Made by a program: the position numbers and the translations under genes
Assembly: GCF_009789195.1 (NCBI RefSeq)
Contig: NZ_WSTC01000006.1
Location: 8,126-72,125, forward strand
Direction: 5' to 3'
Source: Paenibacillus sp. MMS18-CY102
Lineage (GTDB): Bacteria; Bacillota; Bacilli; Paenibacillales; Paenibacillaceae
Length of the DNA: 64,000 bases
The notes under the pieces: model-generated
Databases searched by the model: none
Seen by the model: the letters and a program-made list of their open reading frames with translations, nothing else
Told to the model about the DNA's origin: nothing
Shown here: one piece after another, positions 1 to 64,000 of the stretch
How positions within the stretch are numbered: the first letter of the stretch is position 1
Layout of the letters: each line of letters opens with the position of its first letter

Positions 1-47
1 ATGAATGGTTGCTGTTACCTAATAAACTTGAGGAGGAGCACTTAGAA

Positions 48-674
48 ATGAATAATACCGTATATCTTTATGTGTTTGATACCATGTCCGATTGGGAAAT
101 AGGTTATTTAACCGCCGAGCTGAACTCTGGAAGATACTTCAGACAGGGGCTGGCTCCCGCCAAAATAGTCACCGTTGGGATCGAAAAGACTCCAGTAACT
201 ACAGCGGGCGGATTGAAAATAATGCCTGACATCAAAGTGGATGAATGCAGCATTACAAGCGTAGGTGCACTGATTTTACCTGGTGGAGATACATGGGGAG
301 AAGCTGTTCACGTACCCCTATTAAAAATGGCCGAGATGTGTTTAAAGGAAGGGATCGTCGTTGGAGCAATTTGCGGTGCTACCTTCGGACTTGCTCAAGC
401 AGGATTGTTAGATTCACGTGGGCACACAAGCAATGATTTGGGCTACCTTAAAATGATCTGCCCTTCTTACACGGGCGAAGAATACTACAAAGCGGAATCC
501 GCTGTCACCGATGGGAAATTGATCACTGCAACCGGAGTAGCTCCGTTAGAATTTACTGTTCATGTTTTAAAAGCGCTAGATGTAGTTTCTCCAGAAACAT
601 TAGACGCTTGGTATCGTCTTAATAAAACGCATGAACCTAAATACTTCTACGAGCTAATGAGCTCAATCCAATGA
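48..674 (+). CDS. DJ-1/PfpI family protein (class I glutamine amidotransferase-like fold)
   Basis: Motif AICGATFGLAQAGLLD with the conserved Cys in the nucleophile-elbow position. The likely start is ATG at 48 (MNNTVYLYVF), preceded by a GAGGAGG RBS; the track's 9..47 extension lacks an RBS. Confidence 0.7.
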   Translation: MNNTVYLYVFDTMSDWEIGYLTAELNSGRYFRQGLAPAKIVTVGIEKTPVTTAGGLKIMPDIKVDECSITSVGALILPGGDTWGEAVHVPLLKMAEMCLKEGIVVGAICGATFGLAQAGLLDSRGHTSNDLGYLKMICPSYTGEEYYKAESAVTDGKLITATGVAPLEFTVHVLKALDVVSPETLDAWYRLNKTHEPKYFYELMSSIQ

Positions 675-758
675 CAGTATAGGGATACAAGGCATGTTGA
701 ATGCTGTTTGTCGCTTATCAGGAAATAGCGTGTCGGAGCCACATTTACCTATCTGACG

Positions 759-794
759 AAGCCCAAGCATAGTTAGCGCTTGGGCTTTTTGTTT
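759..794 (+). terminator. rho-independent terminator
   Basis: Stem gcccaagc...gcttgggc followed by a T-run, directly downstream of the DJ-1 gene. Confidence 0.5.
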
Positions 795-808
795 TGCCTA
801 ATTCCCCA

Positions 809-1312
809 CTATGGCGTGGAATCCCCACTATTGTGACCTTCATTCTGATTAAGCATCGTATGGAAAAACTTCAACGATGCCTGCAGCTCTGGCTCCGAGA
901 AAGTGTTCAAATCATCGAAAAATCTGCGCTTTATCTTTTCGTGCAGCATAGCGTGCACTTCGAAGACATGCCTGCCTTTGGGTGAGAGGCTGAAATAGAC
1001 TTCTTTCTTGTTGTCGTTCATTTGGCTTCGCTTTATGTAGCCATCTTTATGCAATTTAGTGCTGACATTCGTCACACTCGCCTTGGACAGATTCATTTTT
1101 TCTGCAGTAGACGTGTTGTTGATAGGTTCGTTTTTGCCAATGCAATCAATAATGTGTATGGCTGTCAAATTGCTCGGGAATGAGGTGAGCCCATGCACCC
1201 GTGCAAAATCAGCAAACTCTTCGGTCTCGGTCGAAGAGATCTGCTCGGCTAAATGCAAAAAATGAATAAAGCGATCGTACAATAATTCCTTAAGTCCCTC
1301 CGATGGATGCAT
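809..1312 (-). CDS. MarR-family winged-helix transcriptional regulator
   Basis: About 165 aa with a wHTH-like central region (LTAIHIIDCIGKNEPINNTSTAEKMNLSKASVTNVSTKLHKDGYIKR) of size and pattern typical of MarR proteins. Confidence 0.55.
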   Translation of the reverse strand: MHPSEGLKELLYDRFIHFLHLAEQISSTETEEFADFARVHGLTSFPSNLTAIHIIDCIGKNEPINNTSTAEKMNLSKASVTNVSTKLHKDGYIKRSQMNDNKKEVYFSLSPKGRHVFEVHAMLHEKIKRRFFDDLNTFSEPELQASLKFFHTMLNQNEGHNSGDSTP

Positions 1313-1677
1313 AATGCTGAGATCCCCCTTGTGACACTTTCATTGGTCAGATTACCCGAATTGTTAATGTGTAAACAAACATACCACATCAGCGATAAAC
1401 TATCAATTTCTGAACCAATTCTACGGCATTGACAGCACAGATCAGAGAAAATCCCATCAATAATGCAGCCCATCCACTCTAATAATAAGCCGAAAACAAT
1501 TTGACAAGCGAACTAAAACGGATTATTGTTTACTAATTAACAAAATAAAGTGATTGAATCGTATTCCTCATCAATTGTTTTATATAGCTTAATCTGCTTA
1601 TTGTTTATTCCTTAACAAAATGAGTCGTTTCTATAATCGAGCTGGAATAAGTGCGCTGTGCTAAGGGAGGAATACGA

Positions 1678-2700
1678 ATGAATATTGCCAAGACGATAAG
1701 AGAACGCAGAACGATTCGGAAATTTCATGAAACACCGATCGAACAAGAACGGATTCTTTCATTGCTGAATAACGCTGCAAGCTTGTATGAATCGGAGGAA
1801 ACGCCACATTGGCGTTGTGTTCATTACAGCACGTTCGAGTCGCGCCAAAGGCTGGCAGATAGCATGTTCGCTAGAATAAAGGAAAGCAAGCTGGGAAAGC
1901 TTATCCCCGCCCCAATAACGAATTTATTCAAGAAACAAGTATCCAATACGCCTGTTAACTTAGTCTTCATTGCAGAAGCCGCCGAAAATCAGCGACTGAG
2001 CGACAATAATTATGCAGCGGTATGCAGCATCATGCAAAACCTTCAATTGCTGGGCTGGGAGAGCGGGCTGGGCATGCTGTGGTTCACTGATCCAATGATT
2101 CAAGGCGAGTCATTTTTTAATGAAATAGGCTTGCGGGAGGGTGAACGGTTTGCAGGGATTTTGCATATGGGGTACTTTGATCAACCGCTAAGAGACCGGA
2201 GGAAAAGAACGCCGGCAGAAAAGAAATGGCTCGCTATGGACGGAGGGGTTCAGCGACATTCGGATGGCCATCAGGTGTCTTCGCAGAGCGTCCTGGATAT
2301 TCTGAATGAGGCAGTCTGGGCGCCAAACGATGGAATGCGGGAGCCTTGGCGTTTTATTTATGTTGCTGGGGACGATGCGGCCAGTAAACTCGGAGCTTCA
2401 TACGAGGATGCGTCACTGTCATTCCTGCTGGTTGTAGCAAAGGAGGAGGCGGATCCCCACAAGCGGGAAGAAGATTACGCTGCGGTATGCTGCTTGATCC
2501 AAAATTTTCGATTATTGACCGAATCGGTGCCATGGCATGTGCGCCGCATGATACCGGAATGGATTTATGATCGGGAACGATGCAAGCCATTTGGGATTCG
2601 GCCACAGGAACGGATCGTAGCTGTGTTGGAGCTCGGGGGAGATGCTCGTCAATCGAATGCCGCAACAACTTCCCCAGTGCTGAATATTACGCATTTATGA
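1678..2700 (+). CDS. tandem-domain nitroreductase-family protein
   Basis: There are two nitroreductase-like halves. The N-terminal half reads RRTIRKFHETPIEQERILSLLNNA. The C-terminal half reads VLDILNEAVWAPNDGMREPWRFIYV. The start is ATG at 1678 after an AAGGGAGG RBS. Confidence 0.6.
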   Translation: MNIAKTIRERRTIRKFHETPIEQERILSLLNNAASLYESEETPHWRCVHYSTFESRQRLADSMFARIKESKLGKLIPAPITNLFKKQVSNTPVNLVFIAEAAENQRLSDNNYAAVCSIMQNLQLLGWESGLGMLWFTDPMIQGESFFNEIGLREGERFAGILHMGYFDQPLRDRRKRTPAEKKWLAMDGGVQRHSDGHQVSSQSVLDILNEAVWAPNDGMREPWRFIYVAGDDAASKLGASYEDASLSFLLVVAKEEADPHKREEDYAAVCCLIQNFRLLTESVPWHVRRMIPEWIYDRERCKPFGIRPQERIVAVLELGGDARQSNAATTSPVLNITHL

Positions 2701-2802
2701 TCCAATGGACTGCCGCTGTAGAAACGAATGGAGTTACGTTAGGGCGGAAGGTGAACGAAAGGTTGCGAGACCTGAAAATTTATTTTATAAAGCCTTATAA
2801 GT

Positions 2803-2837
2803 AAAAAGGATACCCGATTAAGGAGTATCCTTTTTGC
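2803..2837. terminator. bidirectional rho-independent terminator between convergent genes
   Basis: aaaaaggataccc-gattaagga-gtatccttttt; a perfect hairpin flanked by an A-run and a T-run. Confidence 0.55.
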
Positions 2838-2853
2838 ATTCAATCTCTATAAT

Positions 2854-3603
2854 CTATAACTTAGCAACTAGTATAAAGCGTTCCGAATTTGTCTTAATGC
2901 CCTTCTGAGTTTGATTTTCCTTAATAAACTGTTGGAGTATTTGAAAATCAACATCAGTCCGTCCAAAGTCGGGAATAATTGGAGTGTGTTTTAGTAAAAA
3001 AATGAGGTCTTCAGCGGTTTGGTAATATTCAGTAACATTAAACTCAAATGCCTGAATGTCGCTAAAGCCTGCTTCGTTCAATTCAGTAATATATTGATGC
3101 TGTAATGTACCTGCCTTTGATCTAAATGCCTGTCCTCTTCCAAATGCTTCTTTAATATTTGATTTATCGTTTTCGCTCACTTGCTGAGTGAGGAAAGTAC
3201 CGCCCTTAATTAAAACTTTTGCAACTTCTCTAGCGGAAAATTCCGAATGTCTACAAGAGACTACATTAAAAAAGCAGTCAGGAAAACCCAAGTTTTCAGC
3301 TTCCATCTTTAGAAAGCGTACATTGGGTATGCCTGATTTAGCACAATTTCTAGTTGCGGTTTCAATCATTCCAGTGGATTGGTCAATCCCAACTAGAAGT
3401 AGTGCAGATGCAGCTATTGATAAGATCGCTTCTCCACCACCAGTACCAATATCAAGCAATATATCTGATTTCTTGCAGTTCTTCGTTACTTCACGATACA
3501 AATCCCATCTTGTTCCTTCAGAAACGCATTGCACATTGCTGAAATCCCAACCGTTGGTTTTGCCGACTTTATCATAAAATTCTTTGTATTCCAATGAATT
3601 CAT
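2854..3603 (-). CDS. class I SAM-dependent methyltransferase
   Basis: Motif I LLDIGTGGGEAIL and a Rossmann-like continuation. The start is placed at MNSLEY (3603) with an AAGGTGG RBS; the earlier in-frame Met codons lack an RBS. Confidence 0.65.
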   Translation of the reverse strand: MNSLEYKEFYDKVGKTNGWDFSNVQCVSEGTRWDLYREVTKNCKKSDILLDIGTGGGEAILSIAASALLLVGIDQSTGMIETATRNCAKSGIPNVRFLKMEAENLGFPDCFFNVVSCRHSEFSAREVAKVLIKGGTFLTQQVSENDKSNIKEAFGRGQAFRSKAGTLQHQYITELNEAGFSDIQAFEFNVTEYYQTAEDLIFLLKHTPIIPDFGRTDVDFQILQQFIKENQTQKGIKTNSERFILVAKL

Positions 3604-4305
3604 TTGTATTCCACCTTCTAATGAGAATAACATGTTGACCGATATCATTCATATGTTTAGTTTCATGAGACCAAAGGGCAGACTCCCCCCTCGATGGCTG
3701 GTACGCGTTTTATCCAGCCCGACAACTAAATACCTCGAACGATACGGAAAGACATCCAGTTCACCCCATTTGAAAGATTGGTTCAATTATAGTTCGAAGA
3801 GAGTTTGTGAATCAAGACTTGAAAACGAGTAAAAGGCAAAGAAGGGTGATGTAGTACCTATGGTTACAGAGCTGTCCTATTAGTAATAAGAAGCTGGTTT
3901 TGCTAGAATTTTTTTCCAACGCGACTTGTGAGTTGCTCGGAAAGAGGGTACTTAGTCTCATTGAGAACACAGTTTTATTTTTCAACGTTTTTAACAAACA
4001 GGTCTCGTTTCAAAAATTAGAGCTTGTCGAGCGAAGGGTGTTTATTATATATAAAGAGTGGTAAATATGTAACAATCACAAAAATTGTAAAGAAATCGTT
4101 CCATAGGAAGTGATGAAGAGAGGAGGTAGCTAAATTCATTTCATTAGGATAACTAGTCTAACTTTTTTACCAGATAACATAATATTGTCACTTTAACGTA
4201 TGCACAGTCAGGAATCAATAGCTAGTTGACTAGATGGCTAGGAAGCAAGACACCGATAATACAACATTGTACTAAATTTGGAATTAAAGGAAAAGAGGAA
4301 TGTAA

Positions 4306-5265
4306 ATGGGGATGATGATTTGTCTTTTAGATATGACAGATTCGCAGAAAGAGCGCATAAGGAGACAAGCACCGAATCTTGAAATTCATTTTGCTCCTGC
4401 TTCGGGCTTAGAGGATAAACTTTTTTTGGAGGCAGAAATCATTTTCGGCTGGGACCCCCGAATTGTGACCGAGACACTTTGCAAACCCTCGAAGTTGAAA
4501 TGGTTACAAAGCTGGTCGTCAGGTATTGAATATTTACCTCTGTCACTCCTCGAGGAACGGAATATACGAGTAACCGATGCGAGCGGAGTCCATGCAACAT
4601 CTGTATCTGAAACGATATTGGCGATGATGCTGGGCTTTTCCAGAGGAATTGTGTCGGCACTGCAGAATCAAGTTGATGCAAAATGGGAGAGCCCGCCAAC
4701 ATTAGTCGAAATGAACGGATGCACAGTATCAATCATTGGGGCAGGCGAGATCGGTAAGGAGGTTGCTAACTTATGTCGTGCGTTCGGAATGAAAATTATT
4801 GCAGTTCGGCGTTCCGGAGAACCTATTCCAGAAGCCGATTGGACTTATCCAACAACATCGCTTCAAAATGTGCTTAAGGAAAGTGACTTCATCATTAATA
4901 TCTTGCCATTGACTCAAGAAACTTACTATCTGTTTGACTATGAGAGATTCAGTCAGATGAAAAAAAGTGCATATTTTATCAATGTTGGACGTGGCTCAAC
5001 TGTGATAACGGATGATTTGGTTAGGGCGCTTAAAGAAGGTCTGATAGCAGGCGCAGGTCTTGATGTTTTTGAGGAGGAACCACTTCCTGCAGAGCATTCT
5101 TTATGGTCATTATCGAACGTCATACTCACACCTCATAATTCAGGTGGAAACACGGTAAAGAATAGGGAGCGTCTCGTTAATTTGTTCGTGATGAATTTAG
5201 AGTGTTATCTCAACGGTGAAGAGCATGTTATGAAAAACGTCCTAGATTATCGAAAAGGGTATTAA
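4306..5265 (+). CDS. D-isomer-specific 2-hydroxyacid dehydrogenase family protein (NAD-binding)
   Basis: GAGEIGKEVANLCRAFGMKIIAVRR nucleotide-binding motif, with the catalytic-domain layout of glycerate/phosphoglycerate dehydrogenase-like enzymes. Confidence 0.7.
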   Translation: MGMMICLLDMTDSQKERIRRQAPNLEIHFAPASGLEDKLFLEAEIIFGWDPRIVTETLCKPSKLKWLQSWSSGIEYLPLSLLEERNIRVTDASGVHATSVSETILAMMLGFSRGIVSALQNQVDAKWESPPTLVEMNGCTVSIIGAGEIGKEVANLCRAFGMKIIAVRRSGEPIPEADWTYPTTSLQNVLKESDFIINILPLTQETYYLFDYERFSQMKKSAYFINVGRGSTVITDDLVRALKEGLIAGAGLDVFEEEPLPAEHSLWSLSNVILTPHNSGGNTVKNRERLVNLFVMNLECYLNGEEHVMKNVLDYRKGY

Positions 5266-5377
5266 AAATCAGTAGTAAGAAAGACGCCACACCGAATCAG
5301 GTCGATTAGGAGCACTCCCATTCGACTTGAGGGTATGGCGTTTTTTTCTAGGTGAAATGCTAGGACTTGTCTATCTA

Positions 5378-6625
5378 TTAATGTTGCATCTTTTGAAGGT
5401 TCACCATTACATCGTTTTCAATTAATTGAATCAGATTTTCAATGCCGTTGGTGCGTTGCAGCAGATTGGCAACCTGAATACCTAATTGCGAATGATTAGA
5501 TTTTAAACGTTTCTCAATAGCAGAAGTAATTTTTGCTTCAATTTCATCCGGGTGAACGATTTCCCCAAGCTTTAATTGTACGGCTCTTTGTGCATTTAGC
5601 CTTTGTTCCTCGTGTTGTGGAATAACGATCATAGGAGTACCACACATTAACGCTTCCATGACCGTTGTATGGCCACCATGAATGATTGCCAAATCCGCAG
5701 CTTTCATTAGTTCTAAGGCTTGGTTTGTAAAGCTGATGATTTCAAGAATGGAGTCGGGATTGCTCCCTTTGAACTGTTTGATTTCTAGAGCTAATAAATC
5801 CGGATCAATATTTGGTCCAGTGATTACGTAATAATGAGCCTTTATGTTCCGAAGGCTATGAAGCAGTTTGATGTAATTCGCGAATCCCATCGCGGTTCCG
5901 CCGAATGTGATGAGGATTAGCGGCATTCCGTGGGGAGAAATAGAATTTTTCAACTGAGTCTTGGACGGTAGGTTATTCGGCTGATTTTTAATAAACGGAC
6001 CGGTATGATGGATTTCTCTAACTGAGTTTAGAACGATTTCTCTCATGCTTCGTGGCATGTGTGACAAATTATCAAAGGTTGAGAAGTCCGGAATAACCAT
6101 AATATCACCAAACAATTTTTGTATTGCATACTGTGGCGTCTCGAGCTCATTCAAGGTATCAATGACATCAGGGATCATTTGAGCTAAGGGATAAATAAAA
6201 AAATTCGTATTGTGCAGGGAGATGGATGGGATGTTATTCAAGGCAGAAGTTACGCCTGCAGACAGTCGGTAGTCGTGCAAAACCACATCAGGATTGAATT
6301 CCTTCATGAGCAATGTTTCTTCTTCGATACATCTTTTCAGATACTCGGGATTCGCTAATCGGCTCCTCGTCTTTGTCTGGCTTGAGGACTGCGTGCGTTT
6401 GGGTTCACGCTCAGGCGGCAAAGGCTCAATCTCTCGAATGGGCTTGCAAGTCAAGCCGGCTTGTTGAGGTATATGAAGAGCTTCTTCTGAACAGGCAAAT
6501 AGTACATCGTGTCCCCTATTTTTTAGGTGTACCGCGACTGACATGCTTCGGCTCAAATGACCGAGACCGTGGAAAAATGCTAGAACTAATATTTTTAGGT
6601 TGAGATTGGTTTCCATGATGATCAT
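5378..6625 (-). CDS. GT1-family glycosyltransferase (MGT/UDP-glycosyltransferase-like, GT28-type C-terminal domain)
   Basis: N-terminal region GLGHLSRSMSVAVHLKNRGHDVLF. C-terminal donor-binding region AADLAIIHGGHTTVMEALMCGTPMIVIPQHEEQRLNAQR. The gene follows the LLM gene at a 27-nt spacing on the same strand. Confidence 0.65.
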   Translation of the reverse strand: MIIMETNLNLKILVLAFFHGLGHLSRSMSVAVHLKNRGHDVLFACSEEALHIPQQAGLTCKPIREIEPLPPEREPKRTQSSSQTKTRSRLANPEYLKRCIEEETLLMKEFNPDVVLHDYRLSAGVTSALNNIPSISLHNTNFFIYPLAQMIPDVIDTLNELETPQYAIQKLFGDIMVIPDFSTFDNLSHMPRSMREIVLNSVREIHHTGPFIKNQPNNLPSKTQLKNSISPHGMPLILITFGGTAMGFANYIKLLHSLRNIKAHYYVITGPNIDPDLLALEIKQFKGSNPDSILEIISFTNQALELMKAADLAIIHGGHTTVMEALMCGTPMIVIPQHEEQRLNAQRAVQLKLGEIVHPDEIEAKITSAIEKRLKSNHSQLGIQVANLLQRTNGIENLIQLIENDVMVNLQKMQH

Positions 6626-6652
6626 AGCCTTTCTTAAGTGGTTTGGTCACTC

Positions 6653-8017
6653 CTATTTTAGGTACATTGACTGCTGTTTTTGATGGGCAGGATGTGACGG
6701 ACGCTTCAAACCGAGTGTACCTCGAAGCGTTTTTTCTGTGTATTCTGTCCGAAAAATTCCACGACGCTGCAACTCCGGTATAACGAGTTCTACAAAATCA
6801 TCGAGTCCGCCAGGTAAATATGGCGGCATGATGTTAAACCCATCAGCTCCTTCTTGCGTAAACCATTCTTCGAGTTTATCGGCGATTTGAACAGGTGTTC
6901 CGATGATTTCGCAATGTCCTCGAGCTCCTCCAATCCGTTTGCAAAGTTGACGGATTGTAAGCCCTTCCCGTTCGGCAAGATCTTTCAGTAACTTAAATCG
7001 GCTTTTGCCTCCGTTAACTTTCTCGATATCAGGGAGATCTGGCAAGGATCCATCTACTGGATACTCGGAAAGGTCAAAGCTGATTAGGGCCGACAGTAGA
7101 CTGATTGCGGCTTCATGTGGGACCAATTCGTCAAGACGAGCTTTTTTCTCCAATGCCTCCTCTTCAGTACTCCCAATAATAGGGAATACGCCTGGCATGA
7201 CGATTAAGTCGCCTCGCTGACGATTATACTTGTCTAATCTGCTTTTTATGTCACGATAATACGTTTGGGCATTCATTAAAGTCGAACATGCTGTAAAAAC
7301 GACATCCGCAGTACGTGCAGCTAATTCTTTTCCGACTTCAGAGGCTCCAGCTTGAATGATCACGGGGTAACCCTGAATGGGGCGGGCTACATTGAGTGGT
7401 CCACGAACCGAGAACCACTTTCCCTTGTGTTTAATCTTATGCAGTTTGTCGCTTTTTCCAAATATCGCGTTTTCTTTATCGCAAATGAAAGCATCATCTT
7501 CCCAGCTATCCCACAGCCCCGTTACAACATTAAAGAATTCCTCAGCTCGTTCATAGCGAACGGAATGCTGAACATGCTCCTCGAGATTAAAATTTTGCGC
7601 TTCCTCTGGGTTGACGGAAGTTACAATGTTCCATGCCGCACGTCCCTCGCTTAAATAGTCCAGGGAAGCCATTTTTCGAGCAAGATTAAAGGGCTCATTA
7701 TACGTCGTCGAAATTGTCGCTGCGAGCCCAATATGGGAAGTCACAGCTGAAAGTGCTGAAAGCAACGTCACTGGTTCAGGCCGAACGGTTATCGTTTGAG
7801 AAACAGATACAGGAAGTTTTTCAGATACTGCATAGCCTTCTGAGAGGGTGTCAGCTAAAAACAGCATGTCAAACTTCCCACGTTCGGCAGTAAGAGCCAA
7901 TTGTTTGTAATAACTTAAACTAAGTATATCCGCCGCATTCGTCTCCGGATATCGCCAAGCGGCTAAGTGATGACCTGGAGTCATTAAAAATGCAGCTAAC
8001 TTCATCTGTTTTCTCAT
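6653..8017 (-). CDS. LLM-class flavin-dependent monooxygenase (NtaA/SnaA/DszA family)
   Basis: N-terminus MRKQMKLAAFLMTPGHHLAAWRYPE is characteristic of the family. The true start is MRKQ (8017) with a GGAGG RBS; the track's MEVT start has this RBS inside the coding frame. Confidence 0.7.
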   Translation of the reverse strand: MRKQMKLAAFLMTPGHHLAAWRYPETNAADILSLSYYKQLALTAERGKFDMLFLADTLSEGYAVSEKLPVSVSQTITVRPEPVTLLSALSAVTSHIGLAATISTTYNEPFNLARKMASLDYLSEGRAAWNIVTSVNPEEAQNFNLEEHVQHSVRYERAEEFFNVVTGLWDSWEDDAFICDKENAIFGKSDKLHKIKHKGKWFSVRGPLNVARPIQGYPVIIQAGASEVGKELAARTADVVFTACSTLMNAQTYYRDIKSRLDKYNRQRGDLIVMPGVFPIIGSTEEEALEKKARLDELVPHEAAISLLSALISFDLSEYPVDGSLPDLPDIEKVNGGKSRFKLLKDLAEREGLTIRQLCKRIGGARGHCEIIGTPVQIADKLEEWFTQEGADGFNIMPPYLPGGLDDFVELVIPELQRRGIFRTEYTEKTLRGTLGLKRPSHPAHQKQQSMYLK

Positions 8018-8375
8018 CGTAACCTCCAAATTTGTCCATAGGTTTGTGTAAATAATTATATTAAAAAGTAAAAGTTAGTATATAGTCAACAACAAAAACG
8101 AATCGAAGGAAGAAGTAAAGCGCACAGTTATTCAGATTGTGAAGGGATATCAGGCAAGAATCGATCCCGGTATACGAGGCTGACACCATAGTAACTGAGG
8201 CTTTGAAATCTGTGAAGCACCGATTGGAGGCTGGTGGTAAAGTTTGAACTTGCGTCAGTAAAGAAAAAATTGATAATTCTTCAAATTTATCATGACTTCT
8301 CCTGATTGATTTGATATTATGTATAAATGTGAACTAAAGGATCATTTTTCCAATTGACTAAACGGAGGAAGTTGA

Positions 8376-9878
8376 GTGGCTTCTACAGAGAATGATGTAC
8401 GAGTGGCTATAGGAAGATGCCTAACGGAGGTGGTTTTTCATTTATCCGCCGAAATTAGCCCTTACTTTAAAAAGGGGGGGTTAGGGGATATGGTTCAGTC
8501 ATTACCCCGTGCATTGAGTAGACGAGAATTTTTGAATATTACGATCACACCTTACTACAGTACACTAAAAGGCAACCCCGAGCTGATCATTGAAGATTCA
8601 GTCGAATACAATGACCGAGTTTATACCTACCAGGTTTATGTTGCCATATCCGAAGGAGTTTATAGTCTATTTGTAAAAGTGAAAGACAGTTGGATTTTCG
8701 ACAAGATGTATAACACAGGATTGGACATCTATGATGGAAATGTAAATTTATCACACTTCTTATTCGGCAAAATAACGGCCATTGTAATCACCAAACTTAC
8801 TTCTTCACCCTGTACCCTTCTTACGCATGACTGGCACGTTGCATGTGTCTATCCCTACATAAAGCAGCTTGCTATTCCGGCAATGAAACTTCATGTGATT
8901 CATAACTTTCACTACCAGGGCGCACTAAACGAAGATATGCTCCATCTGGCAGAAGAAAATATAGAAGTGGATTTCAAGATCTTTCTCAATAAGTTCGGTC
9001 ATTGTTCCCTTTCTGGCATGGCAATTAACCAAGCAGATACAGTGATTACTGTAAGTCAGTCCTATGCGGAAGAACTATCAGGAAGGAGTGCGCCGCATCC
9101 AAATTTGCATGTTCTTGAGCTAGCAGATTTAAGGGGCATTGTAAACGGCTATGAGACTTCAATTTGGCACCCCGAATTAAGTGAATACGTAATTGTCCCC
9201 TATAATAAAAATTCCGTTACAGATAAGTTAAAGAACAAGAAATGGTTAATCAAAGAGCTTAGATTAGAAATAGACGAAACTAGACCGATTTTATTATTCT
9301 TAGGACGTCTGTCGCCCCAAAAGGGAATAGAATTGTTTTACAACGAAGGCGCGAATTTCTCTTTAAATATTGAAGCATTAATGGCCCTAGGTGCAGCATT
9401 TATTGTATGTGGCGAGCCACAAGAGAACGAAATTGATAAAAAATTTCAAAAGCTGGCGATGTCGATAGAGGGGGATTTCCGCTATATAGACCGCTACACC
9501 GAAGAGTTGGCACATCGATTATTGGCTGGCAGCGATATTTTAGTCCATCCATCCAAGTTTGAGCCTTGCGGTTTAACGCAGCTTTATGCCATGGCCTACG
9601 GGACAATTCCAATTGTTAATCCCGTTGGTGGTTTGAAAGATACTATTGTTTGCGAATTGAAAAATAATGGACAGGGCTGTGGGTTTTGGATGGAGGAGTA
9701 TAGTTTTAAAGGTTTATACGATGCTATCGAAACTACGATTTTCCATTATGAGCAAACCGATGTTTGGTCATCACTGATTGAGCGGGCAATGTCACAGCAG
9801 TACGATTGGGATCTTAGAATAGATCCTTATGTATCCATCATAAGCGAACATCAAAGGAGCAGACGACGTGAATTATAG
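8376..9878 (+). CDS. GT5-family glycogen/starch-synthase-like alpha-glucosyltransferase (GlgA-like, divergent)
   Basis: ISPYFKKGGLGDMVQSLPRAL corresponds to the GlgA K-T-G-G-L donor-binding motif. C-terminal GGLKDTIV corresponds to GlgA GGLADTV. GTG start with a GGAGG RBS. Confidence 0.55.
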   Translation: MASTENDVRVAIGRCLTEVVFHLSAEISPYFKKGGLGDMVQSLPRALSRREFLNITITPYYSTLKGNPELIIEDSVEYNDRVYTYQVYVAISEGVYSLFVKVKDSWIFDKMYNTGLDIYDGNVNLSHFLFGKITAIVITKLTSSPCTLLTHDWHVACVYPYIKQLAIPAMKLHVIHNFHYQGALNEDMLHLAEENIEVDFKIFLNKFGHCSLSGMAINQADTVITVSQSYAEELSGRSAPHPNLHVLELADLRGIVNGYETSIWHPELSEYVIVPYNKNSVTDKLKNKKWLIKELRLEIDETRPILLFLGRLSPQKGIELFYNEGANFSLNIEALMALGAAFIVCGEPQENEIDKKFQKLAMSIEGDFRYIDRYTEELAHRLLAGSDILVHPSKFEPCGLTQLYAMAYGTIPIVNPVGGLKDTIVCELKNNGQGCGFWMEEYSFKGLYDAIETTIFHYEQTDVWSSLIERAMSQQYDWDLRIDPYVSIISEHQRSRRREL

Positions 9879-11925
9879 AGTCGATCCTACCCAGTGGATC
9901 ATCTACCAAGTTCTAACTGACCGTTTTTATATTGGAAACTCCAAAGAAAATCAGATGTGTGCGCACCTAATCGATGATAGCGGTCATGACCTTTCGAAGT
10001 ACCTCGGTGGAGATTGGAGAGGGATTATCGAAAAAATTGAGGACGGTTATTTAACTGATATGGGTTTCAATGTAATCTGGATTTCTCAACCCGTTGAAAA
10101 TGTATTCGCCTTAAGAGAGAATGTGTCCTCGTATCATGGTTACTGGGCCCGGGATTTCAAACGGCCGAACCCGTTGTTTGGCTCCATGGAGGACTTCCGT
10201 GAATTGATTCGCATTGCTCATGAACATGATATGAAAATTGTAATTGATTTTGCCCCGCATCATACGTCTCCTGCGGAAGTTGGCGATCTCGGTTATATGG
10301 AAGATGGGGTCCTGCTTGATAATGGGAGAGCGATCGCTTCGTATAATTGGGATCCTCACAACTGTTTTCATCATGCTGGAGATAGTGATGAGGATTTTGA
10401 TACCTATGAAGATGGATTATACAAGAAGCTATACGGGTTAGCGGGCCTAAATGTTCAAAACGATATTGTGGATCGATACTTGAAAGAAGCAATATCGTTA
10501 TGGATCGACACTGGAATAGATGGAATTCGCATAGATGGGGTAAGGCACCTTCCGATTGGATGGTTAACGTCGTTTGTGCAAACGTTTGCTCGAGATGGAA
10601 GGCTATTTATTTTTGGTGAATGGTACCTTGGAAAGCATCGGAGGGATCCTCGAAACCCCCAGCTTGCAAATGAGAGTGGTATGGGGCTGCTGGATTTCAA
10701 GTTTGCAAACAAACTAAAGCAAATCATGCTTGAAAAAGAAGATGATTGGTCTGGTTTTGTGAGTATGCTCAACGTTACAGAGAAGGAGTATGAGCGTACG
10801 CATGAACTAGTTACGTTTATCGACAATCATGATTTGCCTAGATTTACAAGGGAGAATTCGATTGTTACGGACATTGCGCTTGTTGTTTTGTTAACAAGTC
10901 GAGGCATACCAAGTATTTATTATGGGACAGAGCAGTACATGACAGGTGCTTCTGATCCGGCTAATCGACAAATGATGAATTCATTCAATAAACAAACGCC
11001 AGCGTACAATATTATTCGGATTCTGTCCGGTTTGAGAAAACGGAATATGGCCATTGCTCAAGGGAAGACAAGTATACTGTATCATTCACCGGAAATCATA
11101 GTTTACCAAAGAGCATTTGGTGGGCACGTCGTTGTCGTTGCAACTAATCTGGGTACTACTAGCGTAGAGTTTATGTCCCTATACACGCAACTGCCTGAGG
11201 GAAGTTATAGCAATCTGGTTGGCGAATTTAGAGGTGAAAAGGAAGTAAATGTAGATAAGTTCGGTAAGATTGAAGCCATGGTACTTCACCCCTACGATAG
11301 TGTCGTTTTAGGAACAAGTGATCATTTTGAGTATCAGCCGGCAATCTCGCATATTTTCCCGGCGGTATCAAAGCGTGGAGACAAGGTTTGTATTTACGGA
11401 ACTGCTTTTGATAAGCAACAGGGAAGGGTCAAAGTAGGCACCGTTGAGGCTCATATACTGAACTGGCAAGATGACAGCATCGAAATTGTAGTACCGGAGC
11501 TTACTCCAGGGAAGCACCACGTTGAGATTACACGAATCGATACTGAATCGGCGGTGTATCAGCATTTTCGCATCAATACGGGCGAGCAAGTCTCTGTTCG
11601 CTTTATCGTTGATGAGGCATACGCGAATGATGATGAGCAAATCTACTTGATCGGAAACGTGTTTGAACTTGGAAATTGGGAACCGGCGAAAGCAATAGGA
11701 TCTTTCTTCAAAAAAGTGCTATATCAATATCCAACCTGGTATTACGACATAAGCGTACCGGCAGGAATAGAAATTCAATATAAATATATTAAGAAAAACT
11801 TCTCCGGGGAGGTCGTGTATGAAGACGGTGAAAATCATGTATGGGTTAGCCCAACTGATCAAACGGGAGAAGTTAGAGTTACATGGGGATGCCCAATAGG
11901 AGGTGAAGCGGATGATCGAAGTTAG
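9868..11925 (+). CDS. GH13 alpha-amylase-family enzyme with CGTase-like A-B-C-D(IPT)-E(CBM20) architecture, no signal peptide
   Basis: N-terminus YQVLTDRFYIGN is like the mature CGTase N-terminus. GH13 regions DFAPHHTSP, GIDGIRIDGVRHLP, GEWYLG and FIDNHD are present. The C-terminal domain looks CBM20-like (LIGNVFELGNWEPAKA...YPTWYYDISVPAG...EIQYKYIKK). The start overlaps the upstream gene by 11 nt. Confidence 0.7.
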   Translation: MNYRVDPTQWIIYQVLTDRFYIGNSKENQMCAHLIDDSGHDLSKYLGGDWRGIIEKIEDGYLTDMGFNVIWISQPVENVFALRENVSSYHGYWARDFKRPNPLFGSMEDFRELIRIAHEHDMKIVIDFAPHHTSPAEVGDLGYMEDGVLLDNGRAIASYNWDPHNCFHHAGDSDEDFDTYEDGLYKKLYGLAGLNVQNDIVDRYLKEAISLWIDTGIDGIRIDGVRHLPIGWLTSFVQTFARDGRLFIFGEWYLGKHRRDPRNPQLANESGMGLLDFKFANKLKQIMLEKEDDWSGFVSMLNVTEKEYERTHELVTFIDNHDLPRFTRENSIVTDIALVVLLTSRGIPSIYYGTEQYMTGASDPANRQMMNSFNKQTPAYNIIRILSGLRKRNMAIAQGKTSILYHSPEIIVYQRAFGGHVVVVATNLGTTSVEFMSLYTQLPEGSYSNLVGEFRGEKEVNVDKFGKIEAMVLHPYDSVVLGTSDHFEYQPAISHIFPAVSKRGDKVCIYGTAFDKQQGRVKVGTVEAHILNWQDDSIEIVVPELTPGKHHVEITRIDTESAVYQHFRINTGEQVSVRFIVDEAYANDDEQIYLIGNVFELGNWEPAKAIGSFFKKVLYQYPTWYYDISVPAGIEIQYKYIKKNFSGEVVYEDGENHVWVSPTDQTGEVRVTWGCPIGGEADDRS

Positions 11926-12907
11926 TCAACTAAGCAAAATGTACAAAATCGCGGATAAGAAGCCAGGGTTGATGGGAGCAGTTCAAAGCCTATTTCGACC
12001 GAAGTTTTATATTAAACAGGCCGTGGAAAATATTAGTTTTTCAATACAAAAAGGTGAGTTGGTCGGTTATATCGGAGCTAATGGAGCGGGGAAATCGACA
12101 ACGATAAAAATGTTATCGGGGATTATGACCCCTTCGTCGGGAGAGGTCCTGGTGAACGGCATTGAGCCGTATAAAAACCGGCAAAAGAATGCGGGGCAAA
12201 TCGGTGCTGTGTTCGGTCAACGAACGCAGCTGTTCTGGGACATTCCGGTTAGAGAATCCTACGAACTCCTAATGCACATCTATAAAGTTCCACCACAGCA
12301 GTTTAAACAAAATCTGGAGCAATTCGTGGAGACACTCGGATTGTCGTCTTTGTTAGGTATTCCCGTTCGTCAGCTTTCGCTCGGCCAAAAAATGAGATGT
12401 GAACTGGCTGCGGCTTTTTTACACGATCCATCGGTAGTCTTTCTCGACGAACCTACGATCGGGCTTGATATCTCCGTGAAATCGAAGATACGCTATTTTA
12501 TTCGTGAAATGAATCGTACGAGAGGGACAACTGTAATTTTAACCACACATGACATGCAGGATATCGAAGAGATTGTCAACCGTATCATTATTCTAGATCA
12601 AGGGAAAATCCTTTATGACGGCGACACTGGGGGCATTAAGGAGGACTTTGGAAATCAGCGTGTGATCGATTTCGATTTAACTTTTACAGATAACGACAGG
12701 ATCCCCATTGATATAACGGAGTTCGTATCGGTCATCCAGAAGGATCCTTCGAATGGGAAAATTACGCTATCATTCAATAATGGCGAAATAACGGCCGCGG
12801 AGGTTATTGCACGCATGATGTCCAAGTTTGAGGTTCATGATTTATCGATTACGGATACGCGGATCGAAGACATCGTAAAACGCTTGTATGAGAGAGAGGC
12901 ATCGTAA
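11912..12907 (+). CDS. ABC transporter ATP-binding protein
   Basis: Walker A GANGAGKST, signature LSLGQKMRCELAAAF and Walker B VVFLDEPT. ATG at 11912 after AGGAGGTG; it overlaps the CGTase-like gene end. Confidence 0.75.
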   Translation: MIEVSQLSKMYKIADKKPGLMGAVQSLFRPKFYIKQAVENISFSIQKGELVGYIGANGAGKSTTIKMLSGIMTPSSGEVLVNGIEPYKNRQKNAGQIGAVFGQRTQLFWDIPVRESYELLMHIYKVPPQQFKQNLEQFVETLGLSSLLGIPVRQLSLGQKMRCELAAAFLHDPSVVFLDEPTIGLDISVKSKIRYFIREMNRTRGTTVILTTHDMQDIEEIVNRIIILDQGKILYDGDTGGIKEDFGNQRVIDFDLTFTDNDRIPIDITEFVSVIQKDPSNGKITLSFNNGEITAAEVIARMMSKFEVHDLSITDTRIEDIVKRLYEREAS

Positions 12908-13697
12908 GTTGGGCGTTTATTGGAGATTTGCAAAGACCCAAGTGAAATTGGATGCGGCTTACTCGTTGTTGTACTGGTCCGGATTTTTGACCTCTCTAAT
13001 GAAGCTTTTCGTAATTTATTTTTTTTGGAGGGCCATTTTTGAATACCAGCCCACAATCAGTGGCATGTCATTCACCGAGACGTTGACGTACATGATTATC
13101 GCAACAGTTATCGTGAACTATGTATTCGGAGGCTCCAGTGATTTGGCCTCGATGATACGAGAGGGGAGTATTGCCATTGAATTGATGCGTCCCTATCATA
13201 CGCTACTTAAAATCATATCACTTGATATTGGAAGTAAAATTTCTCTGTTGGTCCGAGAGACACTACCAATGCTCGTGGTAGGGTATCTATTTTTACAAAT
13301 TGACTACCCACCGAGTATTGCACACATGCTGATATTTTTGGTTAGCCTGTTATTGGGTTTCTTTATTGGAAAAGAGTTTGAATTGTTGATTGGGTTAGCT
13401 TCCTTCTGGACGATCAATGATTGGGGGATGAGGCTGTTAAGAGGTGCTGTCGTCTTGTTTTTCTCCGGTGCGCTAATGCCTGTAAATTTATATCCACCCT
13501 GGCTAAAAAGTATTAATGCATATCTGCCTTTTCAGTCGATGGTATTTACACCGTCGGCCATTTATTCAGGCACAATGGAATGGGGGCAAATCGTTGTCGC
13601 CATGACTGCCCAAGTGGGTTGGCTTGTTATATTATTTTTCCTCGTTCGACTTATTTATAAAACTGCCTTGAAAAAAGTTGTCATCTTTGGCGGGTAG
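12888..13697 (+). CDS. ABC-2 family transporter permease
   Basis: Polytopic hydrophobic protein overlapping the ATPase stop. The true start may be TTG at 12909 (GAGAGAGG RBS). Confidence 0.5.
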   Translation: MRERHRKLGVYWRFAKTQVKLDAAYSLLYWSGFLTSLMKLFVIYFFWRAIFEYQPTISGMSFTETLTYMIIATVIVNYVFGGSSDLASMIREGSIAIELMRPYHTLLKIISLDIGSKISLLVRETLPMLVVGYLFLQIDYPPSIAHMLIFLVSLLLGFFIGKEFELLIGLASFWTINDWGMRLLRGAVVLFFSGALMPVNLYPPWLKSINAYLPFQSMVFTPSAIYSGTMEWGQIVVAMTAQVGWLVILFFLVRLIYKTALKKVVIFGG

Positions 13698-13713
13698 GGA
13701 GAGGTTGTCGCGG

Positions 13714-14499
13714 ATGTATTTACATTTGTATAGCCAGTTTTTTAAATGTCAGTTGAAAAACAAAATGGAGTTCAGAACAGATTTTCTGATCGGCATCCTA
13801 TCTGTACTTATCGTTCAGTCGACATCAATTTTGCTAATGAAGTTTGTTTTTGACCATATTCATTCGATTAAAGGCTGGACTTTTCAAGAGATTATGCTAA
13901 TTTACGGGGTCGCAGCAATGGGAAGGGCTATTCATCACGTGTTTTTTGATAATCTTTGGACGTTGGGCTCCCAGTATATTCGACCAGGAAACTTCGACCG
14001 GTTGTTAATTCGACCAATAAACCCGCTTTTTCATTTAATCGCCGAACGAGTTCAATTGGATGGAATCGGACAAATGGTCATGGGAATCATTATGCTAAGT
14101 TACTCATTATCCAATCTAGATTTGTCCTGGGGTTTTTTAGAGGTCACTATACTCCTCGTTATGATCGTTTCGAGTGGGTTAATCTTTGCTGCTGTTAACT
14201 TATTCGTGGCGACATTTTCTTTTTGGATGGTGGATAGTCTTCCTATTATGACGGCAGTTTTTCATCTAAGTGATTATGCTCGTTATCCAATTTCGATCTT
14301 TAACAAATGGATTCAACTGTTGTTGACATGGATAATTCCCTATGGTTTTGTTGCTTTTTATCCAGCAACGGTATTATTAAAATCCTCTGACTTTCAGTAC
14401 ATAGGTTTGTTGTCTCCACTAGTTGCAATCTTTTTATGTGGTTTTGCGTATTTGTTTTGGTTAGTTGGGCTTCGTTCGTTCACGTCGACAGGAAGTTAA
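13714..14499 (+). CDS. ABC-2 family transporter permease
   Basis: Second polytopic membrane protein. The start MYLHLYSQFF has a GGGAGAGG RBS. Confidence 0.5.
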   Translation: MYLHLYSQFFKCQLKNKMEFRTDFLIGILSVLIVQSTSILLMKFVFDHIHSIKGWTFQEIMLIYGVAAMGRAIHHVFFDNLWTLGSQYIRPGNFDRLLIRPINPLFHLIAERVQLDGIGQMVMGIIMLSYSLSNLDLSWGFLEVTILLVMIVSSGLIFAAVNLFVATFSFWMVDSLPIMTAVFHLSDYARYPISIFNKWIQLLLTWIIPYGFVAFYPATVLLKSSDFQYIGLLSPLVAIFLCGFAYLFWLVGLRSFTSTGS

Positions 14500-14887
14500 T
14501 CAACAGAAGGAAAATGTTAACGGGTTTGAAATGGCGATAAATGGTGTCTAAGAGGAGGGACTGATGAAGCGCGAGTTTTCGTAGGAATCGGTTGCTATAG
14601 CGTGTGACCTGTATTTAATAGCAAGATGAGTCAGTGAAAGGGGGTGATTAAACGAAAAAAATTATGTAAATTGTTCAGACAAAAAGCGACATGAGTGCAC
14701 CGCTCACGTTGGTAGAAACGATGTACTGTTCGGACCGAAAATCCTAAGGAGTGCGGACGAATTAACTAATTGATACCGGGTAGATTATTGAGTAGTATTT
14801 ATGAAACTTTCGAAAATCGGGTGTCAATATTGTACGTAAGTTGCGAATCACCTAACTTATAAAATGAATTAAAGGAGTTTACTCATT

Positions 14888-16036
14888 ATGGAGAACGTAC
14901 TTATCAATAAGGTAGATATGTTGGAGTCTTTGTACAATGAAAATGAAATTAAACAATTCTCAGCGTTAACGAATACGACAAGAAGATTATCAAATAAAGA
15001 TGAAATTACAATTCAAGCTAATCACCTTTGTCAATCAATCGATGTCGACATTTATTTGGAAGGAAACGTTACTGTTGACATGATTAATATGAAAGATTAT
15101 CCTTACCGTTCCATTGAAAACACGATAGAGTATATCTATGAAATCAAAAAATCCAATATAAACACCGTGCTGCTGCACCTTGTTGGAAATGAGTACGGTC
15201 AAGATCCATATAAGGTCCTTCAGGATCACGTACAGGCAATTCAACAAGTGCGTAAGCATTTCTCAAAAGAGGAATTGAACATTACGATTGATCCGTTCAT
15301 GACTGCATTCAACCAAGATGGCAGCTGGGGTGTTAAGGATGAATTCGGGAAATTAAAATATCTTGAAACCTTGAATCTATTGGCGGAAATTGCTACAGAT
15401 TATAGTTTAGCTGGCGCTGATGGGATTATCACCTTGGGAAGGGTCGAGGGTGAAGTAGAAGTAACCAAAAAAGCTTTAGCAAAGATCAGTTCCAACATGA
15501 AGATTAAGTCGTTCTCACAAAATACCGAAACTACGAATGCGTACATGTATCTTGAAAATTTACCCGATCAATTGGAAACAGGCCAAAAAATTTTAGTAGG
15601 CAACCTAACAGAGATGAATCTGCGAACGATTTTGGATATCCATGAAGGGGCAGATGTCATTATCGTAAAACCTATTGAAAACTTCCATCTCATTACGCTG
15701 ACTTTGGATTTCATTACGAATACGCAATCTGTAGCAGCATTTTTGAACAGCGCGAAGGCAAAAGAACTGCTTGAGGCTAATCCGTTCGTGAAACATAAAG
15801 TGGACCAAATCCTAGCTGACTTGGATGCTTTTGAGGCTAAGTGTGCAGGTGTAACGGTTGGAGCCTACTCTGTATCCGGAACTTATTTTATACATAAATC
15901 ATTCGAAAAAGAGAAGGGAGGCAGATTTTCGTTGGGATTAATGGATGAGCTTCTTAAGAACGCCATCTCAGCTGCAGGGGATCGTCTGGACAGTATTCTT
16001 GATCGTAATGCAATGTGGATTATCCAAAATAAATAG
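14888..16036 (+). CDS. divergent porphobilinogen-synthase (HemB/ALAD)-family protein; first Schiff-base Lys replaced
   Basis: The C-terminal half aligns with HemB. AGADGIITLGRVEG matches GADxxAPSDMMDGRV. EGADVIIVKPIENF matches GADxxMVKP. GAYSVSGTYF matches AYQVSGEYAM. DPFMTAFNQDGSWG resembles the Asp-rich Mg-type metal site. The SYSxK Lys position instead reads SFSQN. Confidence 0.5.
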   Translation: MENVLINKVDMLESLYNENEIKQFSALTNTTRRLSNKDEITIQANHLCQSIDVDIYLEGNVTVDMINMKDYPYRSIENTIEYIYEIKKSNINTVLLHLVGNEYGQDPYKVLQDHVQAIQQVRKHFSKEELNITIDPFMTAFNQDGSWGVKDEFGKLKYLETLNLLAEIATDYSLAGADGIITLGRVEGEVEVTKKALAKISSNMKIKSFSQNTETTNAYMYLENLPDQLETGQKILVGNLTEMNLRTILDIHEGADVIIVKPIENFHLITLTLDFITNTQSVAAFLNSAKAKELLEANPFVKHKVDQILADLDAFEAKCAGVTVGAYSVSGTYFIHKSFEKEKGGRFSLGLMDELLKNAISAAGDRLDSILDRNAMWIIQNK

Positions 16037-16097
16037 GAATAGCCACACTTCCTTAGGACTTAAAATGGCTAATACGTGATCGTATAGAGTAATACAA

Positions 16098-18326
16098 ATG
16101 AGTTGGCACGTTCAACGTAAAGGACGAGTCAACTCATTTGTATATGAGCCTTTAAATGAAAAACTATTAAGTGGGGTAATCGTTATTAAAACATTGATAA
16201 TTGATAACTACGATTCGTATACCTATAACATTTTTCAGCTTGTGGCCAAAATCAGTGGACAGGAACCGATCGTTATTCGTAACGATCAGATGAGCTTTGC
16301 TTCACTGCAACGTTTCGATTTTGATAACATTATCATTTCACCTGGACCAGGACGACCGGAAATTCCGATAGATGTCGGATTATCTGCTGAGGTGTTACTT
16401 CACATGGAAGTTCCGATATTAGGCGTGTGCCTGGGTCACCAAACGCTGGCTTACGTTTGCGGTGGCGAGGTAATGCATGCACCCGAGATCTTTCATGGTC
16501 GATTAAGTGAGGTGTTTCATGATGAATTGGGGCTGTTTACAAATATTCCTCAAGGCTTCAAGGTTGTTAGATATCATTCGCTGATCGTAAATGATGGTTT
16601 ACCCGCTAGCTTGGAGAAAACAGCGTGGACCTCGGATGGCGTGATAATGGGATTGAGACATAGAGAGAAACCTCAATGGAGTGTCCAGTTTCATCCAGAA
16701 TCTATTTGTACAGAATATGGTGAACAATTGTTTCAAAACTTCCACGATTTAACGATAAAGTATTATACGGATAAACAAATGATCGATCGGCTTGAGAAAG
16801 AGCAGGAAACTGCAGCATCCCGAGAAAACAGTGATGGCGATACGGATTCCAGCGGCAAATACGAAGTGATCGTAAGGGAACTGCCTGCTTACTATGATCC
16901 CGAAGAGGTATTTGTCCAACAGATGGCCGACCAGCCTTACGCTTTCTGGCTGGACAGCAGTAAAATAGAACCGGGGCGTTCAAGATATTCATTTATTGGG
17001 GCGAATACAGGGCCCTTCCGAAAAGTTATCCGATACCGTACAGCAGATCAACAGCTGGAAGTAACGACGTCCGAGGGAACGAAACAATGGACAGCTTCAA
17101 TCTTCGATTATTTAGAGCATGAACTTAAAGCATTTAGGTGCGACCAAAAGCTTCCGTTCGATTTTAACGGTGGGTTTGTAGGCTTCTTTGGCTATGAGCT
17201 TAAAGAAGAGTGTGGAGGCAATCGCGTTCATGCTTCAGATATCCATGACGCAATGTTTATCTTTGCTGATCAGTTTGTTGCGTTTGACCACGAACTTCGA
17301 AAAACTTACCTCGTTTCGTTAACCGATGATGTTACCCGGGCAGTAGCTCATACATGGTTAGATGAGTTTGAGCGGCATCTTCAAAACTTGTCCGCTTCAA
17401 AAGAATATTCACCGCAATATGTCAATCAAACGGTTGAGTTTCAATTAAGCAGGAGTTATAAGGAATATATCCAGGATCTCAATCAATTGAAGCAGTATTT
17501 AGTCGAAGGTGAGAGTTATGAAGTGAATCTGACAAACCGGATACACACAGGTCCAATCAAAGATACATTGCACACTTATCGCGTGTTACGCAAGGTAAAC
17601 CCAGCCCCTTATTCTGCATATTTACGTTTTGATCAAGTTGCTATTTTGTGCAGTTCTCCTGAAAAGTTCATTCAGGTCTCATCGGATCGAAGCGTGGAAG
17701 CAAAACCAATTAAGGGAACATTGCCACGTGGTAAATCGCCTGACGAGGATCAGACGCTGAAGCAGCAGCTTTTGACGAGTGTAAAGGATTTCTCGGAGAA
17801 TCTGATGATCGTCGATCTGATTCGAAATGATCTAGGTGTCGTTTGCGAAGTCGGATCGGTCCACGTGCCGAAATTGATGGAAGTAGAATCATTTGAGACG
17901 GTGCACCAGCTAGTTTCGACTATTAAAGGGAAATTGAAGCAAGAGGTGTCGGTCGTGGAATGCATTAAAGCGGGCTTTCCGGCCGGATCCATGACGGGTG
18001 CGCCGAAGATCAGAACGATGGAAATTATAGATACGTTAGAAAAGGAGCCAAGAGGAGTATATTCAGGTACCTTGGGATTACTTAGCTTAAATGGATCAGC
18101 GGATTTGAATGTCGTTATACGAACGATTGTTTGTACGCCTGAGAAAACAACGATTGGAGTTGGAGGCGGAATTACGATTCAGTCAAATGCAGATTCGGAA
18201 TACGAAGAAATGCTGCTTAAAGCGAAAGCGTTAATGAACGCTATAGTTGTCGCATTAAACGGAGAGAAAAGAGTAGTCAACTATGTTATTCATGGTGCCC
18301 GTGAGTTAGTAAGTTTCTTACATTAG
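16098..18326 (+). CDS. fused glutamine amidotransferase + chorismate-binding enzyme (PabA-PabB-type aminodeoxychorismate synthase-like)
   Basis: N-terminal class-I GATase (IIDNYDSYTYNIFQ, GVCLGHQ). C-terminal MST/chorismate-binding domain (SYEVNLTNR, GAPKIRTMEII, PRGVYSGTLG, GGGIT). Confidence 0.7.
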   Translation: MSWHVQRKGRVNSFVYEPLNEKLLSGVIVIKTLIIDNYDSYTYNIFQLVAKISGQEPIVIRNDQMSFASLQRFDFDNIIISPGPGRPEIPIDVGLSAEVLLHMEVPILGVCLGHQTLAYVCGGEVMHAPEIFHGRLSEVFHDELGLFTNIPQGFKVVRYHSLIVNDGLPASLEKTAWTSDGVIMGLRHREKPQWSVQFHPESICTEYGEQLFQNFHDLTIKYYTDKQMIDRLEKEQETAASRENSDGDTDSSGKYEVIVRELPAYYDPEEVFVQQMADQPYAFWLDSSKIEPGRSRYSFIGANTGPFRKVIRYRTADQQLEVTTSEGTKQWTASIFDYLEHELKAFRCDQKLPFDFNGGFVGFFGYELKEECGGNRVHASDIHDAMFIFADQFVAFDHELRKTYLVSLTDDVTRAVAHTWLDEFERHLQNLSASKEYSPQYVNQTVEFQLSRSYKEYIQDLNQLKQYLVEGESYEVNLTNRIHTGPIKDTLHTYRVLRKVNPAPYSAYLRFDQVAILCSSPEKFIQVSSDRSVEAKPIKGTLPRGKSPDEDQTLKQQLLTSVKDFSENLMIVDLIRNDLGVVCEVGSVHVPKLMEVESFETVHQLVSTIKGKLKQEVSVVECIKAGFPAGSMTGAPKIRTMEIIDTLEKEPRGVYSGTLGLLSLNGSADLNVVIRTIVCTPEKTTIGVGGGITIQSNADSEYEEMLLKAKALMNAIVVALNGEKRVVNYVIHGARELVSFLH

Positions 18327-18338
18327 GTTTTTGGTAAG

Positions 18339-18388
18339 TATGCGGTCCGTTTTCAGAAGAGGAAACGGGTCGCACACTTTTTCCAATT
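18339..18388 (+). terminator. probable rho-independent terminator
   Basis: Imperfect hairpin tgcggtccgttt...aaacgggtcgca followed by ctttttcc. Confidence 0.35.
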
Positions 18389-18399
18389 CAAAAATTCAG

Positions 18400-18792
18400 T
18401 TATTCAAAAGTCAGTTTTAGTCGGGGGCCAATCTCGCTAAATCCCATGTTCTTATAAAAAGAAAGTGTACGCCCCCACAGTTGGGCATTGGGTGCTCCGA
18501 CTTCAATACGTCTCCAACTATGGGTTTTTCCGTAATCGATGACGCATTGCAGCAGAACCTTCCCGACATGCATGGATCTATGCTCGGGGGCAACATAGAG
18601 CTCTTGAATGGTTCCAATTTTACCACAGGCATATAAAGCATACGTTTCAAAAGTAGTTATAACCCCGATACAAGTTTCTGAATGATCCAAAGCAACATAG
18701 GCTATATAATGATCGATGTTGGATAGCAGGGATTCACATGTTTGTTGGATAGAGAACTCGTCGATTATTATGCCCGACAATTCCTCCAGCAA
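18400..18792 (-). CDS. GNAT-family N-acetyltransferase (short; possibly 5'-truncated, TTG start)
   Basis: GNAT core QELYVAPEHRSMHVGKVLL. The open frame continues about 35 codons upstream with no ATG. Abuts the IS remnant. Confidence 0.4.
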   Translation of the reverse strand: MLEELSGIIIDEFSIQQTCESLLSNIDHYIAYVALDHSETCIGVITTFETYALYACGKIGTIQELYVAPEHRSMHVGKVLLQCVIDYGKTHSWRRIEVGAPNAQLWGRTLSFYKNMGFSEIGPRLKLTFE

Positions 18793-18949
18793 AAGCTTGA
18801 CGGCCCTAACGAGCGTTTGCGTGTCATGAATGGTTGCTCTTCGGTAAGTGAACAGTGGCGACTCCTCCTGACCCGATCGAATACGAATACAAGTGCCTGT
18901 AAAAGATAACTATTCAACTGCCTAATTCACTTGGACGCTTAACACGCTT

Positions 18950-19560
18950 CATATAGATTAGATAGAATTGTGTTGAGTGTCATTGAAAAGATGGTTTCGG
19001 TGTCCTATTGAATCGATAAGGGAGTATGTTGCCAAGGTGGTGTCGGGTTACCGAATGAAGGTTGTGGCCAGAAAACATGGATTTTCATCTAGCTCACTTA
19101 GAAAATGGTTATGCCATTACCGAGATGAGGTGGATGTGGCTATAGCTAAAAAGCACTAGAAAGACGAACAGCTACAGCAAGATGCAGCGGAATTCCGAGA
19201 CATGCAGAAGAAGTATAAGAAGCGACGAAACCGCTCGTAATTCGTCCCAATAAAGGCGCATAGTCATCAGTAAGGCATTTTACGCTTTCTGTGGACAAGT
19301 GGGTGTTGAGCATGAACGAATCCAACGAAAACACTGGATAAGAAGCGCCTACTTCGGGACTTTCTATAGTTTTCTGGAGAGGGAGCGTTACCAAAGACGT
19401 TGTTCTGAAACCTAAGACGAGGTGTATAAAGAGGTCGTTCGTTTTATCTGTTACTCCAACAAAGACCGAATCCACAACAGCCTCCATGACTGGCCTCAAG
19501 TCGAAAACCTTCGTTTAGTGGACGAGGGCTAGATAAAACAAGTAAGAGTGCGCTTAAAAA
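18950..19560 (+). mobile_element. degenerate IS3-family transposase remnant (frameshifted OrfA/OrfB fragments)
   Basis: An intact 60-aa piece resembles the IS3 OrfA HTH region (ARKHGFSSSSLRKW). Downstream frames carry a transposase C-terminus-like NKDRIHNSLHDWPQVENL. Multiple frameshifts and stops; no inverted repeats identified. Confidence 0.4.
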
Positions 19561-19664
19561 CGAGCTGCTTCAATTGAAAGTGGTTAGTGTCCAAATTTAT
19601 TAGGAGTTTAACCGCTAATAGCCGGATTGCTCCGAATATTAGCGGTATATGAATCTCAATAGGA

Positions 19665-21836
19665 TCAGCTGTACATGGTCACGACATTATGGATAATCTT
19701 CAATCCCGAATCCCCTCTAGTAGTCAAAATGGACTCCGGATGGAATTGAACTGCGGAAATTGGCAATGTTTTATGTTCGACAGCCATGACTACCTGATCA
19801 TCTGATACAGCAATTATCTTTAAGCAATCGGGGACTGTGCTGGCATGAATCGAATGATATCGGCTGGCCATAAATACTTTCGGTAAGTCATCCCACAATC
19901 GGCTTTCATTAGAGGTATGAATAGGCGAAGATTTCCCATGCATTGGATACTCAAGGTAATCTAGGGTTCCTCCGAAGTATTCGACAATGCCTTGAAGTCC
20001 GAGGCATACTCCGAAAATCGGGATGTTATTGCTGATACATAAACCTATTGTATCGTTTAGGGTGAATTCGCTAGGCGTACCGGGTCCGGGCGATAGTACG
20101 ACTAAATCGAATGACGAAGCAGGGTCTTCTAATATCTTCTTGGCAAGCGGTTGCCGAGCTGTCAAAATATCAGCACCTGTTTGTTTGAAGTAGTTGCCCA
20201 ATGTATGGACAAAGGAATCCTCGTGATCCACAATTAGAATTCTCTTTGCCGTTTTCTGTAACGGAAGCGGGGGAGCTTCATGCTTAAGATCGTGCTGGCT
20301 CCCCTTAATGGCCTGGACTAATGCAGCTGCCTTTGTTACGGTTTCTTCTTCTTCATCTGCGGGGATGGAGTCAAATAGAAGTGTCGCCCCAACGCGAATG
20401 TCTGCAATACCATTTTGAATTCGCATGGTCCGTAGCGTAAGTCCTGTATGCAAATCCCCGTTGAACGAATAGTATCCAACAGCGCCGCCATACCATCTTC
20501 GACGTGAACTTTCATTCTGTTCAATCCATTTAATTGCGTTGCGTTTAGGGGCACCAGTAACTGTTACGGCCCACATGTGGCTGATAAATGCGTCCAAAGC
20601 ATCCACCTCTGGCAAGAGATGACCCTCAACATGATCGACGGTATGAATAAGATGCGAGTACATTTCAAGCTGACGACGACCGATAACATTAACAGAGCCG
20701 GGGACACAAATTCTGGACTTATCATTTCTATCCACGTCTGTGCACATAGTTAACTCCGCTTCATCCTTCGTCGAACTTAGCAACTGCAATATCCGATCAG
20801 CATCCTCAATAGCGTTGCTGCCCCTTCTTACCGTGCCGGAAATTGGACAAGTTTCCACTCGGCTGCCTTTTACGCGGACATACATTTCCGGTGAAGATCC
20901 AACCAAATGCTCCGTGCCTAAATTAATAATAAACCCATAAGGGCTAGGATTAATTTCGCGGAGCCTTGAAAAAATGTTGGAGGGTGCGTCTTTGCATTTT
21001 TCGAAAAATGAGTGGGTTGGGACGACTTCAAACAAATCGCCACGTTTAAAGGATTCTACAGCTTTTTCGACAAGTTTTGCGTAATTTCCCTTTATGTACT
21101 GAGGTGGTAGGTTCCCATCTGTTGTCAATTGGGAAAGAACGTTAACTTCACTGGAGCGTTCTATTCCTTCCGTGCTAGCGCCCTGAAAGATAAAATCATA
21201 GGACAACAAGTAAGCACACTCTTTTTGATGATCAACAATTGTTAATTCATCAGGCAGGTAGAGTACCATATCTGGGAGCTTCTCTGAGCGATTCTGTGAT
21301 AGCTCCACCGATTCTAGATTAAACACCAAATCGTAGCCAAAAGCACCGTACAGACCTAAATAGGAATCCTCAGGAGCGTAGAAAAGTTCTTTAATAGCAC
21401 GTAGTACAGTAAATATAGAAGGCTGTTTCGTGCGGTCTTCTTCATTAAATAAGTCATCACTTGTCTTAATTGAGCCTTGAAGCAGGTAATTCGTAAAGGT
21501 AAGATGCTCAATGACAGAAAGGGCTTCGATATGTTTATGTAGTTCATTTAGAATTATTTCACCTCGGGAATTCAAGGCGCTAATTTCAAATTGCTTTCCA
21601 TATGAGCGGAGTTCGAGAGGAGGATTGATAAATCCGATATCCCAGCGTGAGTAACGGCCTGGATATTCATAACTACTGGAGAAGAGTGCTCCTTTTTGTT
21701 GATCGATGAAGGCTAGAATCCTGTCGGAAGCAGTTGTTGGTTCAATAGGGGTTGCGGCTCTCCTAATTTGAAATCCAGCCTGAGTTGTGTACAAAATTTC
21801 AGAGGGATTAACGACCAATTTGGAAACAATACTCAT
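19665..21836 (-). CDS. fused chorismate-binding (TrpE-like, N-terminal) + glutamine amidotransferase (C-terminal) enzyme; anthranilate synthase or PhzE-type ADIC synthase
   Basis: The N-terminal MST domain is about 500 aa. The C-terminal GATase has KRILIVDHEDSFVHTLGNYF and GVCLGLQG. AAAGGAGG RBS. Confidence 0.7.
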   Translation of the reverse strand: MSIVSKLVVNPSEILYTTQAGFQIRRAATPIEPTTASDRILAFIDQQKGALFSSSYEYPGRYSRWDIGFINPPLELRSYGKQFEISALNSRGEIILNELHKHIEALSVIEHLTFTNYLLQGSIKTSDDLFNEEDRTKQPSIFTVLRAIKELFYAPEDSYLGLYGAFGYDLVFNLESVELSQNRSEKLPDMVLYLPDELTIVDHQKECAYLLSYDFIFQGASTEGIERSSEVNVLSQLTTDGNLPPQYIKGNYAKLVEKAVESFKRGDLFEVVPTHSFFEKCKDAPSNIFSRLREINPSPYGFIINLGTEHLVGSSPEMYVRVKGSRVETCPISGTVRRGSNAIEDADRILQLLSSTKDEAELTMCTDVDRNDKSRICVPGSVNVIGRRQLEMYSHLIHTVDHVEGHLLPEVDALDAFISHMWAVTVTGAPKRNAIKWIEQNESSRRRWYGGAVGYYSFNGDLHTGLTLRTMRIQNGIADIRVGATLLFDSIPADEEEETVTKAAALVQAIKGSQHDLKHEAPPLPLQKTAKRILIVDHEDSFVHTLGNYFKQTGADILTARQPLAKKILEDPASSFDLVVLSPGPGTPSEFTLNDTIGLCISNNIPIFGVCLGLQGIVEYFGGTLDYLEYPMHGKSSPIHTSNESRLWDDLPKVFMASRYHSIHASTVPDCLKIIAVSDDQVVMAVEHKTLPISAVQFHPESILTTRGDSGLKIIHNVVTMYS

Positions 21837-22216
21837 GTTTTTCCTCCTTTGTGAGAGGGGGAACAGGAGGTATTAAGCCGAATAAAAAACAAATGATAGA
21901 ATAATTTGCTAGGCTCATCTCAGCTTATGCTCATCTCAACAACCTGTTCATCACTCATAAATATATATATTATATTAGATATTACTAGATTTTACAAGGG
22001 TGACACCTATCCAAAGCGTTAAGTTAGCTATCAAGTGGATTGAATCTTGATGAAGACTTGCTTATGAAGAAAACAGTCGGATCAGCTTTGTTTAGATTGC
22101 AATATAATGTAGATAAAGGTATAATTTACATGGAGCAACTTTATCTATTTAGCTATCGAATTCATTGGTAAATTATCTAAGTAAATCTACAATATATTAC
22201 ATATGGAGATGAAGTT

Positions 22217-22930
22217 ATGCAAGAAATTAGTGAATCAAGAGTGAACAATTTTGAAAATTCTCCGATTGAGGAAAATAGCTTTGAGCTAATGGAGAGCATG
22301 TATTTATCGGATGGAGAAATTCCATTATTGCCTTTGCATATGGTCCGATTGAAGGAGTCATCGAACAGCCTTAGCTACAACTATGATTATGATCGAATTA
22401 TTGGTGAAGTAAAGCGTAATTTAGATAACCTTCTTAGTGGAAATTATAAGTTTAGGGTGACGCTAAGTAAAGCAGGTATACCGACAATTACCTATGAGAA
22501 ATTGGATGGGACAAGACCATTTGCAAAGGAAGAAATTCCTCCTGATGCTAAGATATGTACGTTCTGTTTTGCCGCAGGACCTGTCGACTCCTCAAATCTG
22601 TTTCTTTACCACAAGTCTACAAACCGCCGGTTGTATGAACTGATTTATGAAGAAAGAAATGAAAATGACGATGTTTTAATGTATAACGAGAAGAACGAGA
22701 TTACCGAATTCACTAGAGGGAATATTGTAATTGAACTTGATTCGCAGTTAGTGACGCCACCTTACGAATGCGGTCTCATTCCTGGTGTTTTGAGGTCTCA
22801 GCTTCTTAACTCAGGCGTACTACAAGAAAAGAAACTTAGCTTCACTGATGTAAAACGAGCATCTAGAGTATGGCTCTTAAACAGTGTCGGTGGCTGGCAC
22901 AAGTTTAAAATCAACACCTCTTTGTTGTAA
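22217..22930 (+). CDS. class-IV (fold-type IV) PLP enzyme, aminodeoxychorismate-lyase-like
   Basis: 237 aa; LYHKSTNRRLY matches the conserved HKTxNR motif of PabC-type lyases/class-IV aminotransferases. Confidence 0.55.
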   Translation: MQEISESRVNNFENSPIEENSFELMESMYLSDGEIPLLPLHMVRLKESSNSLSYNYDYDRIIGEVKRNLDNLLSGNYKFRVTLSKAGIPTITYEKLDGTRPFAKEEIPPDAKICTFCFAAGPVDSSNLFLYHKSTNRRLYELIYEERNENDDVLMYNEKNEITEFTRGNIVIELDSQLVTPPYECGLIPGVLRSQLLNSGVLQEKKLSFTDVKRASRVWLLNSVGGWHKFKINTSLL

Positions 22931-22983
22931 TTCGCGTTTCGAAGAGAGTCTGCTGCCGTCCGAGTAAATAAGGGGGGGACATA

Positions 22984-23889
22984 TTGTATATTGCCGTCGG
23001 GGATCTTATAAAGAATAGCAGAACGGTGGGGGTCTCGGCTTTTGATCATGGTCTATTATACGGATTGACAATATTTGAATCATTTCGCACCTATAATCGC
23101 ATCCCATTTTTACTAGGTGATCATTTAACCCGCATGAATAATGCTTTGCGTGACTTGAGAATCAGCTACATAGCTTCTGAAGTAAAAGTTCAAGAGCGAA
23201 TCAACAAACTGCTGGACATGAATAACCTAAGAGATGCTTATTTCCGTTTTATCGTGACGCCCGGTGAACAATCCCTCGAGTTGCCTATTCAGCCCTATAA
23301 CAAACCTGTAGATATCCTTTTGATCCAGCCACTAGAACCTTACAAAACGCGCCTATATAATGAAGGTATAACTTTAAAATTATTGAATCAACGAGCCGGC
23401 AGGGTAGATGGACATCAGAGTTTTAGAACGAGTAGTTGGTTTAATACCATCTTGGGTAGAAGAGAGTTATATCAATTGTGTGAAAAAAAACCATCAGGAT
23501 GGCTGATGCTGGATTCTTTGGAAGGACTACAGCTTACTTTGGATGGCTCAATTATCGGGGGGATTTCCTCCAATGTGTTATTTAGAATAGGTAATGTTTG
23601 GTATACGCCTGCTATAGAGACAGGTGCATTGCCTGGTATTACGCGTTCTTGGGCAATCCAAACATTAAAGAATGAGGGAATAGAAGTATATGAGGGCTTC
23701 TATCAATGGGAAGATATTCTTCACGCTGATGAAATCATGCTTACAAACTCTAACTATGAACTAATACCAGTAAACAAGTTAATGGGGATTGATGGTAGTG
23801 AGGTGAGTGTAGGTAACGGCATGGCGGGGCTGATTACCCGGAAGCTACTTAAAAAGTACAGTGATGAAGCTACAAGTAACTGTCCCTAA
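22984..23889 (+). CDS. class-IV aminotransferase family protein (branched-chain aa aminotransferase/ADC lyase-like)
   Basis: 301 aa; FDHGLLYGLTIFE matches the FDHGxxYGDGVFE N-terminal motif. TTG start after a G-rich RBS. Confidence 0.6.
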   Translation: MYIAVGDLIKNSRTVGVSAFDHGLLYGLTIFESFRTYNRIPFLLGDHLTRMNNALRDLRISYIASEVKVQERINKLLDMNNLRDAYFRFIVTPGEQSLELPIQPYNKPVDILLIQPLEPYKTRLYNEGITLKLLNQRAGRVDGHQSFRTSSWFNTILGRRELYQLCEKKPSGWLMLDSLEGLQLTLDGSIIGGISSNVLFRIGNVWYTPAIETGALPGITRSWAIQTLKNEGIEVYEGFYQWEDILHADEIMLTNSNYELIPVNKLMGIDGSEVSVGNGMAGLITRKLLKKYSDEATSNCP

Positions 23890-24173
23890 TTGCATCAGCC
23901 CAAACTATGATTCAACCTACTAAATTCAAACATTACTTCACTGATGACTTATTTGATTGAAGAAGAGTTTAAACTACTCTGTACCCTGACGAGTCATTCT
24001 AGCAGAAAGGTTGGTGGTCAAACCCCATTTAGCGGACAATGAATAAAACACTATCTTGTGAGTTGACCTTGGTACATTACCGGAGTCAGCTTTTATAGTG
24101 CGCCCAGTTTTACTTACCTATAACTAGGTCTTTGCATAGGATACATGGTCGATCAGAACATTCGGAGAGGAGC

Positions 24174-24722
24174 ATGAGTATGTACGCGAATTCATGCTAT
24201 CCCTATACAGGGCATTATCCTATGCAAGACCACTGGAGCAGCGATTGGAGATACTATTGGCATCCTCAATATTACCATTGGAGCAACCATGCCTATAGCC
24301 CGCAAGGTGCTATCTTACTGCAAGATTACGGGCCAAAACCGTTAGTCCTCAACATCGCCCGAGCATCGAAGCAAAACAACAACTACCGCACAACTTTATG
24401 GACCGGCAAATATTTTCAAGTAACGGTGATGAGCATTAATGTCGGTGACGACATCGGGTTGGAGGTCCATCCGACAACGGACCAGTTCATTCGGATAGAA
24501 GAGGGCCAGGGAATGGTTCAAATGGGCGACAGCAAGGATAAACTGGATTTTCAAGCGTTCGCTACGGTTGATTCTGCGATTATGGTTCCAGCGGGAAAAT
24601 GGCATAATGTGACGAATACAGGCAATCGTCCTATGAAGGTTTCCGTCATCTATGCCCCGCCTGAGCATCCGCATAGCACAGTACATGCAACGAAAGCCAT
24701 TGCGCAAGAAATGCAGGATTAG
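24174..24722 (+). CDS. cupin-domain protein with Tyr/His/Trp/Pro-rich N-terminus (spore-coat-like)
   Basis: C-terminal cupin_2-like core GDDIGLEVHPTTDQFIRIEEGQGMV...VPAGKWHNVTNTG. The N-terminus (YPYTGHYPMQDHWSSDWRYYWHPQYYHW) is low-complexity. The start is ATG at 24174 with a GGAGAGGAG RBS. Confidence 0.5.
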   Translation: MSMYANSCYPYTGHYPMQDHWSSDWRYYWHPQYYHWSNHAYSPQGAILLQDYGPKPLVLNIARASKQNNNYRTTLWTGKYFQVTVMSINVGDDIGLEVHPTTDQFIRIEEGQGMVQMGDSKDKLDFQAFATVDSAIMVPAGKWHNVTNTGNRPMKVSVIYAPPEHPHSTVHATKAIAQEMQD

Positions 24723-24828
24723 AAAAAGTAGGCGTAAGCGCGACAAGGTGCCGTACCCGTATGCTGCGCATGTGGAGTGCTGCTCACTGTTGGCCAGGAA
24801 AGACTATTCGTTGAGGTGTATTGGCGGG

Positions 24829-24858
24829 AATAGGAAAGAGGGGCAATCGCCCCTCTTT
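24829..24858. terminator. bidirectional rho-independent terminator
   Basis: agaggggcaatcgcccctct followed by T8, between convergent genes. Confidence 0.55.
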
Positions 24859-24911
24859 TTTTGTCTTATGAACTATCGTTCGCACATGATGTTATGTGAA
24901 GGCTACGGCTT

Positions 24912-25553
24912 TTATGAAACGCTGACACTGCTTTTATTTAACTTCTTGAAAGCAGCGTATTCACGATTTGATCGAATAAAATCTAATATTAAATCGGCGC
25001 ATTCATTTGGGCTCAAGGCTTCGGTATTTAGTTCAATGTCATACTCATTAAAGCGATAGATTGCATCATACTGTGCGATTGCTAATCCACTCTGTCGATC
25101 TCCCCGCAGATTTTCTCTTCTCATAAGTTCCTCTTTCGAGCAAGTTACGCCTACGAATAGTACAGGACGATCGTTTAATAAATCTAGACAAGCATTAAAC
25201 CGCGCTTCATTATCATTGACTGTATCTACAACGACGTGGATCCCCTTTTCCGACATAAATTTAACGGTTGAATAAAATAAAGTAACTAATGAATCAATAA
25301 TTAATTGAATCGAAACCTCCACATCATCTTCGCCATCGGCTGATGTTGAGCATTTAGTATTAATAAAATCAATGTAGTCATGAAACATTCCGTGAATAAA
25401 ATCATCAATGGATAAATGGCGAAATGAGATTTCTTTTTGATTTAATAGCTCTGTCGATATGGAAGTCTTTCCGGAACTTGAAGTTCCATTTAGAAAAACG
25501 ATTATCCCTTGCTTCAATTTAGTCACCCCTGCGAATGTAGTAAAATTATCCAT
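24912..25553 (-). CDS. chloramphenicol-phosphotransferase-like (CPT family) P-loop kinase
   Basis: N-terminal Walker A IIVFLNGTSSSGKTSI and an about 200-aa size typical of CPT-like AAA kinases. Confidence 0.55.
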   Translation of the reverse strand: MDNFTTFAGVTKLKQGIIVFLNGTSSSGKTSISTELLNQKEISFRHLSIDDFIHGMFHDYIDFINTKCSTSADGEDDVEVSIQLIIDSLVTLFYSTVKFMSEKGIHVVVDTVNDNEARFNACLDLLNDRPVLFVGVTCSKEELMRRENLRGDRQSGLAIAQYDAIYRFNEYDIELNTEALSPNECADLILDFIRSNREYAAFKKLNKSSVSVS

Positions 25554-25709
25554 ATGTAAAGTTTTCGTGTAGTGATTAAGTAATCCTGCTAGATTGCTTC
25601 AAATGGGCGACAGCAATAGAGGTAGGGTTACATTTTATGGTAATATATTGATAGGCATTATTTATTGTCGAAATCACAAGATGAGAGTTATTGTGGGAGG
25701 AGAAGCAAA

Positions 25710-26092
25710 ATGGGAAAATTATTATTGGAATCACACTGTGTATTTCCTACACCAGATATAATTAAAACTGCAAATTTCTATGAACAAATAATGGGGTTTA
25801 GAGCTGTCAGCTATTTGGATGCAAATGAACCCCATATCTGTTTATACCGTGATACAACGGAGATCATTTTAACTAAGACGAATGGACAAAAAAGTAATTC
25901 CCAATAGAGAACTCTATGGATATGGGTATGACGCGTACTTTATAACAAAAAATCAAGAGGAACTCCTCGAAGAGTTTATTAACTCGAATGTAAAATAGTC
26001 CGTTCATTAGATCATACGGATTACAATAACAAAGAATTTGTAATTGAAGATATAGATGGGCGATGGATAGGATTTGGGATTAAAGTCGGATA
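25710..26092 (+). pseudogene. VOC/glyoxalase-bleomycin-resistance family gene disrupted by frameshifts
   Basis: The N-terminal 66 codons (MGKLLLESHCVFPTPDIIKTANFYEQIMGF...) stop at 25907. VOC-like C-terminal segments (ELYGYGYDAYFITKNQEEL; EFVIEDIDGRWIGFGIKV) continue in two other frames. Confidence 0.5.
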
Positions 26093-26108
26093 AAAAAGAT
26101 GTATATCG

Positions 26109-26603
26109 CTATATTTTTTCAATCGGGAAGTATAAGTACAAATCGCTGTTATTATTATCTTTGGGATTGAAAAACTCATGAACGGCCCCAACGATCTTGT
26201 AATGATGTTGAGGCAAGTAATCAGTAATCATATGATGAAAGGTGTCTTGATAGGAGGCTTGTGTGCATTTAACTACACAATATTTATAAGCAGGAATGAC
26301 CCATTTTGTCCATCCGGTCGGTGCCATAGCATCGTCGTTGACTTCGCATCCTGCTAAATATTTGCCTTCTTCTTTCCACCTTTCAAACTTCTCATCCACA
26401 TCGCTCATTGCACCCCATATTCCAACAAGGTTGCCTTGCTCATCGAGCTTAGCGAGATTGCTAATCTCATTAAAGTTATGGTTCGCCTCTTGCCATAACG
26501 GCGAGATCCACATTGCGGCCTCAGCGGCAAGCCCTTCCCCTAGTTTGCCAATCACGGAAAATTGCTGTTTTTCAATGATTTCTATCAATGCAGCACCCTC
26601 CAA
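26109..26603 (-). CDS. GyrI-like small-molecule/effector-binding domain protein
   Basis: About 160 aa; size and pattern (WQEANHNFNEI...GIWGAM...WTKWVIPAYKYCVV) resemble GyrI-like/AraC-effector-binding domains. TTG start 2 nt after the upstream stop. Confidence 0.45.
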   Translation of the reverse strand: MEGAALIEIIEKQQFSVIGKLGEGLAAEAAMWISPLWQEANHNFNEISNLAKLDEQGNLVGIWGAMSDVDEKFERWKEEGKYLAGCEVNDDAMAPTGWTKWVIPAYKYCVVKCTQASYQDTFHHMITDYLPQHHYKIVGAVHEFFNPKDNNNSDLYLYFPIEKI

Positions 26604-26605
26604 GG

Positions 26606-27367
26606 TTAACCGGCACAGGACCGCTTAATGATTGCTTGATAAAAAAACTTCGGTAACGCGGACTGTCGCCGCCACCGTGATTTTTGTCCTTTTGCAACAG
26701 GAACAGTAAGTAACCGATGAAGCCATTCTAAGTGAAATGTTTTCCAAATAGCAGGTGTAGGCTTTACTTTTCCTGCAATTACGTCAAGACTCCCTCCAAC
26801 ACCAAAAACAACATTAACACCTTCAAGTTTTTGTTTGTTCTTATATATCCACTTGTCAGAGTAAGGTGCACCCATCGCAAGGATCAGTACATTAGGTTTG
26901 GATTGCTGAATATCTTTAAGGATGGATGTTTCTTCCTCATCGGAGAAAAAGCCGTTATGCCGGCCTGCAACCACTACATTGGGATAGCGGCTGCGTATCT
27001 CTTCAACAGCCTTATGGTTTGTCACTTCATCTGTTCCAAGGAAATAGAAACTCCAGCCCTGCTCATTGCCTCTTTCTAATAGCCTAAGCAGTAAATCAAA
27101 GCCTGTGACACGTTCTGCAATTGGTTCACCTTTTCTTTTTGCAGCCATCACAATGCCTACTCCATCTGGTGTAATCAAATCTGCCTCTTTTATAATAGTT
27201 TGAAGCATTTGATCGGTTTGGTGAGCGATTGTAATCTCAGGGTTTGCTGTAATTAAGTGAAACAATTTCGATTGTTCGGTTTGGATATGTTCACCAAGTT
27301 GGTGGACCGTTTCATTAAGCGTTAATTTGGAAAAGGGAACGCCTAGTATATTGATTGTGCCTGTCAT
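26606..27367 (-). CDS. WecB/TagA/CpsF-family glycosyltransferase (GT26)
   Basis: INILGVPFSKLTLNETV N-terminus, DGVGIVMAAKRKG, and NVLILAMGAPYSDKWIYKN, typical of TagA-type N-acetylmannosaminyltransferases. Confidence 0.65.
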   Translation of the reverse strand: MTGTINILGVPFSKLTLNETVHQLGEHIQTEQSKLFHLITANPEITIAHQTDQMLQTIIKEADLITPDGVGIVMAAKRKGEPIAERVTGFDLLLRLLERGNEQGWSFYFLGTDEVTNHKAVEEIRSRYPNVVVAGRHNGFFSDEEETSILKDIQQSKPNVLILAMGAPYSDKWIYKNKQKLEGVNVVFGVGGSLDVIAGKVKPTPAIWKTFHLEWLHRLLTVPVAKGQKSRWRRQSALPKFFYQAIIKRSCAG

Positions 27368-27754
27368 CTACTCACCTTCCAGTACGAAAAATATAGAGCT
27401 ATTTTACCACACATGGCGAGAGTTTTTGAAATTTATTCCACTGGAAACGTCGATTTACAGTGCGTGAGTATTCCAAAAATTATAAAATGTTTTGGAAATA
27501 TATGAGGTATGATAGCTAAATGAGCTTTCACTAACAGGAGGGACAGGGCATGGGCCAGCTAATCAACATTCGGGGAAAAGGCTTGTATGTGGGATCCTTC
27601 GGACTCCGTCTAATTACATTCGACCAACGTGGGCTGATGATTCTGGCGGGTATCGAATTATTAAGCTTGCTGAGACAGCCATTCGTATTCTCTATGATCG
27701 GGATGGTTTAAGCGGAGCATAAGTGAAAAGTTGGCATGTTAGGAGGGGGATATT

Positions 27755-28195
27755 TTGAACATTATTGTTGCACAAGATCAGCTTTTATTAGAGAAAGCTG
27801 ACAAGTTCTTATACGACGAAATGTGGAAGCCTTTTGGGATGGATGAGTCAATAAGGAATGAGTTAAAACTGAATGGGGAAGAGATTTCTTTTGTAGCAGT
27901 TGAAAAAGAAATGGTTATCGGCGTTTTTGTATTAGTGATAACCAAGGAAGCGATCGAGTTAAGGCATGCGGCGGTATCATCACAGAAACGAAACAGAGGC
28001 ATTGGTAACGCGATATGGCATAATGTTTTGAAGTATATTGAGGTTAATGCTATCAGTAAAGTAGAGTTATACGCTAGGAACAGTTCTATTCATTTTTGGC
28101 AGAAACTTGGCTTTCAAGAAGTATCAGACTGGCTTGACCATCCGCTATTCGTTAATCATGGCGTACGCTTTAAGAAAATGGAGATTAATATCTAG
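27755..28195 (+). CDS. GNAT-family N-acetyltransferase
   Basis: Acetyl-CoA-binding motif QKRNRGIGNAIWHNVLKYIE. Confidence 0.6.
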   Translation: MNIIVAQDQLLLEKADKFLYDEMWKPFGMDESIRNELKLNGEEISFVAVEKEMVIGVFVLVITKEAIELRHAAVSSQKRNRGIGNAIWHNVLKYIEVNAISKVELYARNSSIHFWQKLGFQEVSDWLDHPLFVNHGVRFKKMEINI

Positions 28196-28650
28196 TTCAA
28201 GCAAGCCTCATAGATCTTAGTAGCATCTCCATTAAAAATGTAGCCAGTGCTCAAAAGTGTCCAATCATATTTCTCGTAATATCCTTCTAGATCAGTTGAG
28301 AGATATAGTTTAGTTAGGCCTAACTTTCTCGTTTCCTCTTGGGCATGCCGCAAAAGAATAGAGCCTACTCGGTTGCCTCGCAATTGTGGAACAACATACA
28401 AACAAGCAAGCCAAGGAAATAAATCCTGGCGGCTGATTAGGTCATTTCTTAAGAGTGCATACGTGCCTACAATGGAATTATTGTGGAGAGCAATATAAAA
28501 CCGTGGCAATTCACAATCCGTTGTACATGAGTGGAACATACAATCATAGTAAAACGTAAAGTTGCTTTCACTTCCCCACTGATTCCAGTACATCGTAACG
28601 GCGTCATCAAAAAACTCCATCTTATTTCGTAATTCGTATACTTCAATCAT
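28192..28650 (-). CDS. GNAT-family N-acetyltransferase
   Basis: Motif PQLRGNRVGSILLRHAQEETRKLG. The stop overlaps the convergent GNAT gene by 4 nt. Confidence 0.6.
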   Translation of the reverse strand: MIEVYELRNKMEFFDDAVTMYWNQWGSESNFTFYYDCMFHSCTTDCELPRFYIALHNNSIVGTYALLRNDLISRQDLFPWLACLYVVPQLRGNRVGSILLRHAQEETRKLGLTKLYLSTDLEGYYEKYDWTLLSTGYIFNGDATKIYEACLN

Positions 28651-28752
28651 TTCTCGTCATCCCCCTATCAGAAGCATATTCCCTAATTGTAAAGGAATTA
28701 GAGATAAGTTTCCAGGTGCGACGGATAGAGGGAAGCAACGGGGAGTTTACAG

Positions 28753-29664
28753 TTGGTGTATACTGTAGAGAAAAAGGAAGCGAGCATAGATGCTGTGGAA
28801 GAGACTTGGCTAAAAAATAAGCTTTCGAATCTATCAATTTGGAAGAAGAATGGGCAGCGGGCTCCGCATAAGCCTTTGTTAATTCTTCTGGCGCTTGCTC
28901 AGCTGCAGCAGCACAAGACGGTCTTGCCCTATGAAGAAGCACGTGTAAAATTAAGAAAGCTGCTTATGGAGTTTGGTCCTCCAAGAAAGTCCTATCACCC
29001 GGAAGAGCCGTTTGTTCGGCTTACGACTGACGGGATTTGGAGCTTAACCAGCACAGTTGACAAAAAGAACTTTTCGGATAAGCAGCTTTTAACGGAGCAA
29101 GTATCGGCAGGGTTTACAGATGAAGTGCTCGTGCTGCTTCAAAATAATGAACGCCTTATTCAAGAGCTGGTTGAAGCGTTGTTGAATGAGCATTTTCCAG
29201 AGAGCATTCATCAGGATATTCTCGACGAGATCGGGCTAGATTGTTCCATTAGAAGAAAGCGGAAGCGCGATCCGCACTTTAGGGATCGAATTTTGAAAGC
29301 GTATGAATTCAGCTGTGCGGTGTGCGGGTTTAATGTCCGATTAGGGCATCAATTGGTCGGCATTGACGCGGCCCACATTCAATGGCATCAAGCAGGCGGT
29401 CCCGACTCGGAAGAGAATGGGATTGCATTATGCTCGTTGCATCATAAATTGTTTGATCGCGGCGTATTTACAATAACGGGTGAGCGGGAGCTGCTAGTGG
29501 CGGAACAAGCGCATGGCACGCATGGTTTTGAGGAGTGGCTGATGCGTTATCACGGCAAACAGGTACGTTCTCCGATAAACCCTGTTTATACGCCAAAAGA
29601 GAGTTTTGTAAACTGGCATATCAGGGAAGTATTTAGAGGGCCAGCTAGGTATCGTGCTTTTTAA
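28753..29664 (+). CDS. HNH-nuclease-domain protein (restriction-endonuclease-like) with N-terminal wHTH-like domain
   Basis: HNH core CAVCGFNVRLGHQLVGIDAAHIQWHQAGGPDSEENGIALCSLHHKLFDRG. The N-terminal region contains RAPHKPLLILLALAQL. Confidence 0.55.
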   Translation: MVYTVEKKEASIDAVEETWLKNKLSNLSIWKKNGQRAPHKPLLILLALAQLQQHKTVLPYEEARVKLRKLLMEFGPPRKSYHPEEPFVRLTTDGIWSLTSTVDKKNFSDKQLLTEQVSAGFTDEVLVLLQNNERLIQELVEALLNEHFPESIHQDILDEIGLDCSIRRKRKRDPHFRDRILKAYEFSCAVCGFNVRLGHQLVGIDAAHIQWHQAGGPDSEENGIALCSLHHKLFDRGVFTITGERELLVAEQAHGTHGFEEWLMRYHGKQVRSPINPVYTPKESFVNWHIREVFRGPARYRAF

Positions 29665-29696
29665 CATTACCTGTACCACACAACATAGGAGGATTC

Positions 29697-30266
29697 ATGT
29701 CCTGGAGCAAAATGAAGCAGCAGCTAGAGAGCTTTCTCAGTCCTGCGTTAGCTGAACGGTTCGAGTACCGTGCCACCAGCTATCGGTATTTACCGGACAA
29801 AGCAGGCCAATGTTACATCACAGTCGATAAGAAGAACGTCCTCAATATGATTGATACAACGACCTACATCCGATGGTATCAGTCTGAACTGGAAATTAAG
29901 AATGACCCAGCTATCCAGATACCGATCAGTGATGAAGAGTTGGAAACAGTCAGAAAGGAAGCCAATGGAAAAATTCCGGAGGATCGGCTGATCGTCATTG
30001 CAAGAAGCCGCAAAATTACAGAGCTTGCAAAGGAGCTTATGTCAGCCCAGTCTGCCTTAAGCAAATCTAATTTCGTTGTTGTAGCGAATAAGTTTCTGTC
30101 CACCTCAATCGAGGAAAGCATGGAGAGCAATGATATCTTGTTGAATATTTTAGCTTTGGTGGACAGGCGGGTTGGCAAAAAACGAATTTTGAACATGTCC
30201 GAGCAAATCAAGCTAAAGCATCCATGTGTGCAGTATTTTTATGAGCTGCGTCGCAGACTGGTGTGA
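29697..30266 (+). CDS. hypothetical protein (189 aa), 32 nt downstream of the HNH gene
   Basis: No recognisable catalytic motif. Good coding potential; co-oriented with the HNH gene. Confidence 0.4.
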   Translation: MSWSKMKQQLESFLSPALAERFEYRATSYRYLPDKAGQCYITVDKKNVLNMIDTTTYIRWYQSELEIKNDPAIQIPISDEELETVRKEANGKIPEDRLIVIARSRKITELAKELMSAQSALSKSNFVVVANKFLSTSIEESMESNDILLNILALVDRRVGKKRILNMSEQIKLKHPCVQYFYELRRRLV

Positions 30267-30298
30267 TTAACAATTCCCTCTCGAGGGATGGAGGCAGT

Positions 30299-30847
30299 AT
30301 GACTAGACGAGAACGAGTGACAGCAGGTTTTTTATATGGCATTTTCATTTGTTACATCATTTTTTTAATTAAATTGTTGTTCTTATCAAGAGTTTCACTT
30401 GTGGATTTGTTTGATAGCCAAAGGGCTGCCATTCGATCGATCAATCTTATCCCCTTTAAGAGTATCAAGGATTATATGGTTGACGACCCTGCGACGATAA
30501 GAAGATTCGCATTTAGTAATGTGGTTGGCAATATCGTTATTTTTATCCCTCTTGGCATCTTTTTGTTAGTATTCAAAAATGGTAAACGAATAATGGCCAA
30601 TGTGTTATTACTATTCCTAGTGAGTTTATTCGTTGAAATTATGCAGTGGCTGTTAGGCATTGGCGTAGCGGACATTGATGACATCATTTTAAATAGTTTG
30701 GGCGGATGGATTGGCATTGTAGGATGTAAGTTGTTATTCGTTATATTACGGGATAAGAGAAGAGTACGTACTGTAATCACCATGCTGTCTGCCATAGGAT
30801 TGCCTGCTATATTGTACATACTATTTATGGTGAAATTGCGCCTCTAA
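30299..30847 (+). CDS. VanZ-like family membrane protein
   Basis: Four to five TM segments with the conserved VanZ core VEIMQWLLGIGVADIDDIILNSLGGWIG. Start MTRRE with a GGATGGAGG RBS. Confidence 0.6.
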   Translation: MTRRERVTAGFLYGIFICYIIFLIKLLFLSRVSLVDLFDSQRAAIRSINLIPFKSIKDYMVDDPATIRRFAFSNVVGNIVIFIPLGIFLLVFKNGKRIMANVLLLFLVSLFVEIMQWLLGIGVADIDDIILNSLGGWIGIVGCKLLFVILRDKRRVRTVITMLSAIGLPAILYILFMVKLRL

Positions 30848-30857
30848 AGCTCCACCA

Positions 30858-30892
30858 TGTAAGCCCGACCATAAGGCCTGGGCTTTTTTGTG
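30858..30892 (+). terminator. probable rho-independent terminator
   Basis: aagcccgacc...ggcctgggc followed by T6. Confidence 0.4.
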
Positions 30893-31086
30893 TGCGGCAA
30901 AATAGAAAACTTTTCCCCGTCGTAATACTTTCGCCATGTTCGCCGTTGCCAAAATAAGCGAATATAGGATACGAGTGATGACACGGAAACGTTACCTCGG
31001 CTGGGATCTCCAAATGATCCGGCAGTGCTTGCCACGCTGTGAGCAAGTATCCTGTAACGCTGCTTCCGGCATTTCTCACACAATGC

Positions 31087-31155
31087 ATGGGTTCGAATCC
31101 CATATCGCTATTCCAGCGATTAACTCAGTGGTAGAGTACTCGACTGTTAATCGAG
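31087..31155 (+). other. rearranged tRNA-like element: T-arm + 3' acceptor fragment fused to the 5' acceptor-D-anticodon(GTT, Asn) portion; not an intact tRNA
   Basis: 31087-31110 reads atggg-TTCGAAT-cccat-atcgcta (canonical T-arm plus a 3' acceptor strand). 31114-31155 reads cagcgat-ta-actc-agtggta-gagt-a-ctcga-CTGTTAA-tcgag (5' acceptor, D-arm GTGGTAGAG, anticodon loop with GTT). There is no T-arm after the anticodon arm and no CCA. Confidence 0.45.
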
Positions 31156-31451
31156 AGAAACGACAATCCTATTAGGCCTGTTAGCGGGAATCCTCGGCCA
31201 GCCTTCGGGCAGGCGCTGGTCAAGTTGCTATGCAGCCTGCGGATACCGGGTGGGAGAAAGGTACTGAGCCACGTAATGGCAAGATGGTCGAGGCCGGGCT
31301 GAAAGCGAGCGCGTCGTCATCATCTACAACATTCCATGTGCAGGTACAGCTATTCCATCCTTAAGCTAGGCTCCGCATCTGGATCAGGGGGATTTCCATA
31401 TCAAGGCCGCACACGAACAACAAGCAGGGTTATGAAATGAGGGGATTAAAG

Positions 31452-32564
31452 ATGTTTAAGAAGATGATCGTCAAAACGGACGAACGGGGATTATTGTTTA
31501 AGAAGGGCAGCTATGTGAAGCATTTGCAGCCCGGCGTGCATCGTCTGGCTACATTTTCCGATGATGAAGTTGTGCTATTGAATGTGACGAAGCCTTTCGC
31601 CGTGCAGGGGAAGGATCTGAATTTATTTCTTAAGGATGAGCAATTGCTAACGGAGCTGACCGTTATTAACGTGCAGGACCATGAGTACGTGCTTCATTAC
31701 GAGGATGGCAAGTTCGTTGCGCTGCTTACTCCGGGCAAATACGCTTTCTGGAATGTGCTGAAGCAGCATGATTTTAAGCGAGTCGATATCCGCCAGCCGA
31801 TGGTTGGCGCCGAGATCGATGAAGCCATATTTGCCAAAGTCGTGGGCTACCTCTACGCGTCCGAAGTGGCGAGCCACGAGACGGGCGTGCTGTTCTACAA
31901 CAATGTGATGCAGAGGGAGCTTGCGCCGGGGAAATACTATTTCTGGAGAGGGCCTGTGCAGGCAGCTGTAAAGACGGTGGATTTGCGCCACCAACAGCTG
32001 GACATGACGGGGCAAGAGATTATGACGGAGGATAAGGTGACGCTTCGCTTAAACTTCGTCTGCCAGTACAAAATCGTTGAGCCGCTGCGCGCACTGGAGT
32101 TCAAAGCGTTCGAGGATCAGGTGTATATTCTGTTGCAGCTGATTTTGCGGGAATATGTCGGGACCTTGAAGCTCGATGACCTGTTGCGGATGAAGCAAGA
32201 GATCGCGGCGTTCGTGCTGTCCCGCCTGAATGAGAAGAGCGAGGAGTACGGGGTGAAATTTTTTGCTGCTGGCGTGAAAGATATTATTTTGCCGGGGGAC
32301 ATCAAGGAGATTCTGAACACGGTGCTGCTGGCAGAGAAGAAGGCGCAAGCGAACCTGATTACCCGTCGCGAGGAAACAGCGTCCACCCGCAGCCTGCTTA
32401 ACACAGCGAAGCTGATGGATGAGAACCAGACGTTGTTCCGCTTGAAGGAGCTGGAGTTCCTTGAGAAAATTTGCGAGAAGATCGGGACGATCTCGCTCAC
32501 GGGCGGAGGCAATCTGCTGGAGCAGCTGAATTCGTTGCTTGCAGGGGCGGGTGCGAAGCAGTAG
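31452..32564 (+). CDS. SPFH/band-7 (stomatin/flotillin-like) domain protein with about 170-aa N-terminal extension
   Basis: The C-terminal half has a band-7 signature (ILPGDIKEILNTVLLAEKKAQANLITRREETAS) and a coiled-coil tail. Start MFKKMIV with a GAGGGGA RBS. Confidence 0.55.
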   Translation: MFKKMIVKTDERGLLFKKGSYVKHLQPGVHRLATFSDDEVVLLNVTKPFAVQGKDLNLFLKDEQLLTELTVINVQDHEYVLHYEDGKFVALLTPGKYAFWNVLKQHDFKRVDIRQPMVGAEIDEAIFAKVVGYLYASEVASHETGVLFYNNVMQRELAPGKYYFWRGPVQAAVKTVDLRHQQLDMTGQEIMTEDKVTLRLNFVCQYKIVEPLRALEFKAFEDQVYILLQLILREYVGTLKLDDLLRMKQEIAAFVLSRLNEKSEEYGVKFFAAGVKDIILPGDIKEILNTVLLAEKKAQANLITRREETASTRSLLNTAKLMDENQTLFRLKELEFLEKICEKIGTISLTGGGNLLEQLNSLLAGAGAKQ

Positions 32565-32615
32565 CGGCAATAGAGTAGAGCTGGTGGAAGGTGGTTGCTT
32601 TCGGGACATTTTTTC

Positions 32616-32798
32616 TAACGGACTCAGGAGCCGTTATTCCCCTCCAAAAGCACCCGTTACAAATGTAACGGACCCAGCAGCCGTTATTTAGCGATTTTGC
32701 TGCCTCGTGGGGGGCGAATTGGCCAAATAGCGGCGCCTCGGTCCGTTAGCGCGAAAAAGTGACTGATTTTGATCAAATAAGGGCTGCTGGGTCCGTTA
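32616..32798. repeat. array of four TAACGG-N9-CCGTTA palindromic units (copy A of an about 190-bp element)
   Basis: Units at 32616-32636, 32666-32686, 32728-32748 (tagcgg variant) and 32778-32798 (taaggg variant). A 26-nt stretch, ttctaacggactcaggagccgttatt, is identical to the second locus. Confidence 0.6.
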
Positions 32799-32990
32799 GA
32801 ATCTCCAACATACGGTTTCTGTTTGTTTTACAACTCAAATAAGGGTGTCCTAAAGTCTACGCTTTCGGGACACTCTTATTTGTTTGTCTTCAAAAAAAGC
32901 TGGTTTTGCACGATAATAAAGAATATTCCTCTTACTGGAAATGACCGTTTAGAAAAGGAATCGAGAAATTGTGTTTAAGGAGGAACTGAG

Positions 32991-34058
32991 ATGAACGAGG
33001 AAGTAAACGCTAGCGGGTGGGACGCCATTGAACATGCGGTGTCGAAGCTGTATGGCGATCAGGAGCCGAAGCATTATGGGACGCTTGTTTCCTATCGGCT
33101 GGGCGGGAACGATCCGCTTGATGGCATCAGTGCCTATAGGGCGGAGCAGCCTTTCCCTCATTGGCATTTTGTTACGTATGGATTTTCGGAGCTGTATGAT
33201 AAGGAACTGGACGATGCCAAGACCAGCGGTTACGGGTTTGAGCTGACTTTTCGGCTCGCGCGCGAGGATTCGGAAGAAGAGCCTCCGGCTTGGGCGCTGA
33301 GCTTGCTGCAAAATATGGGGAGATATGTGTTCAGGAGCGGGAACGTTTTTCGGGCGGGCGATTATTTGGATGCGAATGGGCCGATCTGCCTGGGAGCCGA
33401 CACGCAGCTGACAGCGCTAGCGTTCGTTGAGGACCCGGAGCTTCCGGCGATGGATACGCCCAATGGCCATGTCCAGTTTTTGCAAATGGCTGGCATTACA
33501 GGCAGTGAGCTCGAAGCGATGCAGGCGTGGAATACGCTCGGCGTACTGAATGCTTGCGAGGCATACAAGCCTAGCCGTTATATGACGGATCTGGCGCGGG
33601 GCTGCTTCACAGAGGTTCCGGTTATTACGGAGATGGTGCAAAACGGGATGGAGCGGGACGGCTCCAACACGGGCTTTTTATACGTGGACCAATTGGGGTG
33701 GGAGCCGCCTAAGAAGCGCTTGCTCAGTAAGGCACCAGCCGTGCTGAAGCTAGGGGCCAAGCAGGCCGGAATCGTCGGCAAGCTGCTGGCAGGCCGCATT
33801 CGTAAAGGGAAATCCCTTTATTTATCAGGTCCGGGCATTCGGGTGGTGTTGGAGCCGGGGGAGAAAGCAGGCTTCGAGGATAAAGGAGAGGACGGGGTCC
33901 GCATTACGCTGGATGAGGCGAGCGCCATCGAATGGTCCCAGAAGCTACAGCCGAAGGAAGGCATGGTTGAGTTGTCTGCTTTCAAAGGGATGGTCTTGCA
34001 AGTTGTGAAAACCTACATAAAAGATGAGGCCGGAAATGTTGTTTCAACGATTGGCTAG
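32991..34058 (+). CDS. SUFU-like (suppressor-of-fused family) protein, putative polymorphic-toxin immunity protein
   Basis: N-terminus SGWDAIEHAVSKLYGDQEPKHYGTLVSYRLGGNDPLDGISAYRAEQPFPHWHFVTYGFSEL matches the bacterial SUFU domain signature (GWDAI...LY...EP.H.GT...GG.DPLDGISvY). Confidence 0.6.
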   Translation: MNEEVNASGWDAIEHAVSKLYGDQEPKHYGTLVSYRLGGNDPLDGISAYRAEQPFPHWHFVTYGFSELYDKELDDAKTSGYGFELTFRLAREDSEEEPPAWALSLLQNMGRYVFRSGNVFRAGDYLDANGPICLGADTQLTALAFVEDPELPAMDTPNGHVQFLQMAGITGSELEAMQAWNTLGVLNACEAYKPSRYMTDLARGCFTEVPVITEMVQNGMERDGSNTGFLYVDQLGWEPPKKRLLSKAPAVLKLGAKQAGIVGKLLAGRIRKGKSLYLSGPGIRVVLEPGEKAGFEDKGEDGVRITLDEASAIEWSQKLQPKEGMVELSAFKGMVLQVVKTYIKDEAGNVVSTIG

Positions 34059-34110
34059 CTGTAGGTTTGTGAAGGAGCCCGCACTCCAACAGCAAATCGA
34101 AGCATTCCTG

Positions 34111-34359
34111 ATGGATGGCTCAACGAAGTATGATGCTTATAGCTCGATGTATGTGTGTCCGGCTTGCCGGGGCATTCAAAATGAATTGTACATTGAGATG
34201 CAGTCGGATACGTCTGCGTACAAACATGTTTGTAGTTGCAAAAGGTGTGGAATGGTTATGGAGCAGGCGGAGGTTGAGCATAGTGGACCTGTTCTTGTAA
34301 GTTGCCCGGAATGTAGCGAAGGCAAGCTGACGGCTGAGTTTTATATGGATAGGGATTAA
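34111..34359 (+). CDS. small Cys-rich zinc-ribbon protein (start uncertain; ORF open from 34024)
   Basis: Three CxxC pairs (CPACRG, CSCKRCG, CPECSEG). Overlaps the SUFU gene end. No convincing RBS. Confidence 0.35.
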   Translation: MDGSTKYDAYSSMYVCPACRGIQNELYIEMQSDTSAYKHVCSCKRCGMVMEQAEVEHSGPVLVSCPECSEGKLTAEFYMDRD

Positions 34360-34451
34360 TGAGGTGCAAGCCACAAAGAAACCCCCGCGTCTAAATAATG
34401 CGAGGGTCTCTTTGCATGCAATAGGGCCATTCAAAACACTCGGATGGTCTC

Positions 34452-35684
34452 TTAAAACGCCCAATTCCCCTTACGGAACACCGGCTCGGCCTTGCCATCC
34501 TTCGTAATGCCGTCAATATCCATCTCGGCTGAGCCGATCATGAAGTCAACATGCAGGATGCTCTGGTTAAGACCGGCTTGCTCCAGCTCTTCGCGAGACA
34601 TGGCGGTGCCGCCTTGCACGCAGGTTGGATAAGCATTGCCCAAGGCTAGATGGTTGGAAGCATTTTCGTCGAACAGCGTGTTGAAGAAAATGATGTTCGA
34701 ATCGGAGATTGGCGACCGATGTGGAACGAGCGCAGCTTCCCCTAGGTAACGCGAGTGGTTATCCAAGTCCAGCATCGTCTTAAGCGATTCGTAGCCTTTC
34801 TCGGCTTCGAAATCGACTACGCGGCCATCAGCGAACGTCAGGCTGAAGTTCTCGATCAGGCTTCCTTGGTAGCTCAGCGGCTTAGTGCTTCGCACGGTTC
34901 CGTTCGAGCCGTTTCGATGCGGCGCCGTATAAACTTCCTCGGTAGGCACGTTCGGGTTGAACGTATTGCCTCGCTCGTTTTTCGAAATGCCCCCGTTCCA
35001 CAGGTGATTGTCCGGCAGCTCGATAATAAGATCCGTTCCGGGAGCCCGGTAATGAAGCTTCTTGTACTGTTTGCTGTCCAAATAAGCGCGCTTGGCGAGC
35101 AAGAAGTTGTTATGCTCCTCCCAGGCAAGCACGGGATCGTCCAGTTTGACGCGAACCGCGCGGAAAATCGCTTCCCATAACGCTTCGACAGCCGCTTGCG
35201 TATCCAGCTCGGGGAAGACGAGCTTCGCCCAGTTGTCCGAAGGAGCCGCAACGATCGACCAAGTCATTCGTTTCGAAGACATGTAGGTTCTAAACGTGGA
35301 GAGAGCAGCGGAGGCGACACGCGAATAGTCCGCAAGCCGCTTAGGGTTGACGCCTTTGAGCAGCTCGGGATCGTCGGACTTGATAAGCAAATAAGCGCCG
35401 CCTTGCTCCGCTAATTCGGTCATAGCTGCCGCCCGCCACGCCGGATATTGCTCGAACGCTTCGTTCGGGGCAAGGCCGTAGGTTAGCTTCGAAAGCTGCT
35501 CGTCCTGCCATTCGACATGGATGCGTTTTGCCCCCTCTTCATAGGCCCGCTTCACAATGAGGCGCACGAGGTCCGGAAGATGGATGGGCGCGTTGATCCA
35601 AAGATCTTGTCCCCGTTGAATATGTATCGCTGTTCGGACGATGAGGTCGGCGTATTTTTCCAAATCTGCGTTTGTTGGCATCAT
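34452..35684 (-). CDS. M29-family aminopeptidase (AmpS/PepS-like)
   Basis: N-terminus MPTNADLEKYADLIVRTAIHIQRGQDLWI is typical of thermophilic-metalloprotease M29 family enzymes. Start ATG after an AAAGGAGG RBS. Confidence 0.7.
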   Translation of the reverse strand: MMPTNADLEKYADLIVRTAIHIQRGQDLWINAPIHLPDLVRLIVKRAYEEGAKRIHVEWQDEQLSKLTYGLAPNEAFEQYPAWRAAAMTELAEQGGAYLLIKSDDPELLKGVNPKRLADYSRVASAALSTFRTYMSSKRMTWSIVAAPSDNWAKLVFPELDTQAAVEALWEAIFRAVRVKLDDPVLAWEEHNNFLLAKRAYLDSKQYKKLHYRAPGTDLIIELPDNHLWNGGISKNERGNTFNPNVPTEEVYTAPHRNGSNGTVRSTKPLSYQGSLIENFSLTFADGRVVDFEAEKGYESLKTMLDLDNHSRYLGEAALVPHRSPISDSNIIFFNTLFDENASNHLALGNAYPTCVQGGTAMSREELEQAGLNQSILHVDFMIGSAEMDIDGITKDGKAEPVFRKGNWAF

Positions 35685-35972
35685 GCATTCCTCCTTTATT
35701 AAGGAGAGTGTACCACTCTTGGGGATGGTGAACCAGTTTAAGGTTAGTTGCACCAACAACCACTATCCCTTATATTATTCTCAAGTGGGGGGTGTTAAAC
35801 ATGGCAGTTCGCGATTGCCAGATTGCACTGTCTCGTGCAAAGCCTATGAAATAGGGCGATACTTTGCATGGGGCGTAACGATGATAGAATCGCCCAGACG
35901 AGCATTTGTCGTTTCTAATAATGGGTTTTGCACCTTATTTCTTGTGCTAACACAAAATAAGGAGCTGAGAAC

Positions 35973-36626
35973 ATGAACGTACCATTTATTAGAAACCATC
36001 AATATAACTTCATGAAGAAGCATGTTGATAAATTGCAGCAAGCTTGCCAAGCGGCGACTGATCCTAAAGTGGTGGAAGCGATACGGTCCAGCGCGATATT
36101 CGAGATTATGGAACAGTTTCCGGATGCAACAGATTGGCAAAAGGAACTGGTCGAGCGAATAGCGGAGCTGCGGTCGAGCGAAGATTGCCGGAAGTATATA
36201 AGCGCGTTGGAGCCGTATATGATGGAGTTTCCGCGTGTAACGGAGAAGCAGATTCAGAAGCTATTTCCGAAAGTGAAGAAGCTCAAGGTTCCGAACTTAG
36301 CCTCGATTGATTACCGTTATGTGACTTATCTCAGTTGGATCGATATTGGAACGAATAAGCTGTTCATCGTCTATCCTCGCGATGGGCAATGGATCGGCAT
36401 CGAGGGCAGGAATACGCCGACCAACAAGAAGGGCTACTGCTGCATCTGTAATCGGCACGGGGAGCTTAGCTTGGTAACGGCCATAACCAAAACAAAACCG
36501 TCCAATGCCTCACCTGACTATTACAAAGCGGTTGGCAATTATATGTGCTCGAATAGTGAGTCGTGTAATAAGAATATTTCGGATCAAGCGAGTTTGGAAC
36601 GGTTTATCGATAATGTTATAGGATAA
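35973..36626 (+). CDS. FusB/FusC-family elongation-factor-G-binding protein (fusidic-acid-resistance type)
   Basis: N-terminus PFIRNHQYNFMKKHVDKL, central KLFPKVKKLKVP, and a C-terminal 4-Cys zinc-binding region (GYCCICNRHG...YMCSNSESCNK), as in FusB-type proteins. Confidence 0.6.
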   Translation: MNVPFIRNHQYNFMKKHVDKLQQACQAATDPKVVEAIRSSAIFEIMEQFPDATDWQKELVERIAELRSSEDCRKYISALEPYMMEFPRVTEKQIQKLFPKVKKLKVPNLASIDYRYVTYLSWIDIGTNKLFIVYPRDGQWIGIEGRNTPTNKKGYCCICNRHGELSLVTAITKTKPSNASPDYYKAVGNYMCSNSESCNKNISDQASLERFIDNVIG

Positions 36627-36645
36627 TCAATGTGATGCGTTAAAA

Positions 36646-36685
36646 TAGAAGGAGCGGGCCTGTTAGGCTGCGCTCCTTTTTGTGT
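36646..36685 (+). terminator. rho-independent terminator
   Basis: aggagcgggcctgttaggctgcgctcct followed by ttttg. Confidence 0.5.
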
Positions 36686-36817
36686 GACAATACTTGTGTG
36701 CCGCTGGCATACAGTCACCCTGGATTTTTAAATATAAGCAGAACGCGTTGCAAACGCCCAGCTCCATCGTTTATTCTGGTAGAACCATCTCAATGCTTAG
36801 GAGTTGTCTGAAACGTT

Positions 36818-37987
36818 ATGATAAAAAAAGAACTCGCGCATATTCGTAAGCAGTTTAAGCTGGATCACGAGATGCTGCATCTCTACGAAATTCTCAACGT
36901 GTATATTATGAAGGAAACGAACGAGATTTATCATTACGAACGCCAGCCGTTCGCGATGTTGGAGCGGGAGAAGCAAGAGCTGTACATGGGCAATTTCAAA
37001 AAGCTGCTGACCGGCGAATTAGACCAGAAGATGTTCGAGCTAACGTTTCAGGCAGAGGCGGAGGAGGGTGAGCTTTCGCGCATCCTGCTTCATCAAGCGC
37101 TTGTAACTGGCGACCCTGATGAATGGCATGATTTGATGATCCTTCTGGTGGAAAAAATGATGGCGAATACGGCTTATGAGCGGGATACGGTCATTACGTT
37201 CGTCCGTGGCCAGTATTCTCGTCCGACCCAGGCTCGCAACGACGAAGCAGAGACGACCGGCAAGGATGAAATGTTTTCCCATCCGTTCATCCTGTGCAGC
37301 GTAAATTCCACGGAGCATCACCGCAAAACGCTCATGTTTGACTATGTCGAGCGGGAATATAAATATAATGTTTTCGTAGATCCGATCGTTAAATTAAACA
37401 CACCGGAGCAAGGCTTCTTCTTCCCGAGCGTGACGGATAACTATTCCGACATTAATCGGATTCTGTATTGTTCAGGGAAAGCGAATGAACCGAATTGGCA
37501 TTTCATCGATAAGGTGTTGAATGCGGAGAAGACGGTGACGGCGTATGAAGAACGGGCTATTTTCGAGGAAATTGTGAAGGAAGTGGCTGGGGAGCAGTTC
37601 GACGCCTCAACGATTGCGCAGGTGTATGAGGAAATTCATCAGTTGATCGAGGACCATGAGGGGGAAGAGCCTCCAAAGCTGGATTATACCGATGTGGAGC
37701 GCGTGCTAACGGTAAGCGGCGTCGAAAATGTGACGAAGGAAAAGGTGGAGCAAGCTTTCCAAACGATCACCGACGACAAATATTATGAGATGAAAGCGAG
37801 CAGCGTCATTCCGAAGTTTACCTCGAAATCGATTAAGATTGAGACGAAGGTAGCGACGATTTCGATCAGCCCGCAAGATTTGAGATATGTGAAGCAAGTG
37901 AATTATCAAGGAAAACGATGCATCCTCATCGAGGTTGATGAAGATGCAGTAATTGAAGGGTTTACGTTAAATACGGAGACGTTGTAG
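36818..37987 (+). CDS. hypothetical protein (389 aa; Firmicutes DUF-type, possibly DUF4317-like)
   Basis: Strong coding signal, no catalytic motifs recognised. The family assignment is from memory only. Confidence 0.4.
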   Translation: MIKKELAHIRKQFKLDHEMLHLYEILNVYIMKETNEIYHYERQPFAMLEREKQELYMGNFKKLLTGELDQKMFELTFQAEAEEGELSRILLHQALVTGDPDEWHDLMILLVEKMMANTAYERDTVITFVRGQYSRPTQARNDEAETTGKDEMFSHPFILCSVNSTEHHRKTLMFDYVEREYKYNVFVDPIVKLNTPEQGFFFPSVTDNYSDINRILYCSGKANEPNWHFIDKVLNAEKTVTAYEERAIFEEIVKEVAGEQFDASTIAQVYEEIHQLIEDHEGEEPPKLDYTDVERVLTVSGVENVTKEKVEQAFQTITDDKYYEMKASSVIPKFTSKSIKIETKVATISISPQDLRYVKQVNYQGKRCILIEVDEDAVIEGFTLNTETL

Positions 37988-38305
37988 CCTTCATATATCG
38001 GTTATTATTGCCTCGGCGCTGGCGCGTTGAGGCTTATTTGTCGTATTTTGTCGCGATAGGTCCATAGATGGCCGTCATGATCGCTCATGCGCTTAAGCTG
38101 CCTGTCGAATCGCAAGTAGAGGTAGGGAATTTGATTTCATCTCGCAATCTTTGGCATAACTAACATGCTAGAGCAGCTCCCGTCATGGGGGCTCTCTTTT
38201 GTTTCGTTGCATCCATTAACTATGATACGATAGGCGATAATGGCAGCATCGCTGGCTTTTACGATAAGGGAACCATCCTAGAAGATAAGGAAGTGTTATC
38301 CAACA

Positions 38306-39013
38306 ATGGATTTCGAAACAGTTATGCAGGAGCTAGAGGCGCTAGGCAAGGAAAGGACCAAAAAAATATATGTATCCAACGGCGCGCATGAACCAGTGTT
38401 CGGCGTGGCTACTGGTGCGATGAAGCCGATCGCTAAGCAAATCAAAATCAATCAGCCTTTGGCTGAGCAGCTCTATGCTACAGGGAACTATGACGCCATG
38501 TACTTCGCCGGCATTATTGCTGATCCCAACGGAATGGCTGCAGCCGATTATGACCGTTGGCTGGATACGGCTTATTTTTATATGCTGTCGGATTATGTAG
38601 TTGCCGTCACCTTGGCTGAGGCGAATATTGCGCAGGAAGTAGCGGATCGCTGGATTGCAAGCGGCGAGGAGCTGAGAATGTCAGCGGGCTGGAGCTGTTA
38701 CTGCTGGATGCTGGGAAACCGCAAAGACAGTGAGTTTTCGGAGAGCAAGCTTGCCGGGATGCTTGAGCAGGCGGCTGATACGATCCACGCTGCACCCGAA
38801 CGGGCAAAATATGCAATGAACAATTTCATTTACACGGTTGGCGTATCGTATGTGCCGCTCCATGAGAAGGCCGTGGAGACCGCGAAGGCAGTTGGCCCGG
38901 TTGAGGTGAATAAGGATGCGAAGGCCAGCAAATGGCTGAACGCTTCGGACAACATCCAGAAAGCAATCGATAAAAACCAGATTGGTTTTAAGCGCAGGCA
39001 TGTAAGGTGTTAA
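38306..39013 (+). CDS. DNA alkylation repair enzyme (AlkC/AlkD-like HEAT-repeat glycosylase family)
   Basis: About 235 aa; helical-repeat composition and overall pattern resemble the DNA_alkylation family. Confidence 0.5.
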   Translation: MDFETVMQELEALGKERTKKIYVSNGAHEPVFGVATGAMKPIAKQIKINQPLAEQLYATGNYDAMYFAGIIADPNGMAAADYDRWLDTAYFYMLSDYVVAVTLAEANIAQEVADRWIASGEELRMSAGWSCYCWMLGNRKDSEFSESKLAGMLEQAADTIHAAPERAKYAMNNFIYTVGVSYVPLHEKAVETAKAVGPVEVNKDAKASKWLNASDNIQKAIDKNQIGFKRRHVRC

Positions 39014-39029
39014 ATGATCGGCATTTCAA

Positions 39030-39062
39030 CTCCCCTTGGGGAAGTTGGAATGCTTTTTTTGT
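39030..39062 (+). terminator. rho-independent terminator
   Basis: caactcccc-ttg-gggaagttg hairpin followed by T7. Confidence 0.45.
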
Positions 39063-39064
39063 TC

Positions 39065-39247
39065 TAACGGACTCAGGAGCCGTTATTATGCTGAAAAAGT
39101 AACGTTTGCGGCTGTAACGGATCCCAGCGCCGTTATTTGGCGTGTAAATGAACATTGGAGGCACATTTGAGTGAAATAGCGGCATCTGGGTCCGTTAGAT
39201 TTTGAATTCGTGTGTTTAGCGTCCAATAACGGCTCTGGAGTCCGTTA
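39065..39247. repeat. array of four TAACGG-N9-CCGTTA palindromic units (copy B of the about 190-bp element)
   Basis: Units at 39065-39085, 39115-39135, 39177-39197 (tagcgg variant) and 39227-39247. The unit order and spacing are colinear with copy A. Confidence 0.6.
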
Positions 39248-39569
39248 GGTTAGGTGGTTGCGGGCGATTAGGCCAGAATGCATCATGCTGTGCTGCATGA
39301 TACGAAGCAATATAATGCCAAGCAACATAATGCCAACAAGGTGCACAACGTACGCTGGGATGGGGGATTTCGCTGCGGGCGAATCGTCATCGGCGATAAG
39401 TGACAGCCCAGGGAATATCCGCACCGCGCCTGTCTCCTGGCGTGTGGTGCCATCGCGGCAGACTGTGCTGAGTCTTGGACCGGTGGCCTACCCATGCGGA
39501 TTGTCATAACCGACATGTGACCAAGCATAAACCATGTATAAGGGACTAATCTGTATACATGGGAGGGCC

Positions 39570-41045
39570 ATGATGCACGAAAACAATGGGAACGATGCGA
39601 ACGGTGCAATTGATGCGAACAACGCGTACAACACAAGCGACGCGCACAACACAAGCAATGCGCACAACACAAGCAACGCCGCGCACAATGCAAACCACGC
39701 AACTCGCGCGGACAAGTGGGCGGGGGATCGGCCGGCGGCCTTTCATTCGCAGACAGTAGGTGACCGGGGGCCAGTAGTGGAGCAGGATTCGGTGCTGCAC
39801 GAAACGCTGGAGGAATTTATTTCTGCCAAACCAATCGAGAGGCCGGTGCATGTGAAGGGTGCAGGAGCTTTCGGATACTTCCAGGCGACGCATGCCATGA
39901 CGGAGTTTACGAAGCTGTGTTTCCTGCAACATCCGGGCCAGCAAGTTCCGGTCACGGTCCGCTTCTCGCTTGCTGTGAGCAATAGAGGAACGCCGGACAC
40001 GTCGCGGAACGTGCGAGGCTTCTCCACGAAATTTTATACGCCGCATGGCGTGTTCGATTTGCTGTGCAATCATATTCCCGTATTCTCCGTGCGGGATGCG
40101 ATTCGCTTCCCTGAGTCGATCAAGGCATTCCTGCCTTCGCCAAGAAACAACCTGCTTGATCCCGAAAGGTTCTGGAGCTTCGTGGCGAGAGCGCCGGAAT
40201 CGACGAACTTCCTCGTGTGGCTATACTCTGATGTCGGTACAGTAAAGAGCTTCCGCCACATTCGGGGACATGGCGTGAACACCTACGTTTGGCGGAATGC
40301 GCAAGGCGTTCGCCGATATGTCAAATATCACTGGATGCCGCTGGCTGGCGTGCAGTATATCGATCGGCAGGAGGCTGCACGGTTGGCCGGCGAGAATCCG
40401 GACATTGCGGCCAAGGATCTCTATGATACGCTAGCGACAGGAAAGACTGTTGAATATGGGCTTTATGTGCAGTTGATGAACCCTGAGGACGAAGCAACGC
40501 TGCCGTTCGACCCGTTGGATGATACGAAAATTTGGGACGAACAGAAATATCCGATGCAGCCCGTTGGCCGGCTCGTATTAAACCGCAATCCAGAAAACTA
40601 TATGGAGCAGGTGGAGAAAATCGCATTCTCGCCGTCTAACTTACTGGAAGGCGCGGAATTGTCGGATGATAAAATGCTGCAGGGCCGTGCTAATATTTAC
40701 TCGGATTCGCAGCGCAGGCGGCTGGGGCCAGAGTTTCGCAAAATCCCGATCAACCACCAGAAAGATTGGACGCCTGCCTCGCAGGTAACGAGCGGAAGCG
40801 GCCAATTCGTGGAGGGGCGGCTCATTCGGTACCATACCAATAAACCGGATAATTTTACGCAAGCAGGCGAATTTTATCGCTCGCTCTCGCCCGCGCAGCA
40901 GGAGAACCTGGTAGGCAATCTTGCTGGAGACTTGGCGGGCATATCGCATGAAACGCAAAGCATTGTACTCAGTTATTTGGCGCTTGCTTCGCCGGAGCTG
41001 GGAGAGCGGGTTACCCGGCAAATCGGCCTGCAAGCGAAGAGGTAA
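39570..41045 (+). CDS. katA: monofunctional heme catalase with Asn/His/Ala-rich N-terminal repeat extension
   Basis: Catalase core VHVKGAGAFGYFQATH, RERIPERVVHA-like region and the FDRERIPERVVH-equivalent segments. Start ATG at 39570 after a GGGAGG RBS. The N-terminal approximately 60 aa (YNTSDAHNTSNAHNTSNAAHNANH) is encoded by 18-bp tandem repeats. Confidence 0.85.
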   Translation: MMHENNGNDANGAIDANNAYNTSDAHNTSNAHNTSNAAHNANHATRADKWAGDRPAAFHSQTVGDRGPVVEQDSVLHETLEEFISAKPIERPVHVKGAGAFGYFQATHAMTEFTKLCFLQHPGQQVPVTVRFSLAVSNRGTPDTSRNVRGFSTKFYTPHGVFDLLCNHIPVFSVRDAIRFPESIKAFLPSPRNNLLDPERFWSFVARAPESTNFLVWLYSDVGTVKSFRHIRGHGVNTYVWRNAQGVRRYVKYHWMPLAGVQYIDRQEAARLAGENPDIAAKDLYDTLATGKTVEYGLYVQLMNPEDEATLPFDPLDDTKIWDEQKYPMQPVGRLVLNRNPENYMEQVEKIAFSPSNLLEGAELSDDKMLQGRANIYSDSQRRRLGPEFRKIPINHQKDWTPASQVTSGSGQFVEGRLIRYHTNKPDNFTQAGEFYRSLSPAQQENLVGNLAGDLAGISHETQSIVLSYLALASPELGERVTRQIGLQAKR

Positions 41046-41112
41046 TTGAGGCATCCGGGCGGGAGAAGGAACGAAACCTAATGGCGATGGGTGATCAACG
41101 AATGGGCAGGCA

Positions 41113-41150
41113 GTGGGCGGACACTTTGCGAAAAGTGACCGCTTTTTTTA
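41113..41150 (+). terminator. rho-independent terminator after catalase
   Basis: gcggacactttgcgaaaagtgaccgc followed by T7. Confidence 0.5.
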
Positions 41151-41228
41151 AAAAATATGTCATAATAGTTGAAATGATAGAGACTCCTTAATGGAAAAGG
41201 CAGTTTTATAGAGAGGAGCTTAGTTGGC

Positions 41229-41690
41229 ATGATACATGTTCAGAAGGCAGGATTGGAGCATATTGCGCAGATGTGTGAGCTGCTAACGGAACTATTCCGT
41301 TTAGAGAAAGATTTTACGCATAGCAATCAGGTTGACAAATACAAGGCCGGACTAGAGATGATTATTCGCCACCCGGATATGGGCCAGCTGTTCGTGTTGC
41401 TAAATGGAGATAGCGTAATCGGCATGGCGAATCTGCTCTTTACGATTAGTACGGCAGAAGGAGGCAGAGTCATTACGTTAGAAGATTATATTCTAGCTGC
41501 GAGCGAGCGCGGCAAAGGCTACGGTTCATATTTTATGCAAGAGCTTGTCCAATACGGGCGGGATCATGGCTTCCTGCGAATGACATTGCTAGTGGATATA
41601 GATAACGAGGGGGCACAGCGTTTTTATGCAGGAGAGGGCTATCAGCCCTCTAATATGAAGTGTATGCGTTTAAACTTGGATGATCATTAA
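41229..41690 (+). CDS. GNAT-family N-acetyltransferase
   Basis: SERGKGYGSYFMQELVQYGRDHGF acetyl-CoA-binding motif. Confidence 0.6.
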   Translation: MIHVQKAGLEHIAQMCELLTELFRLEKDFTHSNQVDKYKAGLEMIIRHPDMGQLFVLLNGDSVIGMANLLFTISTAEGGRVITLEDYILAASERGKGYGSYFMQELVQYGRDHGFLRMTLLVDIDNEGAQRFYAGEGYQPSNMKCMRLNLDDH

Positions 41691-41718
41691 CTGAAAAAAT
41701 TAACGTAGAAGCGGGCAC

Positions 41719-41765
41719 TTTCACTTTGTGATAAGTGCTCGCTATTTTTCTTGAGTATGTAATAA
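41719..41765 (+). terminator. rho-independent terminator
   Basis: agcgggcactt...aagtgctcgct followed by attttt. Confidence 0.45.
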
Positions 41766-42099
41766 TGGAAAAAAATGATGATAGTTAGTGAAGTAGGTAG
41801 GTTTATAGGAGGATTCTGAGCTGATTTCGTGAATTTATTAGTTGATTCGACATATTTCCAGATAGTATGACAATATTCGCTAATGATTTATTTTATAATG
41901 TAATGGTATACTTTTCTATGTAAATGCTTCCAATAGTAGATCGGGATTAGGTCATAGGGGCTAATTTGATGTCCAACCCACATCATTTTTTTTCGCCCTA
42001 TTAAGCAAACGTTTGCACAACATATTGCACAAGCTTATTCTGTACGAAACCAGAAAAAAGAGGGTCTTATTTCAATCGATTATTGCAAGGAGGAAGGCT

Positions 42100-42798
42100 G
42101 TGAAGGGTCAGTTAATCATCTTCGAAGGAACTTGCTGCACGGGTAAAACTACGGTTTTACATCCGGTATGTAAAGAATTTCCGCATGTCATAAAGTACGA
42201 AGAATCGATCCACATGACCGAAAACCCGCTTCCGCCCCCATCCAATCGGATGGAAGCGATCAGAAATGATAAATATTACCTTTCAATTGACGAACAAAGG
42301 TGGGGAAAGGCAATACAGTCTACCCATAATGGGCACCATGTGATCGCAGAACGTTGTGTAATTGGTACGCTTTCAATTTGTTATGGTTACCATAATATTT
42401 TTAGATCATTTCCCCAAGCGGCCAATTTTTTAATTGAAAGCCTCGCTTCAGGCTGGTTCGCCGCACCAAGCGCTTATATATGGTTTAAAGCGGATGCGGA
42501 GGTTATTAAAGAACGGCTAAGCGGGAAGAACTCCAGAAAGCATTTAATAGGGGAAGGGTGGACGAACCCAGAAGCTTTGGAGCGCCAAAATCAATTTTTA
42601 GAGCATTTCTTTTCGCAGACCCAAACTCCGGTTTTTGTGGTGGACAGCAATGAAACAATAAGCAGACGTTTGGAAGTCGTATCTTCCTATATTAAATCGA
42701 TCTTGGAACAGCCTAAGATCGAGCATTATGAAAGCAGTCGCTTACATAGTGAGAAGATTATCTCTTTTATTAAACAGAGTGTGAGGCATTTGGAATAA
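42100..42798 (+). CDS. P-loop nucleoside/nucleotide-kinase-like protein (dNK/dTMP-kinase fold)
   Basis: Walker A IIFEGTCCTGKTT close to the N-terminus. Probable GTG start at 42100 after an AGGAGG RBS; the track ORF starts at 42013. Confidence 0.5.
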   Translation: MKGQLIIFEGTCCTGKTTVLHPVCKEFPHVIKYEESIHMTENPLPPPSNRMEAIRNDKYYLSIDEQRWGKAIQSTHNGHHVIAERCVIGTLSICYGYHNIFRSFPQAANFLIESLASGWFAAPSAYIWFKADAEVIKERLSGKNSRKHLIGEGWTNPEALERQNQFLEHFFSQTQTPVFVVDSNETISRRLEVVSSYIKSILEQPKIEHYESSRLHSEKIISFIKQSVRHLE

Positions 42799-42827
42799 GA
42801 AGAACGGGCAATGAAGAGAACAAACGG

Positions 42828-44423
42828 TTGGTGGTGACGGACATACATTTCTTGGCATTAAAGGATGCATACGACACCTCGTTAGTCGGGGGCAAGGCAG
42901 GTATGCTGGGAAGGCTGATTCGAGCGGGCGTACCGGTACCTGATGGATGGGTGATTTCTACTCAATATTTGGTCAGTTTTTTAACGGGATCGGGATTTCT
43001 TCCAGGGGACTATTCTGGCTTGGTCCAGCTGAATTCCGAGTGTGTGGGCAAAGCTCGAACTATCATACAAACTAGTGCCTGGACGGAAGAACAATTGCAG
43101 GAACTATACCAGCTCTTTAAAAAAATTGAGTTGCCCATGTGCTTGCGGTCATCAGCTGTTTCGGAAGATGGGGAGTATGGAAGCTACGCAGGCATCTATC
43201 GGTCTGAGCTAAATATACGAACCTTTGGGGAGTTTCTGGAGGCTATAAGGGAAGTTTGGTTCAGTGCATTCGATGGCCAAGCCATTACCTACCTCCAAGG
43301 GATAAAACATGCACTGCCTTTAATGGCAATCATCATTCAGCCGCTTAGTGGCGTGTCGTGCGCAGGTGTAGCCATATTGGAAAATGGCCATCTGCAAATA
43401 TCGGCGGCATTTGGTCTCGGATTAGGCGTTGTTTCCGGAAGAGTGCCATCGGATAGTTACAACTTGTATCCTAATGATGCTCACCCCGAAATCATCGTGG
43501 GATACAAAAATGCATGTTATCTCGCTAATCCAGATTCGGGCTTCATTACGGAGCAAGATTCCATCTTGTATCCACCGAAGCAAACCCTGTTGCAGGTAAT
43601 GGAGACGGACGATCGGCATGCGATTGTGAAGTGCCGCATCGAAGATGGGATGGCTTCTGAACGAGTACTGGATGAGAGCAGGCTGGGCAATCTTGTACAA
43701 AGGATCAAGAAGGTCGCCTGCGATGTCCTCCAGGGTGGGTCATGGGATTTTGAGTGGTTCTTCGATATCTCGGGACGGCTCTATTTTACACAGGCGAGAC
43801 CCCTTACCGTGTCTTTCATTACATATGCGGAACAAATGGACCGCAGTGGATCTTATCTGAAAGGGCAGCCAATTGCACCTGGAACGGGAACGGGAAGAGC
43901 GACTTTCATTCGAACGGATGCTGATTTGGCAAATGTTTTGGAAGGGGACGTTCTAGTCATGGCATATATCCCGGACTATTACATGGGCGTTCTGTCCAAA
44001 GCTTCGGGAGTAATTCTTAAGGAAAGCTCCTCACTTAGCCATTGTGCGATCGTTGCGAGAGAGTGGAAGATTCCATGTGTCGGCGGGATATCTCCGGAGA
44101 GTATTTCTCCAAAGTGCATATATACCGTGAACGGCTGGACAGGAGAAGTCAGCATAGAAGAGATAGCGAACGCGAGAGGGCTTCACGAGATTGCATCACC
44201 AGGTATTAACCTGCTGCCGTGGCTGATTGCATCTTCCGTTTTAATTTTTAATAACCCTGCGAGGCAAAGGCCTGTTCAAAATATGCTTATGCCGCTGTAC
44301 CGAGAACGGAGCCAGCCTGACTATGGAACCATTACCCCTTTTTTGGACAACAGAACGGAACATGGACGTATATGTTCGGCGTTGCTATCGCATCTGTCGG
44401 CTGCAGGAAAGGAGCATCAGTAA
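42828..44423 (+). CDS. PEP-synthase/pyruvate-phosphate-dikinase-like phosphotransferase (ATP-grasp-type N-domain + phosphohistidine swivel domain, no PEP-binding barrel)
   Basis: N-terminal LVGGKAGMLGRLIRAGVPVPDGWVIS (PPDK_N-like). C-terminal mobile domain GVILKESSSLSHCAIVAREWKIPCVGG with the conserved phospho-His. Confidence 0.6.
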   Translation: MVVTDIHFLALKDAYDTSLVGGKAGMLGRLIRAGVPVPDGWVISTQYLVSFLTGSGFLPGDYSGLVQLNSECVGKARTIIQTSAWTEEQLQELYQLFKKIELPMCLRSSAVSEDGEYGSYAGIYRSELNIRTFGEFLEAIREVWFSAFDGQAITYLQGIKHALPLMAIIIQPLSGVSCAGVAILENGHLQISAAFGLGLGVVSGRVPSDSYNLYPNDAHPEIIVGYKNACYLANPDSGFITEQDSILYPPKQTLLQVMETDDRHAIVKCRIEDGMASERVLDESRLGNLVQRIKKVACDVLQGGSWDFEWFFDISGRLYFTQARPLTVSFITYAEQMDRSGSYLKGQPIAPGTGTGRATFIRTDADLANVLEGDVLVMAYIPDYYMGVLSKASGVILKESSSLSHCAIVAREWKIPCVGGISPESISPKCIYTVNGWTGEVSIEEIANARGLHEIASPGINLLPWLIASSVLIFNNPARQRPVQNMLMPLYRERSQPDYGTITPFLDNRTEHGRICSALLSHLSAAGKEHQ

Positions 44424-45472
44424 TGGGCTGGTCGTTCAGGGAGGATTCCGTAATCGTTGAAGAAGAATACAGAAGCCGGTTTTGTTGCGAGTTGTATCAA
44501 GCGGGGACTAATAACGTGCCTAATCTTTTCTTTCAACAAAATGAACCTTACGGAGAATGCATCAGTTACCGGTCGCTGGTTATTCCTAAGGACCGATATA
44601 TGAGTGTTTCCGGTGAGTTGAGGAACCTTATTAAATCGGATTTGGCTTACAAAAGAGAGCTTCATTCGATTACGTGGAGTACGCTGAAGAAATTTTCTAA
44701 AATGGCCTACGCCTTGGAGAGAGGCGTAAAATCAGAGACGGTGACCCCTGAATTTTTGGATTATGCTGTGCGTATATGTGGGGAGACATTAGGGTTGTGT
44801 GAGTTTAACGGCGCATTGCCAGTCACATGGTATCGCTCCAAGCTTGAGGAAATCAGTGCGATGGGACCTCATAACATTGAATTAGAACATTTTTATTACT
44901 CAGAAGTCATGCCTCACCGGCTGCTGGTGCGCATGGGAAAACTATTGCTCTTGAAGGAATACTTTTCTCACAATGGCCAAGTATCTGGGGATGCCATCGA
45001 GCATTTCATCCGAAGGTTTGGGCTACATGATCCAGAGTGGTCCGATCCATTGGCTTTGAGGCAGTGGCAGAGAAAAGAATATATCGTTCGGGAGATTCAA
45101 ACTATGGCTAAGCAAATGTCGATGGAGATGGTTAAGTTCGAGCTTGATCAGCTAATAAGCAATCGAATCGACAGCACAATCAGATATCGGCAGAAGCTGG
45201 CACAAGTCGCTGAAAATATGCTGGCCAACGATAGGAGCAAGGCAGAAATCTATAATTTTATTAGCGCGTTGGCCGTCGTCTCTTTAGCGACTACGGAAGA
45301 GGAGTATCGGCATATTATTCAAGACCATTTTTGGCGAAGTATCGGACAAATCGCTAGAGCGCTTGATCTGCCTACCGCAGTCATTTCCCGTGAAGATTTG
45401 TTGAGTTCGTTTGCGAAGCGAAGGAGAACGGCGTTTCATTTCTCGCGTAACCCTCGAATGGAGTGTGTGTAG
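44423..45472 (+). CDS. hypothetical protein (349 aa), translationally coupled to the upstream phosphotransferase
   Basis: ATG overlaps the upstream stop; AGGAAAGGAG RBS. No motif recognised. Confidence 0.4.
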   Translation: MGWSFREDSVIVEEEYRSRFCCELYQAGTNNVPNLFFQQNEPYGECISYRSLVIPKDRYMSVSGELRNLIKSDLAYKRELHSITWSTLKKFSKMAYALERGVKSETVTPEFLDYAVRICGETLGLCEFNGALPVTWYRSKLEEISAMGPHNIELEHFYYSEVMPHRLLVRMGKLLLLKEYFSHNGQVSGDAIEHFIRRFGLHDPEWSDPLALRQWQRKEYIVREIQTMAKQMSMEMVKFELDQLISNRIDSTIRYRQKLAQVAENMLANDRSKAEIYNFISALAVVSLATTEEEYRHIIQDHFWRSIGQIARALDLPTAVISREDLLSSFAKRRRTAFHFSRNPRMECV

Positions 45473-46471
45473 ATGAGCAAAGTATTAGTCGTCGGTGGAG
45501 CCGGTTATATTGGCTCAGTTTTGTTGGAGCAACTAGTGGAGCAAAACTATGAAGTTACCATTGTGGATACTTTTTTGTATGGCAAAACGGCTATTCCCAA
45601 AGCATGTGTGACTGTGCAGTCCGATATGAAGCATCTGGATCCGAATATCATGCGGGATCATGAGGCGGTTATTAATTTAGGAGGCTTTTCGAATGATCCG
45701 ACAGCTAACTACAATCCCGAAACGAATTGGGAGTTAAACACCCATTGTGCTGTCGCATTAGCTGAAATGTGCAGGAGCCAGGGGATACCGAAATATATTT
45801 TGGCAAGTTCCTGTTCGTTATATGACCGTCAAAACCTGGACAGTGATTCGGATGAGTTGTTGTCGGAGACCAGCCGGATTCAACCGGTCGGCCATTATTC
45901 GCAATCGAAATTCGCAGCGGAGAACAGCATTAACCGTTTGCGAACGGCCGAATTTACGCCCATCATCCTGAGGAAAGGGACAGTGTTTGGGCTTTCGCCG
46001 CGCATGAGGTTTGATCTTGTGGTGAACACGATGATCAAAGATGCCATTGTAAAGGGCAAAATCTGCTTGCACAAAGGGGGCGAAATGTGGCGCCCAATGA
46101 TCGAGGTAAAAGATGTTGCCCATGCGTATATCCGAGCACTTCAAACCAATATTGGGCTAGAAGATAATATTTTTAATATAAGTTATAAGAATTTTCGGAT
46201 TTCTGAAGTAGGTCTTCGAGTCATTAACGAATTGAAACGGCAAGGATGCGAATGCGAGATCGAAATGGACTATTCCCTCGAAACGACACGCAATTATCGG
46301 GTTAATAACAGCAAAGCTAGGGAAGTTCTTGGTTTCTCGCCTTCTATTGAAATCGAACAGGCCGTCGCGGACATCTATCAAAAATATAAAGCGAATTTTG
46401 AAGAACTGATGCATCCGAGACAATACAATATCGAGTGGATGAAATTGGTCAGTCTCGTAAAATCTTCGTAA
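45473..46471 (+). CDS. NAD-dependent epimerase/dehydratase (extended SDR; nucleotide-sugar 4-epimerase/4,6-dehydratase-like)
   Basis: N-terminal VLVVGGAGYIGSVLLEQL Rossmann motif and a YxxxK-type active-site region (YSQSK). Confidence 0.7.
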   Translation: MSKVLVVGGAGYIGSVLLEQLVEQNYEVTIVDTFLYGKTAIPKACVTVQSDMKHLDPNIMRDHEAVINLGGFSNDPTANYNPETNWELNTHCAVALAEMCRSQGIPKYILASSCSLYDRQNLDSDSDELLSETSRIQPVGHYSQSKFAAENSINRLRTAEFTPIILRKGTVFGLSPRMRFDLVVNTMIKDAIVKGKICLHKGGEMWRPMIEVKDVAHAYIRALQTNIGLEDNIFNISYKNFRISEVGLRVINELKRQGCECEIEMDYSLETTRNYRVNNSKAREVLGFSPSIEIEQAVADIYQKYKANFEELMHPRQYNIEWMKLVSLVKSS

Positions 46472-46487
46472 TAGGAGAGAGGGCATT

Positions 46488-46994
46488 ATGGATCACATGA
46501 CATTCGAAAATAAAGCATTATATAAACAAAAACCGAATCATGCCACCATACAAGGGGTGAAGTTTAAAGAACTGGCCGCCCGAACGGATAACCGAGGCTG
46601 GCTAACGGAACTGTTGAGGGAAGATTCAGAGGATTATATTCCTTTTGGGCAACTTTATCTCGTTAACAATTATCAGGCTAATGTTATTCGCGCATTTCAT
46701 ATGCATTTTGAACAAGATGAGGTGTTTTTCGTTACAAACGGCGTGATTCAATTCATTCTTGTGGACGAACGGGCAGAGAGTCCCACGTATAAGCATTTGA
46801 ATAGTTTTGTGATGGATGCAAGCCGGCCAATGGCTCTATGGGTGCCAAGAGGAATTCAGCACGGTTCAATGGCTTTGATGAATGGATCACAAATTACAGC
46901 AGTTACAACGCAGCCTTACAATGCTGAAAAGCCGGATGAGTTGAGGAGGCCATCTGATTATTATGGGCAAATATGGGGGCTAGGCGGATGGTGA
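46488..46994 (+). CDS. cupin-fold nucleotide-sugar epimerase/ketoisomerase (RmlC/FdtA/WxcM-like)
   Basis: QLYLVNNYQANVIRAFHMH and a cupin barrel; size (168 aa) fits the dTDP-sugar 3,5-epimerase / 3,4-ketoisomerase families. Confidence 0.5.
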   Translation: MDHMTFENKALYKQKPNHATIQGVKFKELAARTDNRGWLTELLREDSEDYIPFGQLYLVNNYQANVIRAFHMHFEQDEVFFVTNGVIQFILVDERAESPTYKHLNSFVMDASRPMALWVPRGIQHGSMALMNGSQITAVTTQPYNAEKPDELRRPSDYYGQIWGLGGW

Positions 46995-47851
46995 AAAAAA
47001 TTGCGATTCTTGGAGCAGCCGGAATGCTTGGAAAAGCGTTTGCCCAGAGGCTTGAACCTGGAAAATTTCATGTGACGGCGTTGGCTAAAAACCAATTGGA
47101 TGTAACGGATGCAATAGCTGTTGCGGATGCCCTGCGATCACTAAAGCCCGACTTGGTGATCAACGTGTCCGCTTTTATGAATGCTGACCGCTGCGAGAAA
47201 TTCCCGGAAAAAGCATTTCTCGTGAATGCGTTGGGCGCAAGAAACGTTTCAAATATATGTGAGGAAATTAAAGCGGCGCATCTTTGGTTCAGTTCCGATT
47301 TTGTATTCGATGGTTATACCAACAAGCCATACAGTGAGCATGATGGGACAAACCCGTTATCGGTCTATGGCATGACCAAATTAAACGGCGAGACTGCGAT
47401 TAAGAATCATTGTTCCAGGCATTTTATTATCAGAACGTCCTCGCTGTACGGTGTCCAAGGGAGTAATTTCATTGAACGAATGCTGGAGCGCGTTCAGCAA
47501 GGATTGAACGTCGAAGTTGTGGATGATTTGTTTATTTCACCAACCTATGTCGAGGACTTGGTTCGCATCTCCATTGATATTTGGGAGCAGGGTTTAAGCT
47601 ACGGCACCTACCACGCAGCCAATGAAGGCGTGACATCCTGGCATGGCCTTTTAGAGGAAGTTTTTCGTTTCTTGGATCTAAAGCAGAGAATCGAGCCTAT
47701 TTCAATAAGCCAACGTGTTAACGATTTGAATCTTGCGCGAAGACCGATTTATTCGGCACTCAGCAGCAAAAAGCTGAGTGAAGCAGGCATTGCAAACGCC
47801 AGTTGGCAGGAAAGTGTCGGCCGGTATTTGATCGCCAGAAATTATAGATGA
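46988..47851 (+). CDS. dTDP-4-dehydrorhamnose-reductase-like (RmlD-type SDR)
   Basis: KKIAILGAAGMLGKAF N-terminus and RmlD-like length. The start overlaps the upstream gene. Confidence 0.6.
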   Translation: MVKKIAILGAAGMLGKAFAQRLEPGKFHVTALAKNQLDVTDAIAVADALRSLKPDLVINVSAFMNADRCEKFPEKAFLVNALGARNVSNICEEIKAAHLWFSSDFVFDGYTNKPYSEHDGTNPLSVYGMTKLNGETAIKNHCSRHFIIRTSSLYGVQGSNFIERMLERVQQGLNVEVVDDLFISPTYVEDLVRISIDIWEQGLSYGTYHAANEGVTSWHGLLEEVFRFLDLKQRIEPISISQRVNDLNLARRPIYSALSSKKLSEAGIANASWQESVGRYLIARNYR

Positions 47852-47864
47852 AGGATGGTGCCGC

Positions 47865-48644
47865 TTGAAAGTAGGGTTGATTGTGAGCACGGGATTTGAC
47901 CTATCGAAAATAGCAGAGCAATGGGATGGCATCAATTGTGAGACGCAATGGGGCAATATCCCTTTCCGTAAAGCTAACGTAGGCGACCTAACGATCTATG
48001 CGGCTACCCGGAACGGGGCAAGCTCATGCGTCCCTCCGCATAAGGTCAATTACAAGGGAATTATGGCATCCTTTAAGAAACTCGGCATAGCCCAGATTGT
48101 ATCCTCTTCCGTTGTAGGTTCGTTAAATCCGGATATTCGGCCAGGAGACGTTGTAATACTAGATCAGTTTTTGGATTTTACTAAACGTACGCCGTTTACG
48201 GCTTTTGAGCATGAGTTTGCCTTTTGCGATTTTACGGAGCCCTACTGTTCGCGCCTACGAGCGCTTCTGATTGGCGTGTGTGGCCAATTAGAAATCGAGC
48301 ATCATAAGTCGGGCTGTTATGTCGGCGTTGATGGTCCAAGGTATGAGACCGCTGCTGAAGTTAGGATGTTTCACCGGCTTGGAGGAGACGTAGTAGGCAT
48401 GACCAATGTGCAAGAATGCATCATGGCCCGTGAGAGTGGGATTTGTTACTCCTCTGCTGCTTTAGTGGTGAATTATGGGGCTGGCATTGCTGGTCCAGTA
48501 ACGAGAAAGGATTGTTATGAACAAACATTAAAAAAGATCGGTGAACTGGAGGATCTCATAGCCGGGGTAATCGTTCAATTGAGAAACGTTCATGTTGAAT
48601 GCAGTTGTTCGCAAGTGCCATTGGATTTGATTACATACAAATAA
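47865..48644 (+). CDS. 5'-methylthioadenosine/purine-nucleoside phosphorylase family protein (MTAP/MtnP-like)
   Basis: Long collinear match to MTAP. HKVNYKGIMASFKKLGIAQIVSSSVVGSLNPDIRPGDVVILDQFLDFT aligns with [48 protein letters not shown]. Also GVDGPRYETAAEVRMFHRLGGDVVGMTNVQE. Confidence 0.75.
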   Translation: MKVGLIVSTGFDLSKIAEQWDGINCETQWGNIPFRKANVGDLTIYAATRNGASSCVPPHKVNYKGIMASFKKLGIAQIVSSSVVGSLNPDIRPGDVVILDQFLDFTKRTPFTAFEHEFAFCDFTEPYCSRLRALLIGVCGQLEIEHHKSGCYVGVDGPRYETAAEVRMFHRLGGDVVGMTNVQECIMARESGICYSSAALVVNYGAGIAGPVTRKDCYEQTLKKIGELEDLIAGVIVQLRNVHVECSCSQVPLDLITYK

Positions 48645-48696
48645 AGGCTGGAGGCTTGCTTGGATGCAGGCGAAAAAGTACAAGGGAGGAACCCCC

Positions 48697-50670
48697 ATGG
48701 AGCCCATGTTACAATCGCTTCTTGATCCTGCCGTCATGGAGTTGCGTGATCGAACAGGCAATAAAGCTTACTTCCTGAGTGTCATGCTGCAAGGAGGTTA
48801 CCGTGTTCCCGAGGGTTATGTGCTGCGCAATGATTTTCTCGACCAGCTAATCGCCAAGGCAGGGTTAACTGAGGAATTCCAACTGCTGTTGCGCTCGGAA
48901 CAGGTTCTTAACCGGTTTGCCAAGCTGCAGAAGATGATTGCCAGCCTCCCCTACGCTGATGAAGATAGGATGATGCTGCTAGAAGTGAAAAGAAAGCTCG
49001 GAGGGAATATAGTCATTCGAAGCTCGGCGCCAGGAGAAGATGGAGCCAACTCCAGCATGGCGGGCTTATATACCTCCTATACGAATATTACAGATGATAA
49101 CGAATGCCTGCAGTGTGTGTTGAATTGTTTTGCTTCGGCCTATACGCAAGGAGTGTATACACAAAATCATTTTGGCGAAGGTACGGCTATCGTGATGCAA
49201 ACGTTTGTTGATTTTGAAATTGGCGGCGTGGCTTTTAGCCAAGATATATATAGCGATGGAAACGAAATGCTGCTCAATTACAAAGTTGGCGGTATCGAAG
49301 GGGTCGTTAGCGGCCAGCATTCGGGATTTTCTGCCAGAGTTCCACGAACAGGCGATATGCCAATCCTTGCGCATTTGGAACGTGAACAGGTTGCCATGCT
49401 TCTGAATTGGGGACAGGAATTCGAACAACTCGTTGGAGGGGCGGTTGATTTTGAATGGGGGCTCTGTGAGGGGAATTTATACTGCGTGCAGTTGCGCCCG
49501 GTTACATCACTCCGAGGATCGCTGGATGTTCCTGCCATTGTAGATATTGATGACGTAAAGGCTTGCTCACGTTTAAATCTAGGTGTTTTGAAAGAAAAGC
49601 ATATGCGTTGGTTTGATAAGAAGCATCATGTTCGTAAAATGTGTAAGGCATTAGGCATTCGAGTGACGAACGTGCGTTACGTAATTAGCCCTGCTGGGGA
49701 GCCTGCTATTGTGGGTGCCATCAATGATGTGCTGTCGGCTATGGAAACTCCTTATATCGAAGCGTATGATGGTGATCGTTTCACGATCCTTTGTAGAGAA
49801 CAATTATTGCAATATGCCAAAGACAAAAGCCAGGGTTTCCAAGAAGAACTTAAAATACTCGTTCAAGAGTTTACGAGTACAGTCTATTGCGGTTATGCCA
49901 GCATCGATAAGGATGGGCTCGTTTACGTTGAAACCTTGCCTGGAGGATTTCGGACGTTCTGGCTAGATGGGGCAACGCCCACCACATATTTAGTAACGGT
50001 TGACGGCGAGGCGGTAAAAGAAAAAATACAGACTGTTACTGGATATTTTGATTTTTGTTCTGAATCCAAAGATTTTGAACCTATTCATCCAGAAAAACCG
50101 TTCATGCATGGCTTAGAAGAAAAACAATTAAAAGAAATAGCTGATATGACAGGGAATCTTTCCCGCAAACTGGGGGAGGTTCGCATTGAATGGGTATTTG
50201 ATGGCAATCACATTCGGTTCTTTGATCTATCGGAGGAGACCAGGCCGCTGGTTGAAACGTTGGGATTGGGCAATATGTTGTCGACAGGTTTTGCAGCGGG
50301 ACAGGTTTGTATTCTTGATGATATCGATACCTTCGATGTTCTCTTCAACGACATTATTAGCGAGATTGATGTCGTGCCTAAAGCGTCTTTTAACAAGACG
50401 GTTCATTCGGATCGTTGCCAAGCGATGATTGAGGAGCTGCTGCAAGGCAAGGAGAGCCCAATCGTCGTCGCGGAATACCCTAAACGGACGCTTGCTGTAT
50501 TGGCGGACTACGTATCAGGGTTTATTTTCGAACGTGGGGCTCTTCTATGCCATCTCGCAATTATTTTGAGAGAGAAACAAGTGCCAGCGGTCGTGGTTGA
50601 AGATGCAAGGGAGACCTTGCGTACGATCAAAAATGTACGCATTGCCGAAGGGGATGTCGCAGTTTTCTGA
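48697..50670 (+). CDS. second PEP-synthase-like phosphotransferase (ATP-grasp-type N-domain + phosphohistidine swivel domain)
   Basis: N-terminal GNKAYFLSVMLQGGYRVPEGYVL. C-terminal VVAEYPKRTLAVLADYVSGFIFERGALLCHLAIILREKQVPAVVV with the conserved His. Start MEPML after an AAGGGAGGAA RBS. Confidence 0.6.
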   Translation: MEPMLQSLLDPAVMELRDRTGNKAYFLSVMLQGGYRVPEGYVLRNDFLDQLIAKAGLTEEFQLLLRSEQVLNRFAKLQKMIASLPYADEDRMMLLEVKRKLGGNIVIRSSAPGEDGANSSMAGLYTSYTNITDDNECLQCVLNCFASAYTQGVYTQNHFGEGTAIVMQTFVDFEIGGVAFSQDIYSDGNEMLLNYKVGGIEGVVSGQHSGFSARVPRTGDMPILAHLEREQVAMLLNWGQEFEQLVGGAVDFEWGLCEGNLYCVQLRPVTSLRGSLDVPAIVDIDDVKACSRLNLGVLKEKHMRWFDKKHHVRKMCKALGIRVTNVRYVISPAGEPAIVGAINDVLSAMETPYIEAYDGDRFTILCREQLLQYAKDKSQGFQEELKILVQEFTSTVYCGYASIDKDGLVYVETLPGGFRTFWLDGATPTTYLVTVDGEAVKEKIQTVTGYFDFCSESKDFEPIHPEKPFMHGLEEKQLKEIADMTGNLSRKLGEVRIEWVFDGNHIRFFDLSEETRPLVETLGLGNMLSTGFAAGQVCILDDIDTFDVLFNDIISEIDVVPKASFNKTVHSDRCQAMIEELLQGKESPIVVAEYPKRTLAVLADYVSGFIFERGALLCHLAIILREKQVPAVVVEDARETLRTIKNVRIAEGDVAVF

Positions 50671-50694
50671 TGCCACTGGGGAGAGTGAACAAGC

Positions 50695-51354
50695 ATGACA
50701 TGGAACGAATTCATTAAAGGTTTAGAAAGCTTGGATTGGAAGCAAGACACGCCTGAAACCTTCAATAAAGTGGAGGCACTCTTAAAAGGCATCTCACAAA
50801 ATCCCGAAGAGTTGGAGAAGAGATGCCAAGAAATTGTTTCTAATCCAGATCTCTTGCAGAACTATAAACCTCACATGAGCTATCCTAACAAGATCATGGA
50901 TATATTTGTTCTTTATCTTGCGCCTGACAACGGTTTCGCAGTACGGATGCACAGGCTGAAGACGAAGCAGGATAACGCTCATAAAATCCCTCAAGTGCAC
51001 AGCCATGAATGGTCCTATTCGACTCTTATACTGAAAGGTTCTTATCAGGAAAGAAACTATCAGGTAAATTCGATGTCGGAGGAAAACCATACGGCGCAAT
51101 TGGCGTTAATCGAGGATCACGTATTAACAGCAAACGAAATCAATACGGGCATGGCGGGCACCCCGCATATCACTATTAATCATGAAGAAGAGAGCTGCAT
51201 CACTTTATTTGTAAGAGGGAACTTCCAAGGGACAGGCTTTAAAGTCTATCAAATGGAAGAGGGTACCTTCACGTTTAGCGATGGAAAATTCAAGCAGGCA
51301 GAGGAGACTGTCCTTTGCCGGGAACTTATGCGCATCGGCCGACTACAATCTTGA
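50695..51354 (+). CDS. cupin-fold protein, cysteine-dioxygenase-type-I-like (HxH motif)
   Basis: IPQVHSHEWSYSTLILKGSYQE resembles the CDO-type metal-binding HxH...L.G motif. Weak assignment. Confidence 0.35.
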   Translation: MTWNEFIKGLESLDWKQDTPETFNKVEALLKGISQNPEELEKRCQEIVSNPDLLQNYKPHMSYPNKIMDIFVLYLAPDNGFAVRMHRLKTKQDNAHKIPQVHSHEWSYSTLILKGSYQERNYQVNSMSEENHTAQLALIEDHVLTANEINTGMAGTPHITINHEEESCITLFVRGNFQGTGFKVYQMEEGTFTFSDGKFKQAEETVLCRELMRIGRLQS

Positions 51355-51373
51355 CAGAAGTGGAGAGCACATC

Positions 51374-53011
51374 ATGTATGTACTTGGATTGAATTGCGGC
51401 AAACATGACTCTTCTGCCGCATTGGTAAAGGATGGGCAGTTGATCGCTATGGCTGAGCAGGAACGATTCAGCCGGAATAAAAGGGCTGTGGGTGAAGCGC
51501 CGGTTGATGCGATTTTATTTTGTCTCACTAAAGCTGGAATCGGGCTGGAGGACGTGAACGCTGTTGCTTTGGGCTGGAATTATTCCCGCACGCGTGAATT
51601 GTACAACGAGCCGGCGGATGGAAGGGACCAGAGAGAGGTTCTGTTTCCTAAATCAGTGTTTAAGGCAACGGCGATTCCTCCGATTATGCCTGTCGATCAT
51701 CATTTAGCCCATGCAGCTAGTGCATTCTGGCCAAGCGGGTTTAAGGAATCTGCCATTCTGGTTGTTGACGGCGGTGGGGAAACGGAATCAACAACAATCG
51801 CATACGGAAATGGAAACGGCATTCAGGTTCTTGAATCTCTTCCCTTGCCAGGTTCATTGGGACACTACTATGCAGCGGCGACCCGTTATGTTGGCATGAA
51901 GGCAAGGCATGCCGGGAAGATGATGGGGCTTGCTGCATACGGGAAGCCGGATCAGGCTATGCCGCTTTCTGTCGATGAAACTGGCCTGAATTGGCGGGGG
52001 TTATCTGAGTTAGAGCATTCTGGATCCTACTCCGCAATGGAGTCGTTTCGAGCAGCATTGGAAGACCATTTCGAACAGAATTGTTTTCCTTTTAAAAAAG
52101 GGACAGGAGAAGATCTATTCGCCTATGTATCCTTTGCAGCATCTGCCCAGAAGTCGTTAGAAGAGGCAATTTTGTCGTTGGCGGAACGGGCATGTTCCTT
52201 AACGAAACAGCGAAATATCGTGCTTGCCGGCGGGGTAGCGCTGAACTGCAGCGCCAATGGCAAGCTGGCCCGATCTGGCATTGCCAATAACCTATTTGTT
52301 CAACCTGCAGCGAGTGATTCAGGTGTTTCTTGGGGGGCTGCGCTAGTACTATCGCAGCGATTGGGCGTTAATATGCAGAGTGAAGCGATGCGGCATGCCT
52401 ATTGGGGACCAGATTATAGCCACTGTGACATCGAGGCCAGCCTGAATGATGCACAACTTAAATTTGAACGGCTTACCCATGAAGAGCTCATCGAACAGGT
52501 TGCTATGTGCCTACATCATAAAAAGATCGTCGGGTGGTTTCAGGGTCGAGCGGAAATCGGGCCGCGTGCCCTGGGGGCGCGGAGCATTCTCGGAAATCCA
52601 ACTGACCGGGATACACTAATTCGTTTAAATAGAATCAAGTGCCGTGAGATGTGGCGGCCTTTTGCGCCTAGTGTGGCAGAAGAGAGTTTCCATCACTATT
52701 TTGACAGCCCTCATCCTTCTCCGTTTATGATTGTCGCCGCCAAGGTTCATGAATCCATGCGCAAGAGAATTCCTGCAGTCGTACACGCAGATGGCACAGC
52801 ACGCCCTCAATCGGTACGCAGGGAAGATAATGAACTTTATTGGAAACTGCTTCAGAAATTCGGCGAATACAGTGGAATGCCGGTCCTTGTGAACACCTCG
52901 TTTAATTTGGATAAAGAACCGATCGTACACACGCCGGGGCAAGCAATAACTGATTTTATCAATACGGAGATGGACGTGCTGGCCATCGGCAACTATATAG
53001 TGAGGAAGTAA
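51374..53011 (+). CDS. NodU/CmcH-family carbamoyltransferase (TobZ/NovN-like)
   Basis: N-terminus MYVLGLNCGKHDSSAALVKDGQLIAMAEQERFSRNK and a C-terminal YrdC-like region, typical of O/N-carbamoyltransferases. Confidence 0.75.
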   Translation: MYVLGLNCGKHDSSAALVKDGQLIAMAEQERFSRNKRAVGEAPVDAILFCLTKAGIGLEDVNAVALGWNYSRTRELYNEPADGRDQREVLFPKSVFKATAIPPIMPVDHHLAHAASAFWPSGFKESAILVVDGGGETESTTIAYGNGNGIQVLESLPLPGSLGHYYAAATRYVGMKARHAGKMMGLAAYGKPDQAMPLSVDETGLNWRGLSELEHSGSYSAMESFRAALEDHFEQNCFPFKKGTGEDLFAYVSFAASAQKSLEEAILSLAERACSLTKQRNIVLAGGVALNCSANGKLARSGIANNLFVQPAASDSGVSWGAALVLSQRLGVNMQSEAMRHAYWGPDYSHCDIEASLNDAQLKFERLTHEELIEQVAMCLHHKKIVGWFQGRAEIGPRALGARSILGNPTDRDTLIRLNRIKCREMWRPFAPSVAEESFHHYFDSPHPSPFMIVAAKVHESMRKRIPAVVHADGTARPQSVRREDNELYWKLLQKFGEYSGMPVLVNTSFNLDKEPIVHTPGQAITDFINTEMDVLAIGNYIVRK

Positions 53012-53025
53012 GGGGTGATTTTACG

Positions 53026-53997
53026 GTGTTCGATCGTATCATCGACCGGGTGGGAAACACTCCGTTGCTTAAAATTCCGATTCAGGATTTGCCCACGGTG
53101 AATGTTTACAGCAAGTTGGAATTTCATAATCCGACAGGCAGCGTTAAAGATAGAGCGGCAAGTTATATCCTTCACAAATTAATAGAAGACAAAGAAATTG
53201 TGCCTGGCGATACGATAATCGAGTCTACTTCGGGAAATTTCGGAATTGCTCTGGCCGTTTTCACGCAAGCTTTGGGCTACAGATTTATTTGTGTAATCGA
53301 CCCGAATATTTCGGAAGTAAATGAATTTTTGATCCGAAAATTTTGTCCGAATGTAATAAAGGTATCCGAGGTCGACGAGAATGGCGGTTATTTGCTAAGT
53401 CGGATTAAAAAGGTGAAACAGTTGCTGAGGGAGATCCCGAATTCGTATTGGATCAATCAGTACAGCAGCGAATATAACGCGGATGCTTATTGCGATACGT
53501 TAGGTGAAGAACTAATAGGTGAGATAGGCCGAATCGACTATTTGTTTTTAGGAGTGAGTTCAGGGGGGACTATTACCGGGGTGTCCCGAAAAATTAAGCA
53601 AATGTTTCCGGATTGTAAGGTCATCGCTGTGGACATTTATGGTTCCGTCATATTCGGGCAGCCTCCAAAGAAACGATACATACCGGGGATTGGCTCCAGT
53701 ATGGTTCCAGAAATTTTGAAGAATGCCCTGATCGACGACGTCATTTATGTTGATGAAGTCGAAACGGTGGAAGGATGTCACGAACTGCTGCAAAGCCATT
53801 ATATTTTTGCAGGAGGCTCGTCGGGATCTGTCTATGTCGCCATAAAAAAATATTTTAAGGATGCAAACATTCAAAATGCGCCTAATGTTGTTACGATTTT
53901 TCCTGATAAGGGAGAGCGTTATTTAAACACCATCTATAACAATGAGTGGTGCAGGCGGCTTATTGCCAATGCATCGAATGAAATCAAATACAGCTAG
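53026..53997 (+). CDS. PLP-dependent cysteine-synthase-family enzyme, SbnA-like
   Basis: NTPLLKI...SKLEFHNPTGSVKDRAASYIL (PLP-Lys motif). Pairs with the next gene. Confidence 0.65.
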   Translation: MFDRIIDRVGNTPLLKIPIQDLPTVNVYSKLEFHNPTGSVKDRAASYILHKLIEDKEIVPGDTIIESTSGNFGIALAVFTQALGYRFICVIDPNISEVNEFLIRKFCPNVIKVSEVDENGGYLLSRIKKVKQLLREIPNSYWINQYSSEYNADAYCDTLGEELIGEIGRIDYLFLGVSSGGTITGVSRKIKQMFPDCKVIAVDIYGSVIFGQPPKKRYIPGIGSSMVPEILKNALIDDVIYVDEVETVEGCHELLQSHYIFAGGSSGSVYVAIKKYFKDANIQNAPNVVTIFPDKGERYLNTIYNNEWCRRLIANASNEIKYS

Positions 53998-54007
53998 GAG
54001 ATGCGCA

Positions 54008-54967
54008 ATGCGCTACTTGAACGAAGAGGATATCAAGTCGATTGGGATGCCGTGGGAAGATCTGATCGCAGCCATTGAGGCTACAGTCGATTGTATGAGA
54101 GCGCATGACTATGTCCAGCCTGTCAAACCGTATTTGAGATACCGTAACCCTGATAATCGAATTATTGCAATGCCTGCATTTGTAGGGGGGGCGGTTGAGG
54201 CGGCGGGCATCAAGTGGATATCTAGCTTTCCAGACAATCATCAAATGCAGCTTCCCAGAGCGCATAGTGTAGTGATACTCAATGAGCCAGATACAGGGCA
54301 ACCTCTAGCCATTATTAATACAGCATTGCTGAGCATTATGAGGACGGTGGCAGTATCCGGTTTCTTCGTCAAGGGCTATATGGCGGCAAGAAAGCCGTGC
54401 AAGGTTAAAGTCGGCATAATAGGCCTTGGCCCGATTGGAACGCATCATTTGAAGTTTTTTGAGGACATTTACGGACAATGGATAGATGCTTTTTTGCTTT
54501 ATGACGAAAACCCGATGAAGCTGGACGGCTTAATGGATAGGGATCGCATGACAATAACACCAACATGGGAAGAAGCGTACATTGAGGCTGACATTGTATT
54601 AACATGTACAACAGCTAAGAGGCCTTATATTTGCCTTCCACCCAAGAAAGGGGCGCTTCTCTTAAATGTATCGCTGCGAGATTATGGATCGCAAATATTT
54701 GATTCTGTCGAACATGCAATTATTGTCGATAACTGGACTGAGGTTTGCAGGGAGAATACGGATATTGAAAAGATGCATCTTGAACGAGGATTAAAGGAAG
54801 AGGATACATGCAGCATCACGGATCTGGAGCAGGGCATATGGCATCAATGGCTTGGCGCCGATCACCCGATTATGGTGAACCCGATGGGAATGGCGTCTTT
54901 CGATATTGCAATCGGCAAGTATTATTTGAACAAGGCCATAGAGAAGGGAATTGGAACCATACTTTAG
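54008..54967 (+). CDS. ornithine-cyclodeaminase/mu-crystallin family NAD enzyme, SbnB-like
   Basis: OCD-family size and Rossmann region (KVGIIGLGPIGTHH). Start MRYLNEED after an AGGAG RBS. Confidence 0.65.
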   Translation: MRYLNEEDIKSIGMPWEDLIAAIEATVDCMRAHDYVQPVKPYLRYRNPDNRIIAMPAFVGGAVEAAGIKWISSFPDNHQMQLPRAHSVVILNEPDTGQPLAIINTALLSIMRTVAVSGFFVKGYMAARKPCKVKVGIIGLGPIGTHHLKFFEDIYGQWIDAFLLYDENPMKLDGLMDRDRMTITPTWEEAYIEADIVLTCTTAKRPYICLPPKKGALLLNVSLRDYGSQIFDSVEHAIIVDNWTEVCRENTDIEKMHLERGLKEEDTCSITDLEQGIWHQWLGADHPIMVNPMGMASFDIAIGKYYLNKAIEKGIGTIL

Positions 54968-54983
54968 GACGGAGGATAAAAAG

Positions 54984-56780
54984 GTGGTATCTGTAGACAG
55001 TTCTGCACCCCAACGCATGAAAGAACGGATGATTTTGCGCATCTACTGGTGGGTTCTTTCGTTCTTGTTTCCTTACAAATGGCAGCTGTTAACTGTGCTC
55101 GCATGCAGCATGGTGATTTCTGGAATTGAGCTCGCCATCCCTAAATTTATCGAGCATTTAATTGACCAAATTATGTCCGTCGGCCATTTTTCGAATTTTG
55201 GCGAAACACTCGCTGTGATGGCGGGTTTGCTCATTATTATGTTCGGCATATCTGCCCTGCGGATGCTCGTTCAGCGCCACATGCAGGAAAAGGCTGCTAG
55301 CGATTTGCAATTCCGGATTATTCAGCAACTGCGTACGTTAGGCTATTCTTATTTTGAAAAGCATGCCGTAGGCGAGAGCCTGTCACTCGTGAACACGGAA
55401 TTAAACGCTGTACAAAACATATATCGCAGTGCATTCCCAAGCATGGTCAATGAATTAATATTTGCCGCACTCTCGTTCGGGTTTATGTTTTCGATCCATG
55501 CGGGGTTGTCCTTATTGATCATCCCGTTTTTCGGCCTGTATTATGTGATGGGCCCTTATTTCGAGAAGAAGGCAGCTAACGCGCAAGCGGAATGGGGAGA
55601 GAATCGGATCCGCTACAACCGCAAGATTTACGAGAGCGTGTCGGCGATCTCGGAGCTAAGGGCGAACGGCGCCCAGCCGTGGGACTATCGCCAATTTATG
55701 GACAAGCGCCAGGCGATGGATGACGGGATGGTTCGAACGTTCTGGTATTCCTTCCTGCGCGGTTCTGTACGCCGGTTTTGCAATAATCTCGGGGCTATCG
55801 CAATCTTCATAGTTGGCTTCTATCTCATCAAAGACGGGGCGATCAGCATCGGGGCTTTTACAGCCTTTATGCTGTACTATTTCAACTCGATCTTTAAGCT
55901 AACGGTCGTAGTCACCCTGATCACCGAGCAAAGGCTGCAAATGGTTCAAGCTAAGCGGATTTATGATTTCATGCATCTTGAACCGGAAGTGAAGGAGAAA
56001 GAGAATGCTCGGGCTATTGGCCATGTCGAGGGCAAGATTGATTTTGACCGGGTTTCGTTTCACTATGGCGATGGAAGCCATGCGATTATTCATGATTTTT
56101 CGTTATCGGTCCAAAGCGGGGAGAAGGTTGCGTTGGTTGGATTAAGCGGTGGCGGAAAGTCGACGCTTACTAAATTAATTGGCCGTTTCTATGATCCGAA
56201 ACAGGGTGAGATTCGTCTCGACAATGTCCCCCTGGCCGACATGAAGCTGTCGGATCTGCGAAACAGCATGGGTTTTGTGTTCCAAGATACCTTCTTGTTC
56301 GGAAGCACGATTGAAGAGAACATCAGGTTCGGCAACCCGGATGCATCCGATGAAGAGGTTATAGCAGCGGCTAAGGCAGCGTATGCAGATGAATTTATCC
56401 AACAGCTGCCTATGGGATACGCCACGGTTGTGGGCGAGAGAGGGGTCAAGCTATCTGGCGGCCAGAAACAGCGGATATCAATTGCGCGCATGTTTGTCAA
56501 AAATCCTTCGATCGTCGTTTTGGATGAAGCGACCTCCGCACTCGACAATATAAGCGAGTTAGAAGTGAAGAAAGCATTGGACGCCTTGCTGCAGGGCAGG
56601 ACGACCATTGCTGTCGCACATCGGTTGTCTACGATTGCTAATTACGACCGGATCGTCGTTGTTCATGAGGGGAAAGCAGCCGAGGTTGGCAGCTATAACG
56701 AGTTGCTTGCGTTAGGCGGCATTTTTTATCAAATGGTTCATGGCAACGATTCGACTGCAATACTGCCGGAGGTGATGTGA
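54984..56780 (+). CDS. ABC exporter, fused TMD-NBD (type I exporter half-transporter)
   Basis: Six TM segments then Walker A GLSGGGKST, signature LSGGQKQR and Walker B VVLDEATSALD. GTG start after a GGAGGA RBS. Confidence 0.75.
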   Translation: MVSVDSSAPQRMKERMILRIYWWVLSFLFPYKWQLLTVLACSMVISGIELAIPKFIEHLIDQIMSVGHFSNFGETLAVMAGLLIIMFGISALRMLVQRHMQEKAASDLQFRIIQQLRTLGYSYFEKHAVGESLSLVNTELNAVQNIYRSAFPSMVNELIFAALSFGFMFSIHAGLSLLIIPFFGLYYVMGPYFEKKAANAQAEWGENRIRYNRKIYESVSAISELRANGAQPWDYRQFMDKRQAMDDGMVRTFWYSFLRGSVRRFCNNLGAIAIFIVGFYLIKDGAISIGAFTAFMLYYFNSIFKLTVVVTLITEQRLQMVQAKRIYDFMHLEPEVKEKENARAIGHVEGKIDFDRVSFHYGDGSHAIIHDFSLSVQSGEKVALVGLSGGGKSTLTKLIGRFYDPKQGEIRLDNVPLADMKLSDLRNSMGFVFQDTFLFGSTIEENIRFGNPDASDEEVIAAAKAAYADEFIQQLPMGYATVVGERGVKLSGGQKQRISIARMFVKNPSIVVLDEATSALDNISELEVKKALDALLQGRTTIAVAHRLSTIANYDRIVVVHEGKAAEVGSYNELLALGGIFYQMVHGNDSTAILPEVM

Positions 56781-56784
56781 GGCT

Positions 56785-58497
56785 ATGAAATGGTTATTAA
56801 CGTTCATGATGCCAAGGAAATGGTTTCTGTTGTTGTCGATCGGCGTAATGGCCCTAGAATCGATATGCGGCATTCAAGCCGTCGCGCTACAGCAGAAATT
56901 CATTGATTCCGTCATTATTAATCAACAATATGGCCTATTTTGGCCTACGCTTGGGTGGATTTCCGCCGCATTTTTACTTCACGCCTTATTGTTCACGTTA
57001 GGGCCGCACACGACCCATCTGAATATGGCTTACTTTCATAAAAGGCTGGCGGGGCAGTTTATGAAAACGATCTATCGGCTGCCGATGTCCAAATTACGCA
57101 AAGAACGGTCCGGCAGCTATGTGCAATTTTTCTCTAACGATATCGAGAACGTGTATGGATTGCTAGGCAGCGACATCGCGCGGGGCATGCAGCAGCTTAT
57201 TGCGGCCGTCTTGTTAATTGCCATTGTAGCGAAGGCCAATATGATGATGCTAGTTGCCTTATTCTTGTTTATCGTTGTTTACATCGGAATGGGCAAGTAC
57301 TTTTCCTCCAGAATGAAGAAGGCAGCAAGAGCGGTGCAGGAGAATCGGTCGGCACTCGTCGTTCAATTGGAAGAATCGATCTCAGGTACACGGGAAGTTA
57401 TTGCGTTCCACCGGGAAGAGTGGGAGAGAACCCAGTACAAGAACGTATTCCAGCGATACTACGAGAGCATCATGAACGAGGGCAAATGGCTGAATAAACA
57501 GATGCTTGCAACAGATCCTTTTAAATGGGCGATGAAGCTGCTCGTGATCGTATATGGCGGATACCTTGTCATCAATCATTCGTTGTCTATCGGCATGTTT
57601 GTTGTTGTCTTTCAGCTTACTTCTATGCTGGGGGACACCTGCCAAAGCTTGTTCAACACCGTCATGGGATTGTCTGGAAGAATGGCGAGCGTGGAGAGGG
57701 TTAGAGAGGCGTTAGAGGAAAATATGTTTGATCCTGGCTCTGAGCCTTTAGAAGGTAAAGTATCCTCCTTACGGTTTCAACAGGTTGGCTTTACGTACGA
57801 ATCCGAGGAACAGCAGGTGCTGCATGAGGTTACCTTGGATATGCCGATGGGCAAAAAGATCGCGTTCGTTGGGGCGAGCGGCAGCGGCAAATCAACGGTT
57901 GCCCACTTGCTCTCGCGTTTCTTTGAACCTGGTTCGGGCGAGATTGTTGTCAATGGGATGGATTTAAAAGACATTCGGCGGGATGCGTGGACGGAGCATA
58001 TCGGCATCGTGTTTCAGGACCCGTATATTTTCCCGGATTCCATCGCTAACAATATTAAGCTAGGGCTTGATGCAACTGAGGAGCAAATCACAAAGGTTTG
58101 CCAAGCGGTTGAAATTGATGAACATATCCGCAGCCTTCCGCTGCAGTATGAAACGCCGCTCGGGGAGAGAGGAATGACCTTGTCTGGCGGGCAGCGCCAG
58201 CGAATTGCGCTAGCGCGGGCCCTGCTTCGGGATCCTGAAATATTGATTTTGGACGAAGCCACGTCAGCGCTTGATCTCGAAACGGAGCGAACGTTCCAGC
58301 GAAACCTGGATACGTTAAGGGAAGGCAAGACGACAATCATAATCGCGCATCGGCTGTCGACCATCGAGAATGCAGATGTCATTTATGTCATGCAGAAGGG
58401 CCGGATTGTAGATGCAGGAACGCATGAGGAGCTTATGAGCGAGAGCCGGGCATATCATTCGCTGCTAGCGGCTCACGCGGAGCTGCAGGTGTCTTGA
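56785..58497 (+). CDS. ABC exporter, fused TMD-NBD (partner half-transporter)
   Basis: Walker A GASGSGKST, LSGGQRQR and ILDEATSALD. The gene lies 4 nt after the previous gene. Confidence 0.75.
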   Translation: MKWLLTFMMPRKWFLLLSIGVMALESICGIQAVALQQKFIDSVIINQQYGLFWPTLGWISAAFLLHALLFTLGPHTTHLNMAYFHKRLAGQFMKTIYRLPMSKLRKERSGSYVQFFSNDIENVYGLLGSDIARGMQQLIAAVLLIAIVAKANMMMLVALFLFIVVYIGMGKYFSSRMKKAARAVQENRSALVVQLEESISGTREVIAFHREEWERTQYKNVFQRYYESIMNEGKWLNKQMLATDPFKWAMKLLVIVYGGYLVINHSLSIGMFVVVFQLTSMLGDTCQSLFNTVMGLSGRMASVERVREALEENMFDPGSEPLEGKVSSLRFQQVGFTYESEEQQVLHEVTLDMPMGKKIAFVGASGSGKSTVAHLLSRFFEPGSGEIVVNGMDLKDIRRDAWTEHIGIVFQDPYIFPDSIANNIKLGLDATEEQITKVCQAVEIDEHIRSLPLQYETPLGERGMTLSGGQRQRIALARALLRDPEILILDEATSALDLETERTFQRNLDTLREGKTTIIIAHRLSTIENADVIYVMQKGRIVDAGTHEELMSESRAYHSLLAAHAELQVS

Positions 58498-58522
58498 GTG
58501 GGATTAAATTAAATGTATTGAG

Positions 58523-60070
58523 GTGAACGTGTTGAGGCAGTTACTGTTACATATAAAAAATGTTAAAGACAGTTATCCATTAGATTATGTAACCTGTTTC
58601 GAAAAGCCGGTAGCTATTGCAGCAGAAGGAATGAAGAGAGATTCATTCTTTCTGGTGTATATGTATCTGAAGTTTATGCGGGCGTATCATACTAATCTAG
58701 CTTCAGAACAGCACATAGACCGTTGGTCCAATACTTTCCCGCATTTAGGGCTAAAAGTTAATGTCATTCCGGTTAATGCCGCGAATCTGATCGACAACAT
58801 TGTGAAAGAGCTCGATGAGGGGCGCCCTGTTTTGGTGGGGGGCGACTTAAATCAATTGTATTATTCCTATCACTACGAAGAATCACATTGGCCTCATTTG
58901 TTTTTGATCCGGGGGTATGAAGACAAAAAGAAAGTATTGCATATTATCGATGGCTGCCAGAAGAAAACAGATGAGCACTTGTATGAAGAATTTGTAATGG
59001 AATATGAGACGCTTCATAAAGTGTTTCAAGCTGGTGCGGAATCTTACGGATACGATGTAATTTACTCGATTGAGGCGGATCCCAAGCAATACTCGATAAA
59101 GGAAAAGCTCATTCAATTTATCGATTTTATGGATCAATACCGTACGGACCAACCTTTCAAAGAGTTAGATATTATGAAAAAAAATGTGGCTAATTCTGCA
59201 TCCCTTGCCAAAGGGGATTTGGATAAAGTGAATTTTGAACTGATGAAGATTACTAAGCATAAGAAAGTGCTGTACAGTGAGTTGTTTCGAATGCTGGAAG
59301 GGACACTGCCGGATGAGGCACGTAATGGCCTGGACCAGCTTCTGGCTGCCTGGAAACTTGCTATTAGCAAGTTTGTCCTAGCTTGCCATAGGAAAAAAGA
59401 GATCGATTGCGCGGAATTAGTACAGTTACCGCTTCAATATGAACAAATGGTGTATGATGCTGTTCTAACAGCGAGAAGTGTTCTTGAGAGGGAACAAGAG
59501 CGGGTGGAACCTTCTCAAACCGAGTGGATGACTGAAAATAACGAAGATGGTATCCTCCATATCCTCCATAACAGAAGTTTTCACTTTCATTTTCGTGGCG
59601 ATAAAACCTATAACTCATGGATCACCGATGACTCACCGAAGTTATTTTTTAAATCCTTACAAAACAATAATCTAGCAAAAGATTTTACTATTCAGGTTGA
59701 GTTGGAAGTTGTCGGCAAGAGCAGGGATTTGTCCTATCATGCAGGTTTTGTGCTCAGAACAAAGACGGGGGACATGTACTTTTGGGGGATGAATTGCGGG
59801 GAGTCTTTGATGCTTTCGCATATTGGCAACACCAATATTGCTGTTGAGGTACTGGAACATGACTCGGTTGGGCTGCTAATTGAAAAAGAGCACGACTGTT
59901 ACCATTTCAGCTATAGGCAAGAGGGCAAAGTGAATCGTATTAGTGCTTTGAACAATTTGGATGTTGCTGAAATTGGCCTCGTCTGCAAAACCTGGGATGA
60001 AGCAAACGAACTTAGCGTCCATTTTACAGGGCTAACAGCTACATCTTCTTTGAATGAAACGCTTATTTAG
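58523..60070 (+). CDS. hypothetical protein (515 aa); possibly a BtrH-like carrier-protein-dependent acyltransferase
   Basis: Only its position, immediately upstream of the PCP/A/dehydrogenase genes, and vague similarity to the BtrH_N family support this. Low confidence in the family call. Confidence 0.35.
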   Translation: MNVLRQLLLHIKNVKDSYPLDYVTCFEKPVAIAAEGMKRDSFFLVYMYLKFMRAYHTNLASEQHIDRWSNTFPHLGLKVNVIPVNAANLIDNIVKELDEGRPVLVGGDLNQLYYSYHYEESHWPHLFLIRGYEDKKKVLHIIDGCQKKTDEHLYEEFVMEYETLHKVFQAGAESYGYDVIYSIEADPKQYSIKEKLIQFIDFMDQYRTDQPFKELDIMKKNVANSASLAKGDLDKVNFELMKITKHKKVLYSELFRMLEGTLPDEARNGLDQLLAAWKLAISKFVLACHRKKEIDCAELVQLPLQYEQMVYDAVLTARSVLEREQERVEPSQTEWMTENNEDGILHILHNRSFHFHFRGDKTYNSWITDDSPKLFFKSLQNNNLAKDFTIQVELEVVGKSRDLSYHAGFVLRTKTGDMYFWGMNCGESLMLSHIGNTNIAVEVLEHDSVGLLIEKEHDCYHFSYRQEGKVNRISALNNLDVAEIGLVCKTWDEANELSVHFTGLTATSSLNETLI

Positions 60071-60092
60071 AAAATAACGGTAAGGTGATGGG

Positions 60093-60329
60093 ATGATGAC
60101 TCCACAATTTTTTGAAATTATTAGCCAGTATTTAGAGAAGGCAGATGAGATCGATCCTGAAGAAGAACTCGTTTCATTGGGCCTAGACTCCTTGAAGGTG
60201 ATCAACCTCGTGTTGGATCTTGAGGATGCGTTTGGCATTGAGTTTCCCGACCGCTATCTTAATGAGGAGACTTTCCGGACTTCAATATCTTTATGGAATA
60301 CGATAACTGCGATCAAAGACAATCAGTAA
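60093..60329 (+). CDS. stand-alone peptidyl/acyl carrier protein
   Basis: 78 aa; phosphopantetheine attachment motif LGLDSLKVINL. Confidence 0.65.
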   Translation: MMTPQFFEIISQYLEKADEIDPEEELVSLGLDSLKVINLVLDLEDAFGIEFPDRYLNEETFRTSISLWNTITAIKDNQ

Positions 60330-60332
60330 CCA

Positions 60333-62504
60333 ATGTGGACAAACGTAAAGGGGAAACCATATTTGAACTTATATCCGTTGAAGGATGACTCGGTCGCAAA
60401 TTATTTGATGAAAGAAACTGTTCCATGCGGCAATGATAAACAATTCGAATTGAGGATCCAATGGCAAGATGGGCTTGAAGTGTTGGCGGCTGAGCCGGGG
60501 GTTTCAATAGATGAGGTGCTTCTAGCCGTAATTTGTATTGTTCTTGCAAAATATACCTATCAGAAGCAAATAACAGTTAACGTACGTACTGATGCTGTAG
60601 AGAAGCAGATAGGCTGCAAATTGGACGGGCGTCAGCCTTTTGCTTCCCTGCTCCGTCAGGTCGGGGAACAGATGAACAGTCAAAATGTCGCTGATCGTGT
60701 GGATTCGTGCGTGGAACGAATTGTTTTCTGCAGTTCAGGAAGAGAAACTGTCGATCAACATTTAAAATTCACGCCACTAAGTGGGAAGTTCGGGGTAACT
60801 CTTAAAATTGAGTATAAAGACGTTTTATCATCTGAGAGTGTCTGGCGTATGGGAGAGCATATCCTTCATGTTTTAAACAAGGTTGCTGATCAGCCGGATA
60901 TACTGCTGGAAGCAATTGAGATGGTTTCGCCAATTGAGAAAGATTTATTATTGACACGATTTAACCGAACGGAATCAAGCATTTTGGATCAAACCTTTAT
61001 TCCGCAATTCGAACATATGGTTGAGTGTTACCCTGAGCGAATCGCAATGAAGCATAATGACATTGAAATTAGTTATGCGCATGCAAACCGTGCAGCGAAT
61101 CAGTTGGCTCGTTATTTCCTGGATCAGGGAATAACAACGCAGGCGTTTGTTGTCATTGCGATGCCGCGATCCCATCTTTTTGGAATCTGTGTATTGGCTT
61201 TATGGAAAATACGAGCGATATATGTGCCGGTAGAACATGATTACCCGAAAGAGAGACTGGCCCAAATACTAGGTGAATGTGAAGCTGCTCATATTCTGAC
61301 ATCATCCCATTCGGTGCGGCACGAAGGCGTTACGGCTATCCAAATAAATGATGAACTGCTTCAGGCCATTGCTTTGCTGGATGATAAGAACGTGGTACAG
61401 AATTATTTAATGGAAGATATATCCTATGTTATATATACTTCTGGATCCACTGGAAAACCAAAAGGCGTGATGATCGAACATCGGGGAATGATGAATCATC
61501 TGCTTGCCAAAATTGAGGATTTCAGCATTACAGAGCAAACCGCCGTTGCGCAGATGGCCTCCCAGTGCTTTGACATATCGGTTTGGCAACTGTTCGCACC
61601 GCTGATAGCTGGCGGAAGGACGGTTATTTATGAAAAGCAGGCCGTAACGGCAGTGAAGACGCTTGTCCACCAACTTATTGCTGACCGGATTTCAATTTTG
61701 GAGATTGTCCCTTCCTACCTTGCGGCGATGCTAGAGTTTCTAAAGAGAAGAACCGTCAAGTTGGAACATTTGCAACTGCTGATGGTCACTGGTGAGATTG
61801 TAAAGCCGTTTTTGCTCGAAACGTGGTTTCAGCTCTACCCAGAGATTCCTTTCGCCAATGTTTATGGACCGACAGAAGCCTCAGATGATATAACGCACTA
61901 TTTCTCGGATAAAGCCTTGCTGGCTGATTATGTTCCGATTGGGAAGCCGATTCGAAATATGACTGTGTACATCTTTGATCGATTTGATAACCTGTGCCCG
62001 GTTGGGGCAGTAGGTGAGATATGTGTTGCCGGAGATGGGGTTGGACCGGGGTATGTCCGTAATATAGAGAAAACTAATGCGGTCTTTGGCATTGCTCCAT
62101 TTCAGAATGAATGTGTCCGAATGTACAGAACAGGCGATCTCGGATACTGGCTGTCGGACGGAAATATTCGTTTTATAGGGCGTAAGGATAATCAAGTAAA
62201 GGTTAAGGGGTACCGAATCGAATTGGAAGAAATAGAGAATACCTTCATGAGGATTGCAAATGTTCAGGAGATCGCTGCCGACGTGATCAATCATGATGGC
62301 GGCAATGCAATTGCCGTATATTATGTACATGATCGGGAAATGGATATTCCAGCAGTCATTCAAGCAGCCAGACAGGTGTTGCCTGAATACATGATACCAA
62401 TCCGATTTATCCGAATGGAGCATATGCCAACATTAGTAAGCGGGAAATTGGATAGAAAACAACTTCAGAAACATGCGCTTGCTTATAGCCTGGGGGATTC
62501 ATGA
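60333..62504 (+). CDS. stand-alone adenylation (AMP-binding) protein with about 230-aa N-terminal condensation-domain-remnant-like extension
   Basis: A-domain cores YTSGSTGKPKGV (A3), YGPTE (A5), YRTGDL (A7) and GRKDNQVKVKGYRIELEEIE (A8). The N-terminal region EVLLAVICIVLAKYT resembles the C-domain segment that precedes A domains. Confidence 0.75.
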   Translation: MWTNVKGKPYLNLYPLKDDSVANYLMKETVPCGNDKQFELRIQWQDGLEVLAAEPGVSIDEVLLAVICIVLAKYTYQKQITVNVRTDAVEKQIGCKLDGRQPFASLLRQVGEQMNSQNVADRVDSCVERIVFCSSGRETVDQHLKFTPLSGKFGVTLKIEYKDVLSSESVWRMGEHILHVLNKVADQPDILLEAIEMVSPIEKDLLLTRFNRTESSILDQTFIPQFEHMVECYPERIAMKHNDIEISYAHANRAANQLARYFLDQGITTQAFVVIAMPRSHLFGICVLALWKIRAIYVPVEHDYPKERLAQILGECEAAHILTSSHSVRHEGVTAIQINDELLQAIALLDDKNVVQNYLMEDISYVIYTSGSTGKPKGVMIEHRGMMNHLLAKIEDFSITEQTAVAQMASQCFDISVWQLFAPLIAGGRTVIYEKQAVTAVKTLVHQLIADRISILEIVPSYLAAMLEFLKRRTVKLEHLQLLMVTGEIVKPFLLETWFQLYPEIPFANVYGPTEASDDITHYFSDKALLADYVPIGKPIRNMTVYIFDRFDNLCPVGAVGEICVAGDGVGPGYVRNIEKTNAVFGIAPFQNECVRMYRTGDLGYWLSDGNIRFIGRKDNQVKVKGYRIELEEIENTFMRIANVQEIAADVINHDGGNAIAVYYVHDREMDIPAVIQAARQVLPEYMIPIRFIRMEHMPTLVSGKLDRKQLQKHALAYSLGDS

Positions 62505-63673
62505 TAATGATCGATTTAAAAAATAAACTGTCTCACGCCGTCGATAATATTATTGCTAAACATGCTGCCGATGTAGATAGACAGTCAAGATTTCCATTGG
62601 AATCTATCAACGCTTTGAAGGATATTAAGCTATTGGGCGCTTATATTAAGCGAGAAGATGGCGGGCTAGGCTGCACGTTGTCTGACATTGCCGGCATGAC
62701 CATGATGATCGCCCAAAAATGCGCGTCTACCGCCATGATTTTTGCCATGCACCACATTCAAGTCGCGTGTATCATGCATCACGAGGAGAGTAGCAGCTTT
62801 AAGGGGTATTTGAAGGAAATCGCTGACAAGCAATTGCTGCTTGCTTCGAATACGTCTGAGGTAGGCACAGGAGGAGATAATGGGCGGAGTATCGCAGGTG
62901 TCGAGTATGTGGGTCCAAGATGCACGCTTCTCAAAGATGCTTCGATTATTTCCTATGGCGCTTACGCGGATAGCATTTTGGTCACGGCCAAGAAATCCCC
63001 GGACGCGCGCACGACAGATCAAGTGCTGATATTAATGAAAAAGGAAGAGACTGAGCTTACAGAGACCGGAGTATGGGACACTCTTGGGATGCGGGGCACA
63101 TGCAGCCCGCCATTTCAAATAAAGGGTTCCTTTCCCATAGAAAATATTTTTAATACGCAATTCAAAACCGTGCTTTCCCAAACAATGGTGCCGGTATCCC
63201 ATATTCTATGGTCGTCCTGCTGGCTGGGAATCGCAACTGATGCTGCCGACACGGCGAGAAAGTATGTGCAATCCAAAGCGCGGAAAAGCAAGCCCTATCT
63301 TCCAGATACGAGATTGGCGGAAATGAACAATAGTTTGCAGTTACTAAACAGCCAATTGATTCATTGTTTGGACACATATAAAGCGTTGCTTGAATTGCCA
63401 GAAGAGCATCGGAAGAGTGAACTAACCAGCACACCTGTTTTGTTGAAGTGGAATGCTTTAAAGATGAATGTTTCGAACGATGCAGCAGGGATTGTGCATC
63501 GTGCGATGCAGATTTGTGGCATTTCATCTTACCAAAATAACGGTCAATACACCTTGGCCAAACATCTGCGTGACATTCATTCGGCGAGCTTGATGATCAA
63601 TAACGAGCGTTTAATGGAAACCAATGCATCTTTATTATTAATTTATAAAAATTCTGATCATCCATTGTTCTAA
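62501..63673 (+). CDS. acyl-CoA-dehydrogenase-family flavoenzyme (acyl/aminoacyl-S-carrier-protein dehydrogenase-like)
   Basis: ACAD fold, about 390 aa. The start ATGA overlaps the A-protein stop. Confidence 0.65.
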   Translation: MIMIDLKNKLSHAVDNIIAKHAADVDRQSRFPLESINALKDIKLLGAYIKREDGGLGCTLSDIAGMTMMIAQKCASTAMIFAMHHIQVACIMHHEESSSFKGYLKEIADKQLLLASNTSEVGTGGDNGRSIAGVEYVGPRCTLLKDASIISYGAYADSILVTAKKSPDARTTDQVLILMKKEETELTETGVWDTLGMRGTCSPPFQIKGSFPIENIFNTQFKTVLSQTMVPVSHILWSSCWLGIATDAADTARKYVQSKARKSKPYLPDTRLAEMNNSLQLLNSQLIHCLDTYKALLELPEEHRKSELTSTPVLLKWNALKMNVSNDAAGIVHRAMQICGISSYQNNGQYTLAKHLRDIHSASLMINNERLMETNASLLLIYKNSDHPLF

Positions 63674-63690
63674 GAAAGCGGGGAAGTGGC

Positions 63691-64000
63691 ATGGGCATCA
63701 CCTTGGAAGCGAGACTGTTAATTATTCTAGGTAAATCGACACTTAGTTACGAGGAGATCGAAGAAGCCAAACACATTATGGAAAACCGGCACTTTCACAT
63801 ACCGCGATTTTTTAGGTTAATATTCGAACATAAAGTGGCTACGTTTGTCTATCAGAATTTGCTCCGCCATGAGCTTACTAATTATATAAAGCGTAAATAC
63901 CGTCATGTTCTGGAAATTTATTGCGCGGACATAACAAGACGATTTACGGCCATTAATAGGGAAGTGGATTGCTTAGTTCGCAATTTCGCAGAAAAGCAAG
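63691..64000 (+). CDS. hypothetical protein, 3'-truncated by the window end
   Basis: The open frame begins MGITLEARLLIIL and runs to the window edge. Confidence 0.3.
   Translation, partial: MGITLEARLLIILGKSTLSYEEIEEAKHIMENRHFHIPRFFRLIFEHKVATFVYQNLLRHELTNYIKRKYRHVLEIYCADITRRFTAINREVDCLVRNFAEKQ

Follow-up and report, generated by a model that had tools for sequence, protein, structure and literature searches.

Secreted CGTases (GH13_2, EC 2.4.1.19; e.g., 1CYG from G. stearothermophilus and 1CDG from B. circulans 251) and classical GlgA, the GT5 enzyme of glgBCAP operons, are the closest described relatives of the two enzymes discussed here. A glucan synthase working with an exporter is known from Brucella, Agrobacterium and Rhizobium, in which cyclic β-1,2-glucan is made by Cgs/ChvB/NdvB and exported by the ABC transporter Cgt/ChvA/NdvA. 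The acarbose cluster of Actinoplanes sp. SE50/110 combines glycogen-synthase-like glycosyltransferases (AcbI and AcbS, which we take to be GT5-like) with the CGTase-family transferase AcbD and the three-gene exporter AcbWXY. Acarbose is an oligosaccharide made intracellularly and then exported (PMC7682106). The CM-CD pathway of starch uptake (cym/cgt/cld clusters) relies on a solute-binding-protein importer (MdxEFG) together with a cyclodextrinase in the cytoplasm (PMC8760340). The DUF990 transporter family (TCDB 3.A.1.141) is classed as a small-molecule exporter, and its characterized member, EvrABC of Synechocystis, exports ethyl viologen (PMC5417439).

The locus compared with these systems lies in a window of 64,000 nucleotides, the whole stretch of Paenibacillus sp. 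MMS18-CY102 DNA that was analyzed, and consists of five tightly packed plus-strand ORFs (8376-14499; Table 1). Both their positions and their content agree with the original prediction, which had also reported overlaps at all four junctions. The first two stand: GT5 and GH13 overlap by 11 nt, with an AAGGAG ribosome-binding site 8 nt ahead of GTG 9868, and GH13 and the ATPase (whose frame may also be read from 11903) by 14 nt, with AGGAGG ahead of ATG 11912. These ribosome-binding sites are located within the preceding genes of the operon; that of GT5 is GGAGG. The third overlap, of 20 nt, holds given ATG 12888 as the start of permease 1, at which no ribosome-binding site is evident. The last (13678-13697) needs the TTG at 13678, where the longest ORF of permease 2 begins; ATG 13714 is the more likely start, because it has a GGAGAGG site and agrees with the NCBI call of 261 aa (P0241, 100% identical), and it leaves a 16-nt gap and no overlap.

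Table 1. Features of the five-gene operon and its upstream region (window positions)
Feature	Position	Strand	Basis
Promoter-like site, ATGACT-17-TATTAT with extended TG	8292..8320	+	Consensus scan, overall at chance level; weak evidence
GT5 glycogen/starch-synthase paralogue, 500 aa	8376..9878	+	Pfam PF08323 (Glyco_transf_5) and PF00534 (Glycos_transf_1)
CGTase-like GH13, 685 aa, domains A-B-C, TIG (D), CBM20 (E)	9868..11925	+	Pfam Alpha-amylase, TIG and CBM_20
ABC ATPase, 331 aa from ATG 11912	11912..12907	+	Pfam PF00005 (ABC_tran), DrrA-type NCBIfam matches
ABC-2 permease 1, PF06182/DUF990 (ABC2_membrane_6), start codon uncertain	12888..13697	+	Pfam, 8.4e-17
ABC-2 permease 2, PF06182/DUF990 (ABC2_membrane_6), 261 aa from ATG 13714	13714..14499	+	Pfam, 8.2e-52

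A separate transcription unit for the ABC genes is not indicated, as a consensus scan gave promoter-like matches inside the operon at or below chance (17 against 24 expected), and terminator-like matches numbered 7 against 6.8 expected by chance. The operon is bounded by intergenic gaps of 346 bp, on the 5' side and containing the promoter-like site, and 388 bp. Beyond them, one flank carries GT28 and luciferase-like monooxygenase genes, and the other ALAD-like and PabAB genes together with further genes of the chorismate pathway. As predicted, the glgB, glgC and glgP families are absent among the scanned window ORFs of at least 150 aa (all but a few of them).

The GT5 shares with classical GlgA the fold, the KxGGL motif already recognized in the prediction, the C-terminal EPCGL motifs and, by alignment, all catalytic and ADP-glucose-binding residues (E. 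coli numbering K15, G17/18, D137, H161, N162, N246, R300, K305, Y355 and E377). Unlike GlgA, it scores just under the cutoff of the GlgA model TIGR02095 (320.7 against 328.45), has a signal-less GH13 as its partner and, judged by sequence identity, is a member of a distinct clade (its members share 30-56% identity with one another and about 27-32% with canonical GlgA).

Across its five domains, the GH13 shares 43-48% identity with CGTases, and 47% with the G. stearothermophilus enzyme (1CYG, E = 5e-206, residues 5-673), which bears out the CGTase domain order read originally. Its alignment to mature 1CYG begins at residue 7, and only 10 residues stand ahead of the IIYQVLTDRF motif, where the median for 110 homologues is 42; the NCBI start, Met30, removes the conserved strand β1. 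Eight codons ahead of the start, the frame is closed by a TAA (9841), and the DNA further upstream codes for GT5. Because of this stop, the GT5 filling the upstream DNA and the short N-terminus, no signal peptide is possible from the sequence, and the claimed absence of a secretion signal is upheld. In common with secreted CGTases, the enzyme keeps the catalytic Asp/Glu/Asp triad (D229, E257, D328), the three conserved His (H140, H233, H327), R227, the central Tyr195 and a recognizable CBM20. In contrast to them, its ligands at both Ca2+ sites have been replaced (D27I, N32E, N139H, D199G), at positions that show little or no variation in 118 homologues, mostly secreted; this loss fits life in the low-Ca2+ cytoplasm. 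The losses are only partly common to the two orthologues: all three enzymes carry N139H and a substitution at D199, and the P. xylaniclasticus enzyme retains D27. Residues of subsites -6, -3, +1 and +2, nearly invariant in secreted CGTases, are altered as well; the central Tyr, singled out originally as associated with cyclization, is conserved. The changes G180D, N193K, D196G, R47S, A230G, K232R and F259Y fall at positions reportedly tied to cyclization and to donor or acceptor subsites by mutational work on the B. circulans 251 CGTase. The maltose-binding sites of the CBM20 are partly degraded (W662Y, G601D, N603Q, N627K).

The same five-gene cassette is present in a distant low-GC organism (L004/L005, 42-61% identity), embedded in a nine-gene glycan operon with WbqC, PIG-L and GT2 genes. 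In P. xylaniclasticus, the GT5-CGTase pair adjoins an NRPS and lacks the ABC-2 trio; co-occurrence of all five genes is found in the one case and not in the other. A third lineage (L093/L094) has a signal-less CGTase-like enzyme near a different glycogen-synthase-type GT, and the signal-less CGTase-like enzymes form a monophyletic group in 38 of 100 bootstraps. More broadly, members of the GT5 clade adjoin a signal-less, catalytically intact GH13 in nine of nine contexts examined, CGTase-like in some lineages and neopullulanase-like in most, with an exporter gene (ABC-2, MatE or MFS) in or beside the gene run in 5/9; glgB, glgC and glgP were never seen beside them in these contexts. The neighbors of the GT5-GH13 pair include NRPS genes in Fulvivirga ulvae, radical-SAM and sugar-modifying genes in an acidobacterial MAG and Clostridium cibarium, and an HpaB-type oxygenase gene in L009. 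A GT5 lies within 10 kb of none of 80 metagenomic CGTase loci and of all three short-N-terminus forms (Fisher p = 1.3e-5). Glucan synthase and cytoplasmic CGTase-like enzyme are genuinely associated, and their association is conserved.

The last three genes are, as proposed, an ABC ATPase (Walker A GANGAGKS, signature LSLGQ, Walker B VVFLDE), which lacks a polymer-binding extension, and two ABC-2 permeases, the first with about 5-6 hydrophobic segments. The trio shares with EvrABC its family and its make-up of one ATPase and two different PF06182 permeases; EvrABC differs in its small-cation substrate and has no described link to carbohydrate genes (PMC5417439). The trio finds its closest relatives (62-64% identity) in three-gene operons that stand by themselves in housekeeping contexts, and it is equally similar to the stand-alone trios of Fictibacillus and other Bacillales and to that of the L004 cassette.

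The chances are about even that the operon is a cytoplasmic module that makes, cuts or cyclizes, and exports a small α-glucan-derived product. The GT5 would lengthen α-1,4-glucan chains from ADP-glucose supplied by a host GlgC encoded elsewhere in the genome. The translationally coupled GH13 would remain in the cytoplasm, independent of the two Ca2+ sites of secreted CGTases, bind the chain partly via its CBM20 and convert it by retaining transglycosylation, either intramolecularly to a cyclodextrin-like ring or intermolecularly to short malto-oligosaccharides or glucosylated acceptors. The DUF990/EVE-family transporter would then export the product. The packing and coupling of the genes, the scan for internal promoters and terminators, the retained GlgA, catalytic and Tyr195 residues, the missing signal peptide and Ca2+ ligands, the recurrence of pair and cassette, the exporter class of DUF990 and an operon with no solute-binding protein gene all count for such a module. 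Against it count the degraded CBM20 sites and altered cyclization and subsite residues, the stand-alone relatives of the trio, the P. xylaniclasticus pair, the low bootstrap value, the lack of an ADP-glucose pyrophosphorylase gene among the scanned window ORFs, and the only characterized DUF990 substrate, a cation of ~200 Da as opposed to a sugar ring of ~1 kDa.

The make, cyclize and export reading of the original prediction thus gains partial support, from the conserved synthase-CGTase link and the exporter family, and cyclodextrin is only one possibility among several for the product. The altered subsites speak against it, as does the neopullulanase-like partner in most GT5-clade lineages, to our knowledge not an enzyme type known for cyclodextrin production. 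No described equivalent of the operon was found in the literature, as the prediction had supposed, although cyclic β-1,2-glucan synthesis offers an analogue of the same apparent logic, i.e., cytoplasmic polymerization and cyclization followed by ABC export. That proteobacterial system is non-homologous, with a β-1,2 linkage, one giant GT84/GH94 fusion for both steps and a type I ABC exporter. Unlike the acarbose cluster, the operon has no cyclitol (sugar-phosphate cyclase) or dTDP-aminosugar genes beside it, and AcbD is extracellular. Leemhuis et al. are said to have noted in 2004 that AcbD has Gly at the position of His140, a residue retained here and replaced by Gln in the orthologue from P. 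xylaniclasticus.

The enzyme pair may instead tailor a secondary metabolite, placing α-glucosyl or malto-oligosyl groups on a small aglycone from neighboring genes, with the conjugate pumped out, much as acarbose is modified by GH13/GH77 enzymes. The NRPS, radical-SAM and oxygenase neighborhoods and the genes flanking the operon lend themselves to this, both CGTases and neopullulanases transglycosylate non-glucan acceptors well (PMC2804789), and small molecules suit MatE, MFS and EVE pumps. It is nevertheless rather unlikely, as the neighboring clusters have no chemistry in common (NRPS, RiPP-like radical SAM, none), the operon is a transcription unit of its own between its two gaps with no co-operonic aglycone pathway, and a Leloir glycosyltransferase would do the same job more directly.

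An intracellular storage glucan of the amylose/granulose type, polymerized by GT5 and remodeled by GH13 as a cytoplasmic disproportionating enzyme that stands in for GlgB or MalQ, with a housekeeping efflux pump downstream by chance, would account for the intact GlgA features, a CBM20 that would anchor GH13 to the glucan, the stand-alone trios and the transporter-less P. xylaniclasticus pair. We consider it improbable: the ATPase overlaps GH13 and has its ribosome-binding site inside it, the L004 cassette has the same order with the pump genes in mid operon, the pair is found in other phyla with exporters from three unrelated families, and the GT5 clade, just below the GlgA cutoff, occurs in accessory, cluster-like contexts and not in glg operons, with glgB, glgC and glgP absent nearby. 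ABC-2 transporters are classic exporters of polysaccharides, so the trio could also export a capsular or extracellular α-glucan in the manner of Wzm/Wzt, KpsMT or TagGH, with GH13 adjusting chain length or branching. Surface α-glucans made in the cytoplasm of mycobacteria (export route not known) and Aeromonas (PMC11046441), together with the GT2, PIG-L and WbqC genes of L004, are in its favor, yet polymer export is very unlikely given an operon with no lipid-carrier priming enzyme, an ATPase without a polymer-binding extension, the grouping of DUF990 with small-molecule exporters and the MatE or MFS pumps that substitute in other lineages.

The module for a small exported product differs from the CM-CD pathway in that its GH13 neighbors a glucan synthase and an ABC-2 exporter, and the flow would be reversed, with synthesis inside and the product sent out. 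If this reading is true, the cell would appear to assemble, remodel and then export a product derived from α-glucan, the reverse of the way in which these enzymes are known to work.

The five genes (see the table) occupy window positions 8376-14499 on the plus strand; they are bounded by intergenic gaps of 346 bp upstream and 388 bp downstream, and are joined, in order, by overlaps of 11, 14 and 20 nt (the last with an uncertain start) and by a 16-nt gap. Of the overlaps in the original prediction, the first three stand and the fourth does not: it depended on a TTG start that is less likely than the ATG with its GGAGAGG, so that permease 2 is separated from permease 1 by a gap. Promoter-like and terminator-like matches within the operon were in no excess over shuffled sequence, and no Rfam family, including regulatory RNAs in the leader, matched window positions 1-30000.

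Table. Coordinates of the operon genes and of the other features discussed.
Feature	Locus	Position	Strand	Pfam domains or gene content	Start and upstream motif
GT5	Window	8376-9878	+	Glyco_transf_5, Glycos_transf_1	GTG 8376, GGAGG in front
CGTase-like GH13	Window	9868-11925	+	Alpha-amylase, TIG, CBM_20	GTG 9868, AAGGAG 8 nt ahead
Part of GH13 affected by annotated start	Window	9868-9957	+		Met30 in P0001
ABC ATPase	Window		+	ABC_tran	ATG 11912, AGGAGG ribosome-binding site in front
Permease 1	Window		+	ABC2_membrane_6	
Permease 2	Window		+	ABC2_membrane_6	ATG 13714, GGAGAGG in front
Chorismate-pathway-like group	Window	14888-25553			
Long co-directional run	Window	42013-63673	+		
GH13 orthologue P0002	L001 (P. 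xylaniclasticus)	4344-6386			
Toxin/immunity genes	L004	416-8449			
Toxin/immunity genes	L008	563-7739			
Run with P0362	L093/L094 (GCA_050433705.1)	10001-16289		Two DUF1611, CGTase-like P0362, 144-aa ORF, 393-aa GT5/GT4-type synthase, FrhB/FdhB-like, EPSP-synthase-like	
Cyclodextrin-uptake cluster	L146	4492-11995			

Directly downstream of the operon lies a chorismate-pathway-like group, possibly a small cluster of the aminobenzoate type. One of its genes encodes a divergent, 382-aa ALAD-like protein that scores far under the porphobilinogen-synthase cut-offs; the group also has a PabA-PabB fusion, a minus-strand fusion of the TrpE-TrpG type, a pair of class IV aminotransferases, a cupin and a chloramphenicol-phosphotransferase-like kinase. 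Further along, a long co-directional run looks like a separate biosynthetic cluster, with two PPDK_N/PEP-utiliser proteins, a dTDP-sugar epimerase and reductase, a PNP_UDP phosphorylase, a carbamoyltransferase, an SbnA/SbnB-like pair (PALP and ornithine cyclodeaminase), two type I ABC exporters, BtrH_N and an NRPS adenylation protein.

The GT5 scored 320.7 bits against TIGR02095 (glgA), slightly under the cut-off of 328.45, and far under the cut-offs of every GlgA equivalog model; among proteins of solved structure, it matches Arabidopsis SS4 and E. coli GlgA best. It was aligned with 22 members of its own clade, 90 canonical GlgAs and E. coli GlgA, for which we used what we take to be the reference sequence, its residue numbering being self-consistent. 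The residues of GlgA that are catalytic or contact ADP-glucose (K15, G17, G18, D137, H161, N162, N246, R300, K305, Y355 and E377) are intact in the window protein, and the KxGGL loop together with K15, D137, H161, R300, K305, Y355 and E377 is conserved in it and in 22/22 clade members. Because every such residue examined is conserved, the protein is very probably an active α-1,4-glucan synthase. The clade is nonetheless separate, with 30-56% identity internally versus about 27-32% to ordinary GlgAs. The reported lack of glgB, glgC and glgP partners holds for the scanned ORFs of the 64-kb window, and none of the eight other clade contexts examined has such an association.

The alignment of the GH13 with 1CYG, the CGTase of G. 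stearothermophilus, spans residues 5-673 (E = 5e-206), and some 35 further solved CGTases, 1A47 among them, align over the same stretch. Identity is 43-48% to over 100 CGTases in the database and 47% to the solved ones over the full length. Pfam and the alignment with 1CYG and 1A47 bear out the full five-domain A-B-C-D-E order with a C-terminal CBM20. The absence of a secretion signal is equally firm: an in-frame TAA stands 8 codons ahead of the start, and the upstream DNA codes for the C-terminus of the GT5, so no Sec signal peptide is possible, and the enzyme is predicted not to be extracellular. The extension before the IIYQVLTDRF strand is 10 residues long, compared with a median of 42 and a minimum of 24 in 109 other homologues. 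The public record P0001 (656 aa) of Paenibacillus sp. MMS18-CY102 is 100% identical to this protein, as P0241 of that organism is to permease 2, and begins at Met30; this start removes the conserved β1 strand and is probably wrong, and the GTG with its AAGGAG ribosome-binding site is the better one. An exact-sequence look-up of the window GH13 returned no record since the NCBI protein call is shorter.

The catalytic machinery was read in B. circulans 251 numbering, using what is presumably the reference sequence of that CGTase, which placed 41/41 landmark residues correctly. The window GH13 has the catalytic D229, E257 and D328, and also retains R227, H140, H233, H327 and Y100. The central aromatic residue is Tyr195 in the window, P. 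xylaniclasticus and L004 (a distant low-GC organism) proteins, and none of the three has a Novamyl-type loop insertion. Comparison of the two CGTase Ca2+ sites (D27/N29/N32/N33/G51/D53 and N139/I190/D199/H233) revealed D27I, N32E, N139H and D199G, at positions at least 97% conserved in 118 homologues; neither site is preserved, as one would expect for a cytoplasmic enzyme. The CGTase set at subsites -6/-3/+1/+2 (G180, N193, D196, A230, K232, F259) is not conserved either, the subsite changes being G180D, N193K, D196G, R47S, A230G, K232R and F259Y, and with the subsites so changed the product specificity is not readable from sequence. In the CBM20 site the changes are W662Y, G601D, N603Q and N627K. 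N139H, the loss of D199, a change at A230, and K232R are common to the window protein and its orthologues in P. xylaniclasticus and L004. A secreted CGTase that had decayed and lost its 5' end was considered and rejected, because the catalytic residues and five domains are kept in three lineages at 42-58% identity, the gene is translationally coupled, and the lineages have derived substitutions in common. In the P. xylaniclasticus orthologue P0002, the region-I His140 is replaced by Gln. In the work of Leemhuis et al. of 2004, position 140 reportedly switches reaction specificity in CGTase and acarviosyl transferase; H140Q thus hints at a different chemistry within the clade.

Signal-less enzymes of this type are rare. 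When 1.84 billion representative proteins were searched with a profile, only four signal-less clusters stood among the top CGTase-like matches, and a fifth, P0380, ranked lower. Nearly all of 80 metagenomic CGTase loci have N-terminal extensions of 28-128 residues with a hydrophobic core, and a GT5 within 10 kb was found in none of the 80; the three loci whose extension is no longer than 11 residues all have an adjacent GT5 (Fisher p = 1.3e-5 against 0/80). The signal peptide is apparently also missing at three metagenomic loci, L141, L145 and L146, and no GT5 was seen on their available contig DNA. L146 is a classical cyclodextrin-uptake cluster (cyclodextrinase with Alpha-amylase_N, solute-binding protein, two permeases and CGTase), whose CGTase ORF has only about 10 residues ahead of the conserved motif; a problem with the start codon or the assembly could explain this, as could an unusually short signal. 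P0362, one of the signal-less clusters from the profile search, represents a third type of cytoplasmic CGTase-like gene; it occurs in L093/L094 and keeps N139, D196, A230 and K232. One small gene separates it from a different, 393-aa glycogen-synthase-type GT, and about 1.1 kb upstream of the run there are an MFS and a LacI gene, transcribed divergently. In a neighbor-joining tree the signal-less forms cluster beside secreted CGTases with weak support (38/100), and the window and P. xylaniclasticus proteins group at 100/100.

The ATPase has canonical Walker A, signature and Walker B motifs, and both permeases are hydrophobic PF06182 proteins. One ATPase and two such permeases, with no solute-binding protein, make up a DUF990 exporter; the family is TCDB 3.A.1.141 (EVE), whose characterised member is EvrABC of Synechocystis, an ethyl viologen exporter (PMC5417439). 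As the operon has no binding-protein gene, outward transport is a reasonable prediction.

The suggested co-occurrence of all five genes holds in part. L004/L005, two contigs of a 35%-GC organism, carry the whole cassette in unchanged order (identity to the window: GT5 43%, GH13 42%, ATPase 61%, permeases 44% and 53%), whereas P. xylaniclasticus has only the overlapping GT5 and CGTase-like pair (56% and 58%), then an NRPS, without the ABC-2 trio. Further members of the GT5 clade are found in Halanaerobiales, Acidobacteriota, Fulvivirga ulvae (L010), Clostridium cibarium (L011) and two more metagenomic lineages (overall L003, L006/L007, L008, L009, L010 and L011). Its partner there is a directly adjoining signal-less GH13 of about 665 aa from the neopullulanase/cyclomaltodextrinase group with intact catalytic residues, and the pair looks like an undescribed, widespread two-gene module. 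Its neighbours include a MatE or MFS pump (L006, L009, L011), an NRPS (L010), and radical-SAM and sugar-modifying genes (L006, L011). A genome-wide context search with the clade alignment, which uses patterns common to all GlgAs, gave a single new member among the matches listed, that of C. cibarium; the clade motif IDFAPH(H/Q)TSP, as an exact degenerate DNA pattern, had no match in metagenomes. RHS/YD-repeat and polymorphic-toxin/immunity genes (AHH, Imm11, Tox-REase-7) lie directly upstream of GT5-GH13 in L004 and L008, two unrelated contigs, and are probably coincidental island content.

In the known cyclodextrin pathway the CGTase is extracellular, uptake is by a binding-protein importer and the cyclodextrinase is cytoplasmic (PMC8760340). 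The window differs from such cyclodextrin-mediated starch uptake, with its MdxE-type binding protein and MdxFG permeases: no SBP_bac, BPD_transp or second GH13 gene was found in it and its CGTase-like enzyme is not secreted, which excludes a classical uptake cluster. Acarbose is made intracellularly and exported by AcbWXY, its CGTase-like AcbD being extracellular (PMC7682106). A sugar-phosphate cyclase (2-epi-5-epi-valiolone synthase/DHQ-synthase-like) was absent from the scanned window ORFs of at least 150 aa, and an acarbose-type pseudo-oligosaccharide cluster is excluded because cyclitol and aminosugar genes are missing from all scanned window ORFs. Anti-phage defence was also discarded, the PADLOC matches being generic only (GlgB-like and ATPase). 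A 2024 review of prokaryotic α-glucan enzymes (PMC11046441) places GlgA-type glucans at the surface in two cases only: one is the Aeromonas WecP/WaaL route, and the other is the capsule of mycobacteria, for which no mechanism of secretion is known. The open-access literature yielded nothing relevant on a cytoplasmic CGTase or a GlgA-CGTase-exporter system. The nearest functional analogue, not homologous, is the Cgs/Cgt system for cyclic β-1,2-glucan.

The observation as a whole (gene content, missing signal peptide, intact catalytic residues) is confirmed, and its interpretation is supported in part. As judged from sequence, the operon arranges known enzyme families in a new way and includes a rare CGTase variant that is predicted to be cytoplasmic and devoid of calcium sites; the arrangement is sufficiently conserved to be real. 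The constant element across lineages is a dedicated, putative glucan synthase adjoining a GH13 transglycosylase that is predicted to be cytoplasmic and catalytically intact. Both the GH13 type and the exporter type are swapped between lineages, and such non-orthologous replacement favours functional coupling over chance adjacency. The most economical scheme would have the GT5 make a linear α-1,4 chain, the GH13 turn it into small products, and the pump export them. Since Tyr195 and the full architecture are kept, a cyclodextrin-like ring from the CGTase-type cassettes is a live possibility, if an unlikely one.

Other outcomes deserve weighing against this three-step scheme. The GT5-GH13 pair, which adjoins NRPS genes in P. 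xylaniclasticus and F. ulvae and a pump in other lineages, might serve the glucosyl tailoring of a neighbouring secondary metabolite, a reading we consider improbable. It is rather doubtful that the pair makes a storage glucan inside the cell and that the downstream pump is unrelated to it. The nearest homologues of permease 2 (62-64% identity), common across Bacillales, sit in stand-alone three-gene operons amid housekeeping genes in the two contexts examined, and the window and L004 trios resemble each other about as much as either resembles a stand-alone Fictibacillus trio, so the pump has no cassette-specific lineage. In L004/L005, WbqC, a gene of unknown function, PIG-L and GT2 follow the cassette at tiny gaps, which places the pump genes inside a nine-gene glycan operon. 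Export of a polymer, in place of small products, seems very unlikely.

To our knowledge, CGTases have been described as secreted starch degraders, and cyclodextrins as intermediates that arise outside the cell in the course of starch uptake. Our tentative proposal, in itself not a probable one, is that in some Firmicutes cyclodextrins, or a closely related α-1,4-glucan that is short or small and cyclic, are built de novo inside the cell from ADP-glucose. A dedicated GlgA paralogue and a cytoplasmic CGTase independent of calcium would carry this out, and an ABC-2 transporter would secrete the product as a specialised metabolite. If this were true, bacteria would make and secrete such oligosaccharides deliberately out of central metabolism, giving them a new physiological role as carriers, sequestrants or matrix components; such a product could serve as a host for hydrophobic compounds, solubilising or sequestering them. 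The enzymes would offer starch-free, calcium-independent production of cyclodextrins or malto-oligosaccharides by fermentation, and the clade-specific GT5 with a signal-less GH13 would be a marker pair for mining 'saccharide' gene clusters. The pump would be a candidate export path for cytoplasmic α-glucans, a step still unknown for the mycobacterial capsule glucan, and the combination of GT5, cytoplasmic GH13 and exporter would constitute a class of oligosaccharide biosynthetic module that spans phyla and has gone unrecognised.

Follow-up and report, generated by a model that had tools for sequence, protein, structure and literature searches.

Results and Discussion

The HemB-like Gene and Its Neighborhood

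The window analyzed here is a 64,000-nucleotide stretch of the Paenibacillus sp. MMS18-CY102 genome. On its plus strand, positions 14888..16036 encode a 382-aa HemB-like protein with the porphobilinogen synthase (PBGS) fold, from which a distinct single-lysine family is defined here. The open reading frame is real, as originally predicted, with a Shine–Dalgarno sequence (AAAGGAG, 14871..14877, plus strand) located 10 nt 5′ of the ATG at 14888. The NCBI gene model begins at Met11 and yields a protein of 372 aa, and genes of this family are publicly annotated as delta-aminolevulinic acid dehydratase. Conservation of the upstream DNA among relatives is limited to the Shine–Dalgarno and start region, with nothing alignable beyond it. 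The idea that the long gaps upstream harbor a riboswitch or leader was rejected on this ground and two others: Rfam scans gave no matches at E ≤ 1 between 11 and 25 kb of the window and nothing relevant at seven related loci, and the 5′ region in the window folds no better than shuffled sequences (z = 0.5).

Directly downstream, after a gap of 61 nt, lies the ADC-synthase-like gene noted in the original prediction. It encodes a fused PabA-PabB protein (PabAB) of 742 aa (16098..18326, plus strand) that exceeds the cutoff of TIGR00553 (364.5 > 328.4) and reads AKPIKGTLPRG, which includes the PIKGT motif; its Lys is presumably catalytic, like K274 of E. coli PabB. The HemB-like and PabAB genes are probably bicistronic, and a terminator-like hairpin of 14 pairs (18341..18374, plus strand), identified as a pattern match only, would close this two-gene unit. 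On the minus strand follow a GNAT N-acetyltransferase (18400..18792), whose membership in the cluster is uncertain, and a fused TrpE-TrpG anthranilate synthase of the clade 3 type (19665..21836; 723 aa; NF010081, 1058 > 645; TIGR01815, 995 > 739). The latter, TrpE(G), lies 3.6 kb from the HemB-like gene and is the most widely conserved partner in the subclade to which the window belongs. We know of no reliable residue marker that distinguishes anthranilate synthase from ADIC synthase activity in such a fusion.

Two class IV proteins are encoded farther along the plus strand. The first is a short, PRK07546-like protein probably of the ADC lyase type (22217..22930), the domain of which is fused to PabB at locus L039. 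The second has the class IV aminotransferase fold and resembles PabC, the ADC lyase, while scoring below the cutoff of NF005800 (22984..23889; 215 < 308). Upstream of the HemB-like gene is an ABC exporter consisting of an ATPase and two ABC2_membrane_6 permeases (11903..14499, plus strand). L005 and L044 have these three genes beside their HemB-like gene as well, and L015/L016 have the ATPase.

A PBGS Fold without a PBGS Signature

The HemB-like protein has the PBGS (β/α)8 fold. It matches Pfam PF00490 (ALAD) with 59.1 bits (E = 5e-16; gathering score 24.6), and hhalign pairs it with E. coli HemB at a probability of 97.6%. Its AF2 model (pLDDT 91.7) retrieves only PBGS among the best 50 Foldseek matches (E = 2e-17), with TM scores of 0.72–0.79 normalized to the target. 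The homology was originally thought to cover only the C-terminal two-thirds of the protein, behind an N-terminal extension of about 60 aa. Residue 31 already pairs with residue 8 of E. coli HemB, and the extension is therefore shorter, about 20–23 aa (about 13 aa when counted from the NCBI start). The protein is longer than PBGS chiefly because of a family-specific helical insertion of about 43 aa between VKP and SGTY (residues ~266–319; 15683..15844, plus strand).

The same protein misses the NCBIfam equivalogs for porphobilinogen synthase by a wide interval (NF006762, 47.9 vs 297; NF009923, 18.5 vs 507). These profile scores, together with the predicted losses of the A-site, the metal ligands, and the P-site Tyr described below, lend strong support to the original view that this HemB-fold enzyme does not produce porphobilinogen; the protein is almost certainly not a PBGS. 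No canonical hemB was found by tblastn in the 64-kb window, where the sole match was the open reading frame itself (E = 0.12), and no hem genes are neighbors in the window or at any of the 37 family loci examined.

Predicted Remodeling of the Active Site

We compared 57 family members with 21 canonical PBGS sequences, and the active-site geometry described here is predicted by alignment to PBGS. All of the motifs on which the original prediction relied are present: DPFMTAFNQDGSWG (residues 135–148), AGADGIITLGRV (175–186), SFSQNT (208–213), NAYMYL (217–222), VKP (260–262), and SGTY (330–333). Three independent alignments place Asn212 (codon 15521..15523, plus strand) opposite the A-site Schiff-base Lys (E. 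coli K195) and Lys261 (codon 15668..15670, plus strand) opposite the P-site Schiff-base Lys (E. coli K247), so that the proposed replacement of one lysine and retention of the other in VKP both hold, and no realignment in which both lysines are conserved arose. The A-site column is Asn in 57/57 family members vs Lys in 19/21 canonical enzymes, Lys261 is invariant (57/57), and the family alignment contains no conserved Lys near Asn212 in the same strand.

The three metal-ligand columns contain Phe137, Thr/Leu139, and Trp147 (codon 15326..15328, plus strand; 56/57), a combination that is neither of the Cys3 zinc type nor of the Asp-rich type. Because Trp147 occupies the third ligand position (E. 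coli Cys130, Asp in P. aeruginosa), the DPF...DG stretch that had been read as a metal- or Asp-rich loop is not a functional one. Asp135 (E. coli Asp118) is kept in 56/57 members. In the P-site, Ser330 (E. coli Ser273) is likewise kept (56/57), and the carboxylate-binding Tyr (E. coli Y312), found in 21/21 canonical enzymes, is replaced by Arg373 in all 57 family members (codon 16004..16006, plus strand). The SGEY block of PBGS reads SGTY, a change of Glu to Thr at the tail pocket. The alignment suggests that Ser330 and Arg373 could still bind an anion in the P-site, possibly a different one.

The opposite side of the pocket appears to have been rebuilt. As had been noted, NAYMYL replaces the FYGPFR region, in which E. 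coli Arg205 corresponds to Leu222, a variable position; the column of the other A-site carboxylate binder, Gln220, holds Lys234, an assignment that is ambiguous within the lid, where HMMER pairs Lys234 with the lid Lys217 instead. Residues 211–230 have low pLDDT and correspond to the flexible lid. Family-specific residues on the A-side comprise Arg185, Glu189, Tyr219, and Gln233 (each 57/57), Glu214 (56/57), and Lys234 (55/57). Lys234, on the lid, could be a relocated second Schiff-base lysine.

A Rare Family Distinct from HemB

HemB-like proteins constitute a rare, undescribed enzyme family that is sharply set apart from HemB. Only 17 loci were found among 185,579 species genomes, and about 58 representatives among 1.84 billion entries at E ≤ 1e-30, after which a gap precedes the next matches, canonical PBGS at <60 bits. 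The family proteins fall into 21 clusters, and in a tree they are monophyletic on a long stem, with three subclades. Members occur in Bacillus, Paenibacillus, Streptomyces, Nocardia, Xenorhabdus, Dyadobacter, and Cellvibrio-like bacteria; a tblastn search of PLSDB revealed no plasmid copies. They are 360–410 aa long, have the insertion after VKP, and share the signature FSxNxE ... TGQKIxxGN ... VKPxE ... YxVSG ... (D/G)R(N/S), every motif of which is present in the window protein (100% identical to the family sequence P0001). About 35–37 alignment columns are invariant, and this conservation holds down to 28% overall identity. Our literature searches returned nothing on the family; all they brought up were the Zur-regulated HemB2 isozymes, which are distinct from it.

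Chorismate Enzymes and Exporters as Partners

An MST-family chorismate enzyme is encoded within 10 kb of the HemB-like gene in 21 of 37 non-redundant loci from four phyla (19/35 loci in the flank count plus L044 and L045), compared with a chance expectation of about 2% that we estimate from the few MST genes per genome. Such partners are present in all three subclades. The chorismate-enzyme cluster recognized in the window is thus a conserved family trait, and L044 and L045, the two closest relatives, have the same order of HemB-like gene and then PabAB; PabAB also adjoins the HemB-like gene in L022. ADC synthase is not the sole partner, however; at a deeper level and across the family as a whole, anthranilate synthase and a PhzE-type ADIC synthase fill this role. 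Profile scores confirm the anthranilate synthase and ADC synthase partners at other loci as equivalogs, and a PhzE homologue (436 bits to PDB 3R74) lies 52–499 nt downstream in L020, L021, L022, L028, L036, and L041, with a weak match (28%) in L038. Anthranilate synthase, ADC synthase, and isochorismate synthase occur together in L045 and L022, and DAHP synthase and chorismate synthase are also present in L045; we do not regard the last three as general partners, isochorismate synthase being confined to these two loci and the other two to L045.

Exporters are as constant a partner as the chorismate enzymes. EamA, MFS, and ABC transporters are near-constant neighbors (EamA and MFS in 8 loci each, and additionally EamA in L018 and MFS in L045), and in Streptomyces an MFS gene is adjacent to or fused with the HemB-like gene. 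The 16/37 loci without an MST enzyme within 10 kb have an exporter only or, in Xenorhabdus, neither. Besides DAHP synthase and chorismate synthase in L045, several loci carry further genes suggestive of small-molecule metabolism: ligase, PCP, KASIII-like, and PPTase genes in L005, L044, and L022 and LuxR/LuxI genes adjoining L031. The L028 operon contains a bona fide TrpRS paralogue and a VioA-like oxidase. One derived subclade has operons of the form HAD–HemB-like–AfsA–FAD monooxygenase–aldo/keto reductase–MFS, and AfsA, being confined to that subclade, was rejected as a general partner.

We also considered a dedicated supply of ALA. The Aminotran_3 gene beside the Paenibacillus loci is ArgD/GABA-AT-like and not HemL, and hemL near the Xenorhabdus copy looks like housekeeping synteny, resembling what we take to be the E. 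coli order around hemL (btuF-mtn-dgt); both candidates were rejected.

Proposed Function

From the fold, residue pattern, family boundaries, and gene neighborhoods we infer substrate roles and chemistry for a neofunctionalized single-lysine Schiff-base enzyme of specialized metabolism, which would act with chorismate aminases on a chorismate-derived substrate and whose product would be exported. We give this reading an even chance of being correct. Lys261 would bind a ketone substrate as a Schiff base, and Ser330, together with Arg373 in place of Tyr, would hold the anionic tail of that ketone. The ketone could be ALA-like or, given that the tail pocket has Arg for Tyr and Thr for Glu, triose-phosphate-like; the AfsA/HAD/aldo-keto reductase cassette uses DHAP chemistry, which fits an anionic-tailed ketone in the retained P-site. 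On the other side, the whole A-side is predicted to be replaced, with Lys changed to Asn212 and Arg185, Glu189, Glu214, Tyr219, Trp147, and Gln233-Lys234 being new.

The co-encoded glutamine-dependent chorismate aminases would cooperate with this enzyme, namely, the same-operon ADC synthase, the fused anthranilate synthase, and the nearby PabC-like lyases in the window and, in other phyla, the PhzE-type ADIC synthase directly downstream. ADC, ADIC, and aminobenzoates lack a carbonyl for Lys261, and it counts against this reading that the ketone must be assumed as a separate substrate. The aminated chorismate product (ADC/ADIC or an aminobenzoate) would be the other substrate. It may bring the nucleophile, either an amine or the carbon of an enamine or enol formed beforehand, that attacks the Lys261 iminium without an A-site Lys, and a ring-forming condensation analogous to the ring closure of PBGS may then follow. 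The small-metabolite product would leave via the adjacent ABC, EamA, or MFS transporter. The absence of MST enzymes within 10 kb from 16/37 loci, a further point against, implies that the chorismate-derived substrate there comes from primary metabolism or that the link is not obligatory.

A more specific and rather improbable version is a hitherto unrecognized heterocycle synthase that has kept, from the PBGS reaction, no more than the half that closes the ring. Here Lys261 would activate an α-substituted ketone with an anionic tail, and a pre-formed enamine or enol carbon would attack the iminium and close a five-membered ring. The ketone might be a triose-phosphate-derived N-aryl aminoketone or acyl-DHAP, an idea that arises because of the altered tail pocket and the AfsA/TIM/HAD contexts, and the attack might come from an arylamine derived from anthranilate, PABA, or ADIC, through its ortho carbon, or from a β-ketoacyl-DHAP ester, through its active methylene. 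With arylamines, a single enzyme would lead from chorismate-derived amines to indole-like benzopyrroles by Bischler/Knorr-type chemistry, without recourse to the tryptophan pathway, and a product that mimics tryptophan would agree with the TrpRS paralogue and VioA-like oxidase of the L028 operon.

Alternative Explanations

The gene neighborhoods could also reflect self-resistance. The HemB-like enzyme alone would then make a toxic antimetabolite from primary metabolites; anthranilate synthase, ADC synthase, isochorismate synthase, the TrpRS paralogue, and GNAT would be insensitive copies of targets or detoxifiers, and the exporters would provide immunity. Feedback-insensitive anthranilate synthase and resistant TrpRS are classical resistance determinants to tryptophan analogues, and a bona fide TrpRS paralogue is what the L028 operon contains. 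That many loci consist of the HemB-like gene and an exporter only, leaving the exporter as the sole near-constant partner, and that the type of MST partner varies both agree with this explanation, as does the GNAT gene in the window cluster, although GNAT is not conserved at other loci. The joint duplication of all three housekeeping-type MST activities in L045 and L022 would be unusual for a single product and fits resistance equally well. However, six or seven loci have a PhzE-type partner, an enzyme without a housekeeping function that would need protection; the DAHP synthase and chorismate synthase of L045 look like precursor supply; and the aryl-acid ligase and PCP genes imply further processing of aminobenzoates. 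We regard self-resistance as unlikely.

The enzyme might instead cleave enolpyruvyl groups. Lys261 would take up this side chain from ADIC, ADC, or isochorismate and hold it as a Schiff base of pyruvate, and DHHA, anthranilate, PABA, or salicylate would be released, in a non-homologous replacement of PhzD, PabC, or PchB-type enzymes. This would explain the association with all of the enolpyruvyl-keeping MST types (PhzE-type, ADC synthase, and isochorismate synthase), is consistent with the lack of a PhzD or PhzF family among the annotated neighbors in PhzE-type loci, and would suit the predicted carboxylate-binding Arg373 and Ser330 beside the Schiff-base Lys. Nevertheless, the commonest partners in the subclade of the window are full anthranilate synthase equivalogs that remove pyruvate themselves, two PabC-like genes are already present in the window, the exporter-only loci are left unexplained, and we know of no precedent for Lys-mediated enol-ether cleavage. 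Such a lyase activity thus seems doubtful to us.

It is very unlikely that the protein is a dead pseudoenzyme (a scaffold, a regulator, or a binder of ALA or another ligand) or that its adjacency to chorismate genes is without functional meaning. Half of the ancestral catalytic apparatus is indeed gone, but about 35 invariant positions, including Lys261 and the new polar active-site set, persist down to 28% identity, which indicates a remodeled active site rather than a decaying one; the neighborhood enrichment in four phyla and the tight operon spacing also argue against this explanation. Finally, a metal-independent but functional PBGS isozyme, which the ALAD fold and Pfam match, the public annotation, and the absence of zinc cysteines as in the Zur-regulated HemB2 paralogues (PMC2770081) might suggest, can be practically dismissed, as HemB2 loses the zinc ligands only, whereas this family also lacks the A-site Lys, Arg205, Gln220, the P-site Tyr, and both the Cys- and Asp-type ligands, reaches 48 bits against a 297-bit equivalog cutoff, and lies beside no hem genes at any of the 37 loci.

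Significance and Comparison with Known Systems

The reading that we prefer, a single-lysine Schiff-base enzyme working with chorismate aminases, would have consequences beyond this locus. PBGS is among the most conserved enzymes known and is generally treated as single-function. A cross-phylum offshoot with half of the catalytic dyad gone and a rebuilt subsite would be a clear neofunctionalization of the PBGS fold, and a new reaction, along with a new class of exported metabolites derived from chorismate, would probably be defined by it. The gene neighborhoods point to a small-molecule pathway, and the delta-aminolevulinic acid dehydratase labels in public databases can mislead metabolic reconstructions. 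The small cassettes (a HemB-like gene, an anthranilate synthase or PhzE gene, and an exporter) lend themselves readily to heterologous expression, and TGQKI[LQ][VPI]GN offers a ready genome-mining handle for the family.

With PBGS itself, the family shares the (β/α)8 fold with its N-terminal arm, the P-site Lys in VKP, the YxVSG block with the P-site Ser, the Asp at position 135 (118 in E. coli), and a flexible lid. It differs in having Asn for the A-site Lys, other residues at the metal-ligand positions, Arg for Tyr312, and the 43-aa insertion; PBGS is also near-universal, whereas the HemB-like family is rare, patchy, and without hem context. The Zur-regulated, zinc-independent HemB2 is likewise a second type of hemB-like gene without zinc-binding cysteines and is expected to remain a PBGS working with Mg/K (Haas et al. 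2009, PMC2770081). The present family, in contrast, has lost residues essential to the PBGS reaction, and its genes are associated with chorismate enzymes and exporters instead of zinc homeostasis genes.

The PhzE homologue that serves as an operon partner in distant subclades recalls the phenazine-type ADIC pathway, and phenazine assembly, like PBGS, condenses two α-aminoketones. In contrast to that pathway, the annotated neighbors of the PhzE-type loci include no PhzD, PhzF, PhzB, or PhzG family, and our literature searches found no PBGS-fold protein described in any ADIC pathway. The operon of one subclade likewise corresponds to the γ-butyrolactone/furan enzyme set of AfsA-type butenolide/furan pathways (AfsA, reductase, and phosphatase; MmfLHP). 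This link is limited to that derived subclade, the window cluster lacks AfsA, and we know of no AfsA pathway that contains a PBGS-fold protein.

A parallel to the proposed chemistry may be found in ThiG, Pdx1, and MfnB, each of which uses a single active-site Lys to form an imine with a keto-phosphate and builds a five- or six-membered heterocycle; Pdx1 moreover works with a class I glutaminase. The resemblance of the HemB-like family to these enzymes would be one of mechanism only, by analogy rather than by sequence relationship.

Homology to PBGS

The HemB-like ORF (14888–16036, + strand) encodes 382 aa, and its ATG lies 10 nt downstream of AAAGGAG (14871–14877), a good Shine–Dalgarno match. 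GenBank holds a 372-aa version from Paenibacillus sp. MMS18-CY102 that is 100% identical, starts at Met11, and is named "delta-aminolevulinic acid dehydratase". The ORF is real, and every motif quoted in the original prediction was found in the 382-aa protein. There is no doubt that it is homologous to porphobilinogen synthase (PBGS; HemB, ALAD). Its Pfam PF00490 score is 59.1 bits against a 24.6 cutoff, hhalign against E. coli HemB gives a probability of 97.6%, and the 50 best PDB matches of the AlphaFold2 model (mean pLDDT 91.7) are all PBGS (50/50; best E 2e-17, TM ≤0.79 normalized to target). Curated PBGS equivalog models are missed widely (47.9 vs 297 bits). Residue 31 pairs with E. coli residue 8, so the protein is PBGS-like throughout, including the N-terminal arm, and the N-terminal extension comprises only ~20 aa, not the ~60 aa first proposed. 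Most of the additional residues belong to a helical insertion of ~43 aa that lies between VKP and SGTY; K261 and S330 are 69 residues apart, compared to 26 in E. coli.

Active Site

Active-site positions were assigned by alignment to PBGS, not from inspected model coordinates, and the assignment was the same in three independent alignments (phmmer to PDB, profile–profile to E. coli HemB, and MAFFT with 57 family members and 21 canonical PBGS). The residues kept, with E. coli equivalents, are Lys261 (P-site Schiff-base Lys247; 57/57 members), Ser330 (Ser273; 56/57), Tyr327 (Tyr270; 57/57), and Asp135 (Asp118; 56/57). At the A-site columns, Asn212 (57/57) takes the place of Schiff-base Lys195, the variable Leu222 that of Arg205, and Lys234 (55/57) that of Gln220. 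Phe137, Thr/Leu139, and Trp147 (the last in 56/57) fall at the three metal-ligand columns, while Arg373 (57/57) and Thr/Ser332 (49/57) fall at the columns of the invariant P-site Tyr312 and of Glu275 of SGEY. Arg185, Glu189, Glu214, Tyr219, and Gln233 (each 56–57/57) are new invariant polar residues without a PBGS counterpart. The alignments show a PBGS-fold protein in which the P-side Schiff-base apparatus is kept and the A-side replaced, and the family active site is rebuilt rather than decaying.

Lid segment 211–230 is the lowest-confidence part of the AlphaFold2 model, as would be anticipated from the mobility of this lid in PBGS. The counterpart of Lys234 is the lid Lys of GD(R/K)K in the HMMER alignment and Gln220 in the MAFFT one; given this disagreement, Lys234 might conceivably be a relocated second lysine.

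Family Size and Distribution

Searches at three scales show that the family is rare and sharply delimited. A word-indexed search of 5.8 billion proteins returned only 21 clusters, and a motif scan covering a single genome from each of 185,579 species returned 17 loci in Bacillus, Paenibacillus, Priestia, Streptomyces, an Actinomycetota MAG, Xenorhabdus, Cellvibrio, and Dyadobacter; a Nocardia vulneris member was recovered by protein search. When 1.84 billion representatives were searched exhaustively with a profile, 58 members reached E ≤ 1e-30, after which scores fell from >200 bits to <60 bits for ordinary ~325-aa PBGS. In a rough NJ tree, the family sits on a single long stem apart from E. 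coli HemB. No NCBIfam model covers it.

The profile search also returned a second divergent PBGS-like clade from outside the window (P0076 and P0085), of canonical length (323–330 aa) and with scores (90–121 bits) intermediate between those of the family and of ordinary PBGS. Its A-site Lys is replaced (YAANFAS/SSIHIGS) and its P-site Lys and Tyr are retained; it shares TLGR/SLGR with the window family and reads VSKEY in place of VSGEY. A 4739-aa protein (P0083, also from outside the window) gave 15 short matches to profile positions 116–147 (the DPF...WG loop), probably a spurious repeat match.

Genomic Neighborhoods

A fused PabA–PabB ADC synthase (TIGR00553, 364.5 > 328.4; PIKGT lysine present) begins 61 nt downstream of the HemB-like gene and is followed by a 14-bp terminator-like hairpin (18341–18374). 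Upstream lies an ABC exporter, consisting of an ATPase and two ABC2_membrane_6 permeases. Further downstream are a GNAT gene (−), a fused TrpE–TrpG anthranilate synthase (−; NF010081, 1058 > 645), two class IV PabC-like proteins, a cupin, and a chloramphenicol phosphotransferase (CPT)-like kinase (24912–25553, −) ~1 kb past the class IV genes. Chloramphenicol derives from ADC, which may make this CPT-like protein notable; such proteins are probably common generally. GC content is 0.38 at 14–16 kb, around the HemB-like gene, ~0.40–0.45 across the first 30 kb, and 0.51–0.53 at 32001–40000. A long co-directional block (42013–63673, +), which may be a separate biosynthetic cluster, includes two PPDK_N/PEP-utilizing-domain proteins (42828–44423 and 48664–50670), an ABC exporter (54951–56780), and an AMP-binding protein (60333–62504) that partially matches a condensation domain.

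An MST-family chorismate enzyme occurs in the fetched flanks of 21 of 37 non-redundant loci (19/35, plus the closest relatives L044 and L045), compared to ~2% expected by chance on our own estimate from a few MST genes per genome. The window's layout recurs in L044 (77% identity; ligase, PCP, AMP-binding, ABC2 ×2, ABC_tran, HemB-like, PabAB, TrpE(G)(−)) and in B. cereus L045 (TrpE(G)(−), HemB-like, PabAB, isochorismate synthase, MFS, DAHP synthase/chorismate mutase, chorismate synthase). In the rest of this subclade the partner is a fused anthranilate synthase, frequently joined by an EamA exporter and a GerE-type regulator. In a proteobacterial metagenome, HemB-like, TrpE(G), and EamA genes form a cassette that adjoins LuxR/LuxI.

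Distant subclades carry a PhzE homologue (436 bits, full length, vs PDB 3R74; 63 bits vs TrpE) directly 3′ of the HemB-like gene (gap 52–499 nt), and some of these loci contain an amine oxidase. One such operon (L028:88–7458; the same in L029) encodes a HemN/HutW-like radical SAM enzyme, a true TrpRS paralogue (TIGR00233, 242 > 177), a VioA-like amine oxidase, a 98-aa ORF, and the HemB-like and PhzE-like proteins; it is tryptophan-themed, with TrpRS possibly acting as a self-resistance gene. The Dyadobacter locus comprises PabAB, HemB-like, PhzE-like, KASIII-like, AMP-ligase, FeeM-like, HDO-like, isochorismate synthase, and PPTase genes. The neighborhood shown across phyla is one of glutamine-dependent chorismate aminases and exporters, to which some loci add genes for precursor supply and tailoring.

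Exporters are the only partners in Nocardia and L030 (MFS), three Bacillus loci (EamA), and Streptomyces (MFS, even fused). The Streptomyces gossypii assembly has its locus twice, on two scaffolds (L024 and L025:8753–11080), each with the HemB-like gene and upstream MFS in one 775-aa frame, which is a fusion unless a stop was missed. The Streptomyces loci have an EryCIII/MGT-type glycosyltransferase upstream, and a homologue is found at window 5378–6625 (−). The Xenorhabdus indica locus (L001:8662–11104) has no recognizable partner, with neither a chorismate enzyme nor an exporter in its neighborhood; the HemB-like gene, together with a pair of 102-aa ORFs, looks like an island inserted between genes we take to be btuF and mtn, in a gene order that fits that of E. 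coli. In an Actinomycetota MAG (L020:9836–11065), either a frameshift or a fault in the assembly divides the HemB-like gene into two ORFs of 230 aa and 143 aa, and the adjoining PhzE-like gene is also split.

Proposed Function

The original prediction of a HemB-fold enzyme that does not make porphobilinogen is supported and extended by the A-side replacement, the equivalog shortfall, and the chorismate aminase link across loci. We propose that Lys261 would still form an iminium with a ketone bearing an anionic tail. Tyr → Arg and Glu → Thr would render the tail pocket more positive, so that it could suit phosphate (DHAP-type ketones) as well as carboxylate (ALA). The second substrate would be an amination product of chorismate (ADC, ADIC, anthranilate, or PABA) able to supply the nucleophile without an A-site lysine, so that a condensation related to PBGS ring closure would occur, and the product would be exported. 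We judge the chances of this general scheme to be evenly balanced and those of any particular chemistry within it to be much lower.

Self-resistance is an unlikely alternative. In its favor, no partner is as constant as the exporter, MST types differ among loci and all may be duplicated together with isochorismate synthase, and a TrpRS paralogue and GNAT occur; against it, PhzE-type partners guard no housekeeping function, and supply and tailoring genes are present. Enolpyruvyl cleavage, somewhat less probable again, would give the ADIC, ADC, and isochorismate partners a common explanation. Loci whose partner is already a full anthranilate synthase, or which contain PabC-like genes (the window among them), would have no need of it. 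A pseudoenzyme or meaningless adjacency is improbable, and a functional metal-independent PBGS scarcely credible; both fit the residue pattern and neighborhood statistics poorly.

Comparison with Known Systems

In the literature searched on PBGS-like and HemB-like paralogues, we did not find this family described; the only HemB paralogues described there were the HemB2 isozymes, which are regulated by Zur, do not depend on zinc, and are expected to stay PBGS (PMC2770081). The window gene is a founding example of an undescribed PBGS-fold branch tied to chorismate amination, currently misannotated and a good target for experiment. One derived subclade has a distinct operon set (HAD, HemB-like, AfsA, FAD monooxygenase, aldo/keto reductase, MFS), and its HAD/HemB-like/AfsA-like operon is conserved in five loci (L018, L037, L038, L039, and L040; e.g., L037:7202–14133). 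Two of these operons have an insertion of PabB–PabC and PabA or of PabA and PabB, and in Cellvibrio TrpE(G), TIM, and EamA lie alongside. This arrangement looks like a butenolide/furan signaling pathway with an extra PBGS-fold enzyme, into which PabABC genes have been inserted at some loci.

What the first reader, a model, noticed from the sequence alone, without database searches (positions are those of the whole stretch)
31087..31155. Head-to-tail fusion of a tRNA 3' fragment to the 5' two-thirds of a tRNA-Asn(GUU)-like sequence at a compositional boundary
A perfect T-arm with the canonical TTCGAAT loop, followed by a 7-nt 3' acceptor strand (atcgcta), is separated by only ttc from a segment with a 5' acceptor strand (cagcgat, complementary to the upstream atcgct), a D-arm (actc-AGTGGTA-gagt) and an anticodon arm whose loop CTGTTAA gives anticodon GTT. 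The order is 3'-part then 5'-part, the reverse of a gene. No T-arm follows and there is no CCA. This is either a recombination scar at a tRNA integration site (tandem att remnants after element loss) or a circularly permuted tRNA-like gene. The second would be remarkable in a bacterium. It sits exactly where GC content steps up, consistent with an island junction.
Basis: seen in the sequence. Interest (0 to 1): 0.6.

Follow-up and report, generated by a model that had tools for sequence, protein, structure and literature searches.

The report
tRNA-like domain in slipin leader RNA
The "back-to-front tRNA" is real, but it is not an integration scar or a tRNA gene: it is a conserved tRNA-shaped module inside a roughly 480-base structured RNA that precedes a stomatin-like (slipin) gene in soil bacteria of two phyla, and this RNA family matched no Rfam 15 family at its curated threshold and did not turn up in the papers I could search.

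Summary
Window 31087-31155 (+) holds a T-arm, a closed 6-bp acceptor hairpin, a D-arm and an anticodon-like hairpin, in that permuted order.

The scar or island-junction reading is refuted:
- There is no second copy of the fragment, no bounding repeat and no integrase.
- The module lies about 330-365 nt upstream of a slipin (SPFH) gene in about 75 of 80 Paenibacillaceae species, and compensatory base changes support all four helices.

The module is one domain of a leader of about 480 nt (about 30973-31451). The leader has a 5' domain, the tRNA-like module and a 3' domain closed by a long covarying helix. It has no terminator before the slipin ATG.

A metagenome scan found the same leader in Chitinophagaceae (Bacteroidota). 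There it carries two tandem T/acceptor/D units, again always upstream of a slipin gene (57 of 57 informative loci).

The only Rfam similarity is a sub-threshold local match to the tRNA-like core of YrlA (bacterial Y RNA). The Ro-binding stem, its motif and an rsr gene are all absent. The GUU "anticodon" is not conserved.

The most likely role is a tRNA-elbow mimic acting within the slipin mRNA leader, as a docking or translation-control element. This mechanism is inferred, not shown.

The parts
30896..30967 (+). Promoter-proximal region conserved with the unit. It includes the box GTAATACTTTCGCCATGTTCG (30920-30942) and a -10-like TATAGG (30963-30968).
   Evidence: blastn homology to L125-L131 resumes at 30896-30918 and runs to 30967, although their upstream genes differ. 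The box recurs in distant lineages L190, L183, L195, L147 and L168. A GATAAT-like -10 box is conserved in the 81-sequence alignment. The promoter role is inferred. The simple sigma-70 scan found none here.
30973..31077 (+). 5' domain of the leader. Closing helix P1 is about 30973-30986 with 31064-31077. P2 is GGATC 31004-08 with GATCC 31016-20. It also holds the invariant GCAGTGC (31022-28), hairpin P3 (31029-46) and the invariant GTATCCTGTA (31047-56).
   Evidence: RNAalifold on 34 species: P2 and P3 covary, and 9 of 17 pairs show double changes. P1 cognate strands pair at -20.7 kcal/mol against -14.9 for non-cognate strands. The core GCAGTGC..GTATNCTG is shared with Chitinophagaceae leaders.
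31087..31103 (+). T-arm mimic: 5-bp stem and loop TTCGAAT, equivalent to tRNA positions 49-65.
   Evidence: Two of the 5 stem pairs covary (UA/AU/GC and GC/UA/AU) and the other three never vary. The loop is TTCGAWT in 49 of 57 distinct modules.
31104..31120 (+). Closed acceptor-stem mimic: 6 bp (ATCGCT/AGCGAT) capped by the loop ATTCC.
   Evidence: Five of 6 pairs show changes on both sides across 57 distinct sequences. In the Chitinophagaceae two-unit form, both acceptor hairpins covary at every pair (7 of 7 and 5 of 5).
31121..31138 (+). U8-A9 equivalent, D-arm mimic (ACTC/GAGT, loop AGTGGTA with A14 and G18G19), and position 26.
   Evidence: Three of 4 D-stem pairs covary. The sequence TGGTA, which carries G18G19, is retained even where the stem is shortened.
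31139..31155 (+). Anticodon-arm mimic: 5-bp stem and 7-nt loop CTGTTAA.
   Evidence: Four of 5 pairs covary. Loop positions 32, 33, 37 and 38 are conserved as C, U, A, A, while the 'anticodon' varies; GTT occurs in 2 of 57.
31175..31408 (+). 3' domain. It is closed by a long bipartite helix: GGCC 31175-78 with GGCC 31405-08, and GGAATCCT 31187-94 with GGGATTTC 31389-96. It holds the conserved block GCTATGCAGCCTGCGGATACCGG (31227-49), a variable segment of constant length of about 105 nt, and the conserved CTTAAGC..GGCTCCGC (31360-76). The inner helix AGCCT 31234-38 pairs with AGGCT 31368-72.
   Evidence: The 8-bp helix carries 15 extra pair types, the best in an all-against-all column scan. 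Cognate strands pair at -32.5 kcal/mol against -25.0 for non-cognate strands. The variable segment is 100-110 nt in 55 of 58 sequences. The inner helix covaries in the listing (AATCC/GGATT, AGTC/GACT, AATGG/CCATT).
31409..31451 (+). Poorly conserved spacer with the Shine-Dalgarno sequence GAGGGG (31439-44). There is no terminator.
31452..32564 (+). Slipin-family (SPFH/Band 7) gene, 370 aa, with no transmembrane segment. It is the gene that always follows the leader.
   Evidence: Pfam Band_7 over residues 146-313. It is 100% identical to the slipin family protein of Paenibacillus sp. MMS18-CY102. A slipin ORF lies downstream of the leader in all 80 genome loci (by construction) and in 57 of 57 informative metagenome loci found by the RNA pattern alone.

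Best explanation
What it is (well supported, about 0.9). The element is the tRNA-mimic domain of a previously uncatalogued, highly structured 5' leader RNA. The leader is about 480 nt long in this genome, about 30973-31451. It is transcribed with, and strictly linked to, a soluble slipin (stomatin-like SPFH) gene. The domain is a cloverleaf opened at the variable loop, with its acceptor stem closed by a loop: T-arm, acceptor hairpin, D-arm, anticodon-like arm.

How it works (inferred, about 0.35). The T-loop and the G18G19 D-loop dock to form a tRNA-type elbow on top of an acceptor/T coaxial stack of 11-12 bp. The module cannot be aminoacylated or decode. It instead presents a tRNA 'top half' as a docking surface within the mRNA leader. 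The partner would be machinery that recognises tRNA shape (ribosome, RNase P, T-arm-modifying enzymes) or the leader's own 5' domain. The effect would be to set translation or stability of the slipin mRNA. This is the mechanism shown experimentally for the tRNA-derived yjdF riboswitch and for tRNAs grafted into leaders. Chitinophagaceae use two such units in tandem.
For: SHOWN
- The four arms are at 31087-31155.
- Rfam's only similarity is the T/closed-acceptor/D core of YrlA: 31 bits, E = 1.4e-4 in the window, and 33 bits in a Chitinophagaceae leader.
- The T-loop lies 305-431 nt upstream of the slipin ATG, mostly about 330-365 nt, in all but 6 of 80 species: five loci lack the motif and in L190 it lies at -84.
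- The covariance model finds 61 hits with E < 1e-10, all at that position.
- Covariation in Paenibacillaceae: 93.9% of cells paired, 14 of 20 pairs with double changes, 0 of 500 shuffles as good.
- Two-unit form, on a plain MAFFT alignment: 95.9% paired, 28 of 35 pairs with double changes, score 0.60 against at most 0.13 when partners are slid.
- The flanking domains are also structured and covary.
- Homology to relatives restarts at the promoter even where upstream genes differ.
- No terminator lies between the RNA and the ATG.
- An RNA-pattern scan of metagenomes returned only loci with a slipin gene downstream (57 of 57 with enough sequence). The other long-enough matches were 2 true tRNAs and 3 tmRNA ends.
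- T-loop, G18G19, U8, A14, C32, U33, A37 and A38 are conserved, while the anticodon is not.
- In L151, L152 and L175 the T-loop and the D-loop are replaced together, as expected if the two loops interact.

PRECEDENT
- yjdF is a tRNA homologue whose elbow activates translation, and grafted tRNAs raise translation 2- to 6-fold (PMC9142559).
- YrlA's tRNA-like domain is recognised by TruB, DusA and RNase P (PMC4201824).
Against: - There are no expression data, so the transcription start is inferred from a conserved -10-like box. The simple promoter scan found nothing on the + strand.
- The module lies about 300 nt from the start codon, far from the ribosome-binding site, unlike yjdF.
- The module is degenerate or lost in L183 and L195, and the 3' domain is missing in L190. 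The tRNA mimic is therefore not indispensable to whatever the leader does.
- Covariation of the Levitt 15:48 pair is not convincing.
- The folding energy of the region is ordinary (z = +0.40).
- I found no conserved alternative pairing that links the module to the Shine-Dalgarno sequence.
Confidence: 0.55

Rival explanations
1. The leader is mainly a functional non-coding RNA that assembles with the slipin protein into a ribonucleoprotein. The tRNA-like unit or units would serve as protein-binding or scaffold elements. Co-transcription would ensure stoichiometry or co-assembly, as with OLE RNA and its membrane partner OapA.
For: - The RNA-gene linkage is strict across two phyla, although the ribosome-binding regions are very different (Shine-Dalgarno in Paenibacillus, A-rich and without one in Chitinophagaceae).
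- The RNA is very large and has three domains, bigger than known riboswitches.
- No expression platform overlaps the Shine-Dalgarno sequence, and there is no terminator.
- The slipin has no membrane segment. It is predicted as three beta units, an SPFH domain and a long helix. SPFH proteins build cages, and major vault protein chains align over the whole model (417-467 columns).
Against: - No RNA-binding domain was recognised in the protein.
- There is no evidence that the leader accumulates separately.
- The 3' domain differs between the two phyla and is absent in L190.
Confidence: 0.25
2. The leader is a riboswitch-type sensor of a small molecule or of free tRNA. The tRNA-like fold would be the ligand-dependent or competitor-sensitive state, as in yjdF or T-box elements.
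For: - yjdF shows that a tRNA-derived aptamer can be a ligand-responsive cis element.
- The invariant junction nucleotides in the 5' domain (ACCNGG, GCAGTGC, GTATNCTGT) look like a binding core.
- Two mutually exclusive pairings exist at 31234-43.
- tRNA gene arrays lie upstream in many Chitinophagaceae loci.
Against: - yjdF and T-box models give no hit.
- I found no conserved switch that involves the Shine-Dalgarno sequence or a terminator.
- The downstream gene gives no hint of a metabolite.
Confidence: 0.1
3. It is a YrlA-type bacterial Y RNA that binds the Ro60 orthologue Rsr.
For: A local match to the YrlA model covers T-arm, closed acceptor and D-arm. The order of the elements is the same as described for YrlA.
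Against: - The score is 31-33 bits against a gathering score of 69, and only model positions 29-81 of 114 match.
- After the D-arm there is a closed anticodon-like hairpin, where YrlA has the Ro-binding stem formed by the RNA's two ends.
- No GNCGAAN(0-1)G motif lies on the + strand within 30960-31450.
- No TROVE or RtcB gene was found among the window's genes.
- The partner gene is always a slipin.
Confidence: 0.03
4. It is a recombination scar: tandem att remnants, or a decayed junction between two adjacent tRNA genes, at the edge of a genomic island.
For: - GC rises at about 31 kb.
- Junctions of tandem tRNA genes do resemble the motif and score weakly with the model (L132, L162).
- tRNA arrays lie near some family members, so an ancient origin from a tRNA-tRNA junction is plausible.
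Against: - No repeat of the fragment and no bounding direct repeat.
- No integrase.
- The same arrangement is kept in more than 130 loci of two phyla, with compensatory changes.
- No intact tRNA sits at the site in any of 60 relatives scanned.
Confidence: 0.01
5. It is a genuine circularly permuted tRNA gene whose transcript is circularised and re-cut into a working tRNA-Asn.
For: The order of the halves is permuted, and the anticodon loop reads GUU in this genome.
Against: - The break is in the variable loop, with about 110 nt and about 300 nt of conserved structured RNA on either side.
- The acceptor hairpin is 5-7 bp with a small loop and has no discriminator or CCA.
- The anticodon is not conserved (21 different loops in 57 modules).
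- ARAGORN finds nothing.
Confidence: 0.01

Closest known systems
YrlA, the tRNA-like bacterial Y RNA (Rfam RF02553; Chen et al. 2014, PMC4201824; structure preprint 10.1101/312249)
   Same: - Both have the same permuted order: T-arm, acceptor stem closed by a loop, D-arm.
- Both have conserved T-loop and D-loop nucleotides able to form a tRNA elbow.
- It is the only Rfam family with a significant local match.
- Some YrlA RNAs also have 7-bp acceptor stems.
   Different: - YrlA is a stand-alone RNA of about 110 nt. Its ends form the Ro60-binding stem (the anticodon-stem equivalent, opened at the anticodon loop), and it is encoded next to rsr.
- Here the anticodon arm is a closed hairpin and the cloverleaf is opened at the variable loop.
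- The module is embedded between two large structured domains of an mRNA leader.
- The Ro-binding motif and an rsr gene are absent.
- The linked gene is a slipin, and Chitinophagaceae have two units in tandem.
yjdF riboswitch (Rfam RF01764; Trachman et al. 2022, PMC9142559)
   Same: Both are tRNA-derived folds with a D-loop/T-loop elbow sitting in a bacterial mRNA leader. yjdF gives experimental precedent that such a fold acts in cis on translation.
   Different: - yjdF keeps the normal tRNA strand order, is about 100 nt long, abuts the ribosome-binding site and binds azaaromatic ligands.
- No yjdF match was found here.
- This module is permuted, lies about 300 nt from the ATG, and is one of three domains.
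Circularly permuted tRNA genes of the red alga Cyanidioschyzon and some other algae and archaea
   Same: The 3' half of the cloverleaf is encoded upstream of the 5' half.
   Different: - Those genes yield functional tRNAs through a circular intermediate, and their termini are processed to give a free acceptor end with CCA.
- Here the acceptor is a permanently closed, covarying hairpin, and the anticodon is not conserved.
OLE RNA with OapA, and other large ornate bacterial RNAs (GOLLD, ROOL; PMC12286853 appeared in a search listing but was not read)
   Same: Both are large, multi-domain, covarying RNAs tied to one particular protein gene and co-transcribed with it. The function is not obvious from the sequence.
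   Different: There is no sequence or model similarity. OLE's partner is an integral membrane protein, whereas this slipin has no membrane segment.
T-box leaders and the RNase P specificity domain, which recognise the tRNA elbow (from my own knowledge; reviews PMC4810234 and PMC4919913 appeared only in the listing and were not opened)
   Same: Both involve the tRNA elbow as a recognition surface in a leader RNA context. In principle the conserved 5' domain here could dock on the module's elbow.
   Different: Those RNAs bind a tRNA supplied in trans, whereas this leader carries the tRNA-like unit itself. There is no T-box or RNase P model match.

Membership tests
YrlA / bacterial Y RNA (RF02553) | T-arm, loop-closed acceptor stem and D-arm in that order, with tRNA-like conserved loop nucleotides | tested here: met
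   The cmscan alignment covers model positions 30-81. Covariation supports these helices.
YrlA / bacterial Y RNA (RF02553) | Reaches the Rfam gathering score over the full model | tested here: not met
   31 bits in the window and 33 bits in L309, against a gathering score of 69. Only the central 52 of 114 positions align. There are no gathering-level hits in 28 loci.
YrlA / bacterial Y RNA (RF02553) | The 5' and 3' ends pair into the Ro60-binding stem carrying GNCGAAN(0-1)G | tested here: not met
   A closed anticodon-like hairpin follows the D-arm. The form of the motif with one N (GNCGAANG) was searched and has no + strand match in 30960-31450. The form without N was checked only by reading the sequence.
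YrlA / bacterial Y RNA (RF02553) | Encoded next to rsr (TROVE-domain Ro60 orthologue) | tested here: not met
   No TROVE or RtcB domain was found in the 28 window ORFs scanned. The adjacent gene is a slipin in every locus.
YrlA / bacterial Y RNA (RF02553) | Binds Ro60/Rsr, and is modified by TruB and DusA | not testable with these tools
   Needs immunoprecipitation and modification mapping.
Functional tRNA gene | Recognised by a tRNA finder; acceptor stem with free 5' and 3' ends; conserved anticodon | tested here: not met
   ARAGORN gives 0 genes in the window and none at the leader in 60 relatives. The acceptor is a covarying closed hairpin. There are 21 different loop sequences in 57 modules.
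Circularly permuted tRNA gene | Both halves sit in one short transcript whose ends are joined and re-cut to give a mature tRNA | tested here: inconclusive
   The sequence argues against it: large conserved structured flanks, a variable anticodon, and no discriminator or CCA. RNA ends cannot be tested here.
tRNA-gene integration scar (attL/attR remnant) | Direct repeat of the tRNA 3' fragment at the other end of the island; an integrase nearby; an intact tRNA or empty site in relatives | tested here: not met
   no repeat; no integrase; same arrangement and no tRNA in relatives.
yjdF riboswitch (RF01764) | Match to the family model; normal-order four-way junction next to the ribosome-binding site | tested here: not met
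   No hit, even at E up to 10, in 30700-31600. The module is permuted and lies 297 nt from the ATG.
Slipin-leader RNA family (defined here) | 5' core ACCNGG-P2-GCAGTGC-P3-GTATNCTGT, followed by at least one T/closed-acceptor/D unit and an anticodon-like arm, upstream of a slipin ORF on the same strand | tested here: met
   The window has all of these elements. They are shared by about 75 genome loci and about 70 metagenome loci.

The most novel reading that the evidence does not exclude
The leader is the RNA subunit of a bacterial cage-type ribonucleoprotein. In this reading, a soluble slipin oligomerises into an SPFH cage that carries, or is nucleated by, its own leader. The predicted architecture of the slipin (beta-repeat units, SPFH 'shoulder', long helix) aligns end to end with major vault protein. 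The tRNA-elbow mimics, one or two per RNA, would be the handles, and the whole would be functionally tied to the accessory tRNA arrays that often lie just upstream. This would be a prokaryotic analogue of the vault/vault-RNA or Ro/Y-RNA particles, and a new class of large bacterial RNA.
Probability: 0.1. Interest if true: 0.9.

Novelty: new variant of a known kind. Interest (0 to 1): 0.75.

Why it matters
- tRNA mimicry by bacterial RNAs is known from only a few cases: tmRNA, YrlA, yjdF and the thrS operator.
- This is a further, structurally distinct solution. The cloverleaf is opened at the variable loop and closed at the acceptor end, is used singly or in tandem, and is built into a leader of 450-600 nt with two more covarying domains.
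- The family is abundant in soil Paenibacillaceae and Chitinophagaceae. No Rfam 15 family reached its gathering score on the 28 loci scanned or matched beyond the local YrlA and tRNA hits, and the family did not appear in the literature I could search.
- It gives a handle on the function of a widespread, uncharacterised class of soluble SPFH (slipin) proteins.
- It also supplies a natural test case for how tRNA-shaped modules act inside mRNAs.
- For genome annotation: such elements should not be read as tRNA pseudogenes or island junctions.

Tried and rejected
- **tRNA or tmRNA gene, including permuted tmRNA.** ARAGORN finds nothing.
- **Any known RNA family.** Rfam at gathering scores on the window and on 28 related loci gives only true tRNAs.
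- **Phage origin.** The general T-loop/D-loop pattern in viral contigs picks up tightly packed phage tRNA clusters and is not specific. The family-specific 5'-core pattern gave 68 chance-level viral hits, none with the rest of the leader.
- **Levitt pair (15:48) covariation as proof of the 3D fold.** The window (G15/C48) and L124 (A15/U48) fit, but other lineages do not. I left this as inconclusive.
- **RNA dimerisation through the palindrome ATC(C/T)G(C/T)(G/A)GAT in the 3' domain.** The palindrome is not kept in the window's own clade. The left half instead covaries with the GGCT/GATT block downstream.
- **The SD-like GGAGG in the 3' strand of the closing helix as a decoy ribosome-binding site.** It disappears where the partner strand changes (GGGAAGAC, GGAAAATTGCC). 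It is therefore simply the complement of the 5' strand.
- **Alternative pairing between the T-arm and the GAATCC of the closing helix.** It is not maintained in L159 or L174.
- **Coding potential of ORF 30936-31175.** Helix covariation and indels that are not multiples of three argue against it.
- **Derivation from a particular tRNA.** The 'un-permuted' module is at most 74% identical to array tRNAs of other species. This is uninformative.
- **Defence-system membership of the slipin.** There is no PADLOC hit.
- **Literature.** Six full-text searches and three paper look-ups gave no description of the family.
Full report
**1. The observation**

- T-arm: ATGGG / TTCGAAT / CCCAT, 31087-31103.
- A hairpin immediately after it: ATCGCT / ATTCC / AGCGAT, 31104-31120.
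- TA, then a D-arm: ACTC / AGTGGTA / GAGT, 31123-31137.
- A, then a 5-bp stem with the 7-nt loop CTGTTAA, 31139-31155.

With tRNA numbering, this is positions 49-71, a 5-nt cap, then positions 2-43. U8, A14, G18G19, T54-T55-C56, A58, U33 and A37 are in place.

ARAGORN finds no tRNA or tmRNA anywhere in the window. No Rfam family reaches its gathering score. In E-value mode the region gives two local hits:
- YrlA, the tRNA-like bacterial Y RNA: 31 bits, E = 1.4e-4. It covers exactly the model's T-arm, loop-closed acceptor stem and D-arm (positions 30-81 of 114).
- tRNA: 26 bits, over the D and anticodon arms.

The minimum-free-energy fold reproduces the four hairpins, but the stretch is no more stable than shuffled sequence (z = +0.40). 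Thermodynamics alone proves nothing here.

**2. Context in the window**

The element lies in a 560-nt gap. Upstream is the terminator of a vanZ-like gene (about 30861-30890). Downstream is a 370-aa SPFH/Band 7 protein whose ATG is at 31452. That protein is 100% identical to the 'slipin family protein' of Paenibacillus sp. MMS18-CY102.

The genes of the supposed island, 31.2-41.1 kb, are slipin, a SUFU-like gene, an M29 aminopeptidase, an EF-G-binding protein, DUF4317, an alkylation-repair gene and a catalase. None is an integrase or a phage gene, and no TROVE/Rsr or RtcB gene occurs among the window's larger ORFs.

The T-arm/acceptor fragment has no second copy in the window, even with three mismatches. 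No direct repeat brackets the higher-GC block.

**3. Related genomes**

Loci encoding the slipin in three other Paenibacillus species have different upstream neighbours. They nevertheless share about 450-500 nt of upstream non-coding sequence, including the tRNA-like element.

A scan of one genome per species returned 80 slipin loci from Paenibacillus, Fontibacillus, Ammoniphilus and others, at 68-96% protein identity. A T-loop motif lies 305-431 nt upstream of the ATG, mostly about 330-365 nt, in all but six of them (five lack the motif and in L190 it lies at -84).

A covariance model built from 20 modules finds 61 matches with E < 1e-10, every one at that position, and one in the window at 86.6 bits. 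Its weak extra hits are junctions inside genuine tRNA arrays.

On the 57 distinct sequences:
- 93.9% of cells are paired.
- 14 of 20 pairs show changes on both sides.
- No shuffle out of 500 reaches the observed covariation.
- Sliding the partner strand collapses pairing to 32-48%.
- All four helices are supported.

That alignment is fitted to the model, which is a caveat. The independent test in section 5 does not share it.

The 'anticodon' is not conserved. There are 21 loop variants, and GTT occurs in 2 of 57. Positions 32, 33, 37 and 38 are conserved.

In the closest relative, P. curdlanolyticus YK9, homology runs from window 30905 to 32797. In six further species it restarts at 30896-30918, in the promoter region, whatever lies upstream.

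The heritable unit is therefore promoter plus leader plus slipin. The GC step is the 5' edge of that unit.

**4. The rest of the RNA**

Conservation starts at a -10-like box (TATAGG, 30963-68) and runs to about 31400.

*5' domain, 30973-31077.* Its features are:
- A closing helix whose cognate strands pair much better than non-cognate ones (-20.7 against -14.9 kcal/mol).
- Hairpins P2 and P3, which covary.
- Invariant junction strings: ACCNGGC, GCAGTGC and GTATNCTGTA.

*3' domain, about 31175-31408.* Its features are:
- A long bipartite closing helix: GGCC/GGCC plus GGAATCCT/GGGATTTC.
- This is the strongest covarying helix in an all-against-all column scan (15 extra pair types over 8 bp). Its strands change wholesale between clades, for example GGCAATTTTC/GAAAATTGCC and GGAGTCTTC/GAAGACTCC. 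Cognate strands pair at -32.5 against -25.0 kcal/mol for non-cognate strands.
- A conserved block, GCTNTGCAATCCGYGGATACCG.
- A poorly conserved segment of nearly constant length (100-110 nt in 55 of 58 sequences).
- An inner long-range helix that covaries.

No terminator separates the RNA from the Shine-Dalgarno sequence and the ATG. The tRNA-like element is thus the middle domain of a three-domain leader of about 480 nt.

**5. A second phylum**

I scanned metagenome contigs for the 5'-core-plus-T-loop pattern.

- Five of these are chance hits on real tRNAs or on tmRNA 3' ends.
- Every other locus with enough downstream sequence has a slipin ORF after the RNA: 57 of 57.
- About a third of those 57 have Paenibacillus-type slipins.
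- The rest have slipins only 21-50% identical by tblastn, mostly 40-45% where the full length aligns. A protein search assigns L309's, the one searched, to Chitinophagaceae: Ginsengibacter, Puia and Segetibacter.

Their leaders keep the 5' core but carry two tandem units (T-arm, closed 5-7-bp acceptor hairpin, D-arm), followed by one anticodon-like arm.

On an ordinary MAFFT alignment of 34 such sequences, my seven-helix structure gives:
- 95.9% of cells paired.
- 28 of 35 pairs with double changes.
- A covariation score of 0.60, against 0.21 for shuffles and at most 0.13 for slid partners.

Rfam again gives only a local YrlA hit (33 bits) and weak tRNA hits there.

Variants inside Paenibacillaceae are informative:
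- L151, L152 and L175 keep the four helices but have replaced the T-loop and the D-loop together. This is what one expects if the two loops interact.
- L183 and L195 have largely lost the module.
- L190 lacks the 3' domain.

**6. What it is and how it may work**

*Shown.* This is a conserved, covarying, permuted tRNA mimic with a closed acceptor end. It is embedded in a large structured leader that is strictly linked to a slipin gene in two phyla.

*Inferred.* The T-loop and the D-loop form a tRNA elbow on an acceptor/T stack of 11-12 bp. The unit cannot be charged or decode, so it most plausibly serves as a tRNA-shaped docking surface.

I commit to a cis role in controlling slipin translation or mRNA fate, for three reasons:
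- The RNA is contiguous with the ORF in both phyla.
- The tRNA-derived yjdF riboswitch and tRNAs grafted into leaders activate translation through their tertiary fold (PMC9142559).
- The YrlA tRNA-like domain is recognised by tRNA enzymes and RNase P (PMC4201824).

Several points weigh against this:
- The module is about 300 nt from the start codon.
- Some lineages have lost it.
- I found no expression platform.

The main rival is that the leader is itself a functional RNA that assembles with the slipin. The protein has no membrane segment. It is predicted (pLDDT 79) as three beta units, an SPFH domain and a long helix. Stomatin, HflK/C and prohibitin chains align over about 220-280 columns, whereas major vault protein chains align over 417-467 columns. 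That supports a cage-forming protein but says nothing direct about RNA binding.

**7. Comparison with known families, and novelty**

The module works like the YrlA tRNA-like domain. It fails three defining features of YrlA: the gathering score, the Ro-binding terminal stem with its motif, and linkage to rsr. It is not a tRNA gene, not a permuted tRNA gene in the algal sense, not a yjdF riboswitch and not a T-box.

No Rfam 15 family covers the leader in either phylum. Full-text searches on YrlA, tRNA-like RNAs, slipin/SPFH, Paenibacillus and Chitinophaga, plus look-ups in two Breaker-laboratory discovery papers, found no description. The searchable library is incomplete, so prior description cannot be excluded.

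I rate it a new variant of a known kind (a bacterial tRNA mimic), carried by what appears to be a new large RNA family.

**8. Limits**

- There are no transcript data.
- The transcription start, the 3D fold and any partner are inferred.
- The structures of the 5' and 3' domains are only partly resolved.
- The link to tRNA arrays is an observation without statistics: 12 of 60 metagenome loci scanned and 2 of 60 Paenibacillaceae loci.

Noticed in passing
L309:9382-9865; also L272, L280, L282, L284, L286, L290, L297, L298, L312, L325, L328; in Paenibacillaceae, L132:72-1184 and L162:6453-7085: Arrays of 3-13 genuine tRNA genes lie on the same strand just upstream of the slipin leader in many Chitinophagaceae-type loci; in L162 the array lies downstream. 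Some carry unusual anticodons: Ile-TAT, Phe-AAA, Leu-AAG. In L309 the last tRNA ends about 30 nt before the leader begins. This may bear on the origin or the function of the tRNA-like units.
   Followed up: partly
window 31452-32564 (model mcbd7753bcf92): The slipin has no membrane segment. It is predicted as three repeated five-strand beta units, an SPFH domain and a long helix. In Foldseek against the PDB, major vault protein chains align over the whole length (417-467 columns, E about 5e-10 to 1e-7), whereas stomatin and HflK chains cover only the C-terminal 220-280 columns.
   Followed up: partly
window 30920-30942: A box of about 21 nt, GTAATACTTTCGCCATGTTCG, lies upstream of the -10-like element. 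It is conserved even in distant Paenibacillus lineages (L190, L183, L195, L147, L168). It could be an operator, a promoter for an alternative sigma factor, or the true 5' end of the RNA.
   Followed up: no
window 32609-32800 and 39058-39249: Two intergenic blocks of about 190 nt are built from repeated units resembling TAACGGACTCAGGAGCCGTTATT. One lies just after the slipin gene and the other after the alkylation-repair gene. They look like REP or MITE elements.
   Followed up: no
L133:3363-3385, and the same position in L134, L136-L138, L140, L143, L144 and L189: The P. elgii/ehimensis group has a second T-arm-like motif, GCAGGTTCGATTCCTGC, about 270 nt upstream of the leader's T-arm. It has no acceptor or D-arm partner and gives no Rfam hit.
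   Followed up: no
window 31437-31445: A two-codon mini-ORF, ATG AAA TGA, overlaps the Shine-Dalgarno region of the slipin gene. The string ATGAAATGAGG is kept in the close relatives L124-L131 and in L182.
   Followed up: no
window 16098-18326 (+) and 19665-21836 (-): Two fused anthranilate/aminodeoxychorismate-synthase-type genes lie 1.3 kb apart and have opposite domain order. One runs GATase, then Anth_synt_I_N, then Chorismate_bind. The other runs Anth_synt_I_N, then Chorismate_bind, then GATase.
   Followed up: no
window 39620-39700: Four tandem copies of an 18-21-nt unit (CAACGCGTACAACACAAGCGACGC-like) lie at the 5' end of the catalase ORF (39534-41045), ahead of the Pfam catalase domain, which starts at residue 70.
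   Followed up: no
L151, L152 and L175 (about 3640-3740); L195; L183; L190:3906-3987: These are natural variants of the leader. In L151, L152 and L175 the T-loop and the D-loop are both replaced (the D-loop by a TTCG tetraloop). In L195 and L183 the module is almost deleted. In L190 the 3' domain is absent and the ATG lies 84 nt after the T-loop. They are useful as ready-made mutants.
   Followed up: partly
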